NCBI GenBank assembly: GCA_000004695.1
Contig: CM000150.2
Coordinates: forward strand, 736,001 to 800,000
Origin: Dictyostelium discoideum
Taxonomy: Eukaryota
Length of the DNA: 64,000 nucleotides
Reading direction: 5' to 3'
In this document: piece after piece, positions 1 to 64,000 of the stretch
Layout of the letters: every line of letters starts with the position of its first letter
Numbering within the stretch: position 1 is the first letter of the stretch
Position numbers and translations under genes: made by a program
The notes under the pieces: generated by a model
The model's database searches: none
Seen by the model: the letters and a program-made list of their open reading frames with translations, nothing else
What the model was told of the DNA's origin: nothing

Positions 1-119
1 AATTTATACATATAATAAATAAATCACTGTTATATCTTCACCGCCACATTCATTCCTCTTAATTTTACCCTTTTTTTGCTCATTAAAGCAAGGGCTATCG
101 TCCTATATACTTTTCAACA

Positions 120-1328
120 ATGGCTGATGATCACTCAACTGAATTACAGTTAAATCATACAGATAACAACACGACCAATACAAATAATACCTCCACAACC
201 TCAACAACAAAAAATAAAAGTGCAAAAATCGACACACCTAAAAAACAAACCCCAACAAACCAACTCTCACTAAACAAAGGACTTGATAATCAATTAGATA
301 TCATTGCACCTCCATCAATCACAAGACCACTCTCTTTCTTAGAAAAAAACAATAACACCATCAACATTAAGTGTTACTTTAATCAACCACACATCCGTGA
401 AGAATTAACCTCAAAAGATGACACAAGAATTCAACAAATTCACAAAAACATTCACAAACTCTTCGAAGATATACTGTCGCCATCAGCATTCAAAATAATT
501 GGTGCAACTGCCTTCGTAAATTGCAACGTTGATAAATTAACTTCAATAATCAACCTTCAAAACCAACTTGCACTAAATATCGACAAACTCAACTATAGAT
601 TCGATATATCATCAAATGATTATGCAATCATTAAAACATTCATTAAAACGTACTCACCCAAACATGCAAACGATGCAATTACAAACAACCTCACTAAATT
701 CACCAGTTGTACATCAATTGAATCATTTACTGTCACATACTCATATGCTGTTGCGTTTAAAAGCTACATTATAACATATCATCTAATTGATCACACACAC
801 AACATTATTGATCAAAAGATCGAACAACCATCTGGTATCACAAGATATATCAAAGCTGCAACACGTAGTGTCACTAAACACAAAATTCAACATGCAAAAA
901 ATGCAGATATGGCAACAACTATAAAAAATGCCATCACAAACCCAAACATGAACAAAAACAATCAACCACCAAAAAACAACATTAACACCCCACCAATCAA
1001 CGAAATTGCAAATTCCAATCGCAATAATAACTCACTTCAAAATAGTGGTTCAAAAGCTATACTAAATGAATCACTTGATATTAACAATCAATCCCAAAAC
1101 AATAATGAAATTTCACACAAAAGTGATTCTTCAAATAATAATAACGGGAAAAACTCTTTATCAATGAGCAATCCAACCGATCCAACAATTGTACCACAAA
1201 AACCTCTACAATCTCAACCAAACAAACCAAGTGCACCAACTCCAAATACAATAAATACAAGAAGAAGCAGCAATGCCCTGACTACACAACCAGTCAATAC
1301 TGGTGCTGCCAAACCTAGTAAGGTATGA
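120..1328 (+). CDS. Retrotransposon ORF1 protein (N/T/Q-rich, nucleic-acid-binding-like)
   Basis: 402-aa ORF. Its TGA overlaps the ORF2 ATG (ATGA at 1325-1328), the typical LINE ORF1 position. Confidence 0.7.
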   Translation: MADDHSTELQLNHTDNNTTNTNNTSTTSTTKNKSAKIDTPKKQTPTNQLSLNKGLDNQLDIIAPPSITRPLSFLEKNNNTINIKCYFNQPHIREELTSKDDTRIQQIHKNIHKLFEDILSPSAFKIIGATAFVNCNVDKLTSIINLQNQLALNIDKLNYRFDISSNDYAIIKTFIKTYSPKHANDAITNNLTKFTSCTSIESFTVTYSYAVAFKSYIITYHLIDHTHNIIDQKIEQPSGITRYIKAATRSVTKHKIQHAKNADMATTIKNAITNPNMNKNNQPPKNNINTPPINEIANSNRNNNSLQNSGSKAILNESLDINNQSQNNNEISHKSDSSNNNNGKNSLSMSNPTDPTIVPQKPLQSQPNKPSAPTPNTINTRRSSNALTTQPVNTGAAKPSKV

Positions 1329-4300
1329 GCTCAAAAATCAACTTTATAACATGGAATTGTAGAGGATTCACTGAAAACCCAAACAATCAACACAATTCCT
1401 ACCAAAAAGCTGTTGACACACTACAACTACTTATATCAAAACTTCCACCTCGTCCAACAATCTCAATACTCACTGAACTCAATTCATCACCATTACAACT
1501 TAAACATGATTTTCCCGATCACATCATCTCTGTCACCAAACGAGGAAATGGTGTAATCATCATTAACCATAACCCAAACACACTCAAACTCAAACACATA
1601 TCAACAATTGATGGTAGAGCTATTTTAGCAGACGTTATATTTCCAAATCAATTACCAATTGGTATTCTTGGAATTTACGCACCAGCATCAAATAATACCA
1701 TCAAAAAGAATTCATATGCAACTTCACTACAAACACTTCTCCACAACCACTCAACAAACCCAATACCAAACCAATCCCAACATGTATCTATTATCGCAGG
1801 AGATTTCAACTGTATCCACAACGACAATTCACTATTAGATGATATTATCCAATCCTACACATACCAACACCATCTAATTGATCAAGGTGAATTTAAAAAC
1901 ACTCCAACTCATACACATGGCAACAGATTAGATAGAATATATACTCAATACAATAGAATAGACCCTGAAAATATATATACACAAGTCCACCAAATTCCAT
2001 CTTCATTATCAGATCATAATCCAATATCAACAACAATTTCTTCACCTTTTCAAATAAATAAACATAAGAAAAGATGGATATTATCACCTGGTACTGCAAA
2101 TGACCATGAAGCAATCAATATTATCAATCATTTAATAACTAATCACAATAACACATCAATCAATCAATTTACAAACTGGTCAAAAGTAAAATCAAAAATT
2201 ATAAAAACTCTAAAAAACTATCAATATAACAAAGACAAACAAACTCAACGTGCAAAACAAATACTATTAGAAAAAGCAGCAAAATTCAAACATCTTGAAG
2301 AACAATGCATCGCTGAATACAATATTATATGTAACAAAAACAAACTACATCAAAACCACACAAACATATTAAAAAAACATATAAATGGAGAAATACCTAG
2401 CAAGTATCTATCAGCAATACTAAACAAAAGATCAAAAGATGCAAAAATTGAATCAATCCAATATGGTAACATCATTACATCCGACCCCGACCAAATTGAA
2501 AATGCGTTTGTTGAATTCTACACAAATCTATATAGCTTACAAATATGTTGTCCAATTACTCACCAGCTCATGCCAAACACATGGCCCATCATAAAAAATG
2601 AATATTGGAATGGTTTAGACTCACCATTTATACAAGATGAAGTTGAAGCTGCAATTAAAACCTGTAACCCCAACAAATCACCCGGTCCAGATGGCGTTAC
2701 AAATGCATTCTACATTAATCATTTAAACCAAGTTAAACCAATTCTCACTACATTATTCAACGATATACTAGAAAATCCTCACCACATCACAACAGAATTC
2801 ACAGAAGGTCTTATACACACAATATACAAGAAAGGCAACCCCTTACTCATATCAAATCGTCGTCCCATTACACTTCTAAACACTGATTACAAGATCCTCT
2901 CAAAAGTAATCAATGCACGTCTTCTGAGAATACTTCCTTTCATCATCAACAACAACCAAACTGGTTTCGTACCCCACAGATTCATCATAGACAACATCAT
3001 CAACATCAATGAATTAATCAACTACCTCAAATCTAAAAACCTCCCTGGTATCATCACACTATTTGACTTCTTTAAAGCATTTGATTCTATCTCTCACGAT
3101 AGCATTAAAAGAACATTAATTCATATTGGTATACCAATAAAATTAATAAATTTAATCCACAAGCTATTATCTGACTCACAAGCAAAAATTTCAATTAATG
3201 GTAAAACGACCAGAAAATTCGATATTAAAAGAGGTGTAAAACAAGGTGACCCAATCTCAGCCACTTTATTTGTAATTGTAATTGAAATATTAGCAAGAAC
3301 AATAAATGCAGACAATTCAATAATTGGATTACCAATTTCACCCAATCCACAAATTAAAATTAAATTTACCCAATTTGCAGACGACTCTACAACATACAAC
3401 ATCAACTACGAACAACAACAACAATCAATCAAACATTTCGATAATTTCTGCGCTTCAACATCATCATCATTAAATTTTGACAAAAGTGCAATAATAGAAA
3501 TCAACCCCCACAAAATCACTGATAAACACATAATAAACAACATTCCACAATCAAAAAGAATACCAATAACCAAAAAAGATCAATCAGAAAGAGTTCTTGG
3601 CTATTTCTTTAATCATAATGGTTTACATAGGAAATTACCAGAAACAATGAAAACACTGATTAAATCATTAGTGCTATGGAAAACTAGTGGCACAACATTA
3701 AAAACAAAAACAACCATCATAAACACCTACTCACTATCACCAATAACATATTTATCATACCTTGAAGAATTTACAAAAGATGAAGAAATTCAAATTAATA
3801 AATTAATCTCATGGTTTATGAATTCTCCCGCAAATTCTGAATCACCAACTCTCGATACCAATTCCATTGAAAAAAACACATCAACCATCCATTCACGTGC
3901 AAAAATACCTTTGATGTGTTATGATAGATCATTAAAACCATTAAAAGAAGGTGGTTGGGGTATGTGGAATATACAATTACGACAAGTTGCTCAAAAGATT
4001 TGGATATACAACAGATTTTTACAAATGCATAAATCTGCAAACAATTCAATATACATGATAAGTTGGATGGATCAAATCATCAACAAATCAATCTCTTCTC
4101 CATACCTTATAAAAATCAAAAAAGAATGGGAAAACTATGCAACTCAAATTGGACATCTAAAAGATAAAGTTCAAATCCTACAACCAATATTAACAAAAAA
4201 CCAACCCTCTCAAACATTAAACACAAATAATATTTCACTACCACCAACACTCAAAGAAATCTACTCGACAATACTAAACAATCACCAATGCAAATCAAAA

Positions 4301-5152
4301 GACTATATTGGCAAGAAATATTCAGATCTACTTCTTACTTCGCACCAACAATCAATACAACTATTATGGAAATACACATACGACCAACTTTTTGTCAAAA
4401 TTCAAAAATTAAAAGATCCAAAAGGCCGAGATACAATGCAAAGATTCCATGCTAGATGTCTTCCGATTAATCATCTACACAACAAAGTTTGCCCCATTTG
4501 CAACAATGAAATGAATAATGATCCCTATGGTCATTTGTTCTTCAATTGTCAGCACACAATCAACTTCATTAACCACGACAAATTAAAATATTTTATATAT
4601 AAAAATTGCAATGGAAACAAAAACTGGTCACTAACAAAAAACCAAACAACAAAATTATACACACTCATTTATAAACCACAAACAAACAACAAAGCATTTA
4701 AACCAGATCCAACTATCAATATTAATTTTCATTTTGCAGAAAACGCACAATATAAAAAATACAGGTTCAACTGGAATTATATAAACACAAATCTTGATCT
4801 AGTCAGAACACATGCATATTGGAACATAATCTCATTAGTTATTCAACAAATATGGATATGGTTATGCAAATCATTATTTGACATCAATATAACTCAATCA
4901 ATTGATAATTGGAACAACCAAATAAACAACACAACACTAGATTATGATATATTAAAATCAAAATGGCACAAGCTAATAAGATTGGAATATTCAAGAACTT
5001 TATCAAACTTTAACCAATACTCAATTAAAAACAACCTCACAAAAACTCAAAAAGAAACCCAATGGTCCGAAACCATCAAAAAATTTAAAAAAGAATGGAG
5101 CATAAACACAAATGAACCAATTCCAACAATTACACCACCAATTAATTATTAA
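1325..5152 (+). CDS. Retrotransposon ORF2: apurinic-like endonuclease + reverse transcriptase + C-terminal Cys/His (zinc-finger-like) domain
   Basis: APE motifs (WNCRGF, IAGDFNC, RLDRIY, SDHNPIS). RT motifs (SPGPDG, FVPHRFIIDNI, LFDFFKAFDSISH, KRGVKQGDPIS, QFADDSTTY = YxDD variant). C-terminal HARCLPINHLHNKVCPICN...YGHLFFNCQHT. 1275 aa, intact. Confidence 0.9.
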   Translation: MSSKINFITWNCRGFTENPNNQHNSYQKAVDTLQLLISKLPPRPTISILTELNSSPLQLKHDFPDHIISVTKRGNGVIIINHNPNTLKLKHISTIDGRAILADVIFPNQLPIGILGIYAPASNNTIKKNSYATSLQTLLHNHSTNPIPNQSQHVSIIAGDFNCIHNDNSLLDDIIQSYTYQHHLIDQGEFKNTPTHTHGNRLDRIYTQYNRIDPENIYTQVHQIPSSLSDHNPISTTISSPFQINKHKKRWILSPGTANDHEAINIINHLITNHNNTSINQFTNWSKVKSKIIKTLKNYQYNKDKQTQRAKQILLEKAAKFKHLEEQCIAEYNIICNKNKLHQNHTNILKKHINGEIPSKYLSAILNKRSKDAKIESIQYGNIITSDPDQIENAFVEFYTNLYSLQICCPITHQLMPNTWPIIKNEYWNGLDSPFIQDEVEAAIKTCNPNKSPGPDGVTNAFYINHLNQVKPILTTLFNDILENPHHITTEFTEGLIHTIYKKGNPLLISNRRPITLLNTDYKILSKVINARLLRILPFIINNNQTGFVPHRFIIDNIININELINYLKSKNLPGIITLFDFFKAFDSISHDSIKRTLIHIGIPIKLINLIHKLLSDSQAKISINGKTTRKFDIKRGVKQGDPISATLFVIVIEILARTINADNSIIGLPISPNPQIKIKFTQFADDSTTYNINYEQQQQSIKHFDNFCASTSSSLNFDKSAIIEINPHKITDKHIINNIPQSKRIPITKKDQSERVLGYFFNHNGLHRKLPETMKTLIKSLVLWKTSGTTLKTKTTIINTYSLSPITYLSYLEEFTKDEEIQINKLISWFMNSPANSESPTLDTNSIEKNTSTIHSRAKIPLMCYDRSLKPLKEGGWGMWNIQLRQVAQKIWIYNRFLQMHKSANNSIYMISWMDQIINKSISSPYLIKIKKEWENYATQIGHLKDKVQILQPILTKNQPSQTLNTNNISLPPTLKEIYSTILNNHQCKSKDYIGKKYSDLLLTSHQQSIQLLWKYTYDQLFVKIQKLKDPKGRDTMQRFHARCLPINHLHNKVCPICNNEMNNDPYGHLFFNCQHTINFINHDKLKYFIYKNCNGNKNWSLTKNQTTKLYTLIYKPQTNNKAFKPDPTININFHFAENAQYKKYRFNWNYINTNLDLVRTHAYWNIISLVIQQIWIWLCKSLFDINITQSIDNWNNQINNTTLDYDILKSKWHKLIRLEYSRTLSNFNQYSIKNNLTKTQKETQWSETIKKFKKEWSINTNEPIPTITPPINY

Positions 5153-5515
5153 TTACCTAATCTAAAATAACATACTATTTTAAATTCACAAAAACTAAAA
5201 AACCTAAAATAAATAAATAAAAATAACATACTAATTGTATACTACAATAGTTTATTTATATCAAAAAAAAAAAAAAAAAATAAATCGGGTCAAGTGTTCG
5301 ATTCTTTAAAAAGTAAAATAATTATCTTTAATATTGCCATGATAAAAAAACCCGTACCGCGATCAAGAGGATACAAGATACACGTGAAAAGTAATTCATC
5401 CTTTTCTATCCTTAATCTCGGTCAATTTTAACCAATCTTTCAAAAAAAATCACCAATCCACCACGATCTACAGATCTAACTTACCAAATCGCCGATTCAA
5501 AGGAATCCCATCGAG

Positions 5516-6766
5516 ATGAATTCCTACGCAGACGCGGCTAAAATGGCCAACCCCTCCACCCATATGGACGAGGCATCGGAGAACTTCATTAAGGAATTCT
5601 CCACAAAAACAGCAGAGATAAAGGAGACCTACCCCAAACTATCAATAGGCCTCAAAGACATCTCCAAATACTGCGAGACCATATTGAACATGACTGCGCT
5701 CTCAACCTACGAGAAGAACAACGGATTCTACCCAATTACACTCGAATTCCCCAAAATGGATCTCAAGGGGTTAGAAGAAATGAGAAAAACACTCTCAAAC
5801 TACGATATCCCAATCGACAAGATATACATAGGCAAAGGAACTAGAAAAATGATCCACCTGATGATTAAAAACGAACAATCTCTCCTAAATATCATTAGAG
5901 ATAGAAGCAAATTGGGAACCTTCATCACCTCCAGTAGAGACTTCCACGTCCTCACAGGAAGAGTAAGAATTCCCAGAGAAAAGGCAGGAATAGTGGACGC
6001 CCTCATCAAAACTGCCTTTGCAGAAGAAATACCCTATGCAATATACAATACTATATACTCCACCGACCACCTCATAGTATTCGGTCTAATAGAATGCAAA
6101 ATAGGCGATCAAATGAAATCTGGCCAACACATTACAGAAATCGCAAACTTTACCATCAGAACGGCCACCAAAACCTACTCCTCACAAAAGAAAAACAAGA
6201 AAGTAGAGACAAACAACACGGAGGAACCATTAGAAGATGAGATGACAGATCCTCCTAACACCCAAAACAGGATAGCAATCAAATCCTCTCAACCAAAACC
6301 ACAACAACAAACAAACAACCCAGCAAACAATAAGTCTGATAAACAATCAACCCAAGAGAAAAAAGCCCAATCAAAAAAGTCCTCTCAACCTCTTCCCCCC
6401 AAAAACCAAGCAGAATCTCAATCTGTCAAACCCACCACAACCACTACCACAACATCCAACGCCATCCAAAAAGACAATGCCAACAAAACGAGCACTAACA
6501 TCCATTCATCCTCGGAAAACAGAGAGAAGACACCAAACATCCCTCCATCACATAAACGCAAGAACGAGGAAATCCACTCAAACAACGAGGTCACCCAACT
6601 CTCACCAACAATAAACAGAAGCAACCCTTACATCCCATCCACCCCTAAGACACCTGTCAAAAAAGAAAGGAAAGGAATCATTGAGAGCTTCATAGAGAGT
6701 ATCTACCCTTCACCATCCAAACCGCAGCTATACGACTCCCAAGAGGAGATCGATATCATCTCATAA
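5516..6766 (+). CDS. Retrotransposon ORF1 protein (copy 2)
   Basis: 416-aa ORF. Its stop TAA shares one base with the ORF2 ATG (TAATG at 6764-6768). Basic/Ser-Thr-rich C-terminus. Confidence 0.65.
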   Translation: MNSYADAAKMANPSTHMDEASENFIKEFSTKTAEIKETYPKLSIGLKDISKYCETILNMTALSTYEKNNGFYPITLEFPKMDLKGLEEMRKTLSNYDIPIDKIYIGKGTRKMIHLMIKNEQSLLNIIRDRSKLGTFITSSRDFHVLTGRVRIPREKAGIVDALIKTAFAEEIPYAIYNTIYSTDHLIVFGLIECKIGDQMKSGQHITEIANFTIRTATKTYSSQKKNKKVETNNTEEPLEDEMTDPPNTQNRIAIKSSQPKPQQQTNNPANNKSDKQSTQEKKAQSKKSSQPLPPKNQAESQSVKPTTTTTTTSNAIQKDNANKTSTNIHSSSENREKTPNIPPSHKRKNEEIHSNNEVTQLSPTINRSNPYIPSTPKTPVKKERKGIIESFIESIYPSPSKPQLYDSQEEIDIIS

Positions 6767-9540
6767 TGGTAGTAATCAAAATCAACCAATGGAATGTCAG
6801 AGGTTGGGGCACTGACACCTCCTTCAAAAACAAAACAGACTTTATCAAATCCCAATCCCCCCCAAACTCATTGGCACTAACCATAGTCAATGAACTCAAC
6901 GCCGACGCAACACAAGCACACCAGCTATTTCCTGGCTCCATCATTAGCGCAACCAACAGAGGCAACGGAATAGGAATACTAAACCACAACAACCAAAACA
7001 TAAAACTCTCACCAATATTCATAATAGAAGGTAGACTAATAATATCAGACATTCTAATAAAAGATACCACAACGAGAATCTTGGCCATATACGCCCCGGC
7101 CCAACCTGATAAAAGAAAAACACTAGCTTCAACACTAAACAAACACTTCAACAACCAATACCACAACCTAACGTCTAACCCTAATAAAAACATCGACATC
7201 ATAGCAGGCGACTTCAACTGTTTAGACTTCAATGACAATCACACATCAAATGATGACCAAGGCAACTTGACAACACAATCCCCAGATGAGATGGCCACAG
7301 TAATCGAAGCCATCAGAATTTCAAATAACCTAATGGATATGGACCAACTAAATAAAAGACCCACCTTCTCAAGAACGATACACAACACAAACAATAACCT
7401 CACAAGAATCTTGGAAAGGAGACTAGACAGAATATACCTTAACAATAGCATAATCAACTACAGCCAATTATACTTAAGGAACCTAATCCCCCCAAAAATT
7501 AATGACATACCTCTATCAGATCACAACTTCCTATCAACCACCTTCACTCTACCCAACATACAGATGAACAAGCGCAGATGGAGATTAAAAAAATCCTCAA
7601 TCCTCTCAAGCATAATGCTTAAGAAAATAGACTTCCTACTTAACGATTATTCAAGGGAGCTGTCATCCAACCATAACTCTATTTCCTTCTCTCAACTCAA
7701 CAGCTTACTAAACAAAATAAAACAACTATACACAGAATTTCAAAAACAAAATGACTACAACAATAAGGCAAACATCAAAAATCTAATCTCCCTACTAGAG
7801 ACAGAATTTAAAGACCAAGCCTTCGCAACCCTTTCAGCAATAAATGAATCTAAAAAAAGAGAAGAACAACTTAAACAAGAATTGAACAACTATTGCGAAG
7901 AAACCTCACTCAAGTACATCTCCGCGAGAATCAAGAAAAGACACAATGATTTCACCATCAACGCAGTAAAAGATGCACAAGGTAGAACAATCAACAAACA
8001 GGAATTGATCGAAGAAGAATACGTAAAATATTACTCAAATCTTTATGACTACAAAGAAGATGACCCACCATCTCATTATGAAATGTTGGAAAATTGGACA
8101 GTGACCAGGGACTCAACATGGGACAACCTTGAAAATGAATTCACATCACAAGAGATCCTAGAAGTAATAAAACAATTGAACCCACACAAATCTCCAGGCC
8201 CAGATGGAATTCCAAACTTATTCTACATAACACACAAAGAAAAACTAGCTCCAATACTGGCCTCAGCATTCAACGACACTCTAAGAAATCCTCATCTAAT
8301 TAGCAAAAATTACAAAGAAGGCCTCATTATCACGATACCTAAAAAGGGAGACCCCGAACTAATCAAAAACAGAAGACCAATTACACTGGCTAACTGTATA
8401 TATAAAATCCACTCAAAACTAATAAACAATAGAATAATCCCAATACTAACGAAAGTGATCAACCACAATCAAAAAGGTTTCGTACCAGGCAGATTCATTC
8501 TAGATAATATCATATCAATGAACGAATTAATCAACTATTGTAATGATAAAAGAATTAACGGAATAATTACACTATATGATTTCGAAAAAGCTTTTGACTC
8601 GATCTCACACGGTTCAATACTCAGATCACTACAACACATCAACATTCCAACCAATATAATCAACCTGATAATGAATCTACTCACCAAATCTGAAGCAAGA
8701 ATTGAAATTAATGGTAGAACTACTATACCCTTTGAGATCAAAAGAGGAGTTAAACAAGGAGATCCACTATCACCCACCCTGTTCGTCCTTGTAATAGAGG
8801 CTTTAGCTAGAAAAATTTTACAAGATGACCGAATTACTGGCCTTCCTCTAAACAACAGCAACCACAGAGAGAAATTCCAAAGCTTTGCAGACGACTCGGC
8901 TTCAATGGTCCCAGACTTTCAACAACTTGAATTAGTACTACAACACTTCAATTCATTTTGCAAAGCCACTTCCTCAAAACTAAACATCGACAAATCTTCA
9001 TCAATTCTTATAGGCAACCCAGACAATACCAACCAAAGAATTCCAATATCTACAAATCCAGAAAGATACTTGGGATACTTCTTCACAGGCAAAGGGATAA
9101 CAAGAAAAATGCCAGAAATATTAAACACAATAAGATCATCCTTAGTACTATGGAAAACCACTGACTCAACAATCAAAACCAAAACCAACATCCTCAAAGC
9201 ATTCGCACTCTCTAAATTAACCTACTATTCATATGTAGAGAACTTTAAGGAAGAGGAATTAAACCAAATCAATAAATTAGTCGAATGGTTTTTATCGGCA
9301 CCAAACAACAAAAATGCTAGTGGATTTCAAGTTATTAATTTAATGAGAACCAAAAGAGCAAGATACCCACTAAAAGTAGGGGGCTGGAACATTTGGAATA
9401 TAGAATTGAGACAACTGGCGCAGAAACTTTGGATCATAAACCAATTCATCCTAGCACTAGAAACCAAACAAACAAACTCATCTCATCACAAAAGCTGGGA
9501 ATATCAAATCCAAAAAACAAATTCACATCCAGATACCTAA
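6766..9540 (+). CDS. Retrotransposon ORF2 (copy 2), APE endonuclease + reverse transcriptase portion
   Basis: WNVRGW, IAGDFNC, RLDRIY, SDHNF (APE). SPGPDG, FVPGRFILDNI, LYDFEKAFDSISH, KRGVKQGDPLS, SFADDSAS (RT). Ends in a stop at 9540 after sequence that has diverged from copy 1. Confidence 0.85.
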   Translation: MVVIKINQWNVRGWGTDTSFKNKTDFIKSQSPPNSLALTIVNELNADATQAHQLFPGSIISATNRGNGIGILNHNNQNIKLSPIFIIEGRLIISDILIKDTTTRILAIYAPAQPDKRKTLASTLNKHFNNQYHNLTSNPNKNIDIIAGDFNCLDFNDNHTSNDDQGNLTTQSPDEMATVIEAIRISNNLMDMDQLNKRPTFSRTIHNTNNNLTRILERRLDRIYLNNSIINYSQLYLRNLIPPKINDIPLSDHNFLSTTFTLPNIQMNKRRWRLKKSSILSSIMLKKIDFLLNDYSRELSSNHNSISFSQLNSLLNKIKQLYTEFQKQNDYNNKANIKNLISLLETEFKDQAFATLSAINESKKREEQLKQELNNYCEETSLKYISARIKKRHNDFTINAVKDAQGRTINKQELIEEEYVKYYSNLYDYKEDDPPSHYEMLENWTVTRDSTWDNLENEFTSQEILEVIKQLNPHKSPGPDGIPNLFYITHKEKLAPILASAFNDTLRNPHLISKNYKEGLIITIPKKGDPELIKNRRPITLANCIYKIHSKLINNRIIPILTKVINHNQKGFVPGRFILDNIISMNELINYCNDKRINGIITLYDFEKAFDSISHGSILRSLQHINIPTNIINLIMNLLTKSEARIEINGRTTIPFEIKRGVKQGDPLSPTLFVLVIEALARKILQDDRITGLPLNNSNHREKFQSFADDSASMVPDFQQLELVLQHFNSFCKATSSKLNIDKSSSILIGNPDNTNQRIPISTNPERYLGYFFTGKGITRKMPEILNTIRSSLVLWKTTDSTIKTKTNILKAFALSKLTYYSYVENFKEEELNQINKLVEWFLSAPNNKNASGFQVINLMRTKRARYPLKVGGWNIWNIELRQLAQKLWIINQFILALETKQTNSSHHKSWEYQIQKTNSHPDT

Positions 9541-10469
9541 AAGAGAACTTAGACGAATGGAACAAAATAAGAATCAAAAAAGCAATCTTCAACAATAATC
9601 TCACATCCATAAAAAACGAAAATGGACAACCACTTTCACTGGCAGAATGGTATACCACAATTCAAGACCAAAATCCAACCATCCCTAAAACGGAATTCCA
9701 ATCATCTCTAAACTTAAGAGGCTACAGCTATAATCAACTCTTCAACAACATACTGAAGATAAAAGACCCTAAAACAAGAGACACAATGTTTAGATTCCAT
9801 GCCAGATGCCTTCCAATAAACTACCTTCACAACAAACAATGCCCACTCTGCAAAGAAGATATGAGCAAAGACCCATACGGTCACCTGTTCTTCTCATGCA
9901 AGAAAACAAAACAATTCATAAAAATAAATAAACTCAAAAATTTCATCTATATTACCACAGGAAAAGGTAAAAACTGGCATCATACAAGAATTAGGCAAAA
10001 TAACAATTTCATTAATAGAATAACTCCAAAATTATCACCGACAGCCAAAAAAGATCAAGAAGTGAATGCAGATTACGCCAACCACAGATTCCACAAAGAA
10101 TACTTTGAATGGAACTATAAAGCAATAGACTATGATCTAACCAGATCATTCGCATATAGAAACCTAATGGCCCTTATCCTCCACAACATTTGGATTTGGA
10201 TTTGCAATCAAATATACAGTGAAGATCCTTTAACAAATGAATCATTATCATACAGCTCCCTTCTAAAGAAATGGCACAAATTGGCCACTCTAGAATACAT
10301 CAAAAAAGCAAAAGATCTGAAAAACTTATCAGCAAAAGACCATAATAATTTCAAAGATCCTAAGATCCTTCTCACCTCAACGATCAAGCTAAGAAAAACA
10401 ACAGCTAATTACTATTGTATTCCAGAATCATCTCTCCCAAATATTATATCTTTTGATCAATTCATATGA
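9393..10469 (+). CDS. Retrotransposon ORF2 (copy 2) C-terminal segment in a shifted frame (apparent frameshift; Cys/His motif HARCLPINYLHNKQCPLCK...YGHLFFSCKKT)
   Basis: Homology to copy 1's ORF2 C-terminus resumes in another frame (SRYLKENLDEWNKI vs SPYLIKIKKEWENY). The frame switch lies between ~9450 and 9525. Confidence 0.6.
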   Translation: MEYRIETTGAETLDHKPIHPSTRNQTNKLISSQKLGISNPKNKFTSRYLKENLDEWNKIRIKKAIFNNNLTSIKNENGQPLSLAEWYTTIQDQNPTIPKTEFQSSLNLRGYSYNQLFNNILKIKDPKTRDTMFRFHARCLPINYLHNKQCPLCKEDMSKDPYGHLFFSCKKTKQFIKINKLKNFIYITTGKGKNWHHTRIRQNNNFINRITPKLSPTAKKDQEVNADYANHRFHKEYFEWNYKAIDYDLTRSFAYRNLMALILHNIWIWICNQIYSEDPLTNESLSYSSLLKKWHKLATLEYIKKAKDLKNLSAKDHNNFKDPKILLTSTIKLRKTTANYYCIPESSLPNIISFDQFI

Positions 10470-10567
10470 TTAAAATAACCCTTCAGCTTAAATGATAAGC
10501 CTATAAATAAATATTAAATAAAAACTCGTATTAACACAGATGGACATATATCAATCTTGTTAATCCA

Positions 10568-10603
<36 letters not shown>

Positions 10604-10606
<3 letters not shown>

Positions 10607-10839
10607 TGCCAAATTGAAAATAAAAAATAAAAGACCACCCAATTATTATATGAATGCTGTAAAGCGTGAACCAATTATATTTGGTTCGATTAATTTCAAA
10701 GATCCAAACGATTTCCTTTATCAAATAATTAAGAAAACTTTACAAAGTATATTGTATATCAGAATCTAAACCAAAATAATATCTGTATTTTAATATAAAC
10801 CAAATAATAATTGTGTTTTAAAAAAACCTATTAATTACA

Positions 10840-10876
<37 letters not shown>
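10604..10876 (+). mobile_element. Short poly(A)-terminated unit (about 240 bp + A32) abutting the poly(A) of TRE copy 2; probable 5'-truncated retroelement tail or SINE-like insertion
   Basis: Unique AT-rich segment bounded by the A31 tract (10573-10603) and a second A32 tract (10845-10876). Confidence 0.35.
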
Positions 10877-10879
<3 letters not shown>

Positions 10880-10952
10880 TATAACTAATTCTTAATAAAA
10901 ATATTTGAAAACCAGTTTATTTAATTTTAATCATTTTAATTTATATAATTTT

Positions 10953-13568
10953 TTAAATATTTAATCTTATAAATTCTAAAATAAAATCAATATTTTTATA
11001 AATTTTACCATTTGAATTTGTTTTATTACAATTCATTTTATAATCTGAAAATGATTTTATAAATTGATTTATTTCGTGATTTGTAACTAAGCTATATTGG
11101 CAATCATAAACTGTACGTCGAGGGTATAACTGATAATCTTTTAAAAATCTTTTAATATTATCAATTGATAATGTCGAAAATACACTATTAATATCATAAA
11201 TATAATTAAAATATGATTTTCCTCTTGGTATTGATAAAGGATCATTGTGATTCCAACATGTAAATTCTATTTGGTCTGGTTTTAAAATTCCATTTAAAAT
11301 TTTTGATTCTAAAAACTTATCAAATTTATAATTTCTTTCTAAATTATTACTTATTATTAATTGTATTGAAGCCATTTGATGATCATGATTTGTTGAAAGA
11401 ATTAAATTATTTGTAATTATAATTTTATTAAATGTATAATTAATTAAATCCCAATCATTTGTTTCACTAAACTTTTGTAATGATTGGTTATTAAATTTAA
11501 AACCTAATTCTTCATAAAGATACTTTGCAGTTTTTAATGATTTTGAATAATTTATATAAGAATTTATACCTTTACAACCAATATTATCAAAACAGAATTT
11601 TACAAGTTCTAAATTATCTTTTTCAATAAAATTTGAATAAACTTGTTTACTACCCCAATCAGTAAATAAATTATTAAAGTTATTAAAAAAATATTTAAAT
11701 AAGGTTGGATTATTAATTAAAAGCATTGAGTTTAATTGTTTTTTAATACCACCATTTAAGAAATAATTCTGATTATTATTTTTAATAAATATACCTAGTT
11801 CATTCATAAATTCAATTGTTACATTTAAATCTGAATCTTGAATAACACTTTTAAGAACTTGAATTCTTTCATTCTCTGTTGAAAAACCAGAATTAATATT
11901 ATAAAGAGTACCTAAAAAATTCAATTTTTGTTTAATTGAAAATTCTTTATAACAATTTAATGGTATATTATAATCGAATTCCTCATCCAATTCTAAAAGT
12001 GATCCATCATCAAAACCTGGAAATAATTGATTTAACATTCCAAATAAAATTGAGTCATAATTAATTTTTGAACAATTTAAAATTATTCTAAATAATGAAT
12101 GATTTGTTAATTTATATTTATTTAATATTTCATTTTTATTATTAAAGAATTCCTTTTTAATTTTATCATATTCTTTATACTCTGAATAAAATTGAATAAT
12201 TAAACAAACAATTCTATGTTGCCAATCCATATCATTTTCAAATCCATTAATTCTTTTTAAAAAATCAAAAATAAAAATTCTTTTAATTTCTCTTTCGAAA
12301 TCAAAATTATTAAAATTAATTTCTAAAAGTTTTTCATGTGATGAATATTTTGAAATTAATTTTTTAATAAAATTATTTGAATTTTTATAATCTTTATCAA
12401 TTTCTTTTTCTTTATTATTATTTATTGTATTATAATTATTATTATATTCAATTAATTTATTAATTTTTTTAAAAATTAATTCAAAAATTGTTGTTGAAAT
12501 ATTATTTGATAAATTATTATTATTATTATTAATTCCCACAAACACCAAAGATTTAAAATAATTTAAAAATTGATTAAATGGTGAAATTTCATTACTATCT
12601 TTTAATGATAATGGTGAAATTTCATTTAATAGTAAACTAATAAATTCTTCAAATGGTTGATCATTAATTTTTAAACTTTTAATTAAATTATTATTTGAAG
12701 ATATTAATTTTTTAAAAATATTAAATTCTAATTTCATAATATATGTATTGAATTCAACAAAAATTGACCTAACCAATGATTGTGGAAATAAAGGATCATT
12801 TGATTTATAACCAATTTCATCTAATAAAAAAGTTACTACATTATCTCTATTATCCGATAATAAACTATAATATAATAATTTTTCATAATCATCATCGTCA
12901 TTAAATTTTAATTGAAATGAATTAAATAATAATTTTATAATCTCTAAATTTCCAAGTTTTAATGAAATTTTAAAAAAATCTTTTAAATCTTTTTCAATAT
13001 CAATATTATTATTATTTTGGGTGGTTGAAGATGATGATGATAAATAATCATTAAAAATCAATTTGACAAAATATGGATTTTGTGTTAAAATTGAAAAAGG
13101 TAAAATTCCAAAACTTTTAAAATAAGTTCCTTTGTGTGAATAATGATATGTTTTTAATCTTGAACTATTTGATTTATAGAATTTTTCTAATAGTTGATCT
13201 CCATCTTCAATGATGGTATGTAGAGTTATTATTAATTCTCTTAATATTAAATAATTTGAAATTTCATATTCATCCCATTGAAAATTAATTTTAATTTTAT
13301 CTTTTAATAGTTCATAATTCTTTGTTGTAAATATCCAACTTAAAGTTGCCTCTCCATATCCTCTTCTATTAATTGGTGTTATGAATTCATTAAAATCCAA
13401 TAATGTTGTACTAATTGGGAGTCCATTAAAATCATATAATTTTGTTTTTTGAATTGTCAAACAATTTCCTTGTTTTTCTTTATTTATAATTTTTACAAAT
13501 TTATATATTTTTTTTAATAAATATTTATTATCAAAAACTTCTTTAAATAATTTATAATTTATATCCAT
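10953..13568 (-). CDS. Hypothetical protein, 871 aa, no recognisable catalytic motifs (Dictyostelium-type orphan, N/K/I-rich)
   Basis: Long uninterrupted minus-strand ORF with ATG at 13568. It sits between retroelement sequences and the tRNA-Asn gene. Confidence 0.5.
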   Translation of the reverse strand: MDINYKLFKEVFDNKYLLKKIYKFVKIINKEKQGNCLTIQKTKLYDFNGLPISTTLLDFNEFITPINRRGYGEATLSWIFTTKNYELLKDKIKINFQWDEYEISNYLILRELIITLHTIIEDGDQLLEKFYKSNSSRLKTYHYSHKGTYFKSFGILPFSILTQNPYFVKLIFNDYLSSSSSTTQNNNNIDIEKDLKDFFKISLKLGNLEIIKLLFNSFQLKFNDDDDYEKLLYYSLLSDNRDNVVTFLLDEIGYKSNDPLFPQSLVRSIFVEFNTYIMKLEFNIFKKLISSNNNLIKSLKINDQPFEEFISLLLNEISPLSLKDSNEISPFNQFLNYFKSLVFVGINNNNNNLSNNISTTIFELIFKKINKLIEYNNNYNTINNNKEKEIDKDYKNSNNFIKKLISKYSSHEKLLEINFNNFDFEREIKRIFIFDFLKRINGFENDMDWQHRIVCLIIQFYSEYKEYDKIKKEFFNNKNEILNKYKLTNHSLFRIILNCSKINYDSILFGMLNQLFPGFDDGSLLELDEEFDYNIPLNCYKEFSIKQKLNFLGTLYNINSGFSTENERIQVLKSVIQDSDLNVTIEFMNELGIFIKNNNQNYFLNGGIKKQLNSMLLINNPTLFKYFFNNFNNLFTDWGSKQVYSNFIEKDNLELVKFCFDNIGCKGINSYINYSKSLKTAKYLYEELGFKFNNQSLQKFSETNDWDLINYTFNKIIITNNLILSTNHDHQMASIQLIISNNLERNYKFDKFLESKILNGILKPDQIEFTCWNHNDPLSIPRGKSYFNYIYDINSVFSTLSIDNIKRFLKDYQLYPRRTVYDCQYSLVTNHEINQFIKSFSDYKMNCNKTNSNGKIYKNIDFILEFIRLNI

Positions 13569-13620
13569 TTTTTTGATTTTTTAAAAATTAAAAAAAAAAA
13601 AAAATTAAAAAAATATCTAT

Positions 13621-13820
13621 TTTTTTTTTTTTTTTTTTTTTTATTTTTAAAATTGGTTCCATTTGATTTGATTATAACCAATATTATCAAAACAAAATTT
13701 TACAAGTTCTAAACTACCATCAATAATAAAAATAGAAAAAATTTGTTCACTACCCCAATCAGCAAATAAATTTTTGAAATTATTAAAAAAATATTTAAAT
13801 AAGGTTGGATTATTAATTTT
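13621..13820 (-). repeat. Retro-copied 145-bp fragment of the 10953-13568 CDS (copy of 11578-11718) preceded by a T30 tract; part of a chimeric retroelement insertion
   Basis: 13676-13820 is ~90% identical to 11578-11718. It is flanked by T-runs (13621-13650 and 13825-13852). Confidence 0.6.
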
Positions 13821-13821
13821 T

Positions 13822-13824
<3 letters not shown>

Positions 13825-13857
<33 letters not shown>

Positions 13858-13958
13858 TGGATTAACAAGATTGATATATGTCCATCTGTATTTATAGGCT
13901 TATCATTTAAGCTGAAGGGTTATTTTAATCATATGAATTGATCAAAAGATATAATAAT
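13825..13958 (-). mobile_element. 5'-truncated TRE fragment (3' UTR + poly(A), minus orientation) identical in sequence to the 3' end of TRE copy 2 (10449-10603)
   Basis: T28 followed by the exact reverse complement of 10449-10572 (aatattggattaacaagattgatatatgtccatctg...catatgaattgatcaaaagatat). It lies ~75-200 bp downstream (in tRNA orientation) of tRNA-Asn. Confidence 0.8.
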
Positions 13959-13992
13959 TTTTAATTTTTAATTGTTTAATAAAACTATTCAA

Positions 13993-14005
13993 AGAGTCGA
14001 ACCCT
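13993..14005 (-). promoter_or_regulatory. External B-box (ex-B box) downstream of tRNA-Asn: AGGGTTCGACTCT on the tRNA strand, next to a 7-bp inverted repeat (AACCCTT/AAGGGTT)
   Basis: Matches the pol III B-box consensus GGTTCGANTCC ~30 nt past the tRNA 3' end. A T4 terminator (cgaaATTTTg) lies right after the tRNA. Confidence 0.55.
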
Positions 14006-14032
14006 TGATTTAAGGGTTGTTCAACAAAATTT

Positions 14033-14105
14033 CGCCTAGACATGGGATCGAACCATGGACCTAGCGGTTAACAGCCGCTCGCTCTGCCTACTGAGCCATC
14101 CAGGC
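14033..14105 (-). tRNA. tRNA-Asn (anticodon GUU), 73 nt, no intron
   Basis: Reverse complement GCCTGGATGGCTCAGTAGGCAGAGCGAGCGGCTGTTAACCGCTAGGTCCATGGTTCGATCCCATGTCTAGGCG folds as a cloverleaf: 7-bp acceptor stem (one G-U), D-stem GCTC/GAGC, anticodon stem AGCGG/CCGCT with loop CTGTTAA, T-stem CATGG/CCATG with TTCGATC loop, discriminator G. Confidence 0.9.
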
Positions 14106-14149
14106 ATTTTTGATGAAAATTGTAATATTTAAATGATATTGTATGTAAA

Positions 14150-14509
14150 AACACAAACCATCTACAAATTGCACTAGTAGCCAATTTAATAGCTATTATA
14201 TTCGAAAAAATCTGGCACAAAAGAAATAAACTCATTCATGATGAAAAAGAAATAATAATTCACAGACAACAAGTCATACGTGAACTAATTAAAACACAAA
14301 GAGCTGCATGGGACAGGACACAAGCGGTTATAAACAAAACATTAAGAATCAAATCAAAGCAACGGCCAGAAGAACAAAATAAATTAGACTCACTAATCTC
14401 GCTAAAGCTATTACAATTTAGCAGACAATGGAACTCACCTCTTCACGCAATAGAACTTCCTAAACATCTCAAAAAATACAATAATTCACTCAGTACTTTC
14501 TATAAATAA

Positions 14510-14563
<54 letters not shown>

Positions 14564-14569
14564 GGAACC
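14150..14569 (+). mobile_element. 5'-truncated non-LTR retroelement fragment (ORF2 C-terminal remnant + 3' UTR + ~55-nt poly(A)) directly upstream of tRNA-Asn in divergent orientation
   Basis: Open frame ...LIAIIFEKIWHKRNKLIHDEKEIIIHRQQVIRELIKTQRAAWDRTQ...KHLKKYNNSLSTFYK* resembles TRE ORF2 C-termini. Long A-tract at 14512-14569. It starts ~45 bp from the tRNA 5' end. Confidence 0.55.
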
Positions 14570-14699
14570 CAAGTTAATCAGAAAATTTCCAGATTTTTAA
14601 CTTTTTAAAGAAAAATAAAAAAAATAGAAAGAAAATAAAATGAAAATCACAAACAACACCACAAATATTAAGCTACACAAATGCCTACAAAAAATAAGC

Positions 14700-14854
14700 G
14701 AAATTGTGGATAAAACTCAATTAAAAAAAAAACAATTCAAATACGTCATAAACATCAATCACGAACCAGACGATAAAATAAAAAAAGATTTAGAAAAAAG
14801 TTTGAACAAAAAAGATGTTTTAATCAAAAGTAATAATACATTCAAAATTCGAAA

Positions 14855-14902
<48 letters not shown>

Positions 14903-15300
14903 TAAACCAACCCCTCTTTTAGAGACCCTGTAAAAAAAAAAAAAATAAAATAAAATAAAATGAGATCTAGCATCTCAAGGAGAAGCAAATAATAATTGCG
15001 TTATCCAATTCAAAAAAAAAAGTATGTAAAAACACTCAAATAAAACAATTCAAATATGTCAATCGCGAAGCAGACGATAAATAAGATTAGAAAAAGGTTT
15101 GGACAAAAAGATGTTTAAATCAAAAGTATTAAAAAAAAGTAAACACCCCCTCTTTTAGAGACCCTGTAAAAAATATTACAAATAAAATGAGATCCAGCAT
15201 CTCAAGGAGAAGAAAATAATAATTGAGTTATCCAATTATTCAAAAAAAAAAAAAAGTATGTAAAAAATTCAATTCCTTTTGTCTTTGAAGAAAATGTGAT
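14700..15300 (+). repeat. Tandem, degenerate ~230-330-bp repeat units each beginning near gtatgtaaaaaca and ending in an A-run (unit 14700-15020, unit 15021-15256, partial third)
   Basis: 14715-14990 aligns with 15033-15240 (caattcaaata[c/t]gtca...gacgataaa...gatgttt[t]aatcaaaagta...cctcttttagagaccctgtaaaaa...atgagatc[t/c]agcatctcaaggagaag.aaataataattg.gttatccaatt). The listed ORF 14640-14933 lies inside a unit and is not a gene. Confidence 0.6.
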
Positions 15301-16354
15301 GGTTCTTTACATTATTAAAATTAGTAACTCAATTATTATAATTATTTATTTCCAAAATTAGTTATTAGAAATTATATATTCTTAAACCAGAATATTACTA
15401 CAAATAAAATATGTTAAACAAATAAATAAATAATTGATTAATTAATTAATTAAATAAATTAAATTATTTTAAATTATTAAAGTTATATAAATAAAATAAG
15501 ATATTCATTAAATTCAAAATAAAAATAAAAAAAAATTATTTTTTTAATTCAGAAGAAAAAAAAAAAAAAAAAAAAATAATAACAAAATATTAATAAATAA
15601 AAAAAAAAAAAAAAAATAAATAAAAAAAAAAGAATTTTATTCTTCTATTTGGATTTTAAATTAGATATTTTAAAAAAAAAAAAAAAAATTAAAAAAAAAA
15701 TTCCCACTTGCGTGTGAATTATTTTTTTATAATAACTTAAAATGGTTACTAACATCAGATCTTGACATTTATAGACAGATTCACATGTCATTTTTTTTTT
15801 TCCTGGCAAATTTAATTTAAAAAAATAAAAATTAAATTAAAAAAAATTAATTTTTAAAAATAAATTTATTTTTCAAATTCGGTTTGAGAAAATAATATTA
15901 TTTTTAATTTTTTTTAATTTTTTTTTTTAAAAATAGAATATTACAAAGGTTTATTATCAACATCAACAACTTATAAAATGGTATCAACAAAATGGTTTTT
16001 TACAGTAAAACTGAAAATAGAACCTAACATTATATGATTACAACTTAAATATTTTTGGTTTTAAATTAAATAATCCCTCCCACTTTTATTTTAAAACTTA
16101 TTTGATCCACAAACACACAAACATTTTTTTACCCAGGGGGAAATAGATTTTTTATTTTTTTTATTTTTTTTTTTTTTTTTTTTTTTTTTTCGTCAACGAG
16201 TCCATATTTTTTATTTTTAATTATTTTTTTTGGAAATATAAATTAATTTTTTTTTTCTTGTTCATTTATTTTTATTTATAGAATTAAATAATATATTAAA
16301 AAAAAAAAAAAAAAAAAAAATTAATTTATTTTTTAAAAAAAAAAAAAAAAAAAA

Positions 16355-19300
16355 ATGGATAGCAATGAAAATAAAAAAAATGGTGGTGATTCATTAGAAT
16401 TAAATATTATTAATAACAATAATGATAATAATAATAATAATGATAATAATAATAATTCAACAGAAGAACATATTGAATCTGTTGAACAAAGTATTAAAGA
16501 GTTTAATAATGTCGCAAATGAATTGGAAACAGAGTTTAGAGATTATTTAGTTGAAACTCATAAAAATGATGTTAATAATATTAAAAATGATATTGAAGCT
16601 CCACCATCAGGTGAATTTGAACCAGGAGGAGGTGCTGAAGATGAGGATTTTAAATTAAGAAACTATTTTAAACAATCAAAAGTGGATGCAATTCAAAATG
16701 GTGGCAAATTAAAAAAGATGGGTGTTTCTTTTAAAAATCTAACAGTTATTGGTAAAGGTGCTGATCAATCTGTTGTTTCAGATTTAGCAACTCCTTTCAC
16801 ATTTTTAATTTCAAAATTAAATGTTAAAAATTGGTAAGATATTTTTTTTTTTTTTTTTTTTTCAAACCCGAACCTTTCACAAAATTCTAAAACCATTTTT
16901 TCATTTTTTTTTTTTTTTTTTTATAAAGGTTTAAAAAATCAAAACCATCAACATTTGATATTTTGCATGATGTAAGTGGATTTTGTAAAGATGGTGAAAT
17001 GTTATTAGTTTTAGGTAGACCAGGATCAGGATGTTCATCATTATTGAGAACAATAAGTAATCAAACAGGATCTTATGTTGATGTACTTGGATCAGTTACC
17101 TATGGTGGTATTGATCAAAAGAAATGGGATAAATATAAGGCAGAATGTATTTATGTACCAGAGGAGGATACCCATTATCCAACTTTGACAGTACGTGAAA
17201 CATTAGAATTTGCATTGAAATGTAAAACACCAAGTAATCGTTTACCAAATGAAAAGAAACGTACATTCAGATCAAAAATCTTCAATTTATTATTGGGAAT
17301 GTTTGGTATGGTACATCAAGCAGAAACCATGGTTGGCAATGAATTTGTTAGAGGTTTATCAGGTGGTGAACGTAAAAGAATTACAATTGCAGAATCGATG
17401 GTATCAGCATCATCAATCAATTGTTACGATTGTTCAACTCGTGGTCTTGATGCAGCATCAGCATTGGATTATGCAAAATCCATTCGTATTATGTCTGATA
17501 CATTACATAAAACAACCATTGCATCATTCTATCAAGCATCAGATTCAATCTATAATTTATTCGATCGTGTATTAATTCTTGAAAAAGGTAGATGTGTTTA
17601 TTTTGGTCCAGTTGGTTTGGCAAAACAATATTTCATTGATATGGGATTCGAATGTGAACCAAGAAAATCCACACCCGATTTCTTAACTGGTGTAACCAAC
17701 CCACAAGAGCGTAAAGTTAGACCAGGTTTTACAGTACCAGAATCATCAGCAGAATTTGAAGAAGCTTGGAAACAATCTGAAATCTATGCTCAATCATGTC
17801 AAGAACAAAGAGAATACGAGAAATTAATTGAGATTGAACAACCATCAATTGATTTCATTCAAGAGATTACTGAACAAAAGAGTAAATCTACAAGTAAATC
17901 ATCACCTTATACAACTGGTTTCTTTGTTCAAGTGATTGCATTAACAATTAGAAATTTTCAAATTATTTGGGGTGATAAATTCTCTTTGATCTCAAGATAC
18001 TCTTCTGTTTTGGTTCAAGCACCAATTTATGGTAGTGTTTTCTTTGCAATGTCAAATTCAATCGATGGAGCATTCACAAGAGGTGGTGCAATCTTTTCAT
18101 CAATCTTATTCAATGCTCTACTTTCAGAACAGGAGCTTAGTATTACCTTCACAGGAAGAAGAATACTTCAAAAACATAAAACCTATGCAATGTATAGACC
18201 AGCAGCATTACATTTTGCTCAAATCATTACAGAGATACCAATTATTATGATTCAAGTTTTCCTTTTCTCAATTGTTACCTACTTTATGTTTGGTTTAGAT
18301 TCAAGTGGTTCAAAATTCTTTATCAATTGTTTCACATTGATTGGTTTTACATTGGCAACAAATAACCTCTACAGATTAGCAGGTAATTTAACACCATCGG
18401 TTTACATTGGTCAAAATATTATGAATGTATTATTTTTAACAATGATGACATTCACTTCATACATCATTCCATATCATCAAATGCCAGTTTGGTTTGGTTG
18501 GTATCATTATTGTAATCCATTCTCATTTGCATTTAGAGCATTGATGGGTAATGAATTTAATGGCTTGAAATTTGATTGTATTGAAGATGCAATTCCAAAA
18601 GGTGAATTTTATCAAAATGAAACCTTTACACCCTATAGATCCTGTGCAACCACTGCAGCTGAACCAGGTCAACTTTATTTCACAGGTGAACGTTATTTAG
18701 AGAAATCATTTGGTTGGGAAATTAAACCATCAACTCAAGGATTCATAGCATACAATATTTGTATAGTCTATGGATTTTGGATACTATTTATCATTTGCAA
18801 TTGTATAGTTTTAAATATTATCGATTGGACAAGTGGTGGTTTCACTTGTAAAGTTTATCTCAAAGGAAAAGCACCAAAAATGAATGATGTAGAAAATGAA
18901 AAACAACAAAATCTATTGGTACAACAAGCAACCAACAATATGAAAGAATCTTTATCAATGCCTGGTGGTTTGTTCACTTGGCAACATATGTATTATTCTG
19001 TCCCAATTGGAGGTAATACTATGAAGTTATTATTGGATGACATTCAAGGTTGGATTAAACCAGGTCAAATGACAGCATTAATGGGTTCATCAGGTGCTGG
19101 TAAAACAACATTATTGGATGTTTTAGCTAAAAGAAAAACAACTGGTCAAGTTCAAGGTACAACATTATTAAACGGTAAACCATTGGAAATCGATTTCGAA
19201 CGTATTACAGGTTACGTTGAACAAATGGATGTTTTAAATCCAGCTTTAACCGTTAGAGAAACTTTAAGATTCTCTGCTAAACTTCGTGGTGAACCAACCA

Positions 19301-20877
19301 TATCATTGGAAGAGAAATTTAAATATGTTGAACAAGTATTGGAAATGATGGAAATGAAACATCTAGGTGATGCATTAATTGGTGATTTAGAAACTGGTGT
19401 TGGTATTTCAGTTGAAGAACGTAAACGTACAACAATCGGTGTTGAATTGGTTGCAAAACCACATATTCTTTTCCTTGATGAACCTACATCAGGTTTAGAT
19501 GCTCAATCATCTTATAATATTATTAAATTCATTCGTAAACTAGCAGATGCAGGTATGCCATTGGTTTGTACAATTCATCAACCATCATCAGTATTATTTG
19601 AACATTTCGATCGTATTCTTTTATTAGCAAAAGGTGGTAAAACCGTTTATTTTGGTGATATTGGTGAGAAATCTAAAACGTTAACATCCTATTTCCAACG
19701 TCATGGTGTTAGAGAATGTAGTGATAGTGAAAATCCAGCTGAATATATTCTTGAAGCATGTGGTGCTGGTCGTCATGGTAAATCTGTTGTCGATTGGCCA
19801 CAAGCTTGGAAAGAATCTCCAGAATATCAATCAATTTGTCAAGAATTGAAAGAACTTCAAGTCACTGGATCATCGTATGCCTCAATTCATGTTGATAATG
19901 GTAAACCAAGAGAATATGCAACTTCATTAACCTATCAAACCATTGAAGTCTATAAACGTTTGAATTTAATTTGGTGGAGATCACCAGGTTACTCCTATGG
20001 TACTTTTATTCAAAGTGCTTTGGTTGGTTTAATCAATGGTTGGACATTTTACAATTTACAAGATTCTGCAAACGATATGAATCAACGTATTTTCTTCATT
20101 TTCAATGTAACAATGCTTGGTATTCTCTTGATGTTTTTGGTTTTACCACAATTTATCACTCAACAAGATTACTTTAAACGTGACTATGCTAGTAAATTCT
20201 ACCATTGGTTACCATTTGCTTTGTCAATTATTGTGGTTGAATTACCTTTTGTTTTGGTTTCTGGTACAATTTTCTTTTTCTGTTCTTTCTGGACCGCTGG
20301 TTTAAATTCTGATGCCTCAACAAACTTTTTCTTTTGGCTTATATTCATGTTATTCCTATTCTATTGTGTTGGTTTCGGTCAAGCAATTGGTGCAGTTTGT
20401 ATAAATATCACGGTTGCTCTTAATCTTTTACCAGTTTTAATCATTTTCTTATTCCTTTTTTGTGGAGTTTTAGTTATTCCTGACCAAATTCCACACTTTT
20501 GGAAATGGGTTTATCATTTAAATCCATGTACTCACTTTTTAGAAGCTATGGTTACAAATGTTTTAAAACATGTTAATGTTGTTTGTACTACAGATGATTT
20601 AATTAAATTCGTTAAACCTTCTTCATTTTCAACTTGTTCAGATTATGCTTTTGAATTCTTAAATGGCTCAAATCATTCTGTCTCTGGTAGTGTTCAATCT
20701 TTAGGTGGTGACAATTGTGGTTATTGTCTCTATAAAAATGGTGAAGAATATTATTCAAAATTAGGTTGGTCCTATGATAATAGATGGCGTGGTTTTGGTA
20801 TTATTGCTGGCTATTTTGTACTAAATATATTTTTAGTAGTTTTATTTGTTTTCTTAACCAGAAAAGGTAAAAGATAA
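16355..20877 (+). CDS. ABC transporter, G family, full-size PDR type (NBD-TMD-NBD-TMD), ~1476 aa; exons 16355-16833 and 16929-20877, one 95-nt intron (gtaag...ataaag)
   Basis: Walker [10 protein letters not shown] and GSSGAGKTT, signatures [11 protein letters not shown] and [10 protein letters not shown], Walker [12 protein letters not shown], two 6-TM blocks. Exon 1 ends phase 2 and frame continuity is restored at 16929. Confidence 0.9.
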
Positions 20878-20984
20878 AAAAAAAAAAACATTTAAGTTAT
20901 CATTCATTTAAAAAAAAAAAAAAAAAAAATATATAATAAAAAAAATATTCCCCCTCCCCAAATTGATAATCATTTTATTATTAT

Positions 20985-21026
<42 letters not shown>

Positions 21027-21993
21027 AAAAAATATATTTTTAGAAATCTTAATAATTATAATATTTACTTGGTCTTTTAGTAGTATTTAAAAAAGAAATA
21101 AACCAAACTTTTAATTAAAAAAATAATAAAAATAAATGAAATTATTAGATACTCAAAATAAATTATTTAATATCCATCATTAAGATAAAAATATTGAATT
21201 TAATTATTCAATCTGATAATTATTAATATTTTTATCGTTTCTCAATTTTCTTTTTCATTTTTTTTTTTTTTTTTTCAAATATTCTTTTTTTAATTTTTTT
21301 TATTTTTTTAATTTTTTTTTTTTTTTTTTTGGGAGGTTATAATTTCTCAAATTCTTAATACCTGCGTGGTAAAAAAAAAAGATATTGACCCTTATAACAA
21401 ATGTTTATAATAATAACATTTTTGTAAAGATCATCTTCGTTTATTTTAGGAAAATAATCTCAAAGGATATTATCTGGTTGGGATTTTTGATTTCTCAAAA
21501 ATTCAAAAAAAAAAAATGAATAAATAAATAAAAAAATAAAAATAAATTTGACGACCTTTGGTTCGATTAGTTCTGACTTTGTTAGCCTAAAAAAACAAAA
21601 ATAATAATTTTTACTAATTTTTTTTTTTCAAATATTTAGTAAATTAATTTTTTTTAATTATTTTTAAAATAAATTTGTTATTCAATTCTAAAAAGGAAAT
21701 TCTTAGGTTTTTAACAATAATTTTCTTTTTTTTTTATTTTATTTTATTTTTTTTTTTTTTTGTTATGGTTTTTAATGGAAGTAGGAAACTTAACTGAAAA
21801 AAAAAAAAAAATCTGGACATGTAACCAACTGATTTTAGCCAAAAAAAAAAAAATAAAAAAATTAATAAAAAAATAAAAAACGAGACTAGAATTGGTGAAA
21901 AAAAGTTTATTATTGGCCCCCCTTCTAACAATTATTTTTAAAAAAAGCACAAGTGGCACATTCATATAATAAACCCAAATGAAGTACAACAAA

Positions 21994-22040
<47 letters not shown>

Positions 22041-22129
22041 AAAATATGAATTGGGTTACAACGTCCGATTATCGAGTTTTTAATTACTGGGTCACATTAA
22101 CCTACAAAATTGGAAACAATGAAAATGTT

Positions 22130-22165
<36 letters not shown>

Positions 22166-22301
22166 TTACACAGCTGGATTTTTGTTTCAAATCTTGAACA
22201 AACGTTAAAAAAAAAAAAATTAAAAATAAATAATTAAAAAAATTATTGATCGCGAGGTTTTGAATTGTTTTTTGCTGTTGTTACGCCATAACTAAAAATA
22301 A

Positions 22302-22334
<33 letters not shown>

Positions 22335-22874
22335 TTTTCAGATAATTTTATTTTGTTGTAACCCTCAACAAAGCATACAATTTATAAATATACACTCAAA
22401 AATCAGCTGATTTTGGACTTCCTAAGTGTTTTTTTTTTTTTTTTTTTTATTTTTAATTTTTTTTATTAATTTTGTTTTATTTTTAAAAAGGAGGGTTACA
22501 TGTGTGATGGTAAAAATAATTTTTTTTGATTTAGTTTTTCCTATTATATAAACAAAAAAAAACTTTTTTTTTTTTTCACTCATTCATTCATTCATTCATT
22601 ATAACCTCAACAAACAAACAAACATCAAAATAATAAGTGTAAATAAAATAAAATAAATAAATTTTTTATTTATTTATTTATTTTAACACATTTTTTATCA
22701 TTGTATTTTTTATTTTCTTTTATTTATTTTATTTATTTAATTGTTGTAACATTACTTTATAGTTTAAATATTTTATTATTATTTTTTTGTTTTTACTTTT
22801 TTTTTTTTTTTTTAAAATTTATTTATTTATTTAATTAATCACGCATAAAATTTATAAATATATATAAAAAAAAA

Positions 22875-24255
22875 ATGGGAGAGTTTAAATCACAACTTAG
22901 AACTTTACTCAAAAAAAATCTTTTACTAAAAGGTAAATCAAAATGTGCAATTTGTTGCGAAATTTTATTCCCGATTATTGTTATTTTAGTAATTTTTGCA
23001 ATTTTAGGTAAGTAAAAAATAAAAATAAAAATAAACTCAATCTATTTTCAGCTATGTGTGTGGTGTTATTAATCATTTTACTTTTTTTTTATTTTTTTAT
23101 TTCAAACAAATTAATTTCTTTTATTTTTTTATTTTTTTTATTTTTTTTTTAATTAGTTTTGGTTATGGCATTTAAAGCAAATTATGATCCATATAATGCA
23201 AGTAACTTTGTTAATAGATTTGAAAATACAGTATTACTTTATGGTAATGCAGATGGAGCATTAAATGTTGAACAATTAGGAGTTATGAATATTTTAAAGA
23301 ATGAAGTTGCAACAGCAAAAAATTTGAATTCAACACAAATTGATCAACTTTTTATAGAGATTAATGATCAAACAGCAATGGAAGCATTCTTTCAAAATAA
23401 ATCAGATTTTGTATTTTCTGCAGTTTGGTTTAATAATAGTGCATTATCAAGTGGTACCAATCCATTTCAATATAATATTAGAGTTGATAGTGATGACGTT
23501 ATGGACACTGAAGAGTTGATTAAAGAGGATGATACATCAGATAGTGAAGTTTATGTAAAGAAACGTTTTGTTGCAACACAAGTTGCAATGGATCAAGCAA
23601 TCTTTAGTTACTTTGGTTTAAATAAAACATTAAATGTAAAGGGTCAACGTTATCCAGATCCATGGACAGAATTATGGCAAAAATGGATCCAAGGTAGAGA
23701 TGGTATTTTCAAAGACGCAGGTTCAGTATTTATCACAGCAGCATTAATGATTTTTGGTTTCCGTTTAATAACAGATTTAGTAATTGAAAAAGAAACTAAA
23801 ATTCGTGAATCAATGAAAATGATGGGTTTAAATGATTTGGCTTATTTCATCTCTTGGATGATTACAAGTTTAGTAACTGCTCTACCAGTTAATTTAATAA
23901 TTTCAATTATTTTAAAAGGTTCATCAGTAATTCATCATACAAATTGGGGAGTTGTAATATTTACATTAATTCTTTATCTTTTAACTTTATTACTCTTGGC
24001 ATTCATATTAAGTATGTTTTTTGATAAATCCAAATTTTGTGGTTTACTTTCTTTTGTAATTATTATTGCAATTAATATTGGTGGTATTTTCGTTGCAAAA
24101 TATGATTTTGCTCCAGGTGCTAAATTATTCCTTTGTTTAATTTCACCAATTGCAATTGCATGTTCAATTTTTGCAATGAGTGCTAGAGATTTAGAAGAAA
24201 TTAATACTTATAATTGGGATATGATGGTAACTGAAAAGTAAGTAAAAATAAAATA

Positions 24256-24294
<39 letters not shown>

Positions 24295-27200
24295 TATTAA
24301 CTTTTTATTGTTATTATTTTTTTTTAGTCAAGTAATTGGAATGTTAGTTTTAGATATTTTCTTTTATATATTTTTAGTTTGGTATTTAGATAATGTTGTA
24401 ACAACTGAATTTGGTACAAAACAAAAATGGTATTTCTTATTTACTAAAAAATATTGGTTCCCAAAGAAATGTAATGAAAATGGTGATGAACAAGATATTG
24501 AATCAACTTATCAAAATGAAGATGTTGAAATGACACCAGTTGGAGTTGGTCAAAAAGTTACAATTTCAATTCGTAATCTTAGAAAAGAATATAATACTGG
24601 TGATGGTTTAAGAGTTGCAGTTAATGATTTATATTTAGATATGTATGAAAATCAAATTCATGCATTGCTTGGTCCAAATGGTAGTGGTAAATCAACAACC
24701 ATTGGTATGATGACAGGTTTAACACCTCCAACTAATGGTAACGCATTTGTTCATGGTTATGGTATTTTAAATCAAATGTCATCCGTCAGAAAACATCTTG
24801 GTGTTTGTCCACAAACTGATATCATTTGGCAACAATTGACAGTATTGGATCATTTGAAAATCTATGCATCATTAAAAGGTGTTTCACCATCTGAAATTCA
24901 AAGAGAAGCTGAAAAAATGGCCGTTGAAGTTGATCTTGGAGAAAAAATTCATAGTCAAGCTGGTTCATTGTCTGGTGGTCAAAAACGTAAACTTTGTCTT
25001 GGTATTGCTTTCATTGGTAGATCAGATGTCATCTTTTTGGATGAAGTTTCATCTGGTATGGATCCATTAAGTAGAAGAGTTGTTTGGGACTTTTTATTAA
25101 AATATAAAAAAGGTAGAACTATCATTCTCACAACTCATTATTTAGAAGAAGCCGATTATTTGGGTGATCGTATTGCAATTATTTCTCATGGTAAATTACG
25201 TTGTGATGGTTCATCACTTTATTTAAAAAATAAATTTGGTTGTGGTTATCTTTTAACTTGTAGTAAAATATTATCATCAATGAATAACTTTAACGCTCAA
25301 CAAGTTACAGAATTTATTCATAATTATATTCCAGAAGCTACCATTTTATCAAATGCAGGTACTGAATTAAGTTATCGTCTTCCAACTGCATCTTTACCAC
25401 ATTTCGCCCAATTTTTCCGTGAATTTGATGATAGATTACAATCATTTGGTTTACTTACTTATGGTATTTCAGTTACAACATTGGAAGAGGTATTCCTTAG
25501 TCTTGGTCGTGAAGCTGCATTGGAGAAAGGTGGTTTCAATATTGATCAAAATGAAAATCAAGATCTTGAACAACTTAGAAAATCAATTGCAATTAGTTCA
25601 ACTGGTGTTAAAGCTGGCCAACAATTTAAAGGTCTATTGATTAAACGTATTAAAACTTCAATTAAAGATGCAAAATCATTCTTTTTAACATTGGTAATTC
25701 CATTGGTTTTCATTATTGGTTCAATTATTATGTATAAAGCAATGGATAAACCACAAATTTTCTATAATAATGCTACCGTTCCATTAACTATGAATCTTGG
25801 TATCTATTCAGGTTTAGAAAATAATTTTGTACCAATGCAATCATCAAATGAACTAAATTGGGAAAATTCTTTAAATTCAAGTCCATACTTTAATAAATTT
25901 AGATTTATTCCACAAACAGAAAACTTTGAAGATTATTTAATTGAAGGTAAAACAAATGGTTCTTTTGCTTATAAATCATCAGCTGGTGCAATTAACTTTA
26001 CCTTACCAATTGATGTTTCATCAACAACAATTGATTATACAGCATTTTATAATAAGGATTATATTCATTCATTACCAGTTCATATTAATTTAGTGAATGA
26101 TGCCGTATTAAGAAAACATAATAACATTGGTATTCAAGTTACAAATATGCCATTTAAACATGTTTTATCAAATTTCGATCTTGCAAGTGAAGGTATGAAT
26201 ATTTCATCAATCGTTTACTTTATTATTATTATGATGGCAGGTTATGCATTAATGGCAGGTTCATTCGCTGGTAATGTTGCACAAGAACGTACCAATCGTG
26301 TAAAGAGATTACTTTATATTTCAGGTTGTAAGAAATATGTTTATTGGTTATCAAATTTAGTTTGGGATTATTTCTTTTCATTCATTCTTATTCTATTGAC
26401 AACTTGTATCTTGGCAGGTATTCGTGAAAATTATAAATCTCAATTTGGTCTTATGTTCCTTTGTTTAATTTTATTCTGTGTCTCTGTTGTACCATTATCT
26501 TATTTATTATCTTATAGATTCGCTAGTTTTGGTAAAGCAACTGGTGCAATCACTGCAATTCATTTTGCAATTGGTATTATTTTCGTAATTATTAGTCTTA
26601 ATCTTCGTATTCAAGTACTCATTGATCAAGATGTTGATTTCCAAAAAGCTGCAGATGCTGTTGATATAGTTTTCTGTATCCTCTCACCATTGTTTGCCTA
26701 TAGTAGAATTCTTTTCTTAGTTTCTGAATTCCCAGGTTCTGTACGTGTTGGTACACTTAAAGTCGATAATTATTGGTCAATGGATTATGGTGGTTCACCA
26801 ATGATCATTCTTGCAGCTCATTGTATCGTTTGGGTATCTTGGATTATGATTTTAGATTATACTCCAGAATTAATTGGTAAAATTAGAAATCCAAAGAATA
26901 TTGAAGCTCCACCACCACCAGATGATGAAGATTCAGATGTTACCGCCGAAAGAACTAGACTCTTATCAGTGGGTCCAAATGATGAACCACTTCAATTTAG
27001 AAATCTTCATAAATTATTCCCAGCAGTTGGTAAAGCTGCTCCAAAGGCCGCTGTTTATAATTCAACTTTATCTATTCCAAAAGGTCAAACCTTTGGTCTC
27101 TTGGGTTTAAATGGTGCTGGTAAAACCACTACTATTGCAATGCTTTGTGGTGATATTGTACCATCTTCTGGTGAAGTTACAATCAATGGTCATGATTTAA

Positions 27201-27979
27201 TCACTGATAGAGGTCAAGCATTAAGAAGCAATGGTTTATGTCCACAATTTGATGCTCTCATCACATTATTATCTGCTCGTGAACAATTAACATTATATTG
27301 CGCAATTAAAGGTGTTCCAGAGGATAAAGTTAAAGAAGTTGTTGAAGCTTTCATTAAAATGATGGATCTTGGTGCTATTGCAAATTCAAATACTGGAGGC
27401 TATTCAGGTGGTAATAAGAGAAAGACTTCATTGTCAATTGCAATGTTGGGTAATCCATCTATTGTCTCGCTCGATGAACCTTCCACTGGTTGTGATGCTG
27501 TCGTTAGAAAATATATTTGGAATGTAGTTAGTGAACTTGCTAAAGATAAAGTTATCATTCTCACAAGTCATAGTATGGCAGAGGTTGAAGCTTTATGCTA
27601 TAGAATGACCATCATGAGAGATGGTAAAATGAAATGTTTAGGTTCCATTCAACATATTAAATCCAAATTTGGTGCTGGTTATACTTTTGATGTTAAATTT
27701 AAGAAGGAATATTTAGATAGTGGTATTCAAACCGTTCTCAAAGCAATTCCAAACTCTATTGTCTTGGATGAACATGATGTTATGGCAAGTTTCGAAATTC
27801 CAAATCCACCTGATAATCCTGTTAAAATTTCAACTCTATTCGAATCACTCTCTCATTTAACCATTTTAGATGATTACAATGTTAGTCAAACATCTTTAGA
27901 AAGTGTTTTCCTTAAACTTACTGGTGCTTCTTATGAAGATCGTTTAAATTTAAATAATCAAAAACATACTTCCGATTAA
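22875..27979 (+). CDS. ABC transporter, A family (ABCA-like), ~1622 aa; exons 22875-23007, 23157-24237, 24328-27979
   Basis: Exon 1 [21 protein letters not shown]...ILG then gtaagt intron. NBD1 [11 protein letters not shown] / LSGGQKRKL / [13 protein letters not shown]2 [11 protein letters not shown] / [10 protein letters not shown] / [10 protein letters not shown]. Phases check across both introns. Confidence 0.85.
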
Positions 27980-28509
27980 ATTAAATAAAAAAAATAAATA
28001 AATAAAAAAAATAAAAAAATAAATTATCATATATATAAATAAAAAAAAAAAAAAATACAATAAAATATATTTATTTTATTCATCTAACAATTATAATTAT
28101 TTTTTTATTTTATTTTTATATGCTCTAAGCATCATGTTATTAATATTTCTTGAGTCTTTATTAGTTGCTAATGATAACAGTACCATAGTAGCTATTATTT
28201 CTTTAAATAATTGACCAACTTTTACAATTATTATTTTTGCAAAAAACCAATTTTTTTTTTTTTCTTTTTTTTTTTTAAAAATCTATTTATTGTGATTTAA
28301 CCCCTCTCACACAAAAAAAATTCAAAATAAAATTAATCAGTTTACAAAACACTCTTTTATAAAAAAAAAAAAAAAAAAGTTATTTTATTATTTTTTTTAT
28401 TACCCCACGTAGATAATTTAAATATAGCCAACCTCTTTTTTTATTTTTTTTTTTATTTCTTTTTTAATTTTTTTTTTTTTTGTAATTTTTTTTTTTTATA
28501 AGTTAGGTT

Positions 28510-31051
28510 ATGAAAATGAAAGAAATAATTAATAATTTTAAAGAAATAATATCAATACCAACAGTTGTAAATTCAAATTTCACAGGATTTGATGAAGAAA
28601 CAGTTAATGTTTCAATTGCATTATCTCAAACTGATTTCGAAAATAAGAAAAATAAATTATATCAAATAGATAAATCAATTTTATTTCAATTAAATGGGAA
28701 CAATATAGATAAAGTTATTTCTTCACCATTCCCAATTGAAATAACTACAACAAATATTTCAATTTCAAATTCATTTTCAAAAAAATTAATAATTAAAGAA
28801 ATTAACAATACAGAATTTGAATATCATTTTGATATTATTACAAATAGCAATAATTTAATTACCACAATCAAATCAAAAGATATACATAGAAAAATTTTAA
28901 ATGATGGTAATTATTATGAATAATAATAATAATAAATAATAAAAATTTTAAATTAATTTACAAATAATTAATTATTTACAATTTTTCTTATTAAAATAAA
29001 TGTTTTGTCATTTTATAACTATAATCAATTTAGAATGGTTTGGAGGATTTTCATGGTCACCATGTGAAAATTTTATAGCTTTTATTGCAGATAATAAAAT
29101 AAAAAATAGTTCAGGTTTCTTTGAAAAAGATTTAAAAAATAAAGAAAATATAGGTGATCAATATTTATATAAGGAAAATTTAGGTGAAACATATTCAAAT
29201 GTACATAATCCAACAATTTTTATAATTGATTTAATAAAAGAATCTGTTTATCCAATTGAACCATTCCCAATTGATTCAATAATGGCAGGTCAAGTTATTT
29301 GGGAACCAAATGGAAATGGATTTTTATTTTTAGGTTGGGAAATTGGAAAAAGAATTTATGGAATGAAATTATGTTTTAGTAGAATTAATTCAATTTATTA
29401 TTTTAATTTTAAAATTTTTTTACAAATCGAAAGAAATAATAACAATAATAAAAATTCAAATGATAAATTTGCATATATAAAAAATTTAATTAATTCAAAT
29501 AAAAAAGTTAGTTTTAGAAGTTTAAGATTTTCACCAGACGGTAATAATTTGGTTTTTATTGGATTTGACGAATTAATTCATAATCATAATTCATGTTCAA
29601 AATTATTTTTATTACCTTGGTCAAAAGAAATTTCATTACAACTTGGTGGTGCTGGTAGTGCTGGTGGCGCTGGTGGTGCTGGTGGTTATAGTGAAATAGA
29701 ATTTCAAACATTGATAGATTATAAATTTTCAAATGATTTAGAATCATTTTATGGAATTTATTGTATGGGAGTTCCTAAATGTACATTTATTAATAATGAA
29801 ACCATTATTTTTTCAAATTCAGTTGGATCAATTAATAAAATGATTTCTTTTAATATTTTAACCAAAAAATTAAAATTTATAGAAAGTAAAGGAATTTTCG
29901 AAAGTAATGATCAAAAACAACAACAACAACTTTTAAATTATCATATTTACAGTGTTATGAAAGGAATGATTTTAACAAGAGTTTCATCAATTAATAAACC
30001 ACCTTCAATTTATTTACTAAAAATTGATAATAATTTAAATATTATTAAATCAATTGAAATTTATAAATCACCAATTAAAAATCAAAATTTAATTTCAAGT
30101 GAAATTTCAATTCATAAAGTCCCAATTTCATATAATAATAGTAGTAATGATAATAATGATTATAGTAATATTAAATCATTTGAATTAATATATGTAAAAA
30201 ATAATAAAAACAATAATTCCAATGAGGATAATAATAATAATAATAATAATAATAGTATAATAAAAAGACCAACAATATTATTTATTCATGGCGGTCCACA
30301 TATGAATATTACGATTGAATATACATATCCATTTGGATATTTACAATCATTAGGTTATAATATAATTATACCAAATTATAGAGGATCAAGTGGATGTGGT
30401 AAAGATTTTATTGATTGTTTACCAGGTAAAATTGGTACACTTGATAAAGAAGATTGTTTATCTTCTTTAAATTATTCAATTGAATTTATTGATAAACAAG
30501 GTATTGATATTAATAGAATATCAATTATTGGAGGTAGTCATGGTGGTTATTTAGCAACATACCTATCAATTGAACCATTAATTAAAACAGTAATTTTAAG
30601 AAATCCAGTTATTGATAATAGTTTTTTAGCTACATTAACTGATATTCAAGATTGGTGTTTGTTTAAATGTGGTATTGATAAAAATAATCTATATAATTCG
30701 TTACCAACATTAAAAGAATTGGAAATCATGAGAAATTGTTCACCAAGTACTTGTTTTGATCAAATTAAAATACCAATTTTATTATTACTTGGAGAAAAAG
30801 ATAAAAGAGTTTATAGTAAATCACAAGGACTCTTATTATATAATAATTTAATTGAAAGAAATATAAAAACAAAGTAAATATTAATTTATTTCATTTTTAT
30901 TTAAAAAACATATATTTGTATACTAAAAATATATTTTTTTTTTTTTAGATGTTTAATGTATTTAAACGAAAGTCATTCTTTAGATAATACAATTGATTCA
31001 AAATTAGATCAATGGATAAATATTGCTAAATGGTTAAATGAAAATTGTTAG
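28510..31051 (+). CDS. Prolyl-oligopeptidase (S9) family serine peptidase, acylaminoacyl-peptidase-like; exons 28510-28906, 29034-30873, 30949-31051
   Basis: N-terminal beta-propeller-like region. C-terminal alpha/beta hydrolase with FIHGGPH and nucleophile elbow GGSHGGY. Introns gtaatt...tttag and gtaaat...ttttag preserve frame. Total ~778 aa. Confidence 0.7.
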
Positions 31052-31151
31052 TTTATAAAAAAAATAAAATAAAAAAAAATAAATAAATAAGAAATATTAT
31101 TTTATACATTTTTAATTTTATTTATTTTAAATTTTATTTATTTATTTTTAA

Positions 31152-32362
31152 TTATTTTGTGATAAATGTATCATCATAATATTTTAAAATTTCAACATTA
31201 AAATGAATTACTAAAGTATCATCTTCAGAAATGAAACCATTTTCTTTATTATATTCTTTATAGAAAATTGTTGAATAATAATCATTTAAATTACCAAATA
31301 GGAATCTTGAATCAATTTCTTCATTTGATGATGGGTTAATATGATTTTCAATTTCAAAGCTAAAACTAATTCTAGATTTATTTCTAAATAATTTTACAAG
31401 ATGAATTGAAATTGTTTCACCATTGTATTGACCATTTGGGAATAGTCTGAGTGTGAAATAGGAAAATGCAGATGATGGTGATGTTGAAGTATTGAATTTT
31501 TGGAATTGGATGGATTGGCCTTTACCATACTGTTTTAATTTTTCACTCCATTTTTCAATTACCCATCTACCAGAATAACTTTTTGATTTTTTTAATTCTT
31601 TAAAATCCTTTTTCAATAACCTTGAGTATGAAATTGATTCTTGTAATTCTGAATTTGATTTCTCTAATTTCAATGATAAACTATTAATCATTGTAATAGA
31701 GTATAAAAGATGTTCACCAGCAAGTACTGATAAATGCTCTTTAATATCTGAACGCTTCACCAAATCCACACAACCACCCTCATTAAATGGACATTTGATT
31801 AATTTCGATAGACATATTGTATCTTGATGATTATTAAATTCACCTCTTTCAATTAATTTAAAACAAAATTCACATTGTTTTAAAACTTTTAAACAATGAT
31901 TTTCAATATGGTCTGTTTGCTTTGACCTTGTTATCTCTATTGAACAATGTTCACATTTTATTAAAGAATTTGGACATTCCTTTAAATGGTGATCAAATTC
32001 ACCTTGTCTAATTTTTAAACATTCTTTATTTTTATTATCATCATTACAATTTTTATTATTTGGACATTCTTTTAATGTAAATTTACAATTCTTTAAATGA
32101 GTTTCTAATCCTTCAATTGTAATTATATCTTTACAAGCATTTTCATCTTTAATACTATTCTTTAAATCTGAAAATGAATTTGGACAATAAATATTTAATT
32201 TTCTAACTTCTTTCTCTAAATATCTATTCTTACTTAATGATTCAATTGATTTAATTTCACAACGACATGTCATACATTGTTTTTTTAATTCAATCATTTT
32301 TAAAAAACAATTTTTACATGCTTTTAATAATAAATTTAATCAAAATGTTAATTAAAATTGTA

Positions 32363-32420
<58 letters not shown>

Positions 32421-32575
32421 TTTTAAAATAAAAAATAAAATAAAAAATACTAACCAAAATGACCTTCTACACATTGGTAAATATCAACTTGTAAATGTGA
32501 ACAAATTACACAAATAAAATCGTCATTAATCTCTCCTACTACTAAATCATCAAATAAAATATCACTAATTTCCAT
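31152..32575 (-). CDS. TRAF-like protein: RING finger (exon 1, 32575-32455) + TRAF-type zinc fingers + C-terminal MATH domain (exon 2, 32320-31152)
   Basis: Exon 1 MEISDILFDDLVVGEINDDFICVICSHLQVDIYQCVEGHF|gttagt. Exon 2 starts (A)CKNCFLKMIELKKQCMTCRCEI completing C3HC4. Repeated C-x-C...H...C TRAF fingers. MATH-like GRWVIEKWSEK...FTLRLFPNG. Paralog of the 50322-52000 gene. Confidence 0.75.
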
Positions 32576-33228
32576 TTTATTGCCAAAGGATGTGTTTTAG
32601 ATTCTAAAGCATTTAAAAAAAAAAAATCAAAAAGTAAAAAATCATTTTTGTTTTTTTTTTTTTTTTTTTTTTTTTTTTATTTTTTTTATTTTTTCATTCA
32701 AAGAATTAACCACCTTTAATAATAAAATATCTACTTTGTTTTTAAATAATAACATGACTGAGGAAATTTATTTATTTTTTGAAAAACAAAATAAAAAAAA
32801 AAAAAAATAAAAAAATTTATCTTTTTGTTTTAAAAGAATTTTTATCTTTTTTTTTGAAAATAAATCAAATAAATCTTTTTTTTTTTTTTTTCTGATATAA
32901 TATTAATATCTGAGATCTTAATCGAGATCATGAGCATTTCTTTATTTTCGTTTTTTTTTATTATTATAATAATAATTTAATAATAAATAATTAAATAAAT
33001 AATATATCTGCAAATCAAAAAAAAACTTTTTCCTGGTTTATTTTTTTAAAATTATTTGTTTTTTCCCAAAGACCAATAAATTAAAAATAAAATTAAATTA
33101 TCAATTATTTTTTTTTTTTTTTTTTTTTTGGATTAGGTGATCTGCATGGTCCATTTATTTATTGTAATTTTAAATTTTTTTAAAATTTTTAGGAAAACAA
33201 GATAATTAGAAAAAATGGAAGATCATTT

Positions 33229-36726
<3,498 letters not shown>

Positions 36727-38031
36727 AGTGAATTGTAGTCGGTTGTTGTTATTTGCAAAAAAGAGTGTGTGGGTGTGGGTGTGGGTGTGTTGTAAATTGA
36801 GTAGTTAGGTGGGGAATTTTTTGTGTATATGTGTTTTGATAACTGTGGTATCAACTATAAGGTATTGGATATTATTTTTTTATTTTCTTATTTTTTTATT
36901 TTTTTTATTTTTTAAAAAATCACGTACAAATAAAACTTGCAGAGAGAGAAATAGAGTTAAAAAAAATAATAATAATAATTAATAATATATGTATGTGTGT
37001 ATGTGGGTATATATATATATATATAATATTTTGTGTTTGTGTGTGTTTGGTTGATAATGTGGGTGAGGGGTTTTTTTTATTTTTTTTTATTTAATTTTAT
37101 TTTTTTTATTACTTCTATAAATATTTGTTTTGTAATAAGTCTCTATCATCATCAAAAAAATGGGACGAGTTTTTAAAATTTGAAAAAACAAAAAAAAAAA
37201 TGAAAACGAAAATGAAAAAAAAAAAAAAATTATTAATTACCCCCCCATGTTTCATTATATGATTGCCTTTAATTATTGAAAAAAGAAAAAAAAAAAAAAA
37301 TCAATATTTTTCATAATTATAATTATTATTATATTATTAAATTTATAAATTCAATATACAGTATCACCAGGTTATTATCATTATTATCATTATTATCTCA
37401 ACTAAAATTTGAAGAGATATTTTTATTTTTTTTTTTTTATTTTTTTTTTTATTTTTTTATTTTTTTTTTTTCCCAACTCTAATACACAATAAAACAGTTT
37501 TCACACCACTCACAAATTCACCCCACACCCCACAATAAAATATCATATCATCATTATAGGGAGCACTCTATATATTATGTAAATTAAAATTTTATTTTTT
37601 TAAATTTTAATTATTTTTTATAATTATTTTTTTTTTATTTTATTATTATTAATATTTTTTTTTTTTTTTTTTTTTTTTTTTCATTAAAATTATTTTATTT
37701 ATTATTAAAAAAATTTCTTGTACATATTTTTTAAAAAATTATTTATTTATTTTTCAAAAAAAAAATAATTTCACACACACACATTCTAACACAAAAAAAA
37801 AAAAAAATAACATATAGTTATTATTATTGTTTTAATTTTCATTCAATTTCTTTAATATCTATTTTATTCAAAAAAAATAATTATTTTTTTTTAATTTATT
37901 TTTAATTTATTTTTAATTTATTTTTGTTTTATAATAATAAACTAATAATAGCCAATAATAATAATTTATAAATTTTTTTTTTTATAATCATTTTTCAATT
38001 CCAAATAAATTAATAGCATCATACCAATATT

Positions 38032-38087
<56 letters not shown>

Positions 38088-38329
38088 AAAAAACAATTAA
38101 ACTTTTAATTTTCCGATTCATATTTTTTTTTTTTTTTTTTTTTCTCCCTCTCACAAATTTATTTCTTATAACTTTTTTTTTTTTTTTTTAAAAAAAAAAT
38201 TTTATTTTATTTATTTATTTTTAATTTAAATTAATTGTTAAAACTTTTATTTATTTATTTTATTTATTTTATTTATTTTATTTATTTATTTTATTTATTT
38301 ATTTATTTATTTATTTATTCAAATAAAAC

Positions 38330-38350
38330 ATGTATAATACAATCAACAAC

Positions 38351-38384
<34 letters not shown>

Positions 38385-39838
38385 TAGTCATTGATAATAA
38401 TGATAAATTATTTTTTTCAATATTTAGAAATATTTATATAAATAAAAAAATATTTCAACATATTAGAATATTTAAAATTGTTGATAAGGAAACAACACAA
38501 CCAAATAAAAAATATTTTAATAATGGTTCATTTACAAATTATAATGTTAAATTTAGAGAATTTTCAATAAAATCTTTATTAGAATATAAAAATAGAAGTT
38601 ATATTAAAAATTTAACAATAAAATCAAATTCATATAAACAACAATTACAACAAATTCAAACTCAAATTCAACCACAACAACAAGCTCAACAAACCCAACA
38701 ACAACAAACCCAACAACAAGCTCAACAACAAACCCAACAACAAATTCAACAACAACAACAATTAATTTTAGAAGATGAAGATTATTTAAATTTACCAATT
38801 GGTTTAATTGGAGAATTTGTTGAGAATTTAGAGATTGAAAAGGAGGGATTGGTTTTAATGCCTGGTGTTATACCACCATCTGTTCAAACATTAAAATTAA
38901 TTGGAAATCAATTTTTAGTACCAGGTTGTATACCATCATCAGTGAAAACATTGATAATTGTAGGATCAAAACAAATGATTGTACCAGGTGTTATACCATC
39001 ATCAGTTATCGATTTAAAATTATTAAATTCTGAACAACCAATTTTACATGGATCAATACCACAGTCATTACAATCATTAGAATTTGAAAATAATAATGAA
39101 ATGTCCAGTTTACCAGGCATACTTCCAACACCATCACAAATTAAGAAAATCAAATTTGGACCATCCTTCAACTGCCAATTGAAGCCAGGCTTCATTCCAT
39201 CGCTATTACAAGGTGGCCAAGTTGAGGAAATTGATTTTTCATTCTGCCAAGGCGCCTACAATAAGCCATTGGTCGATGGCGCAATCCCCAACACCGTCAA
39301 GGTGATCCATATGTCTAAAGAGTTTAATCAGCCTTTGGAAAAGGGTTCTTTCCCATCAAGTTTGGAGGAACTCTATCTATGTGGTCAATTTAATAAACAA
39401 TTAACACCCTATTCAATTCCAAAGAATTTGAAGACTTTAGACCTCGGCTACAGTTTCGATCAATCCATTGTACCTGGTTCACTACCAAATTCAATCATTG
39501 AATTGGGTATGAGTGTTTGTTTCAATCAGTCATTGCAATGCGGTAGTTTACCATTAAATCTTCAAACCTTAGAATTTGGTTCAAAATTCAATAAATCAAT
39601 ACCATCCGATTGTTTACCTTCGACATTACAATCATTAAAATTTGGTGATGATTATAATCAATCAATTATTCCAGGTTCTTTACCTTCTGCTTTACAAAGT
39701 TTAGATTTAGGTTCAACTTTTAATCAACCAATTGAATCAAATACAATTCCACAAAAATTAAATGAATTATATTATAGTAATTCTTTTAAACAATCAACTA
39801 AAAATATTCCATCATCATGTACTTTAATTGAATATTAT

Positions 39839-39902
<64 letters not shown>

Positions 39903-39934
39903 TTAATATTAATAATAATAATAACCAACAAGAA

Positions 39935-39937
<3 letters not shown>
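38330..39937 (+). CDS. FNIP-repeat-containing protein (Dictyostelium-specific FNIP repeats), poly-Q/poly-N rich
   Basis: Tandem ~22-aa repeats of the form F(N/K)QxIxPGx(I/L)PxS(L/V)xxLxFG (e.g. FNQSIIPGSLPSALQSLDLGSTFNQPIESNTIPQKL). Single 535-aa ORF. Confidence 0.8.
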
Positions 39938-39969
<32 letters not shown>

Positions 39970-40323
39970 TAATCGAACAATTACAAAAAAATTTTAAAGT
40001 TTTTAAAACGATAACGATAATTATTATATTTAAATAGTAATAATAATTTTTTATTTAATAATCGAATAAAATTTATTTATTTAAAAAAAAAAAAAAAAAA
40101 CTAATTTATTTATATTAATTGATTTCATTTTTTTATTTTATTTTATTTTTAACTTTTAACCAAATTTACCAACAATTATCATCATCATCACAACAATCAC
40201 CACCAACTACAAATAAAATCAAAATAATTCTCAAATTTAAATTAAATAATCCCATTTTTACTATAAATTTATTTATTTTGATATATTTTTTTTATTAATA
40301 TTTTTTTATTTTTATTTTTATTT

Positions 40324-42240
40324 TTATTTAGAAATTTGAGTTGTTTGCATTGTACCATGAAGATGTTCTACAAATTTATGTAAATCTGTTTTTGAAACTT
40401 CAACAATTGATGTATCAAATGATTGATATTTAAATGTTGCATCTGTATATTCAGCTGATTTTCTAAAATATTCACCAAATGTACTATTATTATAATAAAA
40501 TGTAAAAAGGTTATTATTATTTATTATTATTTATTAATTTAATATTTTATTATTTACTTACTTTGATTGAATATCAGTACTATGTGAACCAGAAATACCA
40601 ACAATTAAATAAGAATTTTTATTTTCATTTAAAGCACCAATTAAGAAAGGTCTTTTAGCTTTACCCATTGAAATGAAAGCATCCATCATGAATAAACCTA
40701 ATTTAGTTAGTGCCAATGGATGAATGAAATATTTTAAATCTGAAGATTCTGTGATGAATGCATATCTGAATGGACCAGACAAGATAACACTACGTTTTTC
40801 AATCATTGAAGTTACTTGACGAGTGATTTCCTTTTGTAATTGAATCGATTGTTTTAAACCAATCTTTAATAGATCAATATTTTTATTTGAGATTGAGTCA
40901 TAAGCTTCCCAAAAATTTTGTTCCCAAATGTCTTGATCCGATTGATCCGATTCTAAATTATCAGACTCCATTAACGCGGTCACTGCATAAACTGTATCTG
41001 ACGCTGATATTTCTGAATTGTTTGAATACTTTTTAAGAAAACTATTGAAATATAAATTCACCAAACCAAACTTTGGGCCGTTGATAGCGAGTAGTTGTTT
41101 CAACTGTTTCTTGTAATGGACATTCATCGAGTTGTACTTTTGCTTCACCTGGTCCAACGGTATGCCCATCATTGCGAATAACGACTCGAGCTGGAACCTG
41201 CCTTTGGCTTTCCAGACCCTGAGTTTGCATGCAACATAACGCGAGTTGAATAATGATTCGTAAAGATTCCAATGTCTGTAAAGCATGAATCTGAAATCGT
41301 CACTTGGTATAATCTTATCGCCATGCAAGAACATTGACGATGGATGTCTCTTTAAATCCCCATTTTCGTCATAATCATCCTCGTCATTACCTGGCCTATA
41401 TCTTTCTTCTTGGTCATCATCGCCATCGGTTGGATAATTATTTAAAATTAATTCTTTAAAATTTTTATATTGTTGTTCATAAGAGTCTAATGTAATCTTT
41501 TCATGAATGAATTGATCTGTTAAACCCAATACTGCATACCATAATAGATCATCTAAATTTTGTTTATTTAAAAATGTACTTAATGAATACATTGAAACTG
41601 CTGCACTCTTTCCATAATAAGTTTTTTCAAGTTTTTCACTCTTTTTCTTCTTTTTCTTTCTATGTTTTCTTTTACTTTTTTTATCTTTTTTATTCTTTTT
41701 TTTACTCTTTCTTTCATTTTCATCAATATTTTCACTACCACCATCATCTTCATCATTTTCTGGATTATCTTCATTTTCTGGATCAAACTCAGCTTCTTCT
41801 GCTTCTTCTGCTTCTTCTGCTTCTTCAGCTTCTTCTGCTTCATCTTCAACAACATCTTCTTCAGCTTCTTCTTCCTCTAATTCCTCTTCCTCTTCTTCAC
41901 TATCATCAGATAATTGTTGTAATTCATCTTGTTCAATATAAGTACCATCATCAATGATGAGTACAGATGATTCATTGGTAATATTATTGATAGAGTATGG
42001 TCTATGACTATCAATGATATATGCAACTTGTTGATCATTTAAATTTGTAAATACATTTGTTATATCAATATTACCACCACAATTGATCATTATAATAGAT
42101 TTAATCTCTTCATTCTCTAAAAGTGTTGAATTTACATTCTCTAAATCTTCATATCCTGATACTGCTTTAATATTATATGCTATTAAATCTGATTTTAAAA
42201 TTTCCTATTAGAATTTAATTTTATTAGGCAGAGAGAGGAG

Positions 42241-42274
<34 letters not shown>

Positions 42275-42499
42275 ATTTTAGTAAAAAACGCTTCCTCCAT
42301 TTATTTATATATATAAAAAAAAGTAAAAAAGGAAATTAAAAAGATGATAAATTATTTAGATACATACTGTTAATATTTTACAGGCTGCTATTGAATCACA
42401 ATCTCTTGCAACTAAAATTAAAACTGATTCACCTTGCACTGAATCACCTTTAATAATATCATAAATTTCTGAAAATTTGGTATCGGTAGTCAATACCAT
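40324..42499 (-). CDS. cdc45: CDC45 (DNA replication initiation factor); exons 42499-42368, 42204-40562, 40483-40324 (~644 aa)
   Basis: N-terminus MVLTTDTKFSEIYDIIKGDSVQGESVLILVARDCDSIAACKIL. DHH-like IDSHRPYSINNI. Acidic E/D-rich insertion. Conserved C-terminal region. Introns gtatgt...taatag and gtaagt...aatag have consistent phases. Confidence 0.75.
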
Positions 42500-42501
42500 T
42501 T

Positions 42502-42537
<36 letters not shown>

Positions 42538-42920
42538 TGTTATTTATTATTATTATAATTATTTATATACAATGAATTAATTTGAATACTCATTATTATT
42601 TTTTTTTAATTTTTTTTTTTGTAAAAAAAAAAAATGATATTTGCGAGGGAAATTTTTTTTTTTTTTTTTTATTTTTTTAAACTAAAGGCGCCTAACGTTT
42701 TTGAACGTTAAGCTTTTTTTGGAAATTTTTTTTATATTTGTTTTATCTAAAGACCAAACACAAATAAAATTTAATTTTTATTTTTTTTGATTTCCTGATT
42801 TGTTGATAAGAGTTTTTTTTTGATATAAACCCAATTTTGAAAAATAAAAATAATTATATTAAAAAAAAAAAAAAAAAAAAGCTTTTACTAAAATTTAAAT
42901 TTCAAACAAATAATCAGCCA

Positions 42921-43960
42921 TGCCTAAACAATTAAAATACTTGAAATTGAATTACTACTATAATGAACCAATTATTGAAAATCAATTCCCAATGGGTTTA
43001 CAAGGGTATTTATTGAATTTGGTAATTCATTCGATCAATAAATTGATAATAATTTACCAAATTCAATAAATACTATTAAATTCCCAATTGATTCTTATTT
43101 TAAAAAAAGAATAAATTCAAATAAAATCATTAACAAAGCTAAATTTATCAAAATCATATGATTCATCATTAATAGATGGTGTATTACCAAATTCTATTTT
43201 AAAATTAAAATTTTCAAATTATACAAATAAATCAATTCTACATACTAGATTAGAATTTAAAATATTTGAAAAGGATGGTAACATATCCCTAAATAATCAA
43301 TTATCAAAATTTATAAACAATTTATCAATAATACCACCATCTGTTACTAAATTATCAATATTCTATGGTTATGAACAAGTTATTCCCTATCAAATTAAAT
43401 ATATGCATTTAGAATTCTCAAGAAATAACCAATATGATCATTATTATAAACAATTATTATATAATAATGGTGATGGTGATAATAAAATTAAATCATTAAA
43501 TATTATTTCATTACTTGAAAATAAACCATTAGATATTTATTATGAAAATAATTTTAATTGTTTTAATGGTTTAATTAATTTAAATTTATCAAATTTTGAA
43601 TACAAGTCATTTAAAAAACCAATAAAACGATTTACTTCATTTGTAAATTTTAAAATGTTTAAGTCTTGGTGAATTTTAATCATCACTAAATCAGAATTCA
43701 TTACCAGAAACTTTAGAATTATTAGAACTTGGTAAAAATTTCAAACAACCAATTAATAAAAAATGGTTACCACCTTCAATTAAATATATTATAATTAATG
43801 ATATTAATACTCCAATTTCAATTGGAGATTTACCAAATTCATTAATTTCAATTTGGATTAGAGATAATCATTATCAATTAAAACATTTTAAATATTTTAC
43901 TCCATTACTTGGTAAACTTAAAATTGTTGATAGAATTAATATCTTTAATATAAAAGAATT
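42921..43960 (+). pseudogene. FNIP-repeat gene remnant (pseudogene) paralogous to the C-terminal half of the 59721-61355 gene; multiple frameshifts/stops
   Basis: Segments in different frames match 59721-61355: LPETLELLELGKNFKQPINKKWLPPSIKYIIINDINTPISIGDLPNSLISIWIRDNHYQLKHFKYFTPLLGKLKIVD vs LPQQLELLELGLEFKQPVHKKWLPISIKHIIILNDETPISINSLPPNSLESIWISNKHYQLNNNCFKFLLPLIGKLNIVE. In-frame stops appear after ~50 codons from the ATG. Confidence 0.6.
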
Positions 43961-44177
43961 TTAAGAAAAAAGTATGAAATTAATTATTAAATTAAATTTT
44001 AAATAAAAAAAAAAAAAAAAAAAAAAAAAATAAAATAAAAAAAATAAAAATGAAAATAAAATTTAAATTTAAATTTTCACATTTTCGCGCGTTTCGTTTT
44101 TTAATTTTTTTTTTTTTTTTTTTTTTTATTTTTTTTAACATTACAATTTGTTTTTAAAAAAAAATAATATTAAATTA

Positions 44178-44575
44178 ATGGAATATTTTATAGGATATGA
44201 AGAAACCTTTAAAGAAATTGAAAAATTTGGTAAAGAATATCCAAAAGAAAAATTATTAAAATTTATTAGAGAGTTTTCATTAAATTGGGTAAATCAAAGA
44301 GATATTTCAAATGAACAATTAAAAATATTAAAGAAATCTTTAAATGATCTCATTGAAAATGATAAAGAAAGAACATTATTAGAAAATAGAATAATTCAAA
44401 TGTGTCCAAACTATGTTATAGCTAATTTTAGTGTTGATGAATATCCTAAAATTTATTTAGAATTTATTAAAGATTATTTAACATGTAATGAAAGTTTAAA
44501 CCTTTTTGGTAAAGTTGGTAATATTTTAGTATTATTAAAAAAGAATTTAAAAAATTTTAATAAGGTCAGTATATA

Positions 44576-44629
<54 letters not shown>

Positions 44630-47237
44630 TATAAATAAATTTTTAATATTAATTTTTTTTTTTTTTTTTTTTTTTTCCTTTAAACAGAAATTATCAATTG
44701 AAATTATAAATTTATTATTTGAATTAAATCATAATTTAATAAATAAAGAAAAAGGAAAAGAAAAAGAAATTTCAGATGATAGTAATAGTAATAATAATAA
44801 TAATAATAATGAAGAAATTTTAATTGAAAATGAAATGGGAAATTCTAAATTATTAGATTCAATTAGTTTATTAAATTGTTTATTATTATTTAAAGAAATA
44901 ATTGGTAAAGAAGGATATCAAGGTGAAATTAAAGAGAATATTTTAACTTTATTTAATGGTTTATATGAATTAATTATACCAACTGATGATGAAGTTGAAA
45001 GATTTGGAATTTCAATACCATTTGAAAATTTAATATTTTTAATAACCTTATTTCAAGATTACCCAAATAGAGCAGTTTATTTGAATTTATTATTAAAATT
45101 TGTATATTTTTTTGAATGTATTCAAACCACACGATATTTTCAAATTAAATATCAAAATGAATTATTAGAAGCTATAAATTGTGAAAAAGTATTATTTGGT
45201 AAAAAAGAATCATTCCCATTGGTTCAATCATTAGTTGAACAATTATTAAAACATTGTAAATTTGATGTTTTTAAATTACAAGGTTTTTTAATATCAATTA
45301 ATAGAAATAGTTATAATGAATATTTTAAATATATTTTCTCAATAGTTGAATTTGATTTAATTTTACCAATAATTCAATCATCATTTCCAACTATAAATGG
45401 AAAACAAATTATAAAAGAAATTTTAGAAAATAAAAATTTTGAATTTCAACTTTCAAATAATAATAATTCAAATAATAATAATAATAATAATTTAAATAAT
45501 AATAATTCAAATAATAATAATAATAATACAGATAATAATAATAATAATATTTTCACTAATATTATTGGTATTGATGAAGGTGAAATTCATAATATTGGTA
45601 TTGGTGTTAGTGGTGTTGGTAATAGTGATTTTATTAAATTAGTTGATAGATTTGATAAATCGTTAGAATCATTCTTTAGAATTGAAAATTATTATAAAGG
45701 TGCAAATAGTAAAGTTGAGAAAAAGTTTTTAAAGAAAACTTATGAAGAAATTTTCAAACAATTAAATGAAACTAAATCAATCAATTCATCAAGTTATTTA
45801 GAGTCTTTATTTTTTAAATTGGATCAATTTCCAATTAAATTTAAATTTATAAAAAAAAGATTAAATTTTATTTTATCACAATTGGATTTATATTCAATTA
45901 ATAATATTTTAAATAATAATAATAATGTATTAAAAAATGAAATTTTAGAAAATTCAATTTATATTGAAAAAGTTAGATTGGAGAATGAAAGAAAAGAGAA
46001 ATTACCAAGTTTTGAAATTGAGTCATTGGATATGATGCCAGTTGAAATTATTGAATACATAGTAAAGTTTTTAATTGATAGTCCAGAAATGGATCAGTGT
46101 AGGAAATTTCAATTATCTTTACTTTCGAAAGATTTCTTTAGAATGGTGCAATCGATAATGAATAGGTCAATTGATAATCCGATTGAGTTGAAGTTTAATC
46201 ATTTCTTTCATCACGGTACAAATGGTGATGATGATGAATTTAATTTATTACAAAAGAAACAAGTCTCATATTTAAAGTATTGGTCTAGACCGCATTATAT
46301 TGAAACCGATGATTTCGATAGTTTTCTATACAGGTTGAATGTGGTTGACAGTTTTAGAGATTGGGGTCACATCATTAGTTATACCAATCAATTGAAATTG
46401 GTTGCGTTCGATTTCCAAGGTGAATTAGACCACATCTATTTAGATTATTTAAAAAGTAATAAAACTATTCAAAAATTAATCATTAGAACTACTTCAACAA
46501 ATGCAAATCAATTATCTCAACAAATTATTGAAATGGTGAATGAGAAACAACAAGTTGACATTCATTTACATATTGATGTAAAAGAGGAAGAACCAAATAT
46601 AAACTATAGAATTAACTTTGATTTAATTCAAGGTTGTACTGTTGGTATTGGTCAATTCTTTGATGAAGATTTCTATAAGAATTGTTTACCAAAAATAAAA
46701 GAACTCACTATACTAATTGAACAATGGGATCCACATAATAGTTCTTCCTTTGAAACTGTACCAATTATTGATACATTTTTAAAGAATATTAAATCAACAA
46801 CAACAACGCCAACACCATCCCCAACATCATTTTCACTAAATCTTTCAAATTTAACAAATCTAACATTTCAATTCAATACATTTGATTCAGGTTTTGATTA
46901 TTTTGATAAATTAATTAAATTATTTATTGGAAATGCTTCAAATTTAAAAACTATAACTTTTGAAAATCCTGGAGGTGGCGATAGATGTAGTAAACCTAAA
47001 AAAGTTATTGCAAATATTTTAAAATCTGTATCTTTTCAAGCTCAACACTTTCCTTCTTTATCTTTCATTAAAATATTTAAATCTTCAAACATTACAATGT
47101 TTGAAGATTTAAATGATGAAAAGGATTGGTATAAAATTAATACTTTTAAATTTTTACCAGAACCAAATTTTATTATTTTTAATTTAATTAAAAATAATAA
47201 TAATAATAATAGTAAAAGAAAATTTGAAGAGATATAA
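44178..47237 (+). CDS. Hypothetical protein (~978 aa) with an F-box-like motif; exons 44178-44564 and 44688-47237 (intron contains an (AT)24 microsatellite)
   Basis: Real ATG at 44178 (the listed ORF begins at a TTG). Donor aag|gtcagt, acceptor aaacag|, phase 0. F-box-like LPSFEIESLDMMPVEIIEYIVKFLIDSPEMDQCRKFQLSLLSKDFFRMV. Poly-N tracts. Confidence 0.4.
44577..44630. repeat. (AT)n dinucleotide microsatellite (~24 units) in intron 1 of the 44178-47237 gene
   Basis: atatat... run directly visible. Confidence 0.9.
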
Positions 47238-47551
47238 AAATAAATTTTATTTTTTTAAAAAAAAAAACAAAATAAAATAAATAAATAAAAAAAAAATAAT
47301 CTTCATATAATCTAAATTCGATCGGAGTTTGATTTCAAAGAAATTTTTTCCAGATTTTTAGATTTTTTTTATTTTTAATTTTTTTTTTTTTTTATTTTTA
47401 ATTTTATTTTTGATTGGAACATTGTTCGAAATAAAAAAATCTATTTTTATTTTTTTTTTTTTTTTATTTTTTTTCAAAAAAATTTCAAAGCCTTGAAATC
47501 GATTTCTATTGGTTTTATTGTAATATTAATATTTTATTACATTATTCCATC

Positions 47552-48006
47552 ATGGAAGAAAGTAGTTATGATAATTTTAATATTAATAAATTTAATATTA
47601 ATTTAAATAAAGTTGGTGATGATGATGATAATAATAATAATAACAATATCGTAAATAATAATAATATTATTTATCCCATAAATGATATAAATAATGAAAA
47701 TAAAGGAAATACTAAAACTGGTGGGTTTTTAGAAAATATTAAAATTACAGATCAAGATAATTCATTAGGTGAAGAGAATTATGATTTGGAAATAAATTAT
47801 GAAGTCGTTTTGGTATTTGATAAATCTAAAAAAGTAGTAAGCGACGATCCAAAGTTAACTTGGGATATTATTATAAAAAAAACAATGAAAATATTAAAAG
47901 AATTAAATCTGTATTCAGTTTTAAAAGTTGGTACACTTGATGAAAATCATATTTTTATAATTGTTGGTACAACTGATGAATTGTTTGTATTTTATTTATT
48001 TTTTGG

Positions 48007-48045
<39 letters not shown>

Positions 48046-50233
48046 TTTATTAAAATTAAATAAAATTTATAGGTTAAGACATTATTGTATTGATAATTAT
48101 ATTCAAATTCAAAAGAAAATTGTAACGGAAACAACAAGAATTTCAGAATCAATGCGTTTACATTTAGTTGAAACAATTTTAATTAATTCAAATGATTTAA
48201 AGTATATATATGATGATGATTTTGTTATTGATAAATATCCATATGCAAATAAAAATTTTGAAACACTTAAAAGAGAATGTCAAAAGAAATGGTTTTTTCA
48301 ATCATTAGATATCAACGTTATTAAAGATTATTTTGGTGAGGAAGTTACATTTTATTTTTTATTTTTAAGTATGTAGATTTTAAAAAAAAAAACTAATATT
48401 AGTTTATTTGTTGTTGAAATTATTAATATTATTAAAAAAAAAAAAAAAAAAAAAGGATTTTATAATGTTGGTTTAGGTATTGTTAGTTTATTTGGTTTAG
48501 CAGTTGCAATTGTATCATATACAAGAGATTCATATAAATTTGCAAGTTCATCATTTTCAATAGCATTGGCAGTTTTATCAACATTATTTTTTGAAATTTG
48601 GAAACGTTATGGATCAATTTATTCATGGAAATGGGATCAAGAAGATTACATTGATGATGAGGAACAATTACCATCATTTAAACCAGGTAATTTCTCTGAA
48701 GGTGTTTATCATAAAGGAATCTTTTTAAAATCAAAACATTTTGGTAAAAAAGTTAAATACGTTCAAAAGAATATTACAACTAGACCTTATTTAACAAGTT
48801 ATCAACAAAAAATGAAACTTCTTAAAACCATTGGTACCTTTTCAGTGGTTGTAACATTAGTTTTAATTGTACCAATTTTTACAATTTCAATTTTCACCCT
48901 TAGAATAGCCTTAGAATCAATTGAAAATAAAACAGTTGAAAGTGGTATTGGTTCAGTAATAAATGCATTGTTCATTCTATTCTTCAATTTTATTTATAAA
49001 AATATTGCATATTTTTTAACTAAATTTGAATCTCATAGAGTCGCTTCTTCATTTAATGCAAGTTATTCAACCAAACTTTTCCTATTCCAATTTGTAAACA
49101 GTTTTTCAGGTTTATTTTATATTGCATTCCTTAAAAATAATGTTTATTTATGGGGTGATATTGATTTAGAAGATACATGTAGTACTCCAAATAAAATTGA
49201 TGGTTTATGGAAAGGTTGTACAGAAGATTTACAATTTCAATTATTTTCAATTTTAGCTGTTAACTTTATTGCTTCAATTTTCTCTGAATTATTAGGACCG
49301 TATGTAATCATTATTATTTTTAATTTTAAATTAACTATTAATTAATTAACCATATCTTATTATTATTATTATTATAATTATTATTAGTTGGATTCAATAT
49401 TATATTAAAATTATAAGACAAAAACCAACAGGATTTAGAGAGAAAATTGAACCATTTGAACAACAATTTTATAGAGATACATTTGATACATTTCAAGAGT
49501 TTAATCAAATTATTATTCAATTTTCATATATATCAATGTTTAGTGCTGCATCACCAATTTCACCAATAATTTCATTCTTTCATAATATATTTGAAGAAAG
49601 AGTTGATAGTTATAAATTAATTAATTCATTAAGAAGAGTAATATCTATATCTATAATTTTATTAAAATAATAATAATAATAATAATTTTATTAATTTAAT
49701 TTTTTATTTTTATTTTTATTTTTATTTAGCCAAATTATAATGGTTCAAATGGATTAGGTAGTTGGTTTTTTATTATTGTTTTAGTTGGAATGTTTTCAGT
49801 ATTAACAAATGTTTTATTAATTGGATTTTCATTCCCAACTTTATTATATTTTACAGATTCTCCATATAATGTATTATGGATTGTATTTATTTTAGAACAT
49901 TTAGTAATTTTAACAAAGGTAGTTTTAGCAAAAGCAATTCCAGATGAAACTAAAAAATTAAAGAAAAAGAAAGCATCATTAGATTTAATCACAAAATCAA
50001 TTATGGAAAATGATAGAGAACTTTCAAAATTATTAATTGAAAAAATTAAATCCAATGAAATTCCATTAACAAATGATATCAATCCAGATAGTAATCAAAA
50101 TAATATTATACCAACTCCATTCACTTCAAAAACTAGACAACGTGCATTATCAATCTCTTCAAAAATTTCAAAAACAATGCATTCTGTAATTAATATAAAA
50201 CATGATGTTGATTATGAAGATGAAAATAAATAA
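47552..50233 (+). CDS. Anoctamin/TMEM16-family (Ca-activated channel/scramblase) homolog; exons approx. 47552-47966(?), 48045-48368, 48456-49299, 49388-49637, 49730-50233
   Basis: Hallmark motif ESHRVASSFNASYSTKLFLFQFVNSFSGLFYIAFLKNN, plus KDYFGEEVTFYF before TM1 and multiple TM helices. Introns gtatgt...aaaaag, gtatgt...ttattag, gtaata...tttatttag all have consistent phases. The first intron (around the A35 run 48010-48044) is uncertain. Confidence 0.75.
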
Positions 50234-50321
50234 ATAAAATTTCACTAAACATTTAAATGTTAGGTGGTTGATATTATAGTAACAATTAATATATAACATA
50301 ATTAAATTATAATACATATTT

Positions 50322-52000
<1,679 letters not shown>

Positions 52001-52306
52001 ATTTTATCTTTTTTTATTACTATTATTATTATTATTATTATTTTGAAATGCGATATAGGATAGTTTATCTCAGTTTGAAATTAAATAAAAAAATTAAAAA
52101 AAAAAAAAAATAAATGAAAAAAAAAAAATAAAAAAAAAAAAATAAAAATAAAAAAGAAATTAAAATTAATTTTTTTTGGGAAATTTGGATGGGTGTTTAT
52201 TGTTTATTATAATAATAAAAATCCAATCGTTTTGGTATTGAAAAACACAAAATTGGTGTTTGGTTGATTTTATTTTTATTTTTTTATTTTTATTTTAATT
52301 TAGATA

Positions 52307-52933
52307 TTACATTTTAAAAATTCTATAACCAACAATATCTTGATATGTATAATATGATTTTGTAAAACCAGGATCATTAACATACACATAATCAGATTCA
52401 GTTGTATCATAACCAGTTGCTAAAACGAAATGTGAACCTTGATTTACATTAATTATTAAAATTAAATCTTTTTTATTTAACATTGAAATGATATCATCCA
52501 TTGTATATTGTGAAGATGGAAATGAACCAACATAATTAATTTTATTTGAAACATTTTCTAATGATGATTCAACTAATAAATTATCACCTTCATAACCACT
52601 ATTACTCTTTAACCATGTATTCAATGAACCTGGATTTGAAATTCCATCATCAATTGTAATACCTTTACCTCCAATTGCCATCGAACATGAAGACATTAAA
52701 CAACCAACATCACAAATTGTTTCTGTAATAATTAAATCATTACCCCAACGTGAATCACACTTTTAAAATAAATAAATAAATAAATAAATACAATACACTA
52801 AATTTGTTTTTTTTTTTTATTTTTCAAAAAAATAACCTACTTGTTTATAAAGTGGATATGAAAATGGAATAACTGGTTTTGATGATACATTTCCAATTAT
52901 AAGGATAATAGCTAAAAATAAAAATAATTTCAT
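52307..52933 (-). CDS. Small secreted Cys-rich protein with papain-like / peptidase C39-like (BtrH_N-type) features; exons 52933-52841 and 52759-52307 (~181 aa)
   Basis: Exon 1 is a signal peptide MKLFLFLAIILIIGNVSSKPVIPFSYPLYKQ|gtaggt. Exon 2 CDSRWGNDLIITETICDVGCLMSSCSMAIGG... with a His-containing NVNQGSHFVLATGYD, suggesting a Cys/His dyad arrangement. Confidence 0.4.
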
Positions 52934-53208
52934 TTTTTTTTTTTTTAATTAATATTAATTTTTTATATTTTTAAATTAAAAATAAAAACCTTTCCAAATT
53001 TTGAAAAAAAAAAAATAAAAAAAATAAAATAAAATATTTTTTATTAAAAATATCTAAAATGAATCTTTGGAATTTTTAAAAATACCTCAAAGATCCTGGT
53101 AAATAAAAAAATAAAATAATATCTTGTTCATTTTTTTTTTTTTAACAAGCGACCTTTGGTAATGTAATTTTTTTTTTTTTTTTTTATTTATCTTTTTTTT
53201 TTTTATTT

Positions 53209-53976
53209 TTAACACAAAGAATTTGCTTTTAATGAAAATTTATCAAAGGTTGTGTTTGGAAGATTTAATTTTGAAAGTTCAAGTTTTACCCATTTTTTTG
53301 ATTTTTGAATTGCAAATTCATATTCAATTTTTTCATTTGGGAAAAGTTTTATTATTTTTGAAATTACTATTAAGGTAACCCAAATATTATATAATTGATC
53401 TGATGATAATTCCACAGGTGCATTACCAATTGAAATTCCCATTTGAGAAATGGTTGACTTTGTCCATGATCCATTTGCTCTTTGAATTCTTAACAAATCA
53501 ATTAAATCAAATGATGATGATGATTTTGTCTTGGATGATGTTGTTTTTGTAGTTTCTTCTTTGGTTTCACTTTTCTTTGATTTTTTAACAGACTGTCTTG
53601 AAATATCTTCATCTACATCGGAAAATCTTTTTTTTGTAATTGTTGTTGTTGTTGTTGTTGTTGGTGCTGCGGTTTTACTTTTCTTAGATTTGGTTAACAG
53701 ACATTGTGATTTATTTTTAGTTGCACTAACTTGATTTTCAAAACTAAACTGATCAATTATGTCAATGAAATCCATAGATTCTAAAGTTGGTTTAGTTGAT
53801 TCACACTTAACAATGAATGAGGTATGTTTTGAAAGTATTCCATACTTTTTACTCAATTCAACAATTCTAGTTTTATTATCTTTTTTTTTCTTTCTTTCTT
53901 TCTCTTCTAAATCTTTAATTTGATGATATGCTGATAATCTATGAATTTGATTTTGATTTGTTGTTGCTGTTGTTGT

Positions 53977-54067
<91 letters not shown>

Positions 54068-55845
54068 ATTATACAATTATTTTTTAAATCCAATTCAATT
54101 GGAATTGATAATTTATCACCTTTTGGACCATCACAAGTCATTGTAATAATTAATGGTTTTGAATTTTCAATTGAATCATTAATGATATCTTTTAATCTTG
54201 TTGATAATGACTCAATCATTAAATAAACGATCATTCTTTCTTGATAAAATAATGGTCTAATTTGTGAAGGTGATTGAATTATAATATCCTCCTTACAATT
54301 ATTATTATTTTTATTTTTATTTTTATTATTTGAAAATAATGTTGATAAATCTAATTTAATATTTGAAAACATTGGTTTTAATGAAATATTTAATAATTTC
54401 ATAACTTGTTTTTCAAAATTATCATTATCTGTAATGAATTCATAATGACCTTTACATGCATTTGATAAACCAATTATTAAATCAATATCTACACTATCAC
54501 CAATACCATAGGTGAATATACGAGTTGTATTTGACTCTTTTGAGAGGTAATGAATGATTTTATCTCTATGAGGTGCTTCACCATCAGTTAGAATGAAAAG
54601 TTGTCTTGGATATTCTGGATTTGGTGGTGATGATAAAATATTTTTAATTGGTGTTAGTAATTCAGTTCCACCTAAATTCGCTTCAATCGATTGAATGTAT
54701 TTACTAAGACATTCTAATGTTTCATCATTGTAATCTCTTGATACTTTAAATACTTTTTTAAAAGATGATCCGAAACAAACCACATTCACCCTATGTTGAT
54801 TCTCATTTAAACTTCTAATTATTATTTCCATTGCACGTTTTACTTTCCTCATTGGCTCGCCAACCATTGAACCTGAGCAATCAATTAAAAATATAAATTC
54901 ACTCTTTTGATTCATATCTTCAATTTTAATATCTTTAAAACTTGAATAATAATTTATCGAAACTGCTAATGAATTTTCAATTTTATTATATTCAATCATT
55001 GATTTTGGTTCGTCGTTAATAATACTTGGTTGAATAATTAAAACTAAAGAATCCTCAATACTATTTAATTTATCATTAGATTTTATTTTAATCTCTTTAT
55101 TATTACTATTATTATATAATACTTTAATAACATCATCATCACCATCATCACTACCACAACCAGTATTGCTACTATTAATATTTAAAATTCTTTTAGAATT
55201 ACCATACCAATTTATAATTGATTCAATTGAATTTGATAATTTTATTATAATATTTAGATTAAAATTAAAGTTATAGGTTGGGAAAAGACTATGATGAAGG
55301 TAATAGTGTAGTTGTCCATTGATGTGAGTACCAATTTCTGATGTGATAGTTAATGTAATTTTAACAGTTTCATTGGGTGGTAGATTACCGATATTAAGGT
55401 TAAAGAAATCGAGATCTTCTATTGACGATTTACTTGCTAAAAATGATTGACCACCATTTGCAATTGTGTCATTATAATTGTTTAATGCTTTTTCATGTTC
55501 TTTAATTTTACCAATTAATACTACAACTTTATCTTGAGATTCAACTCTAAAATCTGTAATAATCCATGTTGGATGCAATGGTATTTTATATCTTGCTTCA
55601 ATTGGTGTTTTTGAATCATTTGAATAAATTTGAGTCCATTTCGATGTTGAACTACAATCATTAATTTCTGTATCGATTGAAAATTTGGTTAATTTAAATA
55701 CTTTTGATTTCTTTTTATTATTTTCAGTAAGAAATAAACCTCTAGATTTCTTTTTTAAATTATTTTCTAATAGTCTATAATAGTTATAATAGTTGGCTTC
55801 TTTATATGAATGATTATTATTATTATCGTTATTATCGCTTGACAT
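53209..55845 (-). CDS. VIT (vault/inter-alpha-trypsin) domain + von Willebrand factor A domain protein, 878 aa, with (Ser)~36 and Thr-rich linkers
   Basis: N-terminal VIT-like region (IEARYKIPLHPTWIITDFRVESQDKVVVLIGKIKEHEKA). vWA MIDAS FLIDCSGSMVGEP...TDGE. Poly-S encoded by (TGA)n on the + strand at 53975-54068. Confidence 0.7.
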
Positions 55846-56298
55846 TTGTATCTAAAAACTAGTAATAAAAAAAAATATAAAATAAGTTCCCAATTTTTAT
55901 AGGAAAAAAAAAAATTAAAAAAAATCTTTTGGTTTTGAGAAAAACTCGAGTATTTATCGTATAAATTTGAGTTCCCGAGTGTTGAGGTCACACAATATTT
56001 TTTTTTTTTTGAAGTTCATAATAAATTTCATTAATCGGTAATAATTATTATTTTTTTTTTTTTATTTATTTATTTATTTATTTATTTGTTTGTTTGTTTG
56101 TTTGTTTGTTTATTTATTGTTTATTTATTTGTTTATTTATTAACAATATTTTATTTTTTAAAATTCATAGCAAGCGGGTTCAATATTCATTTTTTTTTTT
56201 TATTTTTTTTAATTTTTTTTTTTTTTTTCCATTTTTTAATTTTTTTTTTTTTTTTTAATTTTTTTTTTTTTTTAATTTTTTTTTTTTTAATTAAAAAA

Positions 56299-59200
56299 AT
56301 GATGAAAAGCGATGAAGGTGTGAGTGGGAATAGTAATAATAATAATAATTATAAATTCAAAGATAATACATTTAGAAAGTATGGAGTTGAAGTTGTAGCA
56401 TATGATAATAACAACAATAATAATAATAATAATAATAATAATGATGATAATAATACAGTAACAGTGAATTCAAGAGGATTTCATATTTCAATACATCCAT
56501 TTTCATTTAGAAATAAATTAACTATTAATCAAAATAATGGTAGTATTGGAGGATCATCATCATCATCATCAACATCAAATTCAGTATCAACACCAAAACC
56601 ACAATCATTCTATGTCGATGATGCAGGTATTGCTAAACAATTGAATCAATCTGTATTTGATATCTTATCAAGATCACGTTATTTATCTTCATTATCACAT
56701 GAGAATTTAGCTGAATTCATTGCTGCTGAACCTTCTCAAAAACATCATGGTAATTATTTATTTATTATTATATTTATTAATTGATTGAGATTCATCAAAC
56801 TGAACTGAACTGAATACACTCACCAATTAGTATACATACTAATTTTACATATTTATTATATAATACATTAATAATGTATTTAGATCAAATGTTAATTGTT
56901 TCAGAAGACTATAAGAATTCATTAGAGAAACAAATAGAGATACAAGCGAAAAGACAAACACCAATCCCATCCAATACAATCGGAAGATATGCTTATCAAA
57001 TATTGAAAGCATTATCATATTTACATAGTCAAGATTTAACTCATAGAAGTTTATCATTGGATAATATTAAATTAGATGATAATGTATGTGTTACATACAA
57101 TTTAATTTATATAATAATAACTATTATTATTTAAATATTAATTTCTTTTGTTTTATTATTATTTACTACGAAATTTCGTATTATTTTATATTTAGAATCA
57201 AATTAAATTAACAAATTATGGACTTTATTATTTATCAGATCATGGGGAGAATGTATCATTCCCAATTGGTAATTTATTATATCTTTCACCTGAATCAATA
57301 TTAAGAGGTGCAAAAGGATCATCAAATACCAAAGCAGATGTATGGGCATTAGGTTGTATTTTATTACATATTTGTTTAGGTTATTGTATTTGGCAAGATA
57401 ATAATCCATCAATTGTAACAAATAGAATATTACATTTATCTGGTTATTCAACAACTCAATCTTTTAATTCAATTTCTAAATCATTTGAACAATGTGAATT
57501 AAAAAAAACAATAATAAATGAAAAACAACATGAAGAATATGAAGAATATGATGATGATGAAGATATAAGTGAAGAAGAAAAGGAGAAAAGAATTAAAGAT
57601 ATTAAATTAAATAATAGAGATAATATGAATAATTTTATAAATTCATTAAAAAGAGAAGAAAAAGAAAATAGTGATAGTAATAGTGGTAGTAGTAATAGTA
57701 ATATAGGTATAGGATTAAATGGTTTAGGTAAAGAATTAATTGAAATAATTGAACAATGTTTAATACCAAATCCAATGGATAGACCAGATAGTGAAACATT
57801 ATTAGATCATCCTTACTTTAATGAATATAAAAATATTGATCCATATCAATTACAATGGATAATTAAACCATTTACAAAGAGTTGGGATTTACCAGATAGT
57901 TTAGAATCTTTAACTTTAAAAGAGATTGAATCCTATGGACATATTGGTAGTGATAATAATGGTGGTGGTGGTGGTGGTGGTGGTGAATCTGATAGTGATA
58001 TTTACTCTGGTAAAGAGATTTATTACTTTTGGAAATTATTAGGTGGTAATATTGAAAAGGAATTAGTTAATAAAGGATTTGCAAAAGCATCACCATCGGT
58101 TCATAAATTACCATTATATGTACCAGTTAAAGCCTCATTAACTGAATCAACTAATAGTGGTTTAAATTCACCACAACCCTATCAACATCAACATCATCAA
58201 CATCAACATCAACATCAACATCCAAATATAATTAAATCAAAAAATTCAACAGTATATAATAATGAATTTTGTTTAGTTGAATTAAGTAATGTTTTTTTAA
58301 AAATTAAAGAATCATTTAAATTATATGGTAGTAAAGTTTTTGAAGAAGGTATTGAACAATCAAATAATAATAATAATAATAGATTTAATAATATTGAAAA
58401 TAATATTGAATTACAAATTATAATCATTAGAGAATTTCATAAATTATTATATCAATATCAATATGATGATCCAACATTATCACAACCAAAGATATATAGA
58501 TTAGCAAAATTATTTGTACCACCAATTTTAAGAGGTGATATTTGGTCTTCGATTTTAGGTGTAAATGAAAGAGAAGCAAAACAATTGTATAATAGTATCA
58601 ATTTAGATGTTAAAGGTCCAAATGATAAACAGTTTGAATTGGATATACCAAGATGTCACCAATATCATCCATTATTATCATCAAGACAAGGTCATGTACA
58701 ATTATTCAAGATTTTAAAGGCATGGTCATTATTGAATTTAGAGAAGGGTTGCTATTGGCAAGGATTGGATAATGTGGCTTCACCGTTTTTAGTACACCAT
58801 TTCTTTAATGAACCAATTGCATTCGCTTCGTTGAAGGCTTTTGTTGACAAGTATCTCTCCATTCTTTATGTGCCAAATAACCATGCTGCCCTATCAGAGA
58901 TTATGTTGATCTATCAACAACTATTGGCTTATCACGATCCAGAGTTATTGAATCACTTGATGGATATTCAATTGGATCCAAACCTTTATTCAATTCCTTG
59001 GTTTATCACTGTGTTTGCTCATATCTTACCAATTGATAAATTGGAGATACTTTGGGACTCGATTTTATTATGTCCTTCAAGTTTACCAAATTTCATTGCT
59101 GCCTCTATGATCATCCAATTCCGTGATTCAATTTTAAAGATGAATTTTGAAGATGGTATAACAATGATGTCCATGATTCCATCGGTTGATGTTCATAAAT

Positions 59201-59646
59201 GTGTTTCCGACGCTTTATCAATGTTTAATAAAACACCTCTAAGTACAACTGTCACTAAATTCGTTTCAAATACTGATCAAGAGCTATGGTGGATGCAAGA
59301 AGTACCCTTTGAAAAAAGAAAATTAGAATTATTCCCACGTATTGATATTCATGATTTAATCAATGATCAACAAAAGGTAATACTAGATATTAGAACACCT
59401 TTACAATTTCAACAAATTCATTATCCTTCCTCTATAAATGTTAATCCAAAGTTATCCAAACTTCAGCAACAAATGGAACAATATAAAGGTCAACAAATTG
59501 TTGTAATTGCCCCAAAAGATCAAGGTGTAGATTTCACAAATCAATTAATTCAATGGAAATTCCCTTTTGTTTCAATGTTAAATGGTGGTATGGATTCTTT
59601 AGAACATGGTGCTCATAGTTTATTAATAATTTCAAATAAAAATTAA
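56299..59646 (+). CDS. tbck: TBCK-like protein: degenerate protein-kinase (pseudokinase) domain + TBC/Rab-GAP domain + C-terminal rhodanese domain; exons 56299-56749, 56905-57083, ~57196-59646 (~1026 aa)
   Basis: Kinase C-lobe remnants YLHSQDLTHRSLSLDNIKLDD, NYG in place of DFG, SPESILRG, DVWALGCILL. TBC region LDIPRCHQYHPLLSS...LFKILKAWS...YWQGLDNVASPF. Rhodanese-like VILDIRTPLQFQQIHYPSSINV...IVVIAPKDQG. Splice phases 1/0 verified. The third-exon start coordinate is +/-1. Confidence 0.7.
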
Positions 59647-59720
59647 TAAAATATTAATAATAATACCAAAATACATACACAATTATATTATATTTTATTT
59701 TATTTTATTTTTTATTTTTT

Positions 59721-61355
59721 TCAATATAAATTAAATTCATATTTCTTTTTAAATATTTTATTAAATATTTTATTTATTAATTCTGATTCAACTATATTTA
59801 ATTTACCAATTAATGGAAGTAAGAATTTAAAACAATTGTTATTTAATTGATAATGTTTATTTGAAATCCAAATTGATTCTAATGAATTTGGTGGTAAAGA
59901 ATTTATTGAAATTGGTGTTTCATCATTTAAAATTATAATATGTTTAATTGAAATTGGTAACCATTTTTTATGAACTGGTTGTTTAAATTCTAAACCTAAT
60001 TCTAAAAGTTCCAATTGTTGTGGTAATGTATTTGAAGTGATTGTTGAATTATAGTTACCAATTCTTAAACATTTTAAATTTGTAAAAACTTTAAAATCTT
60101 TAACTGGTTTAGTATAGGATTTATAATAAAATTCACTTAAATCTAATTTTATTAAATTTTTTAAACAAGTTTGTGAATGGTAATCTAATTTATAATCACT
60201 TTCAATGATATTCACTTTAATTGATTTAATACTTTGAAATTTATTTAAAAATAATTTTGATGATTTTTCAAATATCCAATAAAATAAGAAAATTGGTGTT
60301 GTTGCATTTAAATTTAGTGAACTGAATTGTGATGATAACAATTGTGGTTGTGGTGGTGCTTGAAATTGACCATGAAATGAGTTATAAAAAATTGTTAAAT
60401 TTGTAACTGATGGTGGTATCATGGATATTATATCTATGTTTGAGTCATTTAGTTTTAATAAGTTTGATATTTCTTGATTTGTTGATAAATTACCATTTTT
60501 ATTATAAACTTTTAATTGTAAATGTTTCATTCTCCAATCATTAAAATAAGCAAATGGTTGAGTTCTTAAATTTGTAATTTTAAGTTTTTCAAGTTTATTA
60601 GGTAGAGTTGTACCACTCTTGATTAAACACATATTATAGTCTCTTGGTAATGTTAATTTCTTTAATGATTGTGGTAATTCATTTGAACCAATTTCATGTT
60701 TAAAACTTGAATTTGAAGAAAACTTAATCTGTTCAATTGAATTAGGTAAATTTTTTATTGATTGATTGAATGAATGTCCAAAAATAATTACTTTTAAAAA
60801 TTTTGGTAAAACATTCTCATTTAATTCTTTATTAAAATAAGTTCCAAATTTTAATTTTCTTAATGATATTGGTAAAATGTTAACACCAATTTCTTGATTA
60901 AAAATTGAACTAAATTCTAATATTGTTAAATTTGAAAATATTGATAAACTGTTATTTGTTGACGATACAAGTGGTATATCTGGTTGATTATATACATTAA
61001 AAATTAAATGTGTTACAGGTGGTAAATTTTCACATAAATTGAAACTATTTCTAATATTATTTGGTTGATATAAACTTATTGATTCTATATAGTTTGGTAA
61101 ATTATTTAATTTTTCACTAATTTCTTCTTTTTTAATATCAACAAATTTTATAAATAATGATTTTATAAATTGTTTATTATCTTTTAAGAATTGTTGTTGT
61201 GAAAAGTTGACATCAACTGAAAATGAAAATAAATTAAACATTATTAAATATTTAAAAATTAAATTCTTTAAAACACAGTTTCTCCATATTTTAAAAAATA
61301 ATAAAGAATTAACATCATCATCATTATCACTAACATCAATCTCTATCTCATTCAT
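59721..61355 (-). CDS. FNIP-repeat-containing protein (544 aa)
   Basis: Repeats FNQEIGVNILPISLRKLKFGTYFNKELNENVLPKFLKVIIFGHSFNQSIKNLPNSIEQIKFS. C-terminal region paralogous to the 42921-43960 pseudogene. Confidence 0.75.
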   Translation of the reverse strand: MNEIEIDVSDNDDDVNSLLFFKIWRNCVLKNLIFKYLIMFNLFSFSVDVNFSQQQFLKDNKQFIKSLFIKFVDIKKEEISEKLNNLPNYIESISLYQPNNIRNSFNLCENLPPVTHLIFNVYNQPDIPLVSSTNNSLSIFSNLTILEFSSIFNQEIGVNILPISLRKLKFGTYFNKELNENVLPKFLKVIIFGHSFNQSIKNLPNSIEQIKFSSNSSFKHEIGSNELPQSLKKLTLPRDYNMCLIKSGTTLPNKLEKLKITNLRTQPFAYFNDWRMKHLQLKVYNKNGNLSTNQEISNLLKLNDSNIDIISMIPPSVTNLTIFYNSFHGQFQAPPQPQLLSSQFSSLNLNATTPIFLFYWIFEKSSKLFLNKFQSIKSIKVNIIESDYKLDYHSQTCLKNLIKLDLSEFYYKSYTKPVKDFKVFTNLKCLRIGNYNSTITSNTLPQQLELLELGLEFKQPVHKKWLPISIKHIIILNDETPISINSLPPNSLESIWISNKHYQLNNNCFKFLLPLIGKLNIVESELINKIFNKIFKKKYEFNLY

Positions 61356-61407
61356 TTTGAAATTTTTAAAAAAAAAAAAAACAATGTTTATTTTTAATGA
61401 ATTGATT

Positions 61408-61456
<49 letters not shown>

Positions 61457-61689
61457 CTTTTAGCCATTTTCTTTGATGATACAGATATATTCAAAAAAGG
61501 ACATTTTTTATACCAGTAATAAAAATCATTTTGCAATCTTCAAAGTAGTTTCTTGAGACTTTATATTGATTACCAAGAGTGTACACATACCAGGTTGAAA
61601 TTGGGGAAATAAATCCAAATCATTGTTAATTTTCTTTTCTCAATTTGATATGATTTTAAACAAATCTTTTTAAAAAAAAATAAAAATAA

Positions 61690-61890
61690 AATAAAAAAAT
61701 AAAAAATTAAGAATGACCAATCATCTTAATTTAAAAAAAAAAAATAAAAATAAAATAAAAATAAAATAAAAATAAAATAAAAATAAAATTAAAAATGACC
61801 AATCATCTTTATTTAATAAAAAAAAATAAAAATAAAATAAAAAAATAAAAAATTAAGAATAACCAATCATCTTAATTAAAAAAAAAAAAC
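61690..61890 (+). repeat. Three direct copies of a ~65-80-bp unit (A-rich (ataaaa)n + core aagaatgaccaatcatcttaatt) upstream of the 62097 gene
   Basis: Cores at ~61710, ~61793 and ~61856 (taagaatgaccaatcatcttaattt / aaaaatgaccaatcatctttattt / taagaataaccaatcatcttaatt). Each core contains a CCAAT motif. Confidence 0.6.
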
Positions 61891-62096
61891 AGATATATTC
61901 AGCAGTACACAACTTACTTTTCTTTTATTAATGAAAAAAAATTTTTTTGAAGTTCATAGGATTCAGGATTTTTTTATTTTGAAGTTCGTTGATTTCAAGA
62001 TTTTTTTTTTTTTTATCAAAAAAAATTTTTTTTTTTTTCAAATTTTTTTTTCAAATTCAATATTTTTTATTTTTTATTATTATAATTTATCTTTAA

Positions 62097-63005
62097 ATGG
62101 AACGAATGATAAATTATTTCTCTCCTTCAAAGGGAACAAAAAAACTTCAAAATGCTGTCAACGATCCAAATATAGATCAAGGATTACCATCTCATATTTT
62201 GCTTGTTAAAGTTATTGATCAGGGTAATAATAGAACTGGAAATAAAATAAGAAGAAAATTGTATAGATTTATGAAAGACACAAATAATGTTGGGGGTAGA
62301 ATTTGGTATCCAAGAGATCATGCCGAAACCTCTCAAATATATTGGGGATTCTTTGGACAGGATATTATAACTCAAGCATGGGCAGTAAACTTAATTTTGG
62401 ACTTTGAACGTTCAACGAAAATCTCTATCCCAGGAAATTGGAGATTTACTGTGGTTTTATCTAAACCTGTGGTGGATTCTGATGTAATCGGTAACCTATT
62501 AAACAAATTTAATTTCGAAGAAAACGAATTCGCCAAATTGAAAGAAGATTTTAGTGAGTTGAGCAATGCCTATGAACAACTAAAAAAAGAAGTCAAAGAA
62601 AATGAACAACTAAAAAAACAAGTCATAGAAAATGAACAACTAAAAAAAGAAGTAAAAGAAAATGAACAACCAAAAAAAGAAGTCATAGAAAATGAAAAAC
62701 CAAAAAAAGAAGTCATAGAAAATGAACAACTAAAAAAAGAAGTCATAGAAAATGAACAACCAAAAAAAGAAGTCAAACAAAATGAACAACTAAAAAAAGA
62801 AGTCAAAGAAAATGAACAACCAAAAAAACAAGTCAAAGAAAATGAAAAACCAAAAAAAGAAGTCATAGAAAATGAACAACTAAAAAAAGAAGTCAAACAA
62901 AATGAACAACCAAAAAAACAAGTCAAAGAAAATGAACAACTGAAAAAAGAAGTCAAGGAAAATGAAAAACCCAATAATTTTTCTTTTTCTGTTAAAAAAG
63001 AATAA
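62097..63005 (+). CDS. Hypothetical protein with N-terminal globular region and ~13 tandem 11-residue repeats (K-K-E/Q-V-K/I-E-N-E-Q/K-L/P-K)
   Basis: 302-aa ORF. Near-perfect 33-bp tandem DNA repeats at 62575-62975 (aaaaaagaagtcaaagaaaatgaacaactaaaa variants). Confidence 0.6.
   Translation: MERMINYFSPSKGTKKLQNAVNDPNIDQGLPSHILLVKVIDQGNNRTGNKIRRKLYRFMKDTNNVGGRIWYPRDHAETSQIYWGFFGQDIITQAWAVNLILDFERSTKISIPGNWRFTVVLSKPVVDSDVIGNLLNKFNFEENEFAKLKEDFSELSNAYEQLKKEVKENEQLKKQVIENEQLKKEVKENEQPKKEVIENEKPKKEVIENEQLKKEVIENEQPKKEVKQNEQLKKEVKENEQPKKQVKENEKPKKEVIENEQLKKEVKQNEQPKKQVKENEQLKKEVKENEKPNNFSFSVKKE
62575..62975 (+). repeat. 33-bp tandem repeat array (~12-13 units) within the CDS
   Basis: Direct reading of the sequence. 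Units differ only at 2-4 positions (gaa/caa, aaa/ata, cta/cca, caa/aaa). Confidence 0.9.
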
Positions 63006-63335
63006 AATTAAATAAAATTTTCTATTGGTATAGAAATTTATTATGCCTTTTAGGTATGATCACTTACATATTTCAAAAAACATCTACTCTTTTTAACTTA
63101 TTATAATTGTGAAAACAATATCAAAAAAAACAAAATTTTTTTTTTTCTTTTATTAATCAAATTTGTAATTTTTTGAAAAAAAAAGAATAATAATAATATT
63201 ATAATTAAAATAATTTAAAAATTAAAAAAAATTAAATAAAATTAAATATATTATTTCTTTTGATATAGATTTTTATGAAATTTTTTACTTGGGGGAAAAT
63301 TTTATTTATATTATTATTATTTTTTTTTTTTATAA

Positions 63336-64000
<665 letters not shown>

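Follow-up and report, generated by a model that had tools for sequence, protein, structure and literature searches.

A TRE3 tandem downstream of a tRNA-Thr(AGU) gene in Dictyostelium discoideum: two full-length elements from different subfamilies with a short remnant ending in poly(A)

How did two complete non-LTR retrotransposons and a third poly(A)-ended unit come to lie head to tail in one stretch of Dictyostelium discoideum DNA, and which tRNA gene did they target? The window analyzed here is a stretch of 64,000 nucleotides from chromosome 1 of D. discoideum AX4. Its first 10,877 bases hold two full-length TRE3 elements that belong to different subfamilies (copy 1 and copy 2), together with a short remnant that ends in poly(A); all three are on the + strand. 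The open reading frame that follows them is an exact match to DDB_G0267740. The same locus was read in a second assembly, GCA_054883475.1 (locus copy L003), and in a third strain, GCA_054859385.1 (L014). We consider it very probable that the array is a TRE3 tandem, built up as elements integrated downstream of a single tRNA-Thr(AGU) gene on three separate occasions. Table 1 summarizes the features of the array and of its neighborhood.

Table 1. Features of the array and its surroundings (window coordinates)
Feature	Position	Strand	Remarks
Copy 1, TRE3-B-type non-LTR retrotransposon	1-5280	+	Body 1-5262, A18 tail 5263-5280
Copy 1 ORF1, 402 aa	120-1328	+	4-nt overlap (ATGA) with ORF2
Copy 1 ORF2, 1275 aa, intact	1325-5152	+	APE endonuclease, reverse transcriptase, zinc knuckle
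Copy 1 target-site duplication, right copy	5281-5293	+	TAAATCGGGT(CAA)
B-box-like motif	5294-5304	+	GTGTTCGATTC; read from sequence; conserved in L014
Copy 2 target-site duplication, left copy	5330-5339	+	AATATTGCCA; L014 continuous across site
Copy 2, TRE3-A-type non-LTR retrotransposon	5340-10603	+	Body 5344-10572, A31 tail 10573-10603
Copy 2 ORF1, 416 aa	5516-6766	+	3-bp in-frame deletion relative to 417-aa form of young copies
Copy 2 ORF2, APE-RT-zinc knuckle	6766-10469	+	Split in AX4: 6766-9540, then second frame to 10469
Copy 2 target-site duplication, right copy	10602-10611	+	AATATTGCCA; first two A's merge with poly(A) tail
Segment between copy 2 duplication and remnant	10612-10689	+	Contiguous with 5294-5339 in empty-site strain L014
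TRE3-A-like 3' remnant, old, 5'-truncated	10690-10877	+	10690-10844 and A33 tail 10845-10877
Host gene DDB_G0267740	10953-13568	-	Between array and tRNA-Asn
TRE3-A 3' fragment	13813-13971	-	About 130 bp and poly(A); flanked by duplication TTAAAAATTAA
tRNA-Asn(GTT)	14032-14106	-	Only tRNA gene inside window; not array target

Two elements of different subfamilies

The 5' end of copy 1 was set by comparison with the copies L002, L009, L011 and L012. Its first 13-16 nt fall to the left of the window start, and it is without about 27 nt of 5' UTR that are present in three other copies. The Pfam matches of its ORF2 are Exo_endo_phos (1.1e-12) and RVT_1 (3.7e-31), and the CCHC motif CPICNNEMNNDPYGHLFFNC forms a C-X2-C-X10-H-X4-C zinc knuckle at residues 1056-1075; no Pfam domain was found in ORF1. 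The deposited D. discoideum 'Pol' protein AAD43057.1 (P0097) is 99.7% identical to this ORF2. Copy 1 in L003 is 99.96% identical to the window copy, and L009-L012, four copies in the second assembly of which one is the present locus, differ from the window copy at 2 positions over 5262 bp, the same 2 in every case. Being identical over this length, the four copies presumably form a recently active set, which makes copy 1 a good candidate for an active element.

The 5' end of copy 2 (5340-5344) was taken from an alignment with five other copies, and its extent was checked by blastn. The body is 5229 bp long, and the four bases before it (5340-5343) are extra or variable at the 5' end. ORF2 matches RVT_1 in Pfam (2.8e-33), has a sub-threshold APE match and carries the CCHC motif CPLCKEDMSKDPYGHLFFSC. 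In AX4 it is split because the run of A's at 9506-9511 has six where every other copy has seven (A7); when the locus is read from the second assembly, ORF2 is intact, with 1234 aa. There are about 55 private differences (1.1%) between copy 2 and five mutually identical young copies. When AX4 is compared with the second assembly, copy 2 differs at about 30 sites, and at most of them AX4 has the consensus of the other copies. These differences are clustered, and they may represent real gene conversion between dispersed TRE3-A copies and not assembly error. An exact look-up of the four element ORFs in the protein collection gave no match.

The sites at which the two assemblies disagree, together with the A6/A7 difference, could be read as signs of an artefact, in which a repeat region was collapsed or made chimeric or one element was tandemly duplicated, and they do make some local repeat mis-polishing in one assembly plausible. 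However, the independent second assembly has the same three-part structure with the same junctions and is colinear with the window at 99.6% identity, and so the array is not a misassembly. Moreover, each element has its own target-site duplication, the ORF1 proteins of the two copies have no detectable similarity (E=3.7) and their ORF2 proteins are only about 40% identical. We therefore assign the copies to different subfamilies. An artefact of either kind has, in our estimate, almost no chance of being the explanation, and the duplication of a single element is ruled out by the unrelated ORF1s, the distance between the ORF2s and the separate target-site duplications.

A sequence-only reading of the window had claimed two different TRE-type subfamilies placed head to tail and not tandemly duplicated, each with a complete ORF1 and an APE-RT-Cys/His ORF2, and had named copy 1, with its intact ORF2, as a candidate active element. 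All of this agrees with our results, including the RT and APE homology that it left to a database search, with the APE match of copy 2 being sub-threshold. Its description of both copies as full-length is also correct, but has to be qualified for the 5' end of copy 1.

Copy 1 is probably TRE3-B and copy 2 probably TRE3-A. For copy 1, the letter was derived indirectly, from length, gene-number adjacency, relative abundance and the identity to AAD43057.1, a GenBank entry of 1999. The TRE3-B consensus is 5279 bp (PMC5006619 Table 1) compared to about 5278 bp for copy 1, and DDB_G0291688, which falls in the same 90% protein cluster as copy 1, has a gene number adjoining that of DDB_G0291686, annotated 'TRE3-B ORF2'. 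Copy 1 also shares with TRE3-B the overlapping ORFs, the APE-RT-zinc knuckle ORF2, the poly(A), a duplication of 10-13 bp and a location about 30 bp behind a tRNA gene that points the same way, and differs in its shorter 5' end. For copy 2, the letter was derived, again indirectly, from length and relative abundance: the body has exactly the 5229 bp reported for the Dd_TRE3-A consensus (PMC5006619 Table 1). The architecture is also the same, while the 1.1% divergence from young copies, the 3-bp deletion in ORF1 and the one-base homopolymer change that breaks ORF2 in AX4 set copy 2 apart. Its ORF2 family is the larger one, with 79 cluster members compared to 13 and 29 in the two clusters of copy 1. 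TRE3-A, formerly Tdd-3, is the most abundant TRE3 of D. discoideum.

The target of the array

In GCA_054883475.1, a tRNA-Thr(AGT) gene lies at L003 4369-4440 and window base 1 corresponds to L003 4486. The gene has the orientation of the array. Its end is 46 nt short of window base 1, and about 30 bp separate it from the 5' end of copy 1. This tRNA-Thr(AGU) gene, read in the second assembly and located off the AX4 window, is the true target of the array. In AX4, we would expect the sequence just before window base 1 to hold a tRNA-Thr(AGU) gene on the + strand, then TAAATCGGGTCAA, then AAGAAATAAACGAG.

The flank of this gene continues inside the array. Positions 5281-5339 contain the copy 1 duplication, the B-box-like motif and the copy 2 duplication, and are tRNA flank and not copy 2 UTR; the start of copy 2 had previously been placed at 5281, directly after the A18 tail, which is 59-63 bp off. 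The left copy of the copy 1 duplication is outside the window, 13-26 nt before its first base (L003 4460-4472). The duplications are 10-13 bp for copy 1 and 10 bp for copy 2; other TRE3-B copies have duplications of 10-12 bp. The target-site duplications that the sequence-only reading wanted to see checked at the element boundaries were found for both elements, that of copy 2 having its left copy away from 5280/5281.

The third strain supplies the empty site. In L014, the flank runs unbroken from the tRNA-Thr gene to the remnant, beyond which lies the ortholog of DDB_G0267740, and neither junction carries an insertion. The copy 1 duplication sequence is single there (TAAATGGGAACAA), and L014 is 90% identical to the reconstructed pre-insertion sequence. 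The remnant is retained, with deletions and a poly(A) tail. Since it is present in a strain without copies 1 and 2, the remnant is the oldest part of the array.

These data bear directly on the proposal of sequential poly(A)-proximal insertions, by which copy 1 would have come first, copy 2 would have inserted after its A18 tail and the remnant would have entered the tail of copy 2, with a loose association to tRNA-Asn. The elements are indeed head to tail with a poly(A) run before each junction, and the sole tRNA gene within the window is tRNA-Asn. However, 59 bp of non-element flank, including the copy 1 duplication, separate the A18 tail from copy 2, and the remnant is the oldest and not the newest part. 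The empty-site allele also contradicts the proposal, and its origin by secondary precise deletion is implausible for two independent elements. The separate duplications and the empty flank in L014 therefore indicate repeated tRNA-directed integration and not poly(A)-proximal insertion.

As for tRNA-Asn, the earlier statement that a tRNA gene lies 3-4 kb away was right in distance (3.2 kb), with the wrong gene in view. We rejected it as the target because a protein-coding host gene intervenes, its orientation is wrong and it has a TRE3-A fragment of its own at the canonical position; the 3' ends of the array face it, opposite to the arrangement at 9 other TRE3 loci. That fragment is a separate event which obeys the position rule of the family: it has the orientation of tRNA-Asn and lies about 74 bp downstream of it, about 36 bp after the B-box-like GGGTTCGACTC (14003-13993). 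On the opposite side of tRNA-Asn there is an insertion at the TRE5 position (14155-15023). All in all, the poly(A)-proximal scheme with its tie to tRNA-Asn is very improbable.

The tRNA-Thr target is in line with the position rule at other loci. Members of the copy 1 family lie about 28-65 bp behind a same-strand tRNA gene at 4 of 5 loci, and members of the copy 2 family lie 61-101 bp behind one, again at 4 of 5. The reported ranges downstream of tRNA genes are 14-228 bp for TRE3-A and 34-188 bp for TRE3-B (PMC5006619 Table 1), and the former covers the 78 bp between the tRNA gene and copy 2 before copy 1 arrived. The transcriptional orientation of TRE3 elements is that of the tRNA gene, and internal or external B boxes can be used (PMC5911963).

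Order of the integrations

The remnant is only loosely similar to TRE3-A. When 10690-10844 was compared with the TRE3-A 3' end, the score was 80, while shuffled sequences gave 43 +/- 6 and 0 of 300 reached 80. The claim of a third poly(A)-terminated unit is thus borne out, with A33 at 10845-10877 and a TRE3-A-like 3' end; the claim that it arrived later in the tail of copy 2 is contradicted by L014. The remnant showed no convincing target-site duplication, a homology search with its 74-aa reading frame gave no match, and a third TRE3-like family (P0014, L013) did not match it, the L013 copy being truncated before its 3' end. Before the later insertions, the remnant was about 156 bp from tRNA-Thr. 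Positions 10612-10689 may be old flank of tRNA-Thr or may already belong to the remnant as its 5' part. A stop-free frame crosses them into the ORF2-like end of the remnant, and a second B-box-like motif, TGGTTCGATTA, lies at about 10683-10693. The protein similarity of the upstream frame to the TRE3-A and TRE3-B C-termini was not significant, and for this reason we stop short of claiming that the remnant encloses copy 2.

The preferred history, three integrations of tRNA-gene-targeted L1-like non-LTR elements with their 5' ends toward tRNA-Thr, would run as follows. Each site would have been chosen relative to an internal or external B box of the tRNA gene, as the literature describes, presumably with a role for TFIIIC, and target-primed reverse transcription would have left a poly(A) tail and a target-site duplication of 10-13 bp. 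As each new copy entered about 30-160 bp from this one tRNA gene, the older copies would have been pushed outward. The TRE3-A-like remnant would be the first arrival, originally about 156 bp from the gene; the full-length TRE3-A would be the second, at 78 bp; and the near-full-length TRE3-B, at about 30 bp, would most likely be the last. Copy 1, nearest to the tRNA gene, is thus most likely the newest, its order relative to copy 2 being judged from divergence and not from nesting.

The last two steps could also be exchanged, with TRE3-B inserting first at about 30 bp and TRE3-A later, 35 bp behind a B-box-like motif that was by then 5.3 kb from the tRNA gene. The insertion sites of copies 1 and 2 do not overlap, and so the duplications fit either order; the joint absence of both copies from L014 is likewise uninformative on this point. 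The motif in question, GTGTTCGATTC, stood 33-43 bp after the tRNA gene before copy 1 arrived and is a candidate external B box of tRNA-Thr, judging from the consensus and position described in PMC5911963; it is now 5.3 kb away because copy 1 displaced it. The distance of 35 bp from this motif to the copy 2 insertion is also the spacing of the TRE3-A fragment at tRNA-Asn (about 36 bp), and use of an external B box has been reported for TRE3 (PMC5911963). The displaced motif may have kept a role as a stand-alone TFIIIC site and TRE3 landing pad, which would fit the exchanged order. On the other hand, copy 1 cannot be told apart from three further copies of the same assembly (all four differ from the window copy by the same 2 mismatches over 5262 bp), while copy 2 shows private divergence of about 1.1% as well as an in-frame deletion. 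We consider the exchanged order unlikely. It is similarly doubtful that the displaced motif is a landing pad and that the AX4 differences of copy 2 are due to gene conversion, both together; if true, neither would change the identity of the locus.

Identity of the locus and its use

The array has the TRE3 architecture in both full-length elements: short UTRs, two ORFs, of which the second encodes APE, RT and a Cys/His zinc finger, and an oligo(A) tail at the 3' end; the APE match of copy 2 is below the curated cut-off. Relative to tRNA-Thr, read in the second assembly, the distance of the array falls in the TRE3 range, which runs from tens to a few hundred bp on the downstream side, and its orientation is that of the tRNA gene. 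Both full-length elements have target-site duplications and an empty-site allele, L014. The TRE5-A/B/C elements of D. discoideum are similar in being L1-like, with two ORFs, an APE-RT-zinc finger ORF2 and tRNA-gene targeting. Their own sites are about 50 bp upstream of a tRNA gene, and they are oriented against it (PMC5911963), whereas the present array is downstream of tRNA-Thr and oriented with it. The locus belongs to the reference genome and is a textbook D. discoideum TRE3 tandem, of a kind already known. For this species it is established that TRE3 elements exist, that they lie downstream of tRNA genes and that tandems build up at a single tRNA gene (PMC5006619, PMC5911963).

The value of the analysis is therefore mainly in annotation, as it corrects the element boundaries. 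The frameshift in the AX4 copy of the TRE3-A ORF2 comes down to a single homopolymer base and is not seen in another assembly, which calls for caution in annotation. Copy 1 provides a TRE3-B copy within a set of identical, presumably recently active, copies. Lastly, the filled and empty states of the locus, with both duplications, could be used to mark strains or to illustrate, in teaching, how tRNA-targeted elements integrate one after another.

Two elements of different subfamilies

The ORF1 proteins of copy 1 and copy 2 are unrelated (E=3.7) and their ORF2 proteins share ~40% identity, so the two-element structure is real and not a duplication, and the claim of the sequence-only reading that two TRE-type elements of different subfamilies are present was borne out. 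Pfam RVT_1 was matched in both ORF2s (3.7e-31 in copy 1, 2.8e-33 in copy 2), with the motifs CPICNNEMNNDPYGHLFFNC and CPLCKEDMSKDPYGHLFFSC, respectively; APE is matched in copy 1 (Exo_endo_phos, 1.1e-12) and weakly in copy 2. The RT/APE homology whose absence would have spoken against that reading is therefore present. Misassembly, its other alternative, is ruled out for the overall array structure by a second D. discoideum assembly (GCA_054883475.1; L001 and L003, the latter being the array locus), which runs colinear with the window and is 99.6% identical to it.

Coordinates of the features in and beside the array (window positions unless L003 is named)
Feature	Position	Strand	Remark
Copy 1 ORF1	120-1328	+	402 aa
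Copy 1 ORF2	1325-5152	+	1275 aa
B-box-like motif GTGTTCGATTC	5294-5304		within tRNA flank 5281-5339
Copy 2 ORF1	5516-6766	+	416 aa
Copy 2 ORF2	6766-9540, then other frame to 10469	+	stop at 9540
DDB_G0267740	10953-13568	-	ORF equals AX4 protein (chromosome 1) residue for residue
TRE3-A 3' fragment beside tRNA-Asn	within 13813-14003	-	~130 bp of copy 2-type 3' end; own poly(A); duplication TTAAAAATTAA
tRNA-Asn(GTT)	14032-14106	-	only tRNA gene within the 64-kb window
tRNA-Thr(AGT)	L003 4369-4440	+	window base 1 = L003 4486

The body of copy 2 (5344-10572) is exactly 5229 bp, the TRE3-A consensus length, and copy 1 measures ~5278 bp compared with 5279 bp for TRE3-B (PMC5006619, Table 1). Copy 1 ORF2 is 99.7% identical to the D. 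discoideum GenBank 'Pol' AAD43057.1 (P0097) and clusters with DDB_G0291688 (P0127), a protein that takes in ORF1 together with the first two-thirds of ORF2; the gene numbered next to it, DDB_G0291686, is named 'TRE3-B ORF2' (PMC12405889, Table 2). Among the protein clusters the family of copy 2 is larger than that of copy 1, as expected of TRE3-A. Copy 1 is therefore probably TRE3-B and copy 2 TRE3-A, the letters being drawn from these relations.

In the second assembly, four TRE3-B copies including the array locus each depart from the window copy at the same 2 positions across 5262 bp, and the 1596-aa gene model at the array locus is common to four accessions, so copy 1 is part of a very recent burst. 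Copy 2 in both assemblies shows ~55 differences (1.1%) from five mutually identical copies. AX4 and GCA_054883475.1 disagree at ~30 further sites of copy 2 (6332-8715, 9506-9545) and at only 2 of copy 1. At most of the ~30 sites AX4 has the young-copy consensus base, but it is the odd one out at three copy 2 sites, the ORF2 frameshift among them: the window has A6 at 9506-9511, every other copy compared has A7, among them copy 2 of GCA_054883475.1, whose ORF2 is intact (1234 aa). These differences suggest that the repeat was mis-polished in one of the assemblies or underwent gene conversion.

The tRNA gene and the empty site

The sequence-only reading had placed the array near a tRNA gene 3-4 kb away, which is tRNA-Asn, with the host gene DDB_G0267740 between the two. 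The TRE3-A fragment at this gene lies ~74 bp downstream of it, on the same strand, its 5' end facing the tRNA; a B-box-like GGGTTCGACTC (14003-13993) is found ~29 bp past the tRNA-Asn 3' end, and the fragment ~36 bp further. By this rule (downstream, same orientation) the tRNA gene of the array was expected to the left, off the window. The left flank was reached in the second assembly via the protein of copy 2 ORF1 at the array locus, and there tRNA-Thr(AGT) was found; the wrong tRNA gene had been chosen.

On the other side of tRNA-Asn, a block at 14141-15037 begins 48 bp upstream, in the canonical TRE5 position. It holds at least 2 units ending in poly(A), with the A runs at ~14512-14559 and ~14857-14900, and the 14-bp sequence GTATGTAAAAACAC is directly repeated at its two ends (14141-14154 and 15024-15037). 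A tblastn search with protein P0016 gave no match in the block; similar sequence also occurs near tRNA genes in L002, another TRE3 locus.

Target-site duplications were sought near 5280/5281 and 10603/10604, and both copies have one. In L003, 3' of tRNA-Thr, a T-run is followed by AGAAAGGCCT TAAATCGGGTCAA AGAAATAAACGAG and then window base 1, while TAAATCGGGTCAA GTGTTCGATTC stands to the right of the A18 tail of copy 1 (last base 5280). Since TAAATCGGGTCAA is on both sides, the duplication of copy 1 is TAAATCGGGT(CAA), with the insertion point ~30 bp past tRNA-Thr; its 5' end is ~27 nt shorter than three other copies, which start GAAAAAACGAAAAAAAAACCGAAAAAACAAAGAAAT. The duplication of copy 2, whose A31 tail ends at 10603, is AATATTGCCA (5330-5339 and 10602-10611). 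When its 5' end was aligned with five other copies, common sequence started at 5344 (AAAAAAACC...) and everything to the left was locus-specific. Therefore, 5281-5339 is tRNA flank, and a start of copy 2 right after A18, as first proposed, is 59-63 bp too far left. Several copies have variable GAT-containing extra nucleotides at the 5' junction, and a TRE3-A copy at another locus (L005, ~6800-6860) has a short 5' duplication, with AAAAAAACCGCACCGCGATCAAGAGGAT present twice.

The third assembly (GCA_054859385.1, L014) carries the DDB_G0267740 ortholog (P0128, 90% identical), then ~300 bp, then tRNA-Thr. It has neither full-length element, both target sites are single-copy, and the remnant is present, poly(A) run included. 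The pre-insertion sequence, rebuilt from L003 4369-4472, window 5294-5339 and window 10612-10960, could be aligned with L014 along its whole length (90% identity), and neither junction showed a gap. Three points are thereby proved: both full-length copies are insertions, the flank was correctly assigned, and of the components the remnant is the oldest. The array was most likely built up from the remnant through TRE3-A to TRE3-B, the last step being taken from divergence only. Poly(A)-proximal insertion, as had been proposed, is contradicted by the duplications and the empty-site allele. The further poly(A) unit does exist (A33, 10845-10877), but not as part of the tail of copy 2, as the remnant stands in L014 without copies 1 and 2.

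The remnant

Within the remnant, 10690-10844 resembles the TRE3-A 3' end (score 80 vs 43 +/- 6 in 300 shuffles), and only this part is significant; the remnant has no similarity to the copy 1 3' end or to a control intergenic stretch. From ~5282 a frame without stop codons continues over the copy 2 insertion site into the ORF2-like end of the remnant (IN FKDP...). Intergenic DNA of the window is low in G+C, as fits D. discoideum, and the chance of such a frame in DNA so A+T-rich is roughly estimated at ~1%, a hint that the remnant may extend further and may enclose copy 2. The protein-level similarity of the frame is not significant, the search found no homolog of it, and no target-site duplication of the remnant was recognised. 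A second B-box-like motif, TGGTTCGATTA (10683-10693), lies just before the TRE3-A similarity starts, with TAGTTCGAATA in its place in L014 (~12790-12800); this could be a coincidence or an old external B box.

The array among other TRE3 loci

In L004, L005, L007 and L008, members of the copy 2 family follow a tRNA gene of the same strand at a distance of 61-101 bp; in L002, L009, L010 and L012, those of the copy 1 family follow one at ~28-65 bp and have duplications of 10-12 bp. In L002 (9806-19556), tRNA-Lys(TTT) is followed by a tandem of two TRE3-B-type copies, of which the second has internal deletions. CTATATTTTTAG flanks the whole pair, both 5' junctions carry a short repeated segment containing TATTACCAAAAG, and the B-box-like GGTTCAAATCC is found between the flanking sequences.

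A third TRE3-like family was seen in another D. discoideum-labelled strain (GCA_054859355.1, L013 3684-6723), its protein P0014 being 58% identical to TRE3-A ORF2 and 41% to TRE3-B. This copy ends before the end of the zinc finger, a DDE_Tnp_4 transposase gene is close by, and no tRNA gene was found in the locus. Dictyostelium citrinum-labelled assemblies contain members at least 90% identical to TRE3-A-type ORF1/ORF2 proteins (P0060, P0074, P0085), so the TRE3-A-type family is common to, or was recently active in, this close relative.

Tandems are common, with at least 2 TRE3 copies in a row at L002, L004, L007, L008 and L012, and are likewise documented at tRNA genes in the literature (PMC5006619, PMC5911963). 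The array locus is real but ordinary: with its TRE3 tandem behind a tRNA gene, it belongs to a kind of locus already known, here in the reference genome of D. discoideum.

Follow-up and report, generated by a model that had tools for sequence, protein, structure and literature searches.

The window, the whole 64-kb stretch of DNA analysed here, belongs to Dictyostelium discoideum AX4 chromosome 1, with which its G+C content of ~20-25% agrees, and holds a single tRNA gene, a tRNA-Asn(GUU) on the minus strand with 3' fragments of retroelements on both sides (Table 1). The first-pass annotation of this DNA had proposed a canonical tRNA-Asn(GUU) fold, and this is borne out by a full-model match to the Rfam covariance model RF00005 above its threshold (14105->14033, 64.3 bits, gathering score 29, E 1.2e-11) and by ARAGORN, which places a tRNA with anticodon GTT at 14032-14106. 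The strand of the gene is corrected to minus, so that 'downstream' refers to lower coordinates throughout. The A box follows TRRYNNARYNG, the A-box motif given for D. discoideum tRNA genes (PMC5391098), and the internal B box follows GTTCRANNC. On the minus strand the gene is followed by the trailer AAATTTT, the T run of which is likely to act as Pol III terminator. We compared the gene with a sample of 14 tRNA genes found by tRNA-scanning seven other D. discoideum loci, reached via TRE-encoded proteins from newer assemblies, and runs of T3-T7 lie behind all 14. We also compared it with a divergent D. discoideum isolate, whose syntenic locus (GCA_054859385.1, hereafter L009) has flanks that are ~94% identical and a tRNA sequence that is 100% identical. 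A neighbouring 871-aa ORF (10953-13568, minus strand) is an exact match to DDB_G0267740 of D. discoideum AX4.

Table 1 Features at and around the tRNA-Asn(GUU) gene, in window coordinates.
Feature	Position	Strand	Basis or remark
TRE3 target-site duplication, distal, 11 bp, TTAAAAATTAA	13813..13823	-	direct reading
5'-truncated TRE3-type 3' end, 137 bp: 108 bp + A29 (13824-13852)	13824..13960	-	same orientation as tRNA
TRE3 target-site duplication, tRNA-proximal, 11 bp, TTAAAAATTAA	13961..13971	-	direct reading; single copy in L009
External B box (ex-B) block, 22 nt, TCAAGGGTTCGACTCTTTGAAT	13987..14008	-	motif match; identical in L009
ex-B core, GTTCGACTC, starting +31 past the tRNA, 30 nt between	14002->13994	-	fits GTTCRAnYC
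7-bp inverted repeat AACCCTT-AAATC-AAGGGTT, 5-nt loop	14000..14018	-	direct reading
TTTT, +4 to +7, likely Pol III terminator	14026..14029	-	direct reading; putative function
tRNA-Asn(GUU), 73 nt including discriminator G	14033..14105	-	Rfam RF00005 and ARAGORN
Internal B box, GTTCGATCC, tRNA positions 53-61	14045..14053	-	fits GTTCRANNC (PMC5391098)
A box, TGGCTCAGTAG, tRNA positions 8-18	14088..14098	-	direct reading; fits TRRYNNARYNG
TRE5-A target-site duplication, copy 1, 14 nt, GTATGTAAAAACAC	14141..14154	+	between tRNA and TRE5-A copy 1; repeats at 15022-15035
TRE5-A copy 1 (younger), 5'-truncated, 867 bp	14155..15021	+	5' end faces tRNA 5' end
Copy 1, ORF2 3' end, last 117 codons	14155-14505	+	97-99% identical to annotated Dictyostelium fragments
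Copy 1, A-runs	14512-14559 and 14856-14900	+	inside continuous alignments
Copy 1, B-module, 296 bp	~14560-14855	+	alignment to L004
Copy 1, putative C-module, 111 bp	14901-15011	+	label taken from position
Copy 1, oligo(A), A10	15012-15021	+	end distal to tRNA
TRE5-A target-site duplication, copy 2	15022..15035	+	common to both TRE5-A insertions
TRE5-A copy 2 (older, more truncated), 222 bp: partial B-module, C-module, oligo(A) A14 (15242-15255)	15034..15255	+	
TRE5-A target-site duplication, copy 3, GTATGTAAAAA	15256..15266	+	followed by original upstream flank

Upstream of the tRNA gene, the retroelement that had been noted ~45 bp away does lie at a TRE5-like position, with 46 nt between tRNA +1 and the element for the older copy and 49 nt for the younger, but the single 'tail' of the first pass proved to be two successive TRE5-A copies. 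The end that abuts the tRNA gene is, moreover, no tail at all: it is the truncated 5' end of the younger copy, whose oligo(A) is distal, and the elements on the plus strand stand head-to-head with the tRNA gene on the minus strand. The motif GTATGTAAAAA is present at exactly three places in the window (14141, 15022 and 15256). Only 0.23 occurrences are expected, and none of 100 shuffles reached three. The younger insertion duplicated the 14-bp sequence GTATGTAAAAACAC, which takes in 3 nt at the start of the older copy. The younger copy aligns continuously over its whole length (14155-15021) to locus L004 (868 bp, 93.9%) and also to L007, and from 14336 to 15021 it aligns continuously to L002 (687 bp, 95.5%). 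The possibility that the two internal A-runs are separate tails was rejected, as the 687-bp and 868-bp alignments run through both; they belong to the ORF2-B-C module layout of TRE5-A. The older copy is 83% identical to 14893-15039 and matches the C-modules in L001-L007, the same loci whose copies have in common a conserved 3' block of ~110 bp (14901-15011 in copy 1). Among the fragments matching the ORF2 end of copy 1, one has a UniRef name beginning 'Reverse transcriptase z...', while the four TRE ORFs of the window have no exact-sequence match in the protein collection and homologues named only 'hypothetical protein'.

The family assignment of these fragments follows from their module architecture, namely a 3' B-module that duplicates the region at the start of ORF1. 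The arrangement AB-ORF1/ORF2-BC with a duplicated 3' B-module is specific to TRE5-A, TRE5-B and TRE5-C being without a 3' B-module and TRE5-B also without a C-module (PMC3159450). In the window, 14510-14850 is 97% identical to L004 8158-8497, a segment that spans the start of the 444-aa first gene at 8287, and the L004 element carries both the 5' and the 3' B-module copies. Distance and orientation would suit TRE5-B or TRE5-C equally, as they are shared by all three families (PMC3159450; PMC5006619 Table 1), but the 97% identity between the 3' B-module and the ORF1-start region of the longer L004 copy is a feature that only TRE5-A would show (PMC3159450), and we regard assignment to TRE5-B or TRE5-C as extremely improbable. 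A TRE5-B reading in which the ORF2 stop directly precedes the A-run was likewise rejected, the alignment continuing into the B- and C-modules.

As TRE5-A copies, the two fragments are conventional. TRE5 elements lie 44-54 bp upstream of tRNA genes in the opposite orientation (PMC5911963), with a range of 37-90 bp for TRE5-A (PMC5006619 Table 1), whose 5' end always points toward the tRNA 5' end (PMC5391098). In L003, L006 and L007, members of this family likewise point their 5' end at a tRNA gene from ~50 bp upstream, and in L002, L004 and L005 they also lie upstream in this orientation. The 3' architecture, upstream position, orientation, 5' truncation and short target-site duplications are all those of TRE5-A (formerly DRE), and a C-module stem-loop like that reported for TRE5-A has its counterpart in the terminal 54 nt of copy 1, which fold into stem-loops (-11.3 kcal/mol, z -3.1, none of 200 shuffles as good). 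Nothing substantive sets the copies apart from the described element; both are dead 3' fragments stacked at one target site.

On the other side of the gene, a TRE tail had been placed ~75 bp downstream at a TRE3-like position, and the measured figure is 72 intervening nt past the tRNA 3' end, in tRNA orientation. [quoted passage not shown] In dust-filtered blastn, 13960->13824 shows 97-99% identity both to the 3' terminus of a full-length element on the plus strand of the same window (~5340-10603) and to copies in L001 and L002. ORF1 of the full-length element occupies 5516-6766; its ORF2 begins at 6766, is shifted to the -1 frame and encodes an RVT_1 domain (E 2.8e-33) as well as Exo_endo_phos, and the element ends in an A31 tail. 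These are the traits of the TRE3 family (TRE3-A to -D), a two-ORF APE and RT element with ORF2 in the -1 frame, poly(A), target-site duplications and a downstream position in tRNA orientation, all of which are shared here. The tRNA-proximal fragment differs in that only 108 bp and the tail are left, and a 20-bp deletion is its sole notable difference from the full copies. Two other TRE3-type copies begin 58 nt (L001) and 61 nt (L002) after tRNA genes, again in tRNA orientation; the L001 gene contains an intron, is called Asn by ARAGORN and on inspection resembles Tyr-GTA, while the L002 gene is a tRNA-Thr. Full copies in this family are ~5.23 kb long without the tail, and consensus lengths are 5229 bp for TRE3-A, 5279 bp for TRE3-B and 4734 bp for TRE3-C (PMC5006619 Table 1). 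The downstream fragment is therefore probably TRE3-A, a choice over TRE3-B drawn from only the full-copy length (~5.23 kb) and abundance.

Comparison between isolates gives these insertions a history. In L009 the TRE3 fragment is absent and its target is present once, as AATCAAAAATTAATAATCC, a classic empty site. TRE5-A copy 1 is missing as well, and a different TRE5-A derivative, made up of A-modules, an A-run and a C-module, occupies the same target site; the upstream flank is collinear with L009 from 15384 onward. At least two of the three insertions are thus polymorphic between isolates. The corresponding locus of a second assembly (GCA_054883475.1), of the same strain type as the window, is 99.6% identical, carries the same elements and is uninformative on insertion polymorphism. 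The three fragments arose independently by target-primed reverse transcription: all are 5'-truncated, all end 3' in an A-tail, and all are flanked by a target-site duplication.

A trio of the same kind, consisting of a TRE5-A fragment, a tRNA gene with its ex-B box and a TRE3-A-like element, exists at the tRNA-Thr gene of L002, and could be taken to mean that the retroelement fragments arrived together with the tRNA by segmental duplication or rearrangement. Three observations make this scarcely credible: every insertion at the present locus has its own target-site duplication of local sequence, L009 has a single-copy target and neither the TRE3 tail nor TRE5-A copy 1, and the junctions in L002 differ. 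Independent insertion on both sides bears out the first-pass proposal that both of the Pol III-guided integration windows had been used at one tRNA gene, with TRE5-A upstream and TRE3 downstream at typical distances and in typical orientations.

Between the terminator and the TRE3 fragment lies the ex-B box. A second B-box-like element had been pointed out ~30 nt past the tRNA 3' end, and its sequence, AGGGTTCGACTCT, was correctly read and is on the tRNA strand. The core GTTCGACTC matches both published forms of the motif perfectly, GTTCRANNC (PMC5391098) and GTTCRAnYC (PMC3159450). The ex-B box of the literature is a solitary GTTCRAnYC that shares the strand of the tRNA, follows the gene at a distance of some tens of bp and has no tRNA around it, and the same holds here. 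External B boxes have been reported ~41 bp downstream at 66% of tRNA genes (PMC3159450) and, elsewhere, at about 80% of them (PMC5911963). The core starts at +31 here and between +25 and +37 in the sample of 14, compared with ~41 bp in the literature and, in one review, ~100 bp from the internal box. Of the 14 sampled genes, 7 have a strict B box that begins within +25 to +37, and one further gene has a version with one mismatch. The ex-B comparison covered the tRNA-Asn orthologue in one other isolate, where the box is unchanged, and tRNA genes of other species of tRNA; metagenome scans with the 3' half of tRNA-Asn returned no match and no further tRNA-Asn loci.

Whether this element could be a chance B-box match, or the inert and functionless relic of a decayed tRNA half, was weighed against its position and its conservation. 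The B-box motif is no commoner across the window than chance would have it (9 found against 8.05 expected from shuffles), which would suit a fortuitous match and which places the signal of the ex-B box in its position; GTTCGA-type matches number three, at the internal B box, the ex-B box and an orphan ex-B box (5296-5304), the last of which is now separated from its tRNA by more than 5 kb. The flank ATC-N4-GTTCGA, for its part, recalls the GTC signature of internal B boxes (PMC3159450) and would fit descent from a T-arm. The narrow +25 to +37 placement on the tRNA strand, as at half of the sampled genes, argues against such an origin, however, the probability of a chance match on the correct strand within a 13-nt interval being ~8e-4 at one gene. 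So does the comparison with L009, in which the 22-nt block is unchanged within flanks ~94% identical. The 17 nt that separate this block from the terminator, by contrast, differ almost throughout, and indels lie on its far side. Rfam finds no tRNA-like signal in the ex-B region even at E<=10, and derivation from a piece of a degenerate tRNA was rejected on this ground. We thus consider a functionless motif highly improbable. Judged from sequence, the ex-B box most likely offers TFIIIC a further place to bind and is kept by purifying selection; its conservation as such supports some function, of whatever kind.

The ex-B box had also been described as embedded in a 7-bp inverted repeat. The repeat exists, and its arms (14018-14012 and 14006-14000) reach 3 nt into the ex-B core, but it is not notable beyond chance: the single-stranded DNA has a folding energy of -5.5 kcal/mol and a z of -1.29, a fold that 25 of 200 dinucleotide shuffles equal or better. 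The L009 orthologue has another hairpin, CCTTGA/TCAAGG (z -2.9), built in a shifted register on the conserved 3' arm that the AX4 repeat also uses, and the segments comprising spacer and ex-B box have negative z values in eight of nine loci, with a mean of ~-1.5. Pairing between a recurrent upstream ATCG and the palindromic TCGA in the B-box core accounts for part of this fold signal. The hairpin tendency of these segments is a weak and unexplained hint, and it is very unlikely that the DNA between terminator and ex-B box is selected for hairpin potential rather than for sequence. Were that so, the ex-B box would be no bare TFIIIC site but would belong to a structured element that might, for instance, form a cruciform or act as a backup terminator or boundary.

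The presence of two B boxes on the tRNA strand raises the question of which one sets the position of TRE3. Measured from its 5' junction, the start of the internal B box is 93 bp away and the ex-B core 42 bp. In four TRE3-type copies the corresponding spacing is 79-93 bp to the internal box and, at those sites that have an ex-B box, 37-44 bp to the latter. Positioning by the ex-B box, rather than by the internal box, would be in keeping with the narrow spacing at three sites (42 bp at the present gene, 44 bp at the orphan ex-B box at 5296 and 37 bp in L002) and with the ability of TRE3 to target either box (PMC5911963). At the L001 tRNA gene, however, which is without an ex-B box, a TRE3-type element starts 79 bp past the internal B box, inside the 79-93 bp range of the other sites. 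The ex-B box is accordingly not needed to explain where the TRE3 fragment sits, and the published rule of ~100 bp past a B box, applied to this gene, agrees with the internal box but not with the external one. We therefore hold positioning by the ex-B box to be rather unlikely, with the proviso that the two boxes are fixed ~50 bp apart and that this sample separates neither as the reference point.

Taken together, the locus is very probably a functional tRNA-Asn(GUU) gene at which tRNA-targeted non-LTR retrotransposons have landed three times. In the mechanism that earlier studies suggest, TFIIIC bound at both the A box and the B box would place TFIIIB upstream of the gene, and the TRE5-A ORF1 protein would contact TFIIIB subunits; targeting of TRE5-A has been described as involving binding of the ORF1 protein to TFIIIB subunits and requiring an intact B box (PMC5391098, PMC3159450, PMC5006619). 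The TRE5-A endonuclease would then nick the DNA ~48 bp upstream, and the RNA would be copied from its 3' end by target-primed reverse transcription, which would often abort early and leave 3' fragments. At the present locus two TRE5-A copies entered one target site in succession, each duplicating GTATGTAAAAA. TRE3 would use a contact other than that of TRE5-A and insert ~80-100 bp past a B box.

Comparable use of the Pol III machinery is found in yeast, where Ty3 and Ty1, like the TREs, treat DNA-bound TFIIIC and TFIIIB as a landmark for safe integration, and where the solitary B boxes of ETC sites bind TFIIIC without a gene and can be likened to the ex-B box. The yeast elements differ from the non-LTR TREs in being LTR elements with an integrase that integrate upstream only. 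We know of no yeast counterpart of downstream TRE3-type targeting, nor of tRNA genes that are each routinely accompanied by such a B box.

In D. discoideum, 61% of tRNA genes have at least one TRE and 13% have both TRE5 and TRE3 (PMC5006619), so that the present locus is one of roughly fifty doubly occupied among roughly 400 tRNA genes. TRE5 and TRE3 targeting, the ex-B box and double occupancy are all already described for this organism, and the locus is accordingly a textbook example and not a discovery, of little importance beyond annotation. As a teaching example it is clean, with three datable insertions, each marked by its own target-site duplication, and with the TRE3 site still empty in one isolate. 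A small additional piece of evidence for purifying selection on the ex-B box itself comes from comparing the isolates.

Two full-length non-LTR elements, each encoding APE and RT, stand in tandem on the plus strand at the start of the window (1-10603), with an orphan external B box (ex-B box) between them, and the open reading frame ORF2 of the second element is broken by a frameshift near 9393-9540. Both elements are absent from the syntenic locus of a divergent D. discoideum isolate (GCA_054859385.1; hereafter L009), which retains an empty site in the order tRNA-Thr(AGU), its ex-B box and flank. Judging from this empty site, the targeted tRNA-Thr gene must lie just ahead of the window start. 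Insertion of the first element must have taken place only ~15 nt past tRNA-Thr, before its ex-B box, and would have split the gene from that box.

Features of the tandem elements, the empty site and the neighbourhoods of tRNA-Asn and tRNA-Phe
Feature	Locus	Position	Strand	Remarks
First APE+RT element	window	1-5280	+	at least 5264 bp; length fits TRE3-B
Orphan ex-B box	window	5296-5304		GTTCGATTC; between the two tandem elements
Second APE+RT element	window	~5340-10603	+	~5.23 kb; TRE3-A-like
tRNA-Thr(AGU)	L009	12947-13018		empty site
TRE5-A derivative	L009	8868-9210		TRE5 target site upstream of tRNA-Asn
Insertion	L009	~9247-9316		~70 bp; AAAAATTGCCTACCCCAATTT...GAAATTTCAT
TRE3-B-like copy	L006	~15800-15905		region downstream of tRNA-Phe that holds the copy
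tRNA-Phe	L006	15906-15979	-

The L009 orthologue of the window tRNA-Asn(GUU) gene carries at its TRE5 target site a TRE5-A derivative unlike those of AX4, consisting of two A-module-like repeats followed by an A-run, a C-module and oligo(A), and flanked by the same target sequence as in the window, GTATG(T/C)AAAA. Its C-module is closer to that of the older AX4 copy (15034-15255) than to that of the younger one. Just 7 bp ahead of tRNA-Asn +1 in L009, an insertion bracketed by TTTCAT-like repeats displaces the derivative to ~118 bp. Directly upstream of +1, most tRNA genes sampled in the window and in seven further D. discoideum loci (L001-L007) carry a TTTCAAAAAT-like motif, which is probably the known Dictyostelium tRNA-gene 5'-flank consensus; the version at the window tRNA-Asn (14106-14115) is TTTTCATCAAAAAT, followed by G at +1.

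On the downstream side of the tRNA-Asn gene, the interval between the TRE3 tail and the neighbouring gene DDB_G0267740 contains a 147-bp stretch (13672-13818) with 88% identity to the gene-internal segment 11572-11718 on the same strand. The equivalent intergenic space of L009 (9645-9848) holds instead a fragment resembling the 3' end of DDB_G0267740 (window 10995-11210), and, from sequence comparison, these gene-like fragments look like the decayed remnant of a tandem paralogue. Near the window end, a repeat search identified 14 tandem copies of a 30-bp unit (62482-63067; up to 95% identity), mostly within an ORF at 62097-63005.

Among the sampled loci, L006 presents a TRE3-B-like copy in the orientation opposite to its tRNA-Phe, with the poly(A) tail directed toward the tRNA 3' end, ~50 nt downstream, and lying just beyond a near-consensus ex-B box, GTTCGATCT. 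This arrangement is at odds with a review that describes TRE3 elements as lying in the same orientation as the tRNA.

At tRNA-Asn, the tRNA and the ex-B block are each identical between the window and L009, with wider flanks ~94% identical. The 17-nt spacer from terminator to ex-B block (window 14003-14025 versus L009 9407-9424) is almost wholly different between the isolates. Each version has hairpin potential, and the 3' arm used is the same in both. This divergence could be due to selection on structure or to gene conversion by a paralogous copy. A signature, ATC(G/A)(C/A)A(G/A)G, recurs ahead of ex-B cores in the window, L001, L002, L004, L006 and L007 (for example ATCGCAGGTTCGA and ATCAAGGGTTCGA). 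Internal B boxes have a similar signature, GTC-N4-GTTCRAnYC, a hint that ex-B boxes descend from T-arm regions.

What the first reader, a model, noticed from the sequence alone, without database searches (positions are those of the whole stretch)
56299..59646. TBCK ortholog: pseudokinase-TBC-rhodanese architecture conserved in an amoebozoan, with DFG replaced by NYG
The domain order matches metazoan TBCK. The kinase C-lobe is recognisable (HRD-like THRSL, SPE, DVWALGCIL), but the catalytic DFG is NYG and no glycine-rich loop or VAIK lysine is evident in exon 1. This suggests the kinase domain was already catalytically dead in the common ancestor. The TBC region also lacks an obvious IxxDxxR arginine finger.
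Basis: partly seen in the sequence, partly recalled or inferred. Interest (0 to 1): 0.5.

Follow-up and report, generated by a model that had tools for sequence, protein, structure and literature searches.

The report
Dictyostelium tbck gene, already described

Summary
A three-exon gene at 56299-59646 (+) encodes a 1033-aa protein, not 1026. Pfam finds Pkinase (1e-31), RabGAP-TBC (6e-34) and Rhodanese (1e-8) in that order.

It is not new. The first 399 residues, which span both splice junctions, are identical to DDB0231329 "TBCK" in Table S2 of Goldberg et al. 2006. That table already lists it as "partial kd, inactive, HRSLSLDN, NYG".

The idea that the kinase was dead in the ancestor is supported, and also already published. 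None of 57 TBCK kinase domains from animals, fungi and Amoebozoa has Asp at the HRD position. NYG is the commonest state and is shared with insects.

One claim is wrong. The TBC arginine finger is present (FELDIPR, R703), and so is the glutamine finger (YWQG, Q739). Both are conserved in every homolog that covers the position (131 and 130 of 133 aligned sequences). Human TBCK was once misread the same way.

The rhodanese region contains no cysteine, so it is non-catalytic.

Most likely function: a dual-finger Rab GAP carrying a scaffolding pseudokinase and an inert rhodanese module. This is inferred and not tested in Dictyostelium. Interest is low.

The parts
56299..59646 (+). tbck gene, ATG to TAA (3 exons, 1033 aa)
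   Evidence: Spliced CDS of 3102 nt with a single terminal stop. The first 399 aa are identical to published DDB0231329. 98% identical to D. discoideum KAM9955238.1.
55846..56298 (.). Divergent intergenic/promoter region; no upstream exon
   Evidence: 14% GC, T-rich tandem repeats, stops or poly-Phe in all three + frames, no kinase motif. The upstream gene 53209-55845 is on the - strand.
56299..56749 (+). Exon 1 (aa 1-150 plus the first base of codon 151): N-terminal strands, Asn/Ser low-complexity loop, helix C, strand 4
56750..56883 (+). Intron 1 (GTAATT...TTTAG, 134 nt, 18% GC)
   Evidence: The junction HH|DQMLIVSEDY is reproduced in the published protein.
56884..57083 (+). Exon 2 (aa 151-217): strand 5 to the catalytic-loop equivalent
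57084..57195 (+). Intron 2 (GTATGT...TTTAG, 112 nt, 12% GC)
   Evidence: The junction LDDN|NQIKLTNYG is reproduced in the published protein and in orthologs.
57196..59646 (+). Exon 3 (aa 218-1033 plus stop)
56386..56505 (+). Predicted strands aa 30-35, 53-57 and 62-69, filling the place of kinase N-lobe strands 1-3 but without G-loop or Lys
   Evidence: AlphaFold2 model, pLDDT 76-89 in these blocks. Foldseek alignments to CDK2 span 310-360 columns against targets of about 290 residues.
56668..57819 (+). Pseudokinase domain as matched by Pfam Pkinase (aa 124-425, profile 47-263; genomic span includes both introns)
   Evidence: E 1.1e-31.
57042..57065 (+). HRSLSLDN, the equivalent of HRDLKPEN: catalytic Asp replaced by Ser, Lys replaced by Ser, Asn kept
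   Evidence: Goldberg Table S2.
57214..57222 (+). NYG, the equivalent of DFG
   Evidence: Goldberg Table S2.
57286..57294 (+). SPE, the equivalent of APE
57337..57363 (+). DVWALGCIL (kinase subdomain IX, DxWxxG)
   Evidence: The Asp is conserved in 69 of 71 homologs that cover it.
57502..57729 (+). Acidic/Ser-Asn low-complexity insert inside the C-lobe (aa 320-395)
   Evidence: The Pfam match covers 302 residues for 217 profile positions. pLDDT is 42-69 in most 10-residue blocks of aa 321-390, with one block (361-370) at 92. The insert varies in length among dictyostelids.
58528..59133 (+). TBC (Rab-GAP) domain, aa 662-863
   Evidence: E 5.9e-34. PDB hits RabGAP1, TBC1D1 and TBC1D4. Foldseek hit TBC1D1 3qye.
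58633..58653 (+). FELDIPR, the IxxDxxR arginine-finger motif (R703)
   Evidence: DIPR aligned to DINR in the TRDINRT motif of RabGAP1. R present in 131 of 131 homologs covering the column. Equivalent to human Arg511.
58753..58764 (+). YWQG, the YxQ glutamine-finger motif (Q739)
   Evidence: Aligned to YCQG of RabGAP1. Q present in 130 of 130 homologs. Equivalent to human Gln546.
59350..59598 (+). Rhodanese-like domain, aa 936-1018
   Evidence: 35.8 bits against a cut-off of 22.2. Alpha/beta pattern at pLDDT above 90.
59497..59514 (+). IVVIAP: strand plus start of the loop where catalytic rhodaneses carry Cys; here Ala
   Evidence: No Cys anywhere in aa 910-1033. Family distribution at this column: G 42, A 17, S 12, C 2.

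Best explanation
The interval is the tbck gene of Dictyostelium discoideum (kinome identifier DDB0231329), the ortholog of animal TBCK. [quoted passage not shown] The kinase-like domain lacks every residue needed for phosphotransfer. It has no G-loop and no strand-3 Lys. The helix-C Glu position holds Arg, the HRD Asp is Ser, and the DFG Asp is Asn. The TBC domain keeps both catalytic fingers (R703 and Q739). The rhodanese domain has no cysteine. INFERRED: the protein works as a Rab GTPase-activating protein. Its TBC domain would insert R703 and Q739 into the nucleotide pocket of a GTP-bound Rab, the dual-finger mechanism established for Gyp1-Rab33. The pseudokinase and the cysteine-less rhodanese module would serve as docking or regulatory surfaces rather than enzymes. 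By analogy with human TBCK (a subunit of the Rab5 effector complex FERRY, with lysosome, autophagy and mTOR phenotypes), the target is probably an endosomal or lysosomal Rab. The Rab, the partners and the cellular role in Dictyostelium are untested.
For: Identity: the model's first 399 aa equal the published DDB0231329 sequence. Dictyostelid orthologs are collinear across both splice junctions. Domains: Pfam E-values 1e-31, 6e-34 and 1e-8. [quoted passage not shown] The family-specific linker motif YY(F/L)WKLLGG..EKEL between kinase and TBC is shared with the fungal ortholog and appears in the family consensus. Dead kinase: alignment with PKA and CDK2, and none of 57 family members has Asp at the HRD position. 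Recombinant human TBCK shows no ATP or GTP binding or hydrolysis. Live-looking GAP: R703 and Q739 align to the RabGAP1 fingers and are conserved in 131/131 and 130/130 homologs. Human Arg511His is disease-causing and was modelled as the arginine finger. Inert rhodanese: no Cys in aa 910-1033. Fold: AlphaFold2 mean pLDDT 78, pTM 0.80, with CDK2 and TBC1D1 as top Foldseek matches.
Against: GAP activity has not been shown here. None of the papers I read reports a Rab substrate for TBCK in any organism, and the purified human protein alone has no GTPase activity. Conserved fingers are therefore necessary but not sufficient. The FERRY paper reports that only Fy-1/TBCK extends beyond animals, so the human complex cannot simply be transferred to the amoeba. 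Some pseudokinases with degraded motifs still bind nucleotide, and the Dictyostelium protein has not been assayed.
Confidence: 0.85

Rival explanations
1. The TBC domain is a non-catalytic Rab-binding module, so the protein is an effector or scaffold rather than a GAP.
For: None of the papers I read reports a Rab substrate for TBCK. Several TBC subclasses are known to have lost R and/or Q (PMC3655817). Human TBCK sits in a Rab5 effector complex.
Against: Both fingers are present and conserved in 131/131 and 130/130 homologs spanning animals, fungi and Amoebozoa, which is hard to explain without selection on catalysis. Human Arg511His causes disease.
Confidence: 0.1
2. The kinase-like domain keeps an unconventional catalytic or nucleotide-binding activity using other residues, for example K113 of GIAK, as WNK and CASK do.
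For: Goldberg et al. aligned GIAK to VAIK. Asn171 and the APE and DxWxxG motifs are retained, and the fold is predicted to be complete.
Against: The G-loop, helix-C Glu, HRD Asp, catalytic-loop Lys and DFG Asp are all missing. GIAK lies in a loop with pLDDT below 50 and is absent from non-dictyostelid orthologs. Human TBCK binds no nucleotide. No family member has the HRD Asp.
Confidence: 0.04
3. The shared domain order is convergent (an independent fusion) rather than orthology with animal TBCK.
For: Identity to animal proteins is only about 30-40%.
Against: The same degraded motifs recur in both lineages (NYG, HR-not-D, FPIG after the DFG equivalent, R in helix C). The linker motif is shared, as is DIPRCHQY...YWQGLD. 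Named best hits are TBCK, and intermediate lineages (Mucorales, chytrids, Tubulinea) carry the same protein. The TBC-G clade with an N-terminal kinase domain was recovered by phylogeny in Opisthokonta, Amoebozoa and Excavata.
Confidence: 0.01

Closest known systems
Dictyostelium discoideum TBCK, DDB0231329 (Goldberg et al. 2006, PLoS Genet, PMC1420674, Table S2)
   Same: The first 399 residues are identical, including both splice junctions. The paper records the same motif calls (HRSLSLDN, NYG, predicted inactive, 'multiple insults').
   Different: Nothing detectable; this is the same gene. The paper aligns GIAK to VAIK, whereas the structure model here puts GIAK in a disordered loop before helix C.
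Human TBCK (Q8TEA7; FERRY subunit Fy-1; TBCK encephalopathy / proposed CLN15)
   Same: Pseudokinase-TBC-rhodanese order. No G-loop, VAIK, HRD Asp or DFG Asp. Arg and Gln fingers present (human R511/Q546, here R703/Q739). Rhodanese without the catalytic Cys. Shared kinase-TBC linker motif.
   Different: Vertebrates have HRA and KFG where Dictyostelium has HRS and NYG; insects share NYG. Dictyostelids carry about 55 extra N-terminal residues predicted to form two more strands, plus Asn/Ser/Gly/His-Gln low-complexity inserts. The FERRY partners Fy-2 to Fy-5 are reported only from animals.
TBC-G subclass of Gabernet-Castello et al. 2013 (PMC3655817)
   Same: A TBC clade with an N-terminal kinase domain, found in Opisthokonta, Amoebozoa and Excavata. 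D. discoideum was in their species panel.
   Different: The text I read does not name TBCK as TBC-G; I infer the equivalence from the domain architecture.
TBC1D23 (TBC-I)
   Same: A TBC domain followed by a rhodanese-like domain.
   Different: It has no kinase-like domain and lacks the R and/or Q fingers, whereas this protein keeps both.

Membership tests
[quoted passage not shown] | N-terminal protein-kinase-like domain | tested here: met
   Pfam Pkinase 110.6 bits, E 1.1e-31, aa 124-425. Foldseek top hits are CDK2 and CDK5.
[quoted passage not shown] | Kinase domain lacks the G-loop, VAIK Lys, HRD Asp and DFG Asp | tested here: met
   HRSLSLDN and NYG. No GxGxxG before helix C. The Pfam match starts at profile position 47. 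The same holds in all 57 family members examined.
[quoted passage not shown] | Central TBC domain with Arg (IxxDxxR) and Gln (YxQ) fingers | tested here: met
   RabGAP-TBC 118 bits. FELDIPR and YWQG align to the RabGAP1 fingers and are conserved in 131/131 and 130/130 homologs.
[quoted passage not shown] | C-terminal rhodanese-like domain without the catalytic Cys | tested here: met
   Rhodanese 35.8 bits against a cut-off of 22.2. No Cys in aa 910-1033.
[quoted passage not shown] | Closest relatives outside the lineage are TBCK proteins, with collinear similarity including the inter-domain linker | tested here: met
   Named animal hits are almost all TBCK. The linker motif Y.LW.L.GG....EL appears in the family consensus and in the Cunninghamella alignment.
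[quoted passage not shown] | Rab-GAP activity, or membership of a FERRY-like Rab5 effector complex | not testable with these tools
   This needs biochemistry or proteomics. The literature reports only Fy-1 outside animals.
Class I pseudokinase (no nucleotide or cation binding) | No ATP or Mg binding | not testable with these tools
   Shown for human TBCK by DSF. Here it is only inferred from the missing motifs.
Catalytic rhodanese / sulfurtransferase | Active-site Cys at the start of the loop after the central strand | tested here: not met
   The position is Ala (IVVIAP) and the whole domain has no Cys.

The most novel reading that the evidence does not exclude
Dictyostelid TBCKs may be the only ones that keep a complete five-stranded kinase N-lobe. 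Residues about 25-60 are predicted to form two extra strands. These residues are conserved across Dictyostelia but absent from the animal, fungal and tubulinean orthologs examined. If the extra strands are ancestral, TBCK lost its catalytic residues before it lost N-lobe strands. Dictyostelium would then offer a haploid, FERRY-independent system in which to find the original job of the TBCK pseudokinase and its Rab substrate, which bears on TBCK syndrome.
Probability: 0.25. Interest if true: 0.3.

Novelty: already known. Interest (0 to 1): 0.1.

Why it matters
As a discovery it matters little. The gene, its architecture, its HRS and NYG substitutions and its predicted inactivity have been in the literature since 2006, and the conservation of the kinase-TBC architecture in Amoebozoa since 2013. 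The useful outcome is a correction: the Rab-GAP fingers are intact, so the protein should be treated as a probable active GAP carrying a dead kinase. The family-wide tally (no HRD Asp in any of 57 TBCKs, with NYG the commonest state) supports an ancient loss of kinase activity. Because TBCK mutations cause a severe childhood encephalopathy and no Rab substrate was reported in the papers I read, Dictyostelium remains a reasonable but unexploited model.

Tried and rejected
1. The whole-protein homolog search returned only 12 hits. I re-ran the search with a trimmed TBC-rhodanese alignment.
2. That second search listed only proteins of 727 aa or fewer, so full-length human TBCK was never retrieved. 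Vertebrate motif states come from partial deer and fish sequences and from the literature.
3. The exact-sequence look-up of my model found nothing in the collection. Identity to the reference strain was established from the kinome paper's supplement instead.
4. A PDB sequence search with the rhodanese region gave only marginal hits (E 0.1-0.4) that did not reach the active-site loop. I relied on the complete absence of Cys and on the family alignment instead.
5. Upstream exon: rejected.
6. GIAK as a functional VAIK: rejected as unlikely. It lies in a low-confidence loop and is not conserved outside dictyostelids.
7. I did not use the representative-library HMM search or the second structure job, because the answer was already settled.
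Full report
**What is in the sequence**

The window is AT-rich (24% GC) and the region reads like Dictyostelium DNA. On the + strand an ATG at 56299 opens a reading frame that is interrupted twice.
- Splicing at 56749|56884 removes a 134-nt intron (GTAATT...TTTAG, 18% GC).
- Splicing at 57083|57196 removes a 112-nt intron (GTATGT...TTTAG, 12% GC).
- The spliced CDS is 3102 nt with a single terminal stop at 59644-59646, which gives 1033 aa.
- Exons are 27-28% GC, and reading through either intron hits stop codons.

**Domain check**

Pfam finds three domains in the stated order:

| Domain | Residues | Score | E-value |
|---|---|---|---|
| Pkinase | aa 124-425 | 110.6 bits | 1.1e-31 |
| RabGAP-TBC | aa 662-863 | 118 bits | 5.9e-34 |
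| Rhodanese | aa 936-1018 | 35.8 bits (cut-off 22.2) | 1.2e-8 |

The kinase match covers only profile positions 47-263. The part of the profile that would hold the glycine-rich loop and the VAIK lysine is therefore not matched.

**Identity of the gene**

The closest database proteins are 98% identical. They come from D. discoideum (KAM9955238.1) and D. cf. discoideum. Other dictyostelid orthologs are collinear across both splice junctions.

The decisive evidence is in Table S2 of the Dictyostelium kinome paper (Goldberg et al. 2006, PMC1420674). [quoted passage not shown] The 399 residues printed there are identical to my model and span both junctions. The window therefore carries the reference-strain tbck gene, and the curated gene model agrees with the one built here.

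**No upstream exon**

- The 453 nt between this ATG and the divergently transcribed VIT/VWA gene (53209-55845, - strand) are 14% GC.
- They consist largely of T-rich tandem repeats.
- They translate to poly-Phe and stops in all three frames, with no kinase motif.
- The dictyostelid orthologs that cover the N-terminus begin at the same methionine.

**The kinase-like domain**

I aligned it with PKA, CDK2 and TBCK proteins from a deer, fishes, a termite, a sawfly, Trichoplax, the fungus Cunninghamella, the tubulinean amoeba Rhizamoeba and four other dictyostelids. The whole family shows these features:
- No GxGxxG and no VAIK.
- Arg or Lys at the position CDK2's helix-C Glu (E51) aligns to.
- A catalytic loop of the form H-R/H-x-L-x-x-x-N without the Asp or the Lys.
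- A DFG equivalent that is rarely D.

Across the 133-sequence family alignment the counts are as follows:

| Position | States observed |
|---|---|
| HRD Asp (57 sequences) | N 24, L 10, S 8, A 8, H 4, C 2, F 1, D 0 |
| DFG Asp (65 sequences) | N 38, K 11, H 8, D 3, G 2, E 1, L 1, one unlisted |

NYG is therefore not an oddity of the amoeba. It is the commonest state and is shared with insects, whereas vertebrates have KFG. Rhizamoeba has DYG but HRA.

[quoted passage not shown] Recombinant human TBCK has since been shown not to bind or hydrolyse ATP or GTP, and it was classed as a class I pseudokinase.

**Structure model**

AlphaFold2 on the full protein with the 133-sequence alignment gave mean pLDDT 78 and pTM 0.80. 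In the N-terminal part it predicts:
- strands at aa 30-35, 53-57 and 62-69;
- a long disordered Asn/Ser loop (aa 75-112, pLDDT below 50);
- helix C at aa 117-131;
- strands at aa 140-145 and 152-159.

That amounts to a full N-lobe-like sheet built from sequence that carries none of the nucleotide-binding motifs.

The GIAK string that Goldberg et al. aligned to VAIK lies in the low-confidence loop and is not conserved outside dictyostelids. Foldseek against the PDB returns CDK2, CDK5 and GSK3 over 310-360 columns, and TBC1D1 for the middle domain.

In the alignment, the strand at aa 62-69 (HISIHPFF) matches the N-terminal GAFTFF of animal TBCK. The first ~55 residues, which hold the two preceding strands, are found only in dictyostelids.

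FELDIPR (aa 697-703) is the IxxDxxR motif with F in place of I. HMMER aligns its DIPR to the DINR of RabGAP1's TRDINRT motif, and aligns YWQG (aa 737-740) to that protein's YCQG. In the family alignment the Arg is present in 131 of 131 sequences covering the column and the Gln in 130 of 130.

Chong et al. (bioRxiv 10.1101/036111) identify human Arg511 and Gln546 as the two fingers. They show that Arg511His causes disease.

**The rhodanese domain**

There is no cysteine anywhere in aa 910-1033. The position after the central strand, where sulfurtransferases and Cdc25-type phosphatases carry the catalytic Cys, is Ala (IVVIAP). Across the family this column is G 42, A 17, S 12 and C 2. The domain is non-catalytic.

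**How it most likely works**

Shown:
- a dead kinase fold;
- a TBC domain with both catalytic fingers under strict conservation;
- an inert rhodanese fold;
- a conserved kinase-TBC linker motif (YYFWKLLGGNIEKELV in the window, Y.LW.L.GG....EL in the family consensus).

Inferred:
- The protein is a dual-finger Rab GAP.
- The pseudokinase and rhodanese modules act as docking or regulatory surfaces.
- It probably acts on the endolysosomal system. This rests on analogy with human TBCK, which is subunit Fy-1 of the Rab5 effector complex FERRY and is linked to lysosomal, autophagy and mTOR phenotypes.

[quoted passage not shown] The amoebal protein therefore probably works outside a FERRY complex. 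None of the papers I read reports a Rab substrate for TBCK, so GAP activity remains an inference.

**Comparison with what is known, and novelty**

- The gene and its motif substitutions were published in 2006.
- Its existence as a Dictyostelium homolog of the disease gene is noted in the Batten-disease literature.
- A TBC clade with an N-terminal kinase domain in Opisthokonta, Amoebozoa and Excavata was described in 2013.
- Homologs found here in Mucorales, chytrids, Amoeba proteus and Rhizamoeba are consistent with that picture.

The finding is a correct recognition of a known gene with one wrong sub-claim. Interest is low.

Noticed in passing
window 59590-59828, compared with L001 7450-10074: The closest public assembly labelled D. 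discoideum (GCA_054859355.1) is only about 91% identical in DNA across the tbck locus. It carries about 2.6 kb of extra DNA, with a called RCC1/WD40_RLD-like gene, between tbck and the FNIP-repeat gene; the window lacks this. About 240 bp of the window matches both flanks of that insert.
   Followed up: partly
window 56405-56455, 57960-57985, 58181-58222: Three coding microsatellites inside tbck: AAT/ATA repeats (poly-Asn), GGT x8.7 (poly-Gly) and CATCAA repeats (His-Gln). Most length differences between the window protein and the two 98%-identical strains fall at these sites.
   Followed up: partly
window 56048-56141 and 56190-56292: The tbck / VIT-VWA divergent promoter holds a TTTATTTGTTTA tandem array (about 7.5 copies) and a roughly 100-nt T-run interrupted by AA.
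   Followed up: no
window 14032-14106 (-): The only tRNA found in the window is tRNA-Asn (GTT).
   Followed up: no
window 53209-55845 (-), 59721-61355 (-), 50322-51815 (-): Neighbouring genes: a VIT + von Willebrand A protein with a long poly-Ser tract, a FNIP-repeat protein, and a TRAF zinc-finger / MATH protein. All are gene types commonly expanded in Dictyostelium.
   Followed up: partly
P0095 (Rhizamoeba saxonica TBCK), kinase domain: This tubulinean TBCK has DYG at the DFG position, so the Asp is retained, but HRA at the HRD position. It is one of only three sequences in 65 with D there, so the order in which catalytic residues were lost may be resolvable with better sampling.
   Followed up: partly
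window 56386-56469 (aa 30-57): The N-terminal ~55 residues of dictyostelid TBCK, predicted to form two extra N-lobe strands (aa 30-35 and 53-57), have no counterpart in the animal, fungal or Rhizamoeba orthologs aligned.
   Followed up: partly

Follow-up and report, generated by a model that had tools for sequence, protein, structure and literature searches.

A proline-interrupted 30-bp coding minisatellite and upstream tandem duplications at the uncharacterised Dictyostelium discoideum gene DDB_G0268344

Several described systems offer points of comparison for DDB_G0268344, a gene of Dictyostelium discoideum that encodes a strongly charged, internally repeated tail. SAH domains of the ER/K type need long proline-free runs, and the PEVK spacers of titin have a proline content far above that of the tail described here. 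As for promoter elements, YRRCCAATSR represents the extended NF-Y consensus; promoters of Dictyostelium are not known to have CCAAT boxes as a general feature, and a literature search returned no specific work on such promoters in this genus. In MAP1B, a highly basic region in which KKEE/KKEVI motifs occur at irregular intervals mediates microtubule binding (PMC2115962). Within D. discoideum itself, coding repeats are abundant and variable (PMC3460934), and it is the large and familiar group of coding minisatellites and low-complexity repeat proteins that gives the best fit to the array of DDB_G0268344. As in this group, the array consists of very similar in-frame units and belongs to an AT-rich genome known for its many coding repeats (PMC3460934), and homopolymer and trinucleotide arrays are plentiful in the same window (the whole 64,000-nt stretch of DNA that was analysed). 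The array differs from the usual trinucleotide poly-N/poly-Q tracts in that its 30-bp unit encodes a mixed-charge decapeptide. It is a real feature, and a fairly ordinary one in this repeat-rich genome.

The window lies on chromosome 1 of D. discoideum AX4 (the match sits on a 4.92-Mb contig), has a G+C content of about 22% and contains long poly-A/T tracts as well as AAT/ATT arrays. The plus-strand ORF under study is an exact-sequence match to DDB_G0268344 (EAL73625.1 / XP_647289.1 / UniProt Q55G95), a single-exon gene that runs from ATG to TAA, encodes 302 aa and is annotated as "hypothetical protein". The ORF boundaries and the 13 repeat copies reported in the initial annotation were both borne out (Table 1). 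The cluster of the protein at 90% identity contains two sequences only, those of AX4 and of a second assembly considered below, and a literature search with the identifiers of the gene, its protein and its neighbour DDB_G0267762 returned no paper that mentions them. DDB_G0268344 is thus an annotated yet uncharacterised gene of a model organism. Judged from its sequence, it is a genuine protein-coding gene for which no relative could be detected in dictyostelids; we regard the coding sequence as real because a remote homologue of its N-terminal part exists and because only one plus-strand frame is open through the array (by reading of the unit sequence). It shares a 741-bp intergenic region with the divergent FNIP-repeat gene DDB_G0267762. 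Farther out, a VIT+VWA-domain protein gene (53209-55845, minus strand) and a RabGAP-TBC+rhodanese protein gene (57625-59646, plus strand) are cellular genes of ordinary kinds that show no obvious connection in function with DDB_G0268344. On the other side, a very long run of 93 ATT/AAT trinucleotides (63538-63817) lies in the region of a minus-strand gene (408 aa) called in the second assembly, and probably encodes a poly-Asn tract typical of D. discoideum.

Table 1. Positions of the features discussed, counted from the first nucleotide of the window
Feature	Position	Strand	Evidence
Gene DDB_G0268344	62097..63005	+	ORF; exact-sequence look-up; 100% identity to KAM9943870.1
Neighbour DDB_G0267762, FNIP-repeat protein, divergent	59721..61355	-	ORF, Pfam, exact-sequence look-up
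Three ~73-nt tandem units, cores 61715-61727, 61797-61809, 61861-61873	61671..61889		Repeat finders; consensus match; same in second assembly
32-bp unit, 2.1 copies (TTTTGAAGTTCATAGGATTCAGGATTTTT), 85-150 nt upstream of ATG	61945..62012		TRF, repeat finder
N-terminal globular domain, aa ~31-124, predicted beta-alpha-beta(-beta)-alpha-beta, ferredoxin-like	62187..62468	+	AlphaFold2 models
Pro-free predicted helix, aa ~142-191, with 3-4-3-4 pattern, into units 1-3	62520..62669	+	AlphaFold2, hydrophobic spacing, proline positions
13 in-frame units, 30 bp / 10 aa, KKEVKENEQP	62583..62972	+	TRF, repeat finder, unit alignment
Retrotransposon ORF, APE-type endonuclease + reverse transcriptase	1325-5152	+	
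Retrotransposon ORF, reverse transcriptase	6766-9540	+	
Poly-A tract after first retrotransposon	5264-5281		
Poly-A tracts after second retrotransposon	10575-10603 and 10846-10877		
tRNA-Asn(GTT), the window's only tRNA gene	14032-14106	-	

Tandem Repeats Finder (TRF) placed the coding array at 62572-62970, with a period of 30, 13.3 copies, 91% matches, 0% indels and a score of 644, the highest of any tandem repeat in the 64-kb window, and an independent repeat finder gave a 30-nt spacing throughout. In codon register, the 13 units of 10 residues cover aa 163-292 and follow the consensus AAAAAAGAAGTCAAAGAAAATGAACAACCA, which encodes KKEVKENEQP. The period had initially been given as 11 residues (33 bp), which must be corrected to 10 residues (30 bp): the unit then noted, KKEVKENEQLK, takes in the first K of the next unit. 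The units had also been called near-perfect, a description that agrees with their mean pairwise DNA identity of 91% and complete lack of indels but not with strict identity, since only units 5 and 10 form an identical pair. The array contains 37 K, 34 E, 15 Q, 13 V, 13 N, 7 P, 6 L and 5 I; K and E together make up 55% of the repeat residues and P, E, V and K together 70% of the repeat region, whose 130 residues carry a net charge of about +3.

Eight of the 30 columns of the unit vary. Five are two-state sites, namely nt 7 (G/C, giving E/Q), 14 (A/T, K/I), 16 (G/C, E/Q), 25 (C/A, Q/K) and 29 (T/C, L/P), and the other three carry singleton variants; these belong to units 3, 12 and 13, most of them towards the array's 3′ end. 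The five two-state sites occur in 11 combinations among the 13 units, and all four possible combinations were seen for six of the ten pairs of sites. The simplest explanation of this mixing is that units within the array have repeatedly undergone unequal exchange or gene conversion with one another; together with the high identity and lack of indels, the mixing supports the earlier suggestion of a recent expansion or concerted evolution. The array would have arisen by recent slippage or unequal exchange, its units still being homogenised and reshuffled. When we counted the differences of the units from the consensus, we found 20 non-synonymous against 3 synonymous ones. This excess argues against strong purifying selection on the units at those positions, and could reflect a constraint that is relaxed or diversifying, and not a conserved function.

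Had the repeat region been an assembly artefact, it might have collapsed or expanded elsewhere; in the assembly GCA_054883475.1 (record CM142508.1) it has done neither. The protein is identical over 299 of 299 residues (the gene being annotated there from Met4, which gives 299 aa), and comparison of the DNA with positions 52091-64000 of the window (11.9 kb) showed zero substitutions and a single gap of 15 T. The upstream CCAAT units with their three cores are present and identical as well. The sole difference over the 11.9 kb lies in the shared intergenic region, in a poly-T tract of about 48 nt (61409-61456) that is 15 nt shorter in GCA_054883475.1. Because the length of this tract differs, the two assembly records are not copies of each other; the coding array and the upstream units have therefore been assembled identically twice and are not an assembly artefact. 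Given the zero substitutions over 11.9 kb, GCA_054883475.1 very probably represents the same laboratory lineage as AX4.

The N-terminal part of the protein had been described as having no obvious family, and our searches agree. Pfam gave no match at E≤10 for the N-terminal domain or for the relative described below, a PDB profile search with the domain returned a best match at E=0.058 that is unrelated, and no relative of the domain turned up in scans of metagenome and viral contigs. When aa 1-162 were compared by phmmer with 1.84 billion representative proteins, we recovered the protein itself, one credible relative (P0004, E 7.9e-7) and two chance matches to repeat proteins; no dictyostelid orthologue was found among the predicted proteins of this set, its scope being annotated genes. 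The relative shows 34% identity over 109 residues by BLASTP and is a partial 301-aa protein (L002:3-908) on a 929-bp JGI metagenome contig, in which the module is C-terminal and follows an acidic low-complexity region of about 180 residues. Because this contig has a G+C content of about 52% and an AATAAA past the stop codon (by reading of the sequence), it would appear to be a eukaryotic transcript. The low-complexity region fused to the module is highly charged in both proteins, acidic in P0004 and K/E-rich in DDB_G0268344. An AlphaFold2 model from the two-sequence alignment (pLDDT 49.6) predicts the order beta (33-41), alpha (46-62), beta (79-86), alpha (90-107), beta (115-122), to which a single-sequence model adds a short strand at 68-70. 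The domain is probably ferredoxin-like according to these low-confidence models. Compared with known ferredoxin-like domains (uS10, bS6, ACT-like, M20 peptidase dimerisation), it has only 3-12% identity to the fold matches; the model being of low confidence and the fold very common, this plausible fold class points to no specific family or function.

Upstream of the gene, the reported triplication of a CCAAT-containing unit proved to be real. The three A-rich copies of about 73 nt lie at 61671-61743, 61753-61825 and 61817-61889 (start spacings of 82 and 64 nt), 236-382 nt upstream of the ATG of DDB_G0268344 and 360-506 nt from that of the FNIP gene. Copies 1 and 3 are 97% identical, while copy 2 has 81% identity to copy 1, and in each a stretch rich in A leads into TTAAGAATGACCAATCATCTTAATT or into a form of it altered at one or two positions. 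The window contains the 13-mer core RACCAATCATCTT three times in all, once in each unit. Plain CCAAT is too frequent in the window to be informative. All three cores, however, fit the extended NF-Y (CBF/HAP2-3-5) consensus, with plus-strand matches at 61714, 61796 and 61860 (TGACCAATCA twice and TAACCAATCA once); the six other YRRCCAATSR matches of the window are all inside long ORFs, so that these three are the only intergenic ones in 64 kb. The triplicated island may plausibly represent a multiplied transcription factor binding site of the NF-Y type, and its units could serve DDB_G0268344, DDB_G0267762, both or neither. Between the two arrays, we also observed a 32-bp duplication that the first reading had overlooked; with it, the promoter region has two duplicated islands of complex sequence. 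The AT-rich intergenic DNA of the window abounds in low-scoring tandem duplications. The coding array and the upstream triplication are its only long-period arrays scoring above 150 (the others scoring at least 150 are all trinucleotide), and a stretch of 1.3 kb takes in both; this closeness, a post hoc observation, is mildly notable and is the sole link that we found between them.

The repeats had initially been read as heptad-compatible, forming a coiled coil or an elastic linker. A heptad coiled coil implies a sustained 3-4 spacing of a/d positions and a continuous proline-free helix. In the array, successive hydrophobic residues lie at intervals of 4 and 6, or of 10 in the proline units, and the repeats thus cannot form a heptad seam; prolines at aa 192, 202, 222, 242, 252, 272 and 292 end 7 of the 13 units. 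A 3-4-3-4 pattern was found only at F145, L148, F152, L155, Y159, L162 and V166, where it runs into unit 1. A long alpha-helical coiled coil, serving as a rod or stalk, would agree with this genuine pattern at aa 145-166, with the richness of the region in K, E, Q and L, and with the helices that AlphaFold2 draws from the single sequence at 142-194, 226-236 and 248-286. We nevertheless consider such a rod very unlikely, because the repeat has a period of 10, not of 7 or 11, the alternating 4/6 spacing leaves no continuous seam and proline recurs every 10-20 residues from aa 192. Moreover, the sole moderately confident stretch of the model is aa 160-190 (pLDDT 64-80), whereas pLDDT falls below 50 over most of aa 191-302, with low confidence in the proline-containing units. 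Based on composition, proline spacing and low pLDDT, the region after aa ~191 is most likely a K/E-rich disordered tail or a series of short helical segments, in which form the role of an elastic or flexible linker is possible. The predicted helix that precedes it, with its three heptads, could mediate dimerisation. ER/K SAH domains and titin PEVK spacers share with the tail a very high K+E content, a high proportion of P, E, V and K, and the idea of a charged extensible spacer, and on inspection some i/i+4 K-E pairs of the SAH kind are present in the unit. However, the longest proline-free stretch in the array is about 30 residues (aa 163-191), unlike the long E/K runs of SAH domains, the tail has only 5% proline, unlike titin PEVK, and neither has sequence homology with it; both would be functional analogies only. 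The nearest resemblance in sequence motifs is to the microtubule-binding region of MAP1B, which likewise has repeated KKEV(I/K) motifs in a lysine/glutamate-rich segment. Indeed, the array holds KKEVI four times (units 4, 5, 6 and 10), KKQVI once (unit 2) and KKEVK six times, and thus multiple motifs of the KKEE/KKEVI type as defined in PMC2115962. From this likeness, and from the microtubule binding that the motif region mediates in MAP1B, one might propose that the tail binds microtubules or another polyanion. We find this highly improbable, given that the MAP1B region is highly basic and irregular while the charge of the tail is almost balanced and its 10-residue spacing exact, that a match of 4-5 residues is expected by chance in K/E-rich low-complexity sequence, and that none of the searches found homology. 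The resemblance would be a lead rather than evidence of membership.

Our preferred explanation, which we hold with moderate confidence, is that DDB_G0268344 encodes an alpha/beta domain, a helix of about 50 residues and a disordered charged minisatellite tail, and that local duplications, including an NF-Y-type island, have occurred upstream. The small globular domain at the N-terminal side, probably ferredoxin-like, would be followed by the helix with its three heptads, which could support dimerisation, and then by the strongly charged but near-neutral, proline-interrupted tail, which would be extended, disordered or segmentally helical and not a rod. Joined to the N-terminal domain, such a tail may act as a flexible spacer or as a weak multivalent electrostatic binding surface. 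The threefold and twofold units upstream would be local tandem duplications of the few islands of complex sequence that this very AT-rich, divergent intergenic region contains.

An alternative account would see in the array a tolerated, functionless minisatellite in a fast-evolving or barely expressed orphan gene, with the upstream repeats arising by neutral slippage and their closeness reflecting an unstable AT-rich region. The absence of a detectable dictyostelid orthologue among the predicted proteins searched is in keeping with it, as are the mostly non-synonymous unit differences, the frequent tandem duplications in the intergenic DNA of the window and the lack of literature on the gene. 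Yet the reading frame has been kept over 390 bp with no indels, the conserved remote homologue of the N-terminal domain indicates a functional fold, and the complex cores of the upstream units are nearly intact; we regard this neutral account as unlikely. In a further reading, the N-terminal module of about 100 residues might be a previously unrecognised, sparse eukaryotic domain whose two members are both fused to a charged low-complexity region, with tail length, set by minisatellite copy number, tuning its activity and a triplicated NF-Y-type enhancer driving the gene. This combination is quite doubtful.

The upstream units could also have been brought in from elsewhere. An exact 13-nt direct repeat, ACAGATATATTCA, was observed at 61481-61493 and 61889-61901, 408 nt apart; it brackets a 395-bp block (61494-61888) that holds the three CCAAT units and ends in A12, the second copy of the 13-mer lying immediately after this poly-A run. 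The block might then be a retroposed insertion with its target-site duplication, and non-LTR retrotransposons do occur in the window. When we searched the intergenic region against the window by BLAST, however, we obtained low-complexity A/T matches only; the 13-mer pair itself has an E value of 1.7 and is not statistically exceptional, as three other isolated 13-mer pairs within 500 nt are found in the window, and neither of the two retrotransposons has a 3′ end that resembles the block. The TRE elements of Dictyostelium integrate close beside tRNA genes, but the nearest tRNA gene is 47 kb away. Such an insertion is therefore extremely improbable. The two non-LTR retrotransposons form tandem copies at 120-10469 (plus strand), and their position near tRNA-Asn is in keeping with the TRE elements of Dictyostelium, which target tRNA genes. 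At 14911-14985, some 0.8 kb from the same tRNA gene, we observed exact direct repeats of 13-27 nt (e.g. CCCCTCTTTTAGA) that recur 227-236 nt further on, a cluster which may be a duplicated element or a transposon remnant.

Beyond annotation, the significance of these observations is small. The description of DDB_G0268344 changes from an 11-residue coiled coil to a K/E repeat of 10 residues that proline interrupts, its array is reproducible between assemblies, and a two-member orphan domain is flagged. The locus is placed on record as a coding minisatellite with two upstream duplications within 1.3 kb. Should its copy number differ among wild isolates, it could be of use as a convenient marker of strains or as a modest example for studying change in coding minisatellites, and the triplicated CCAAT island could be used to probe the function of NF-Y sites in Dictyostelium promoters.
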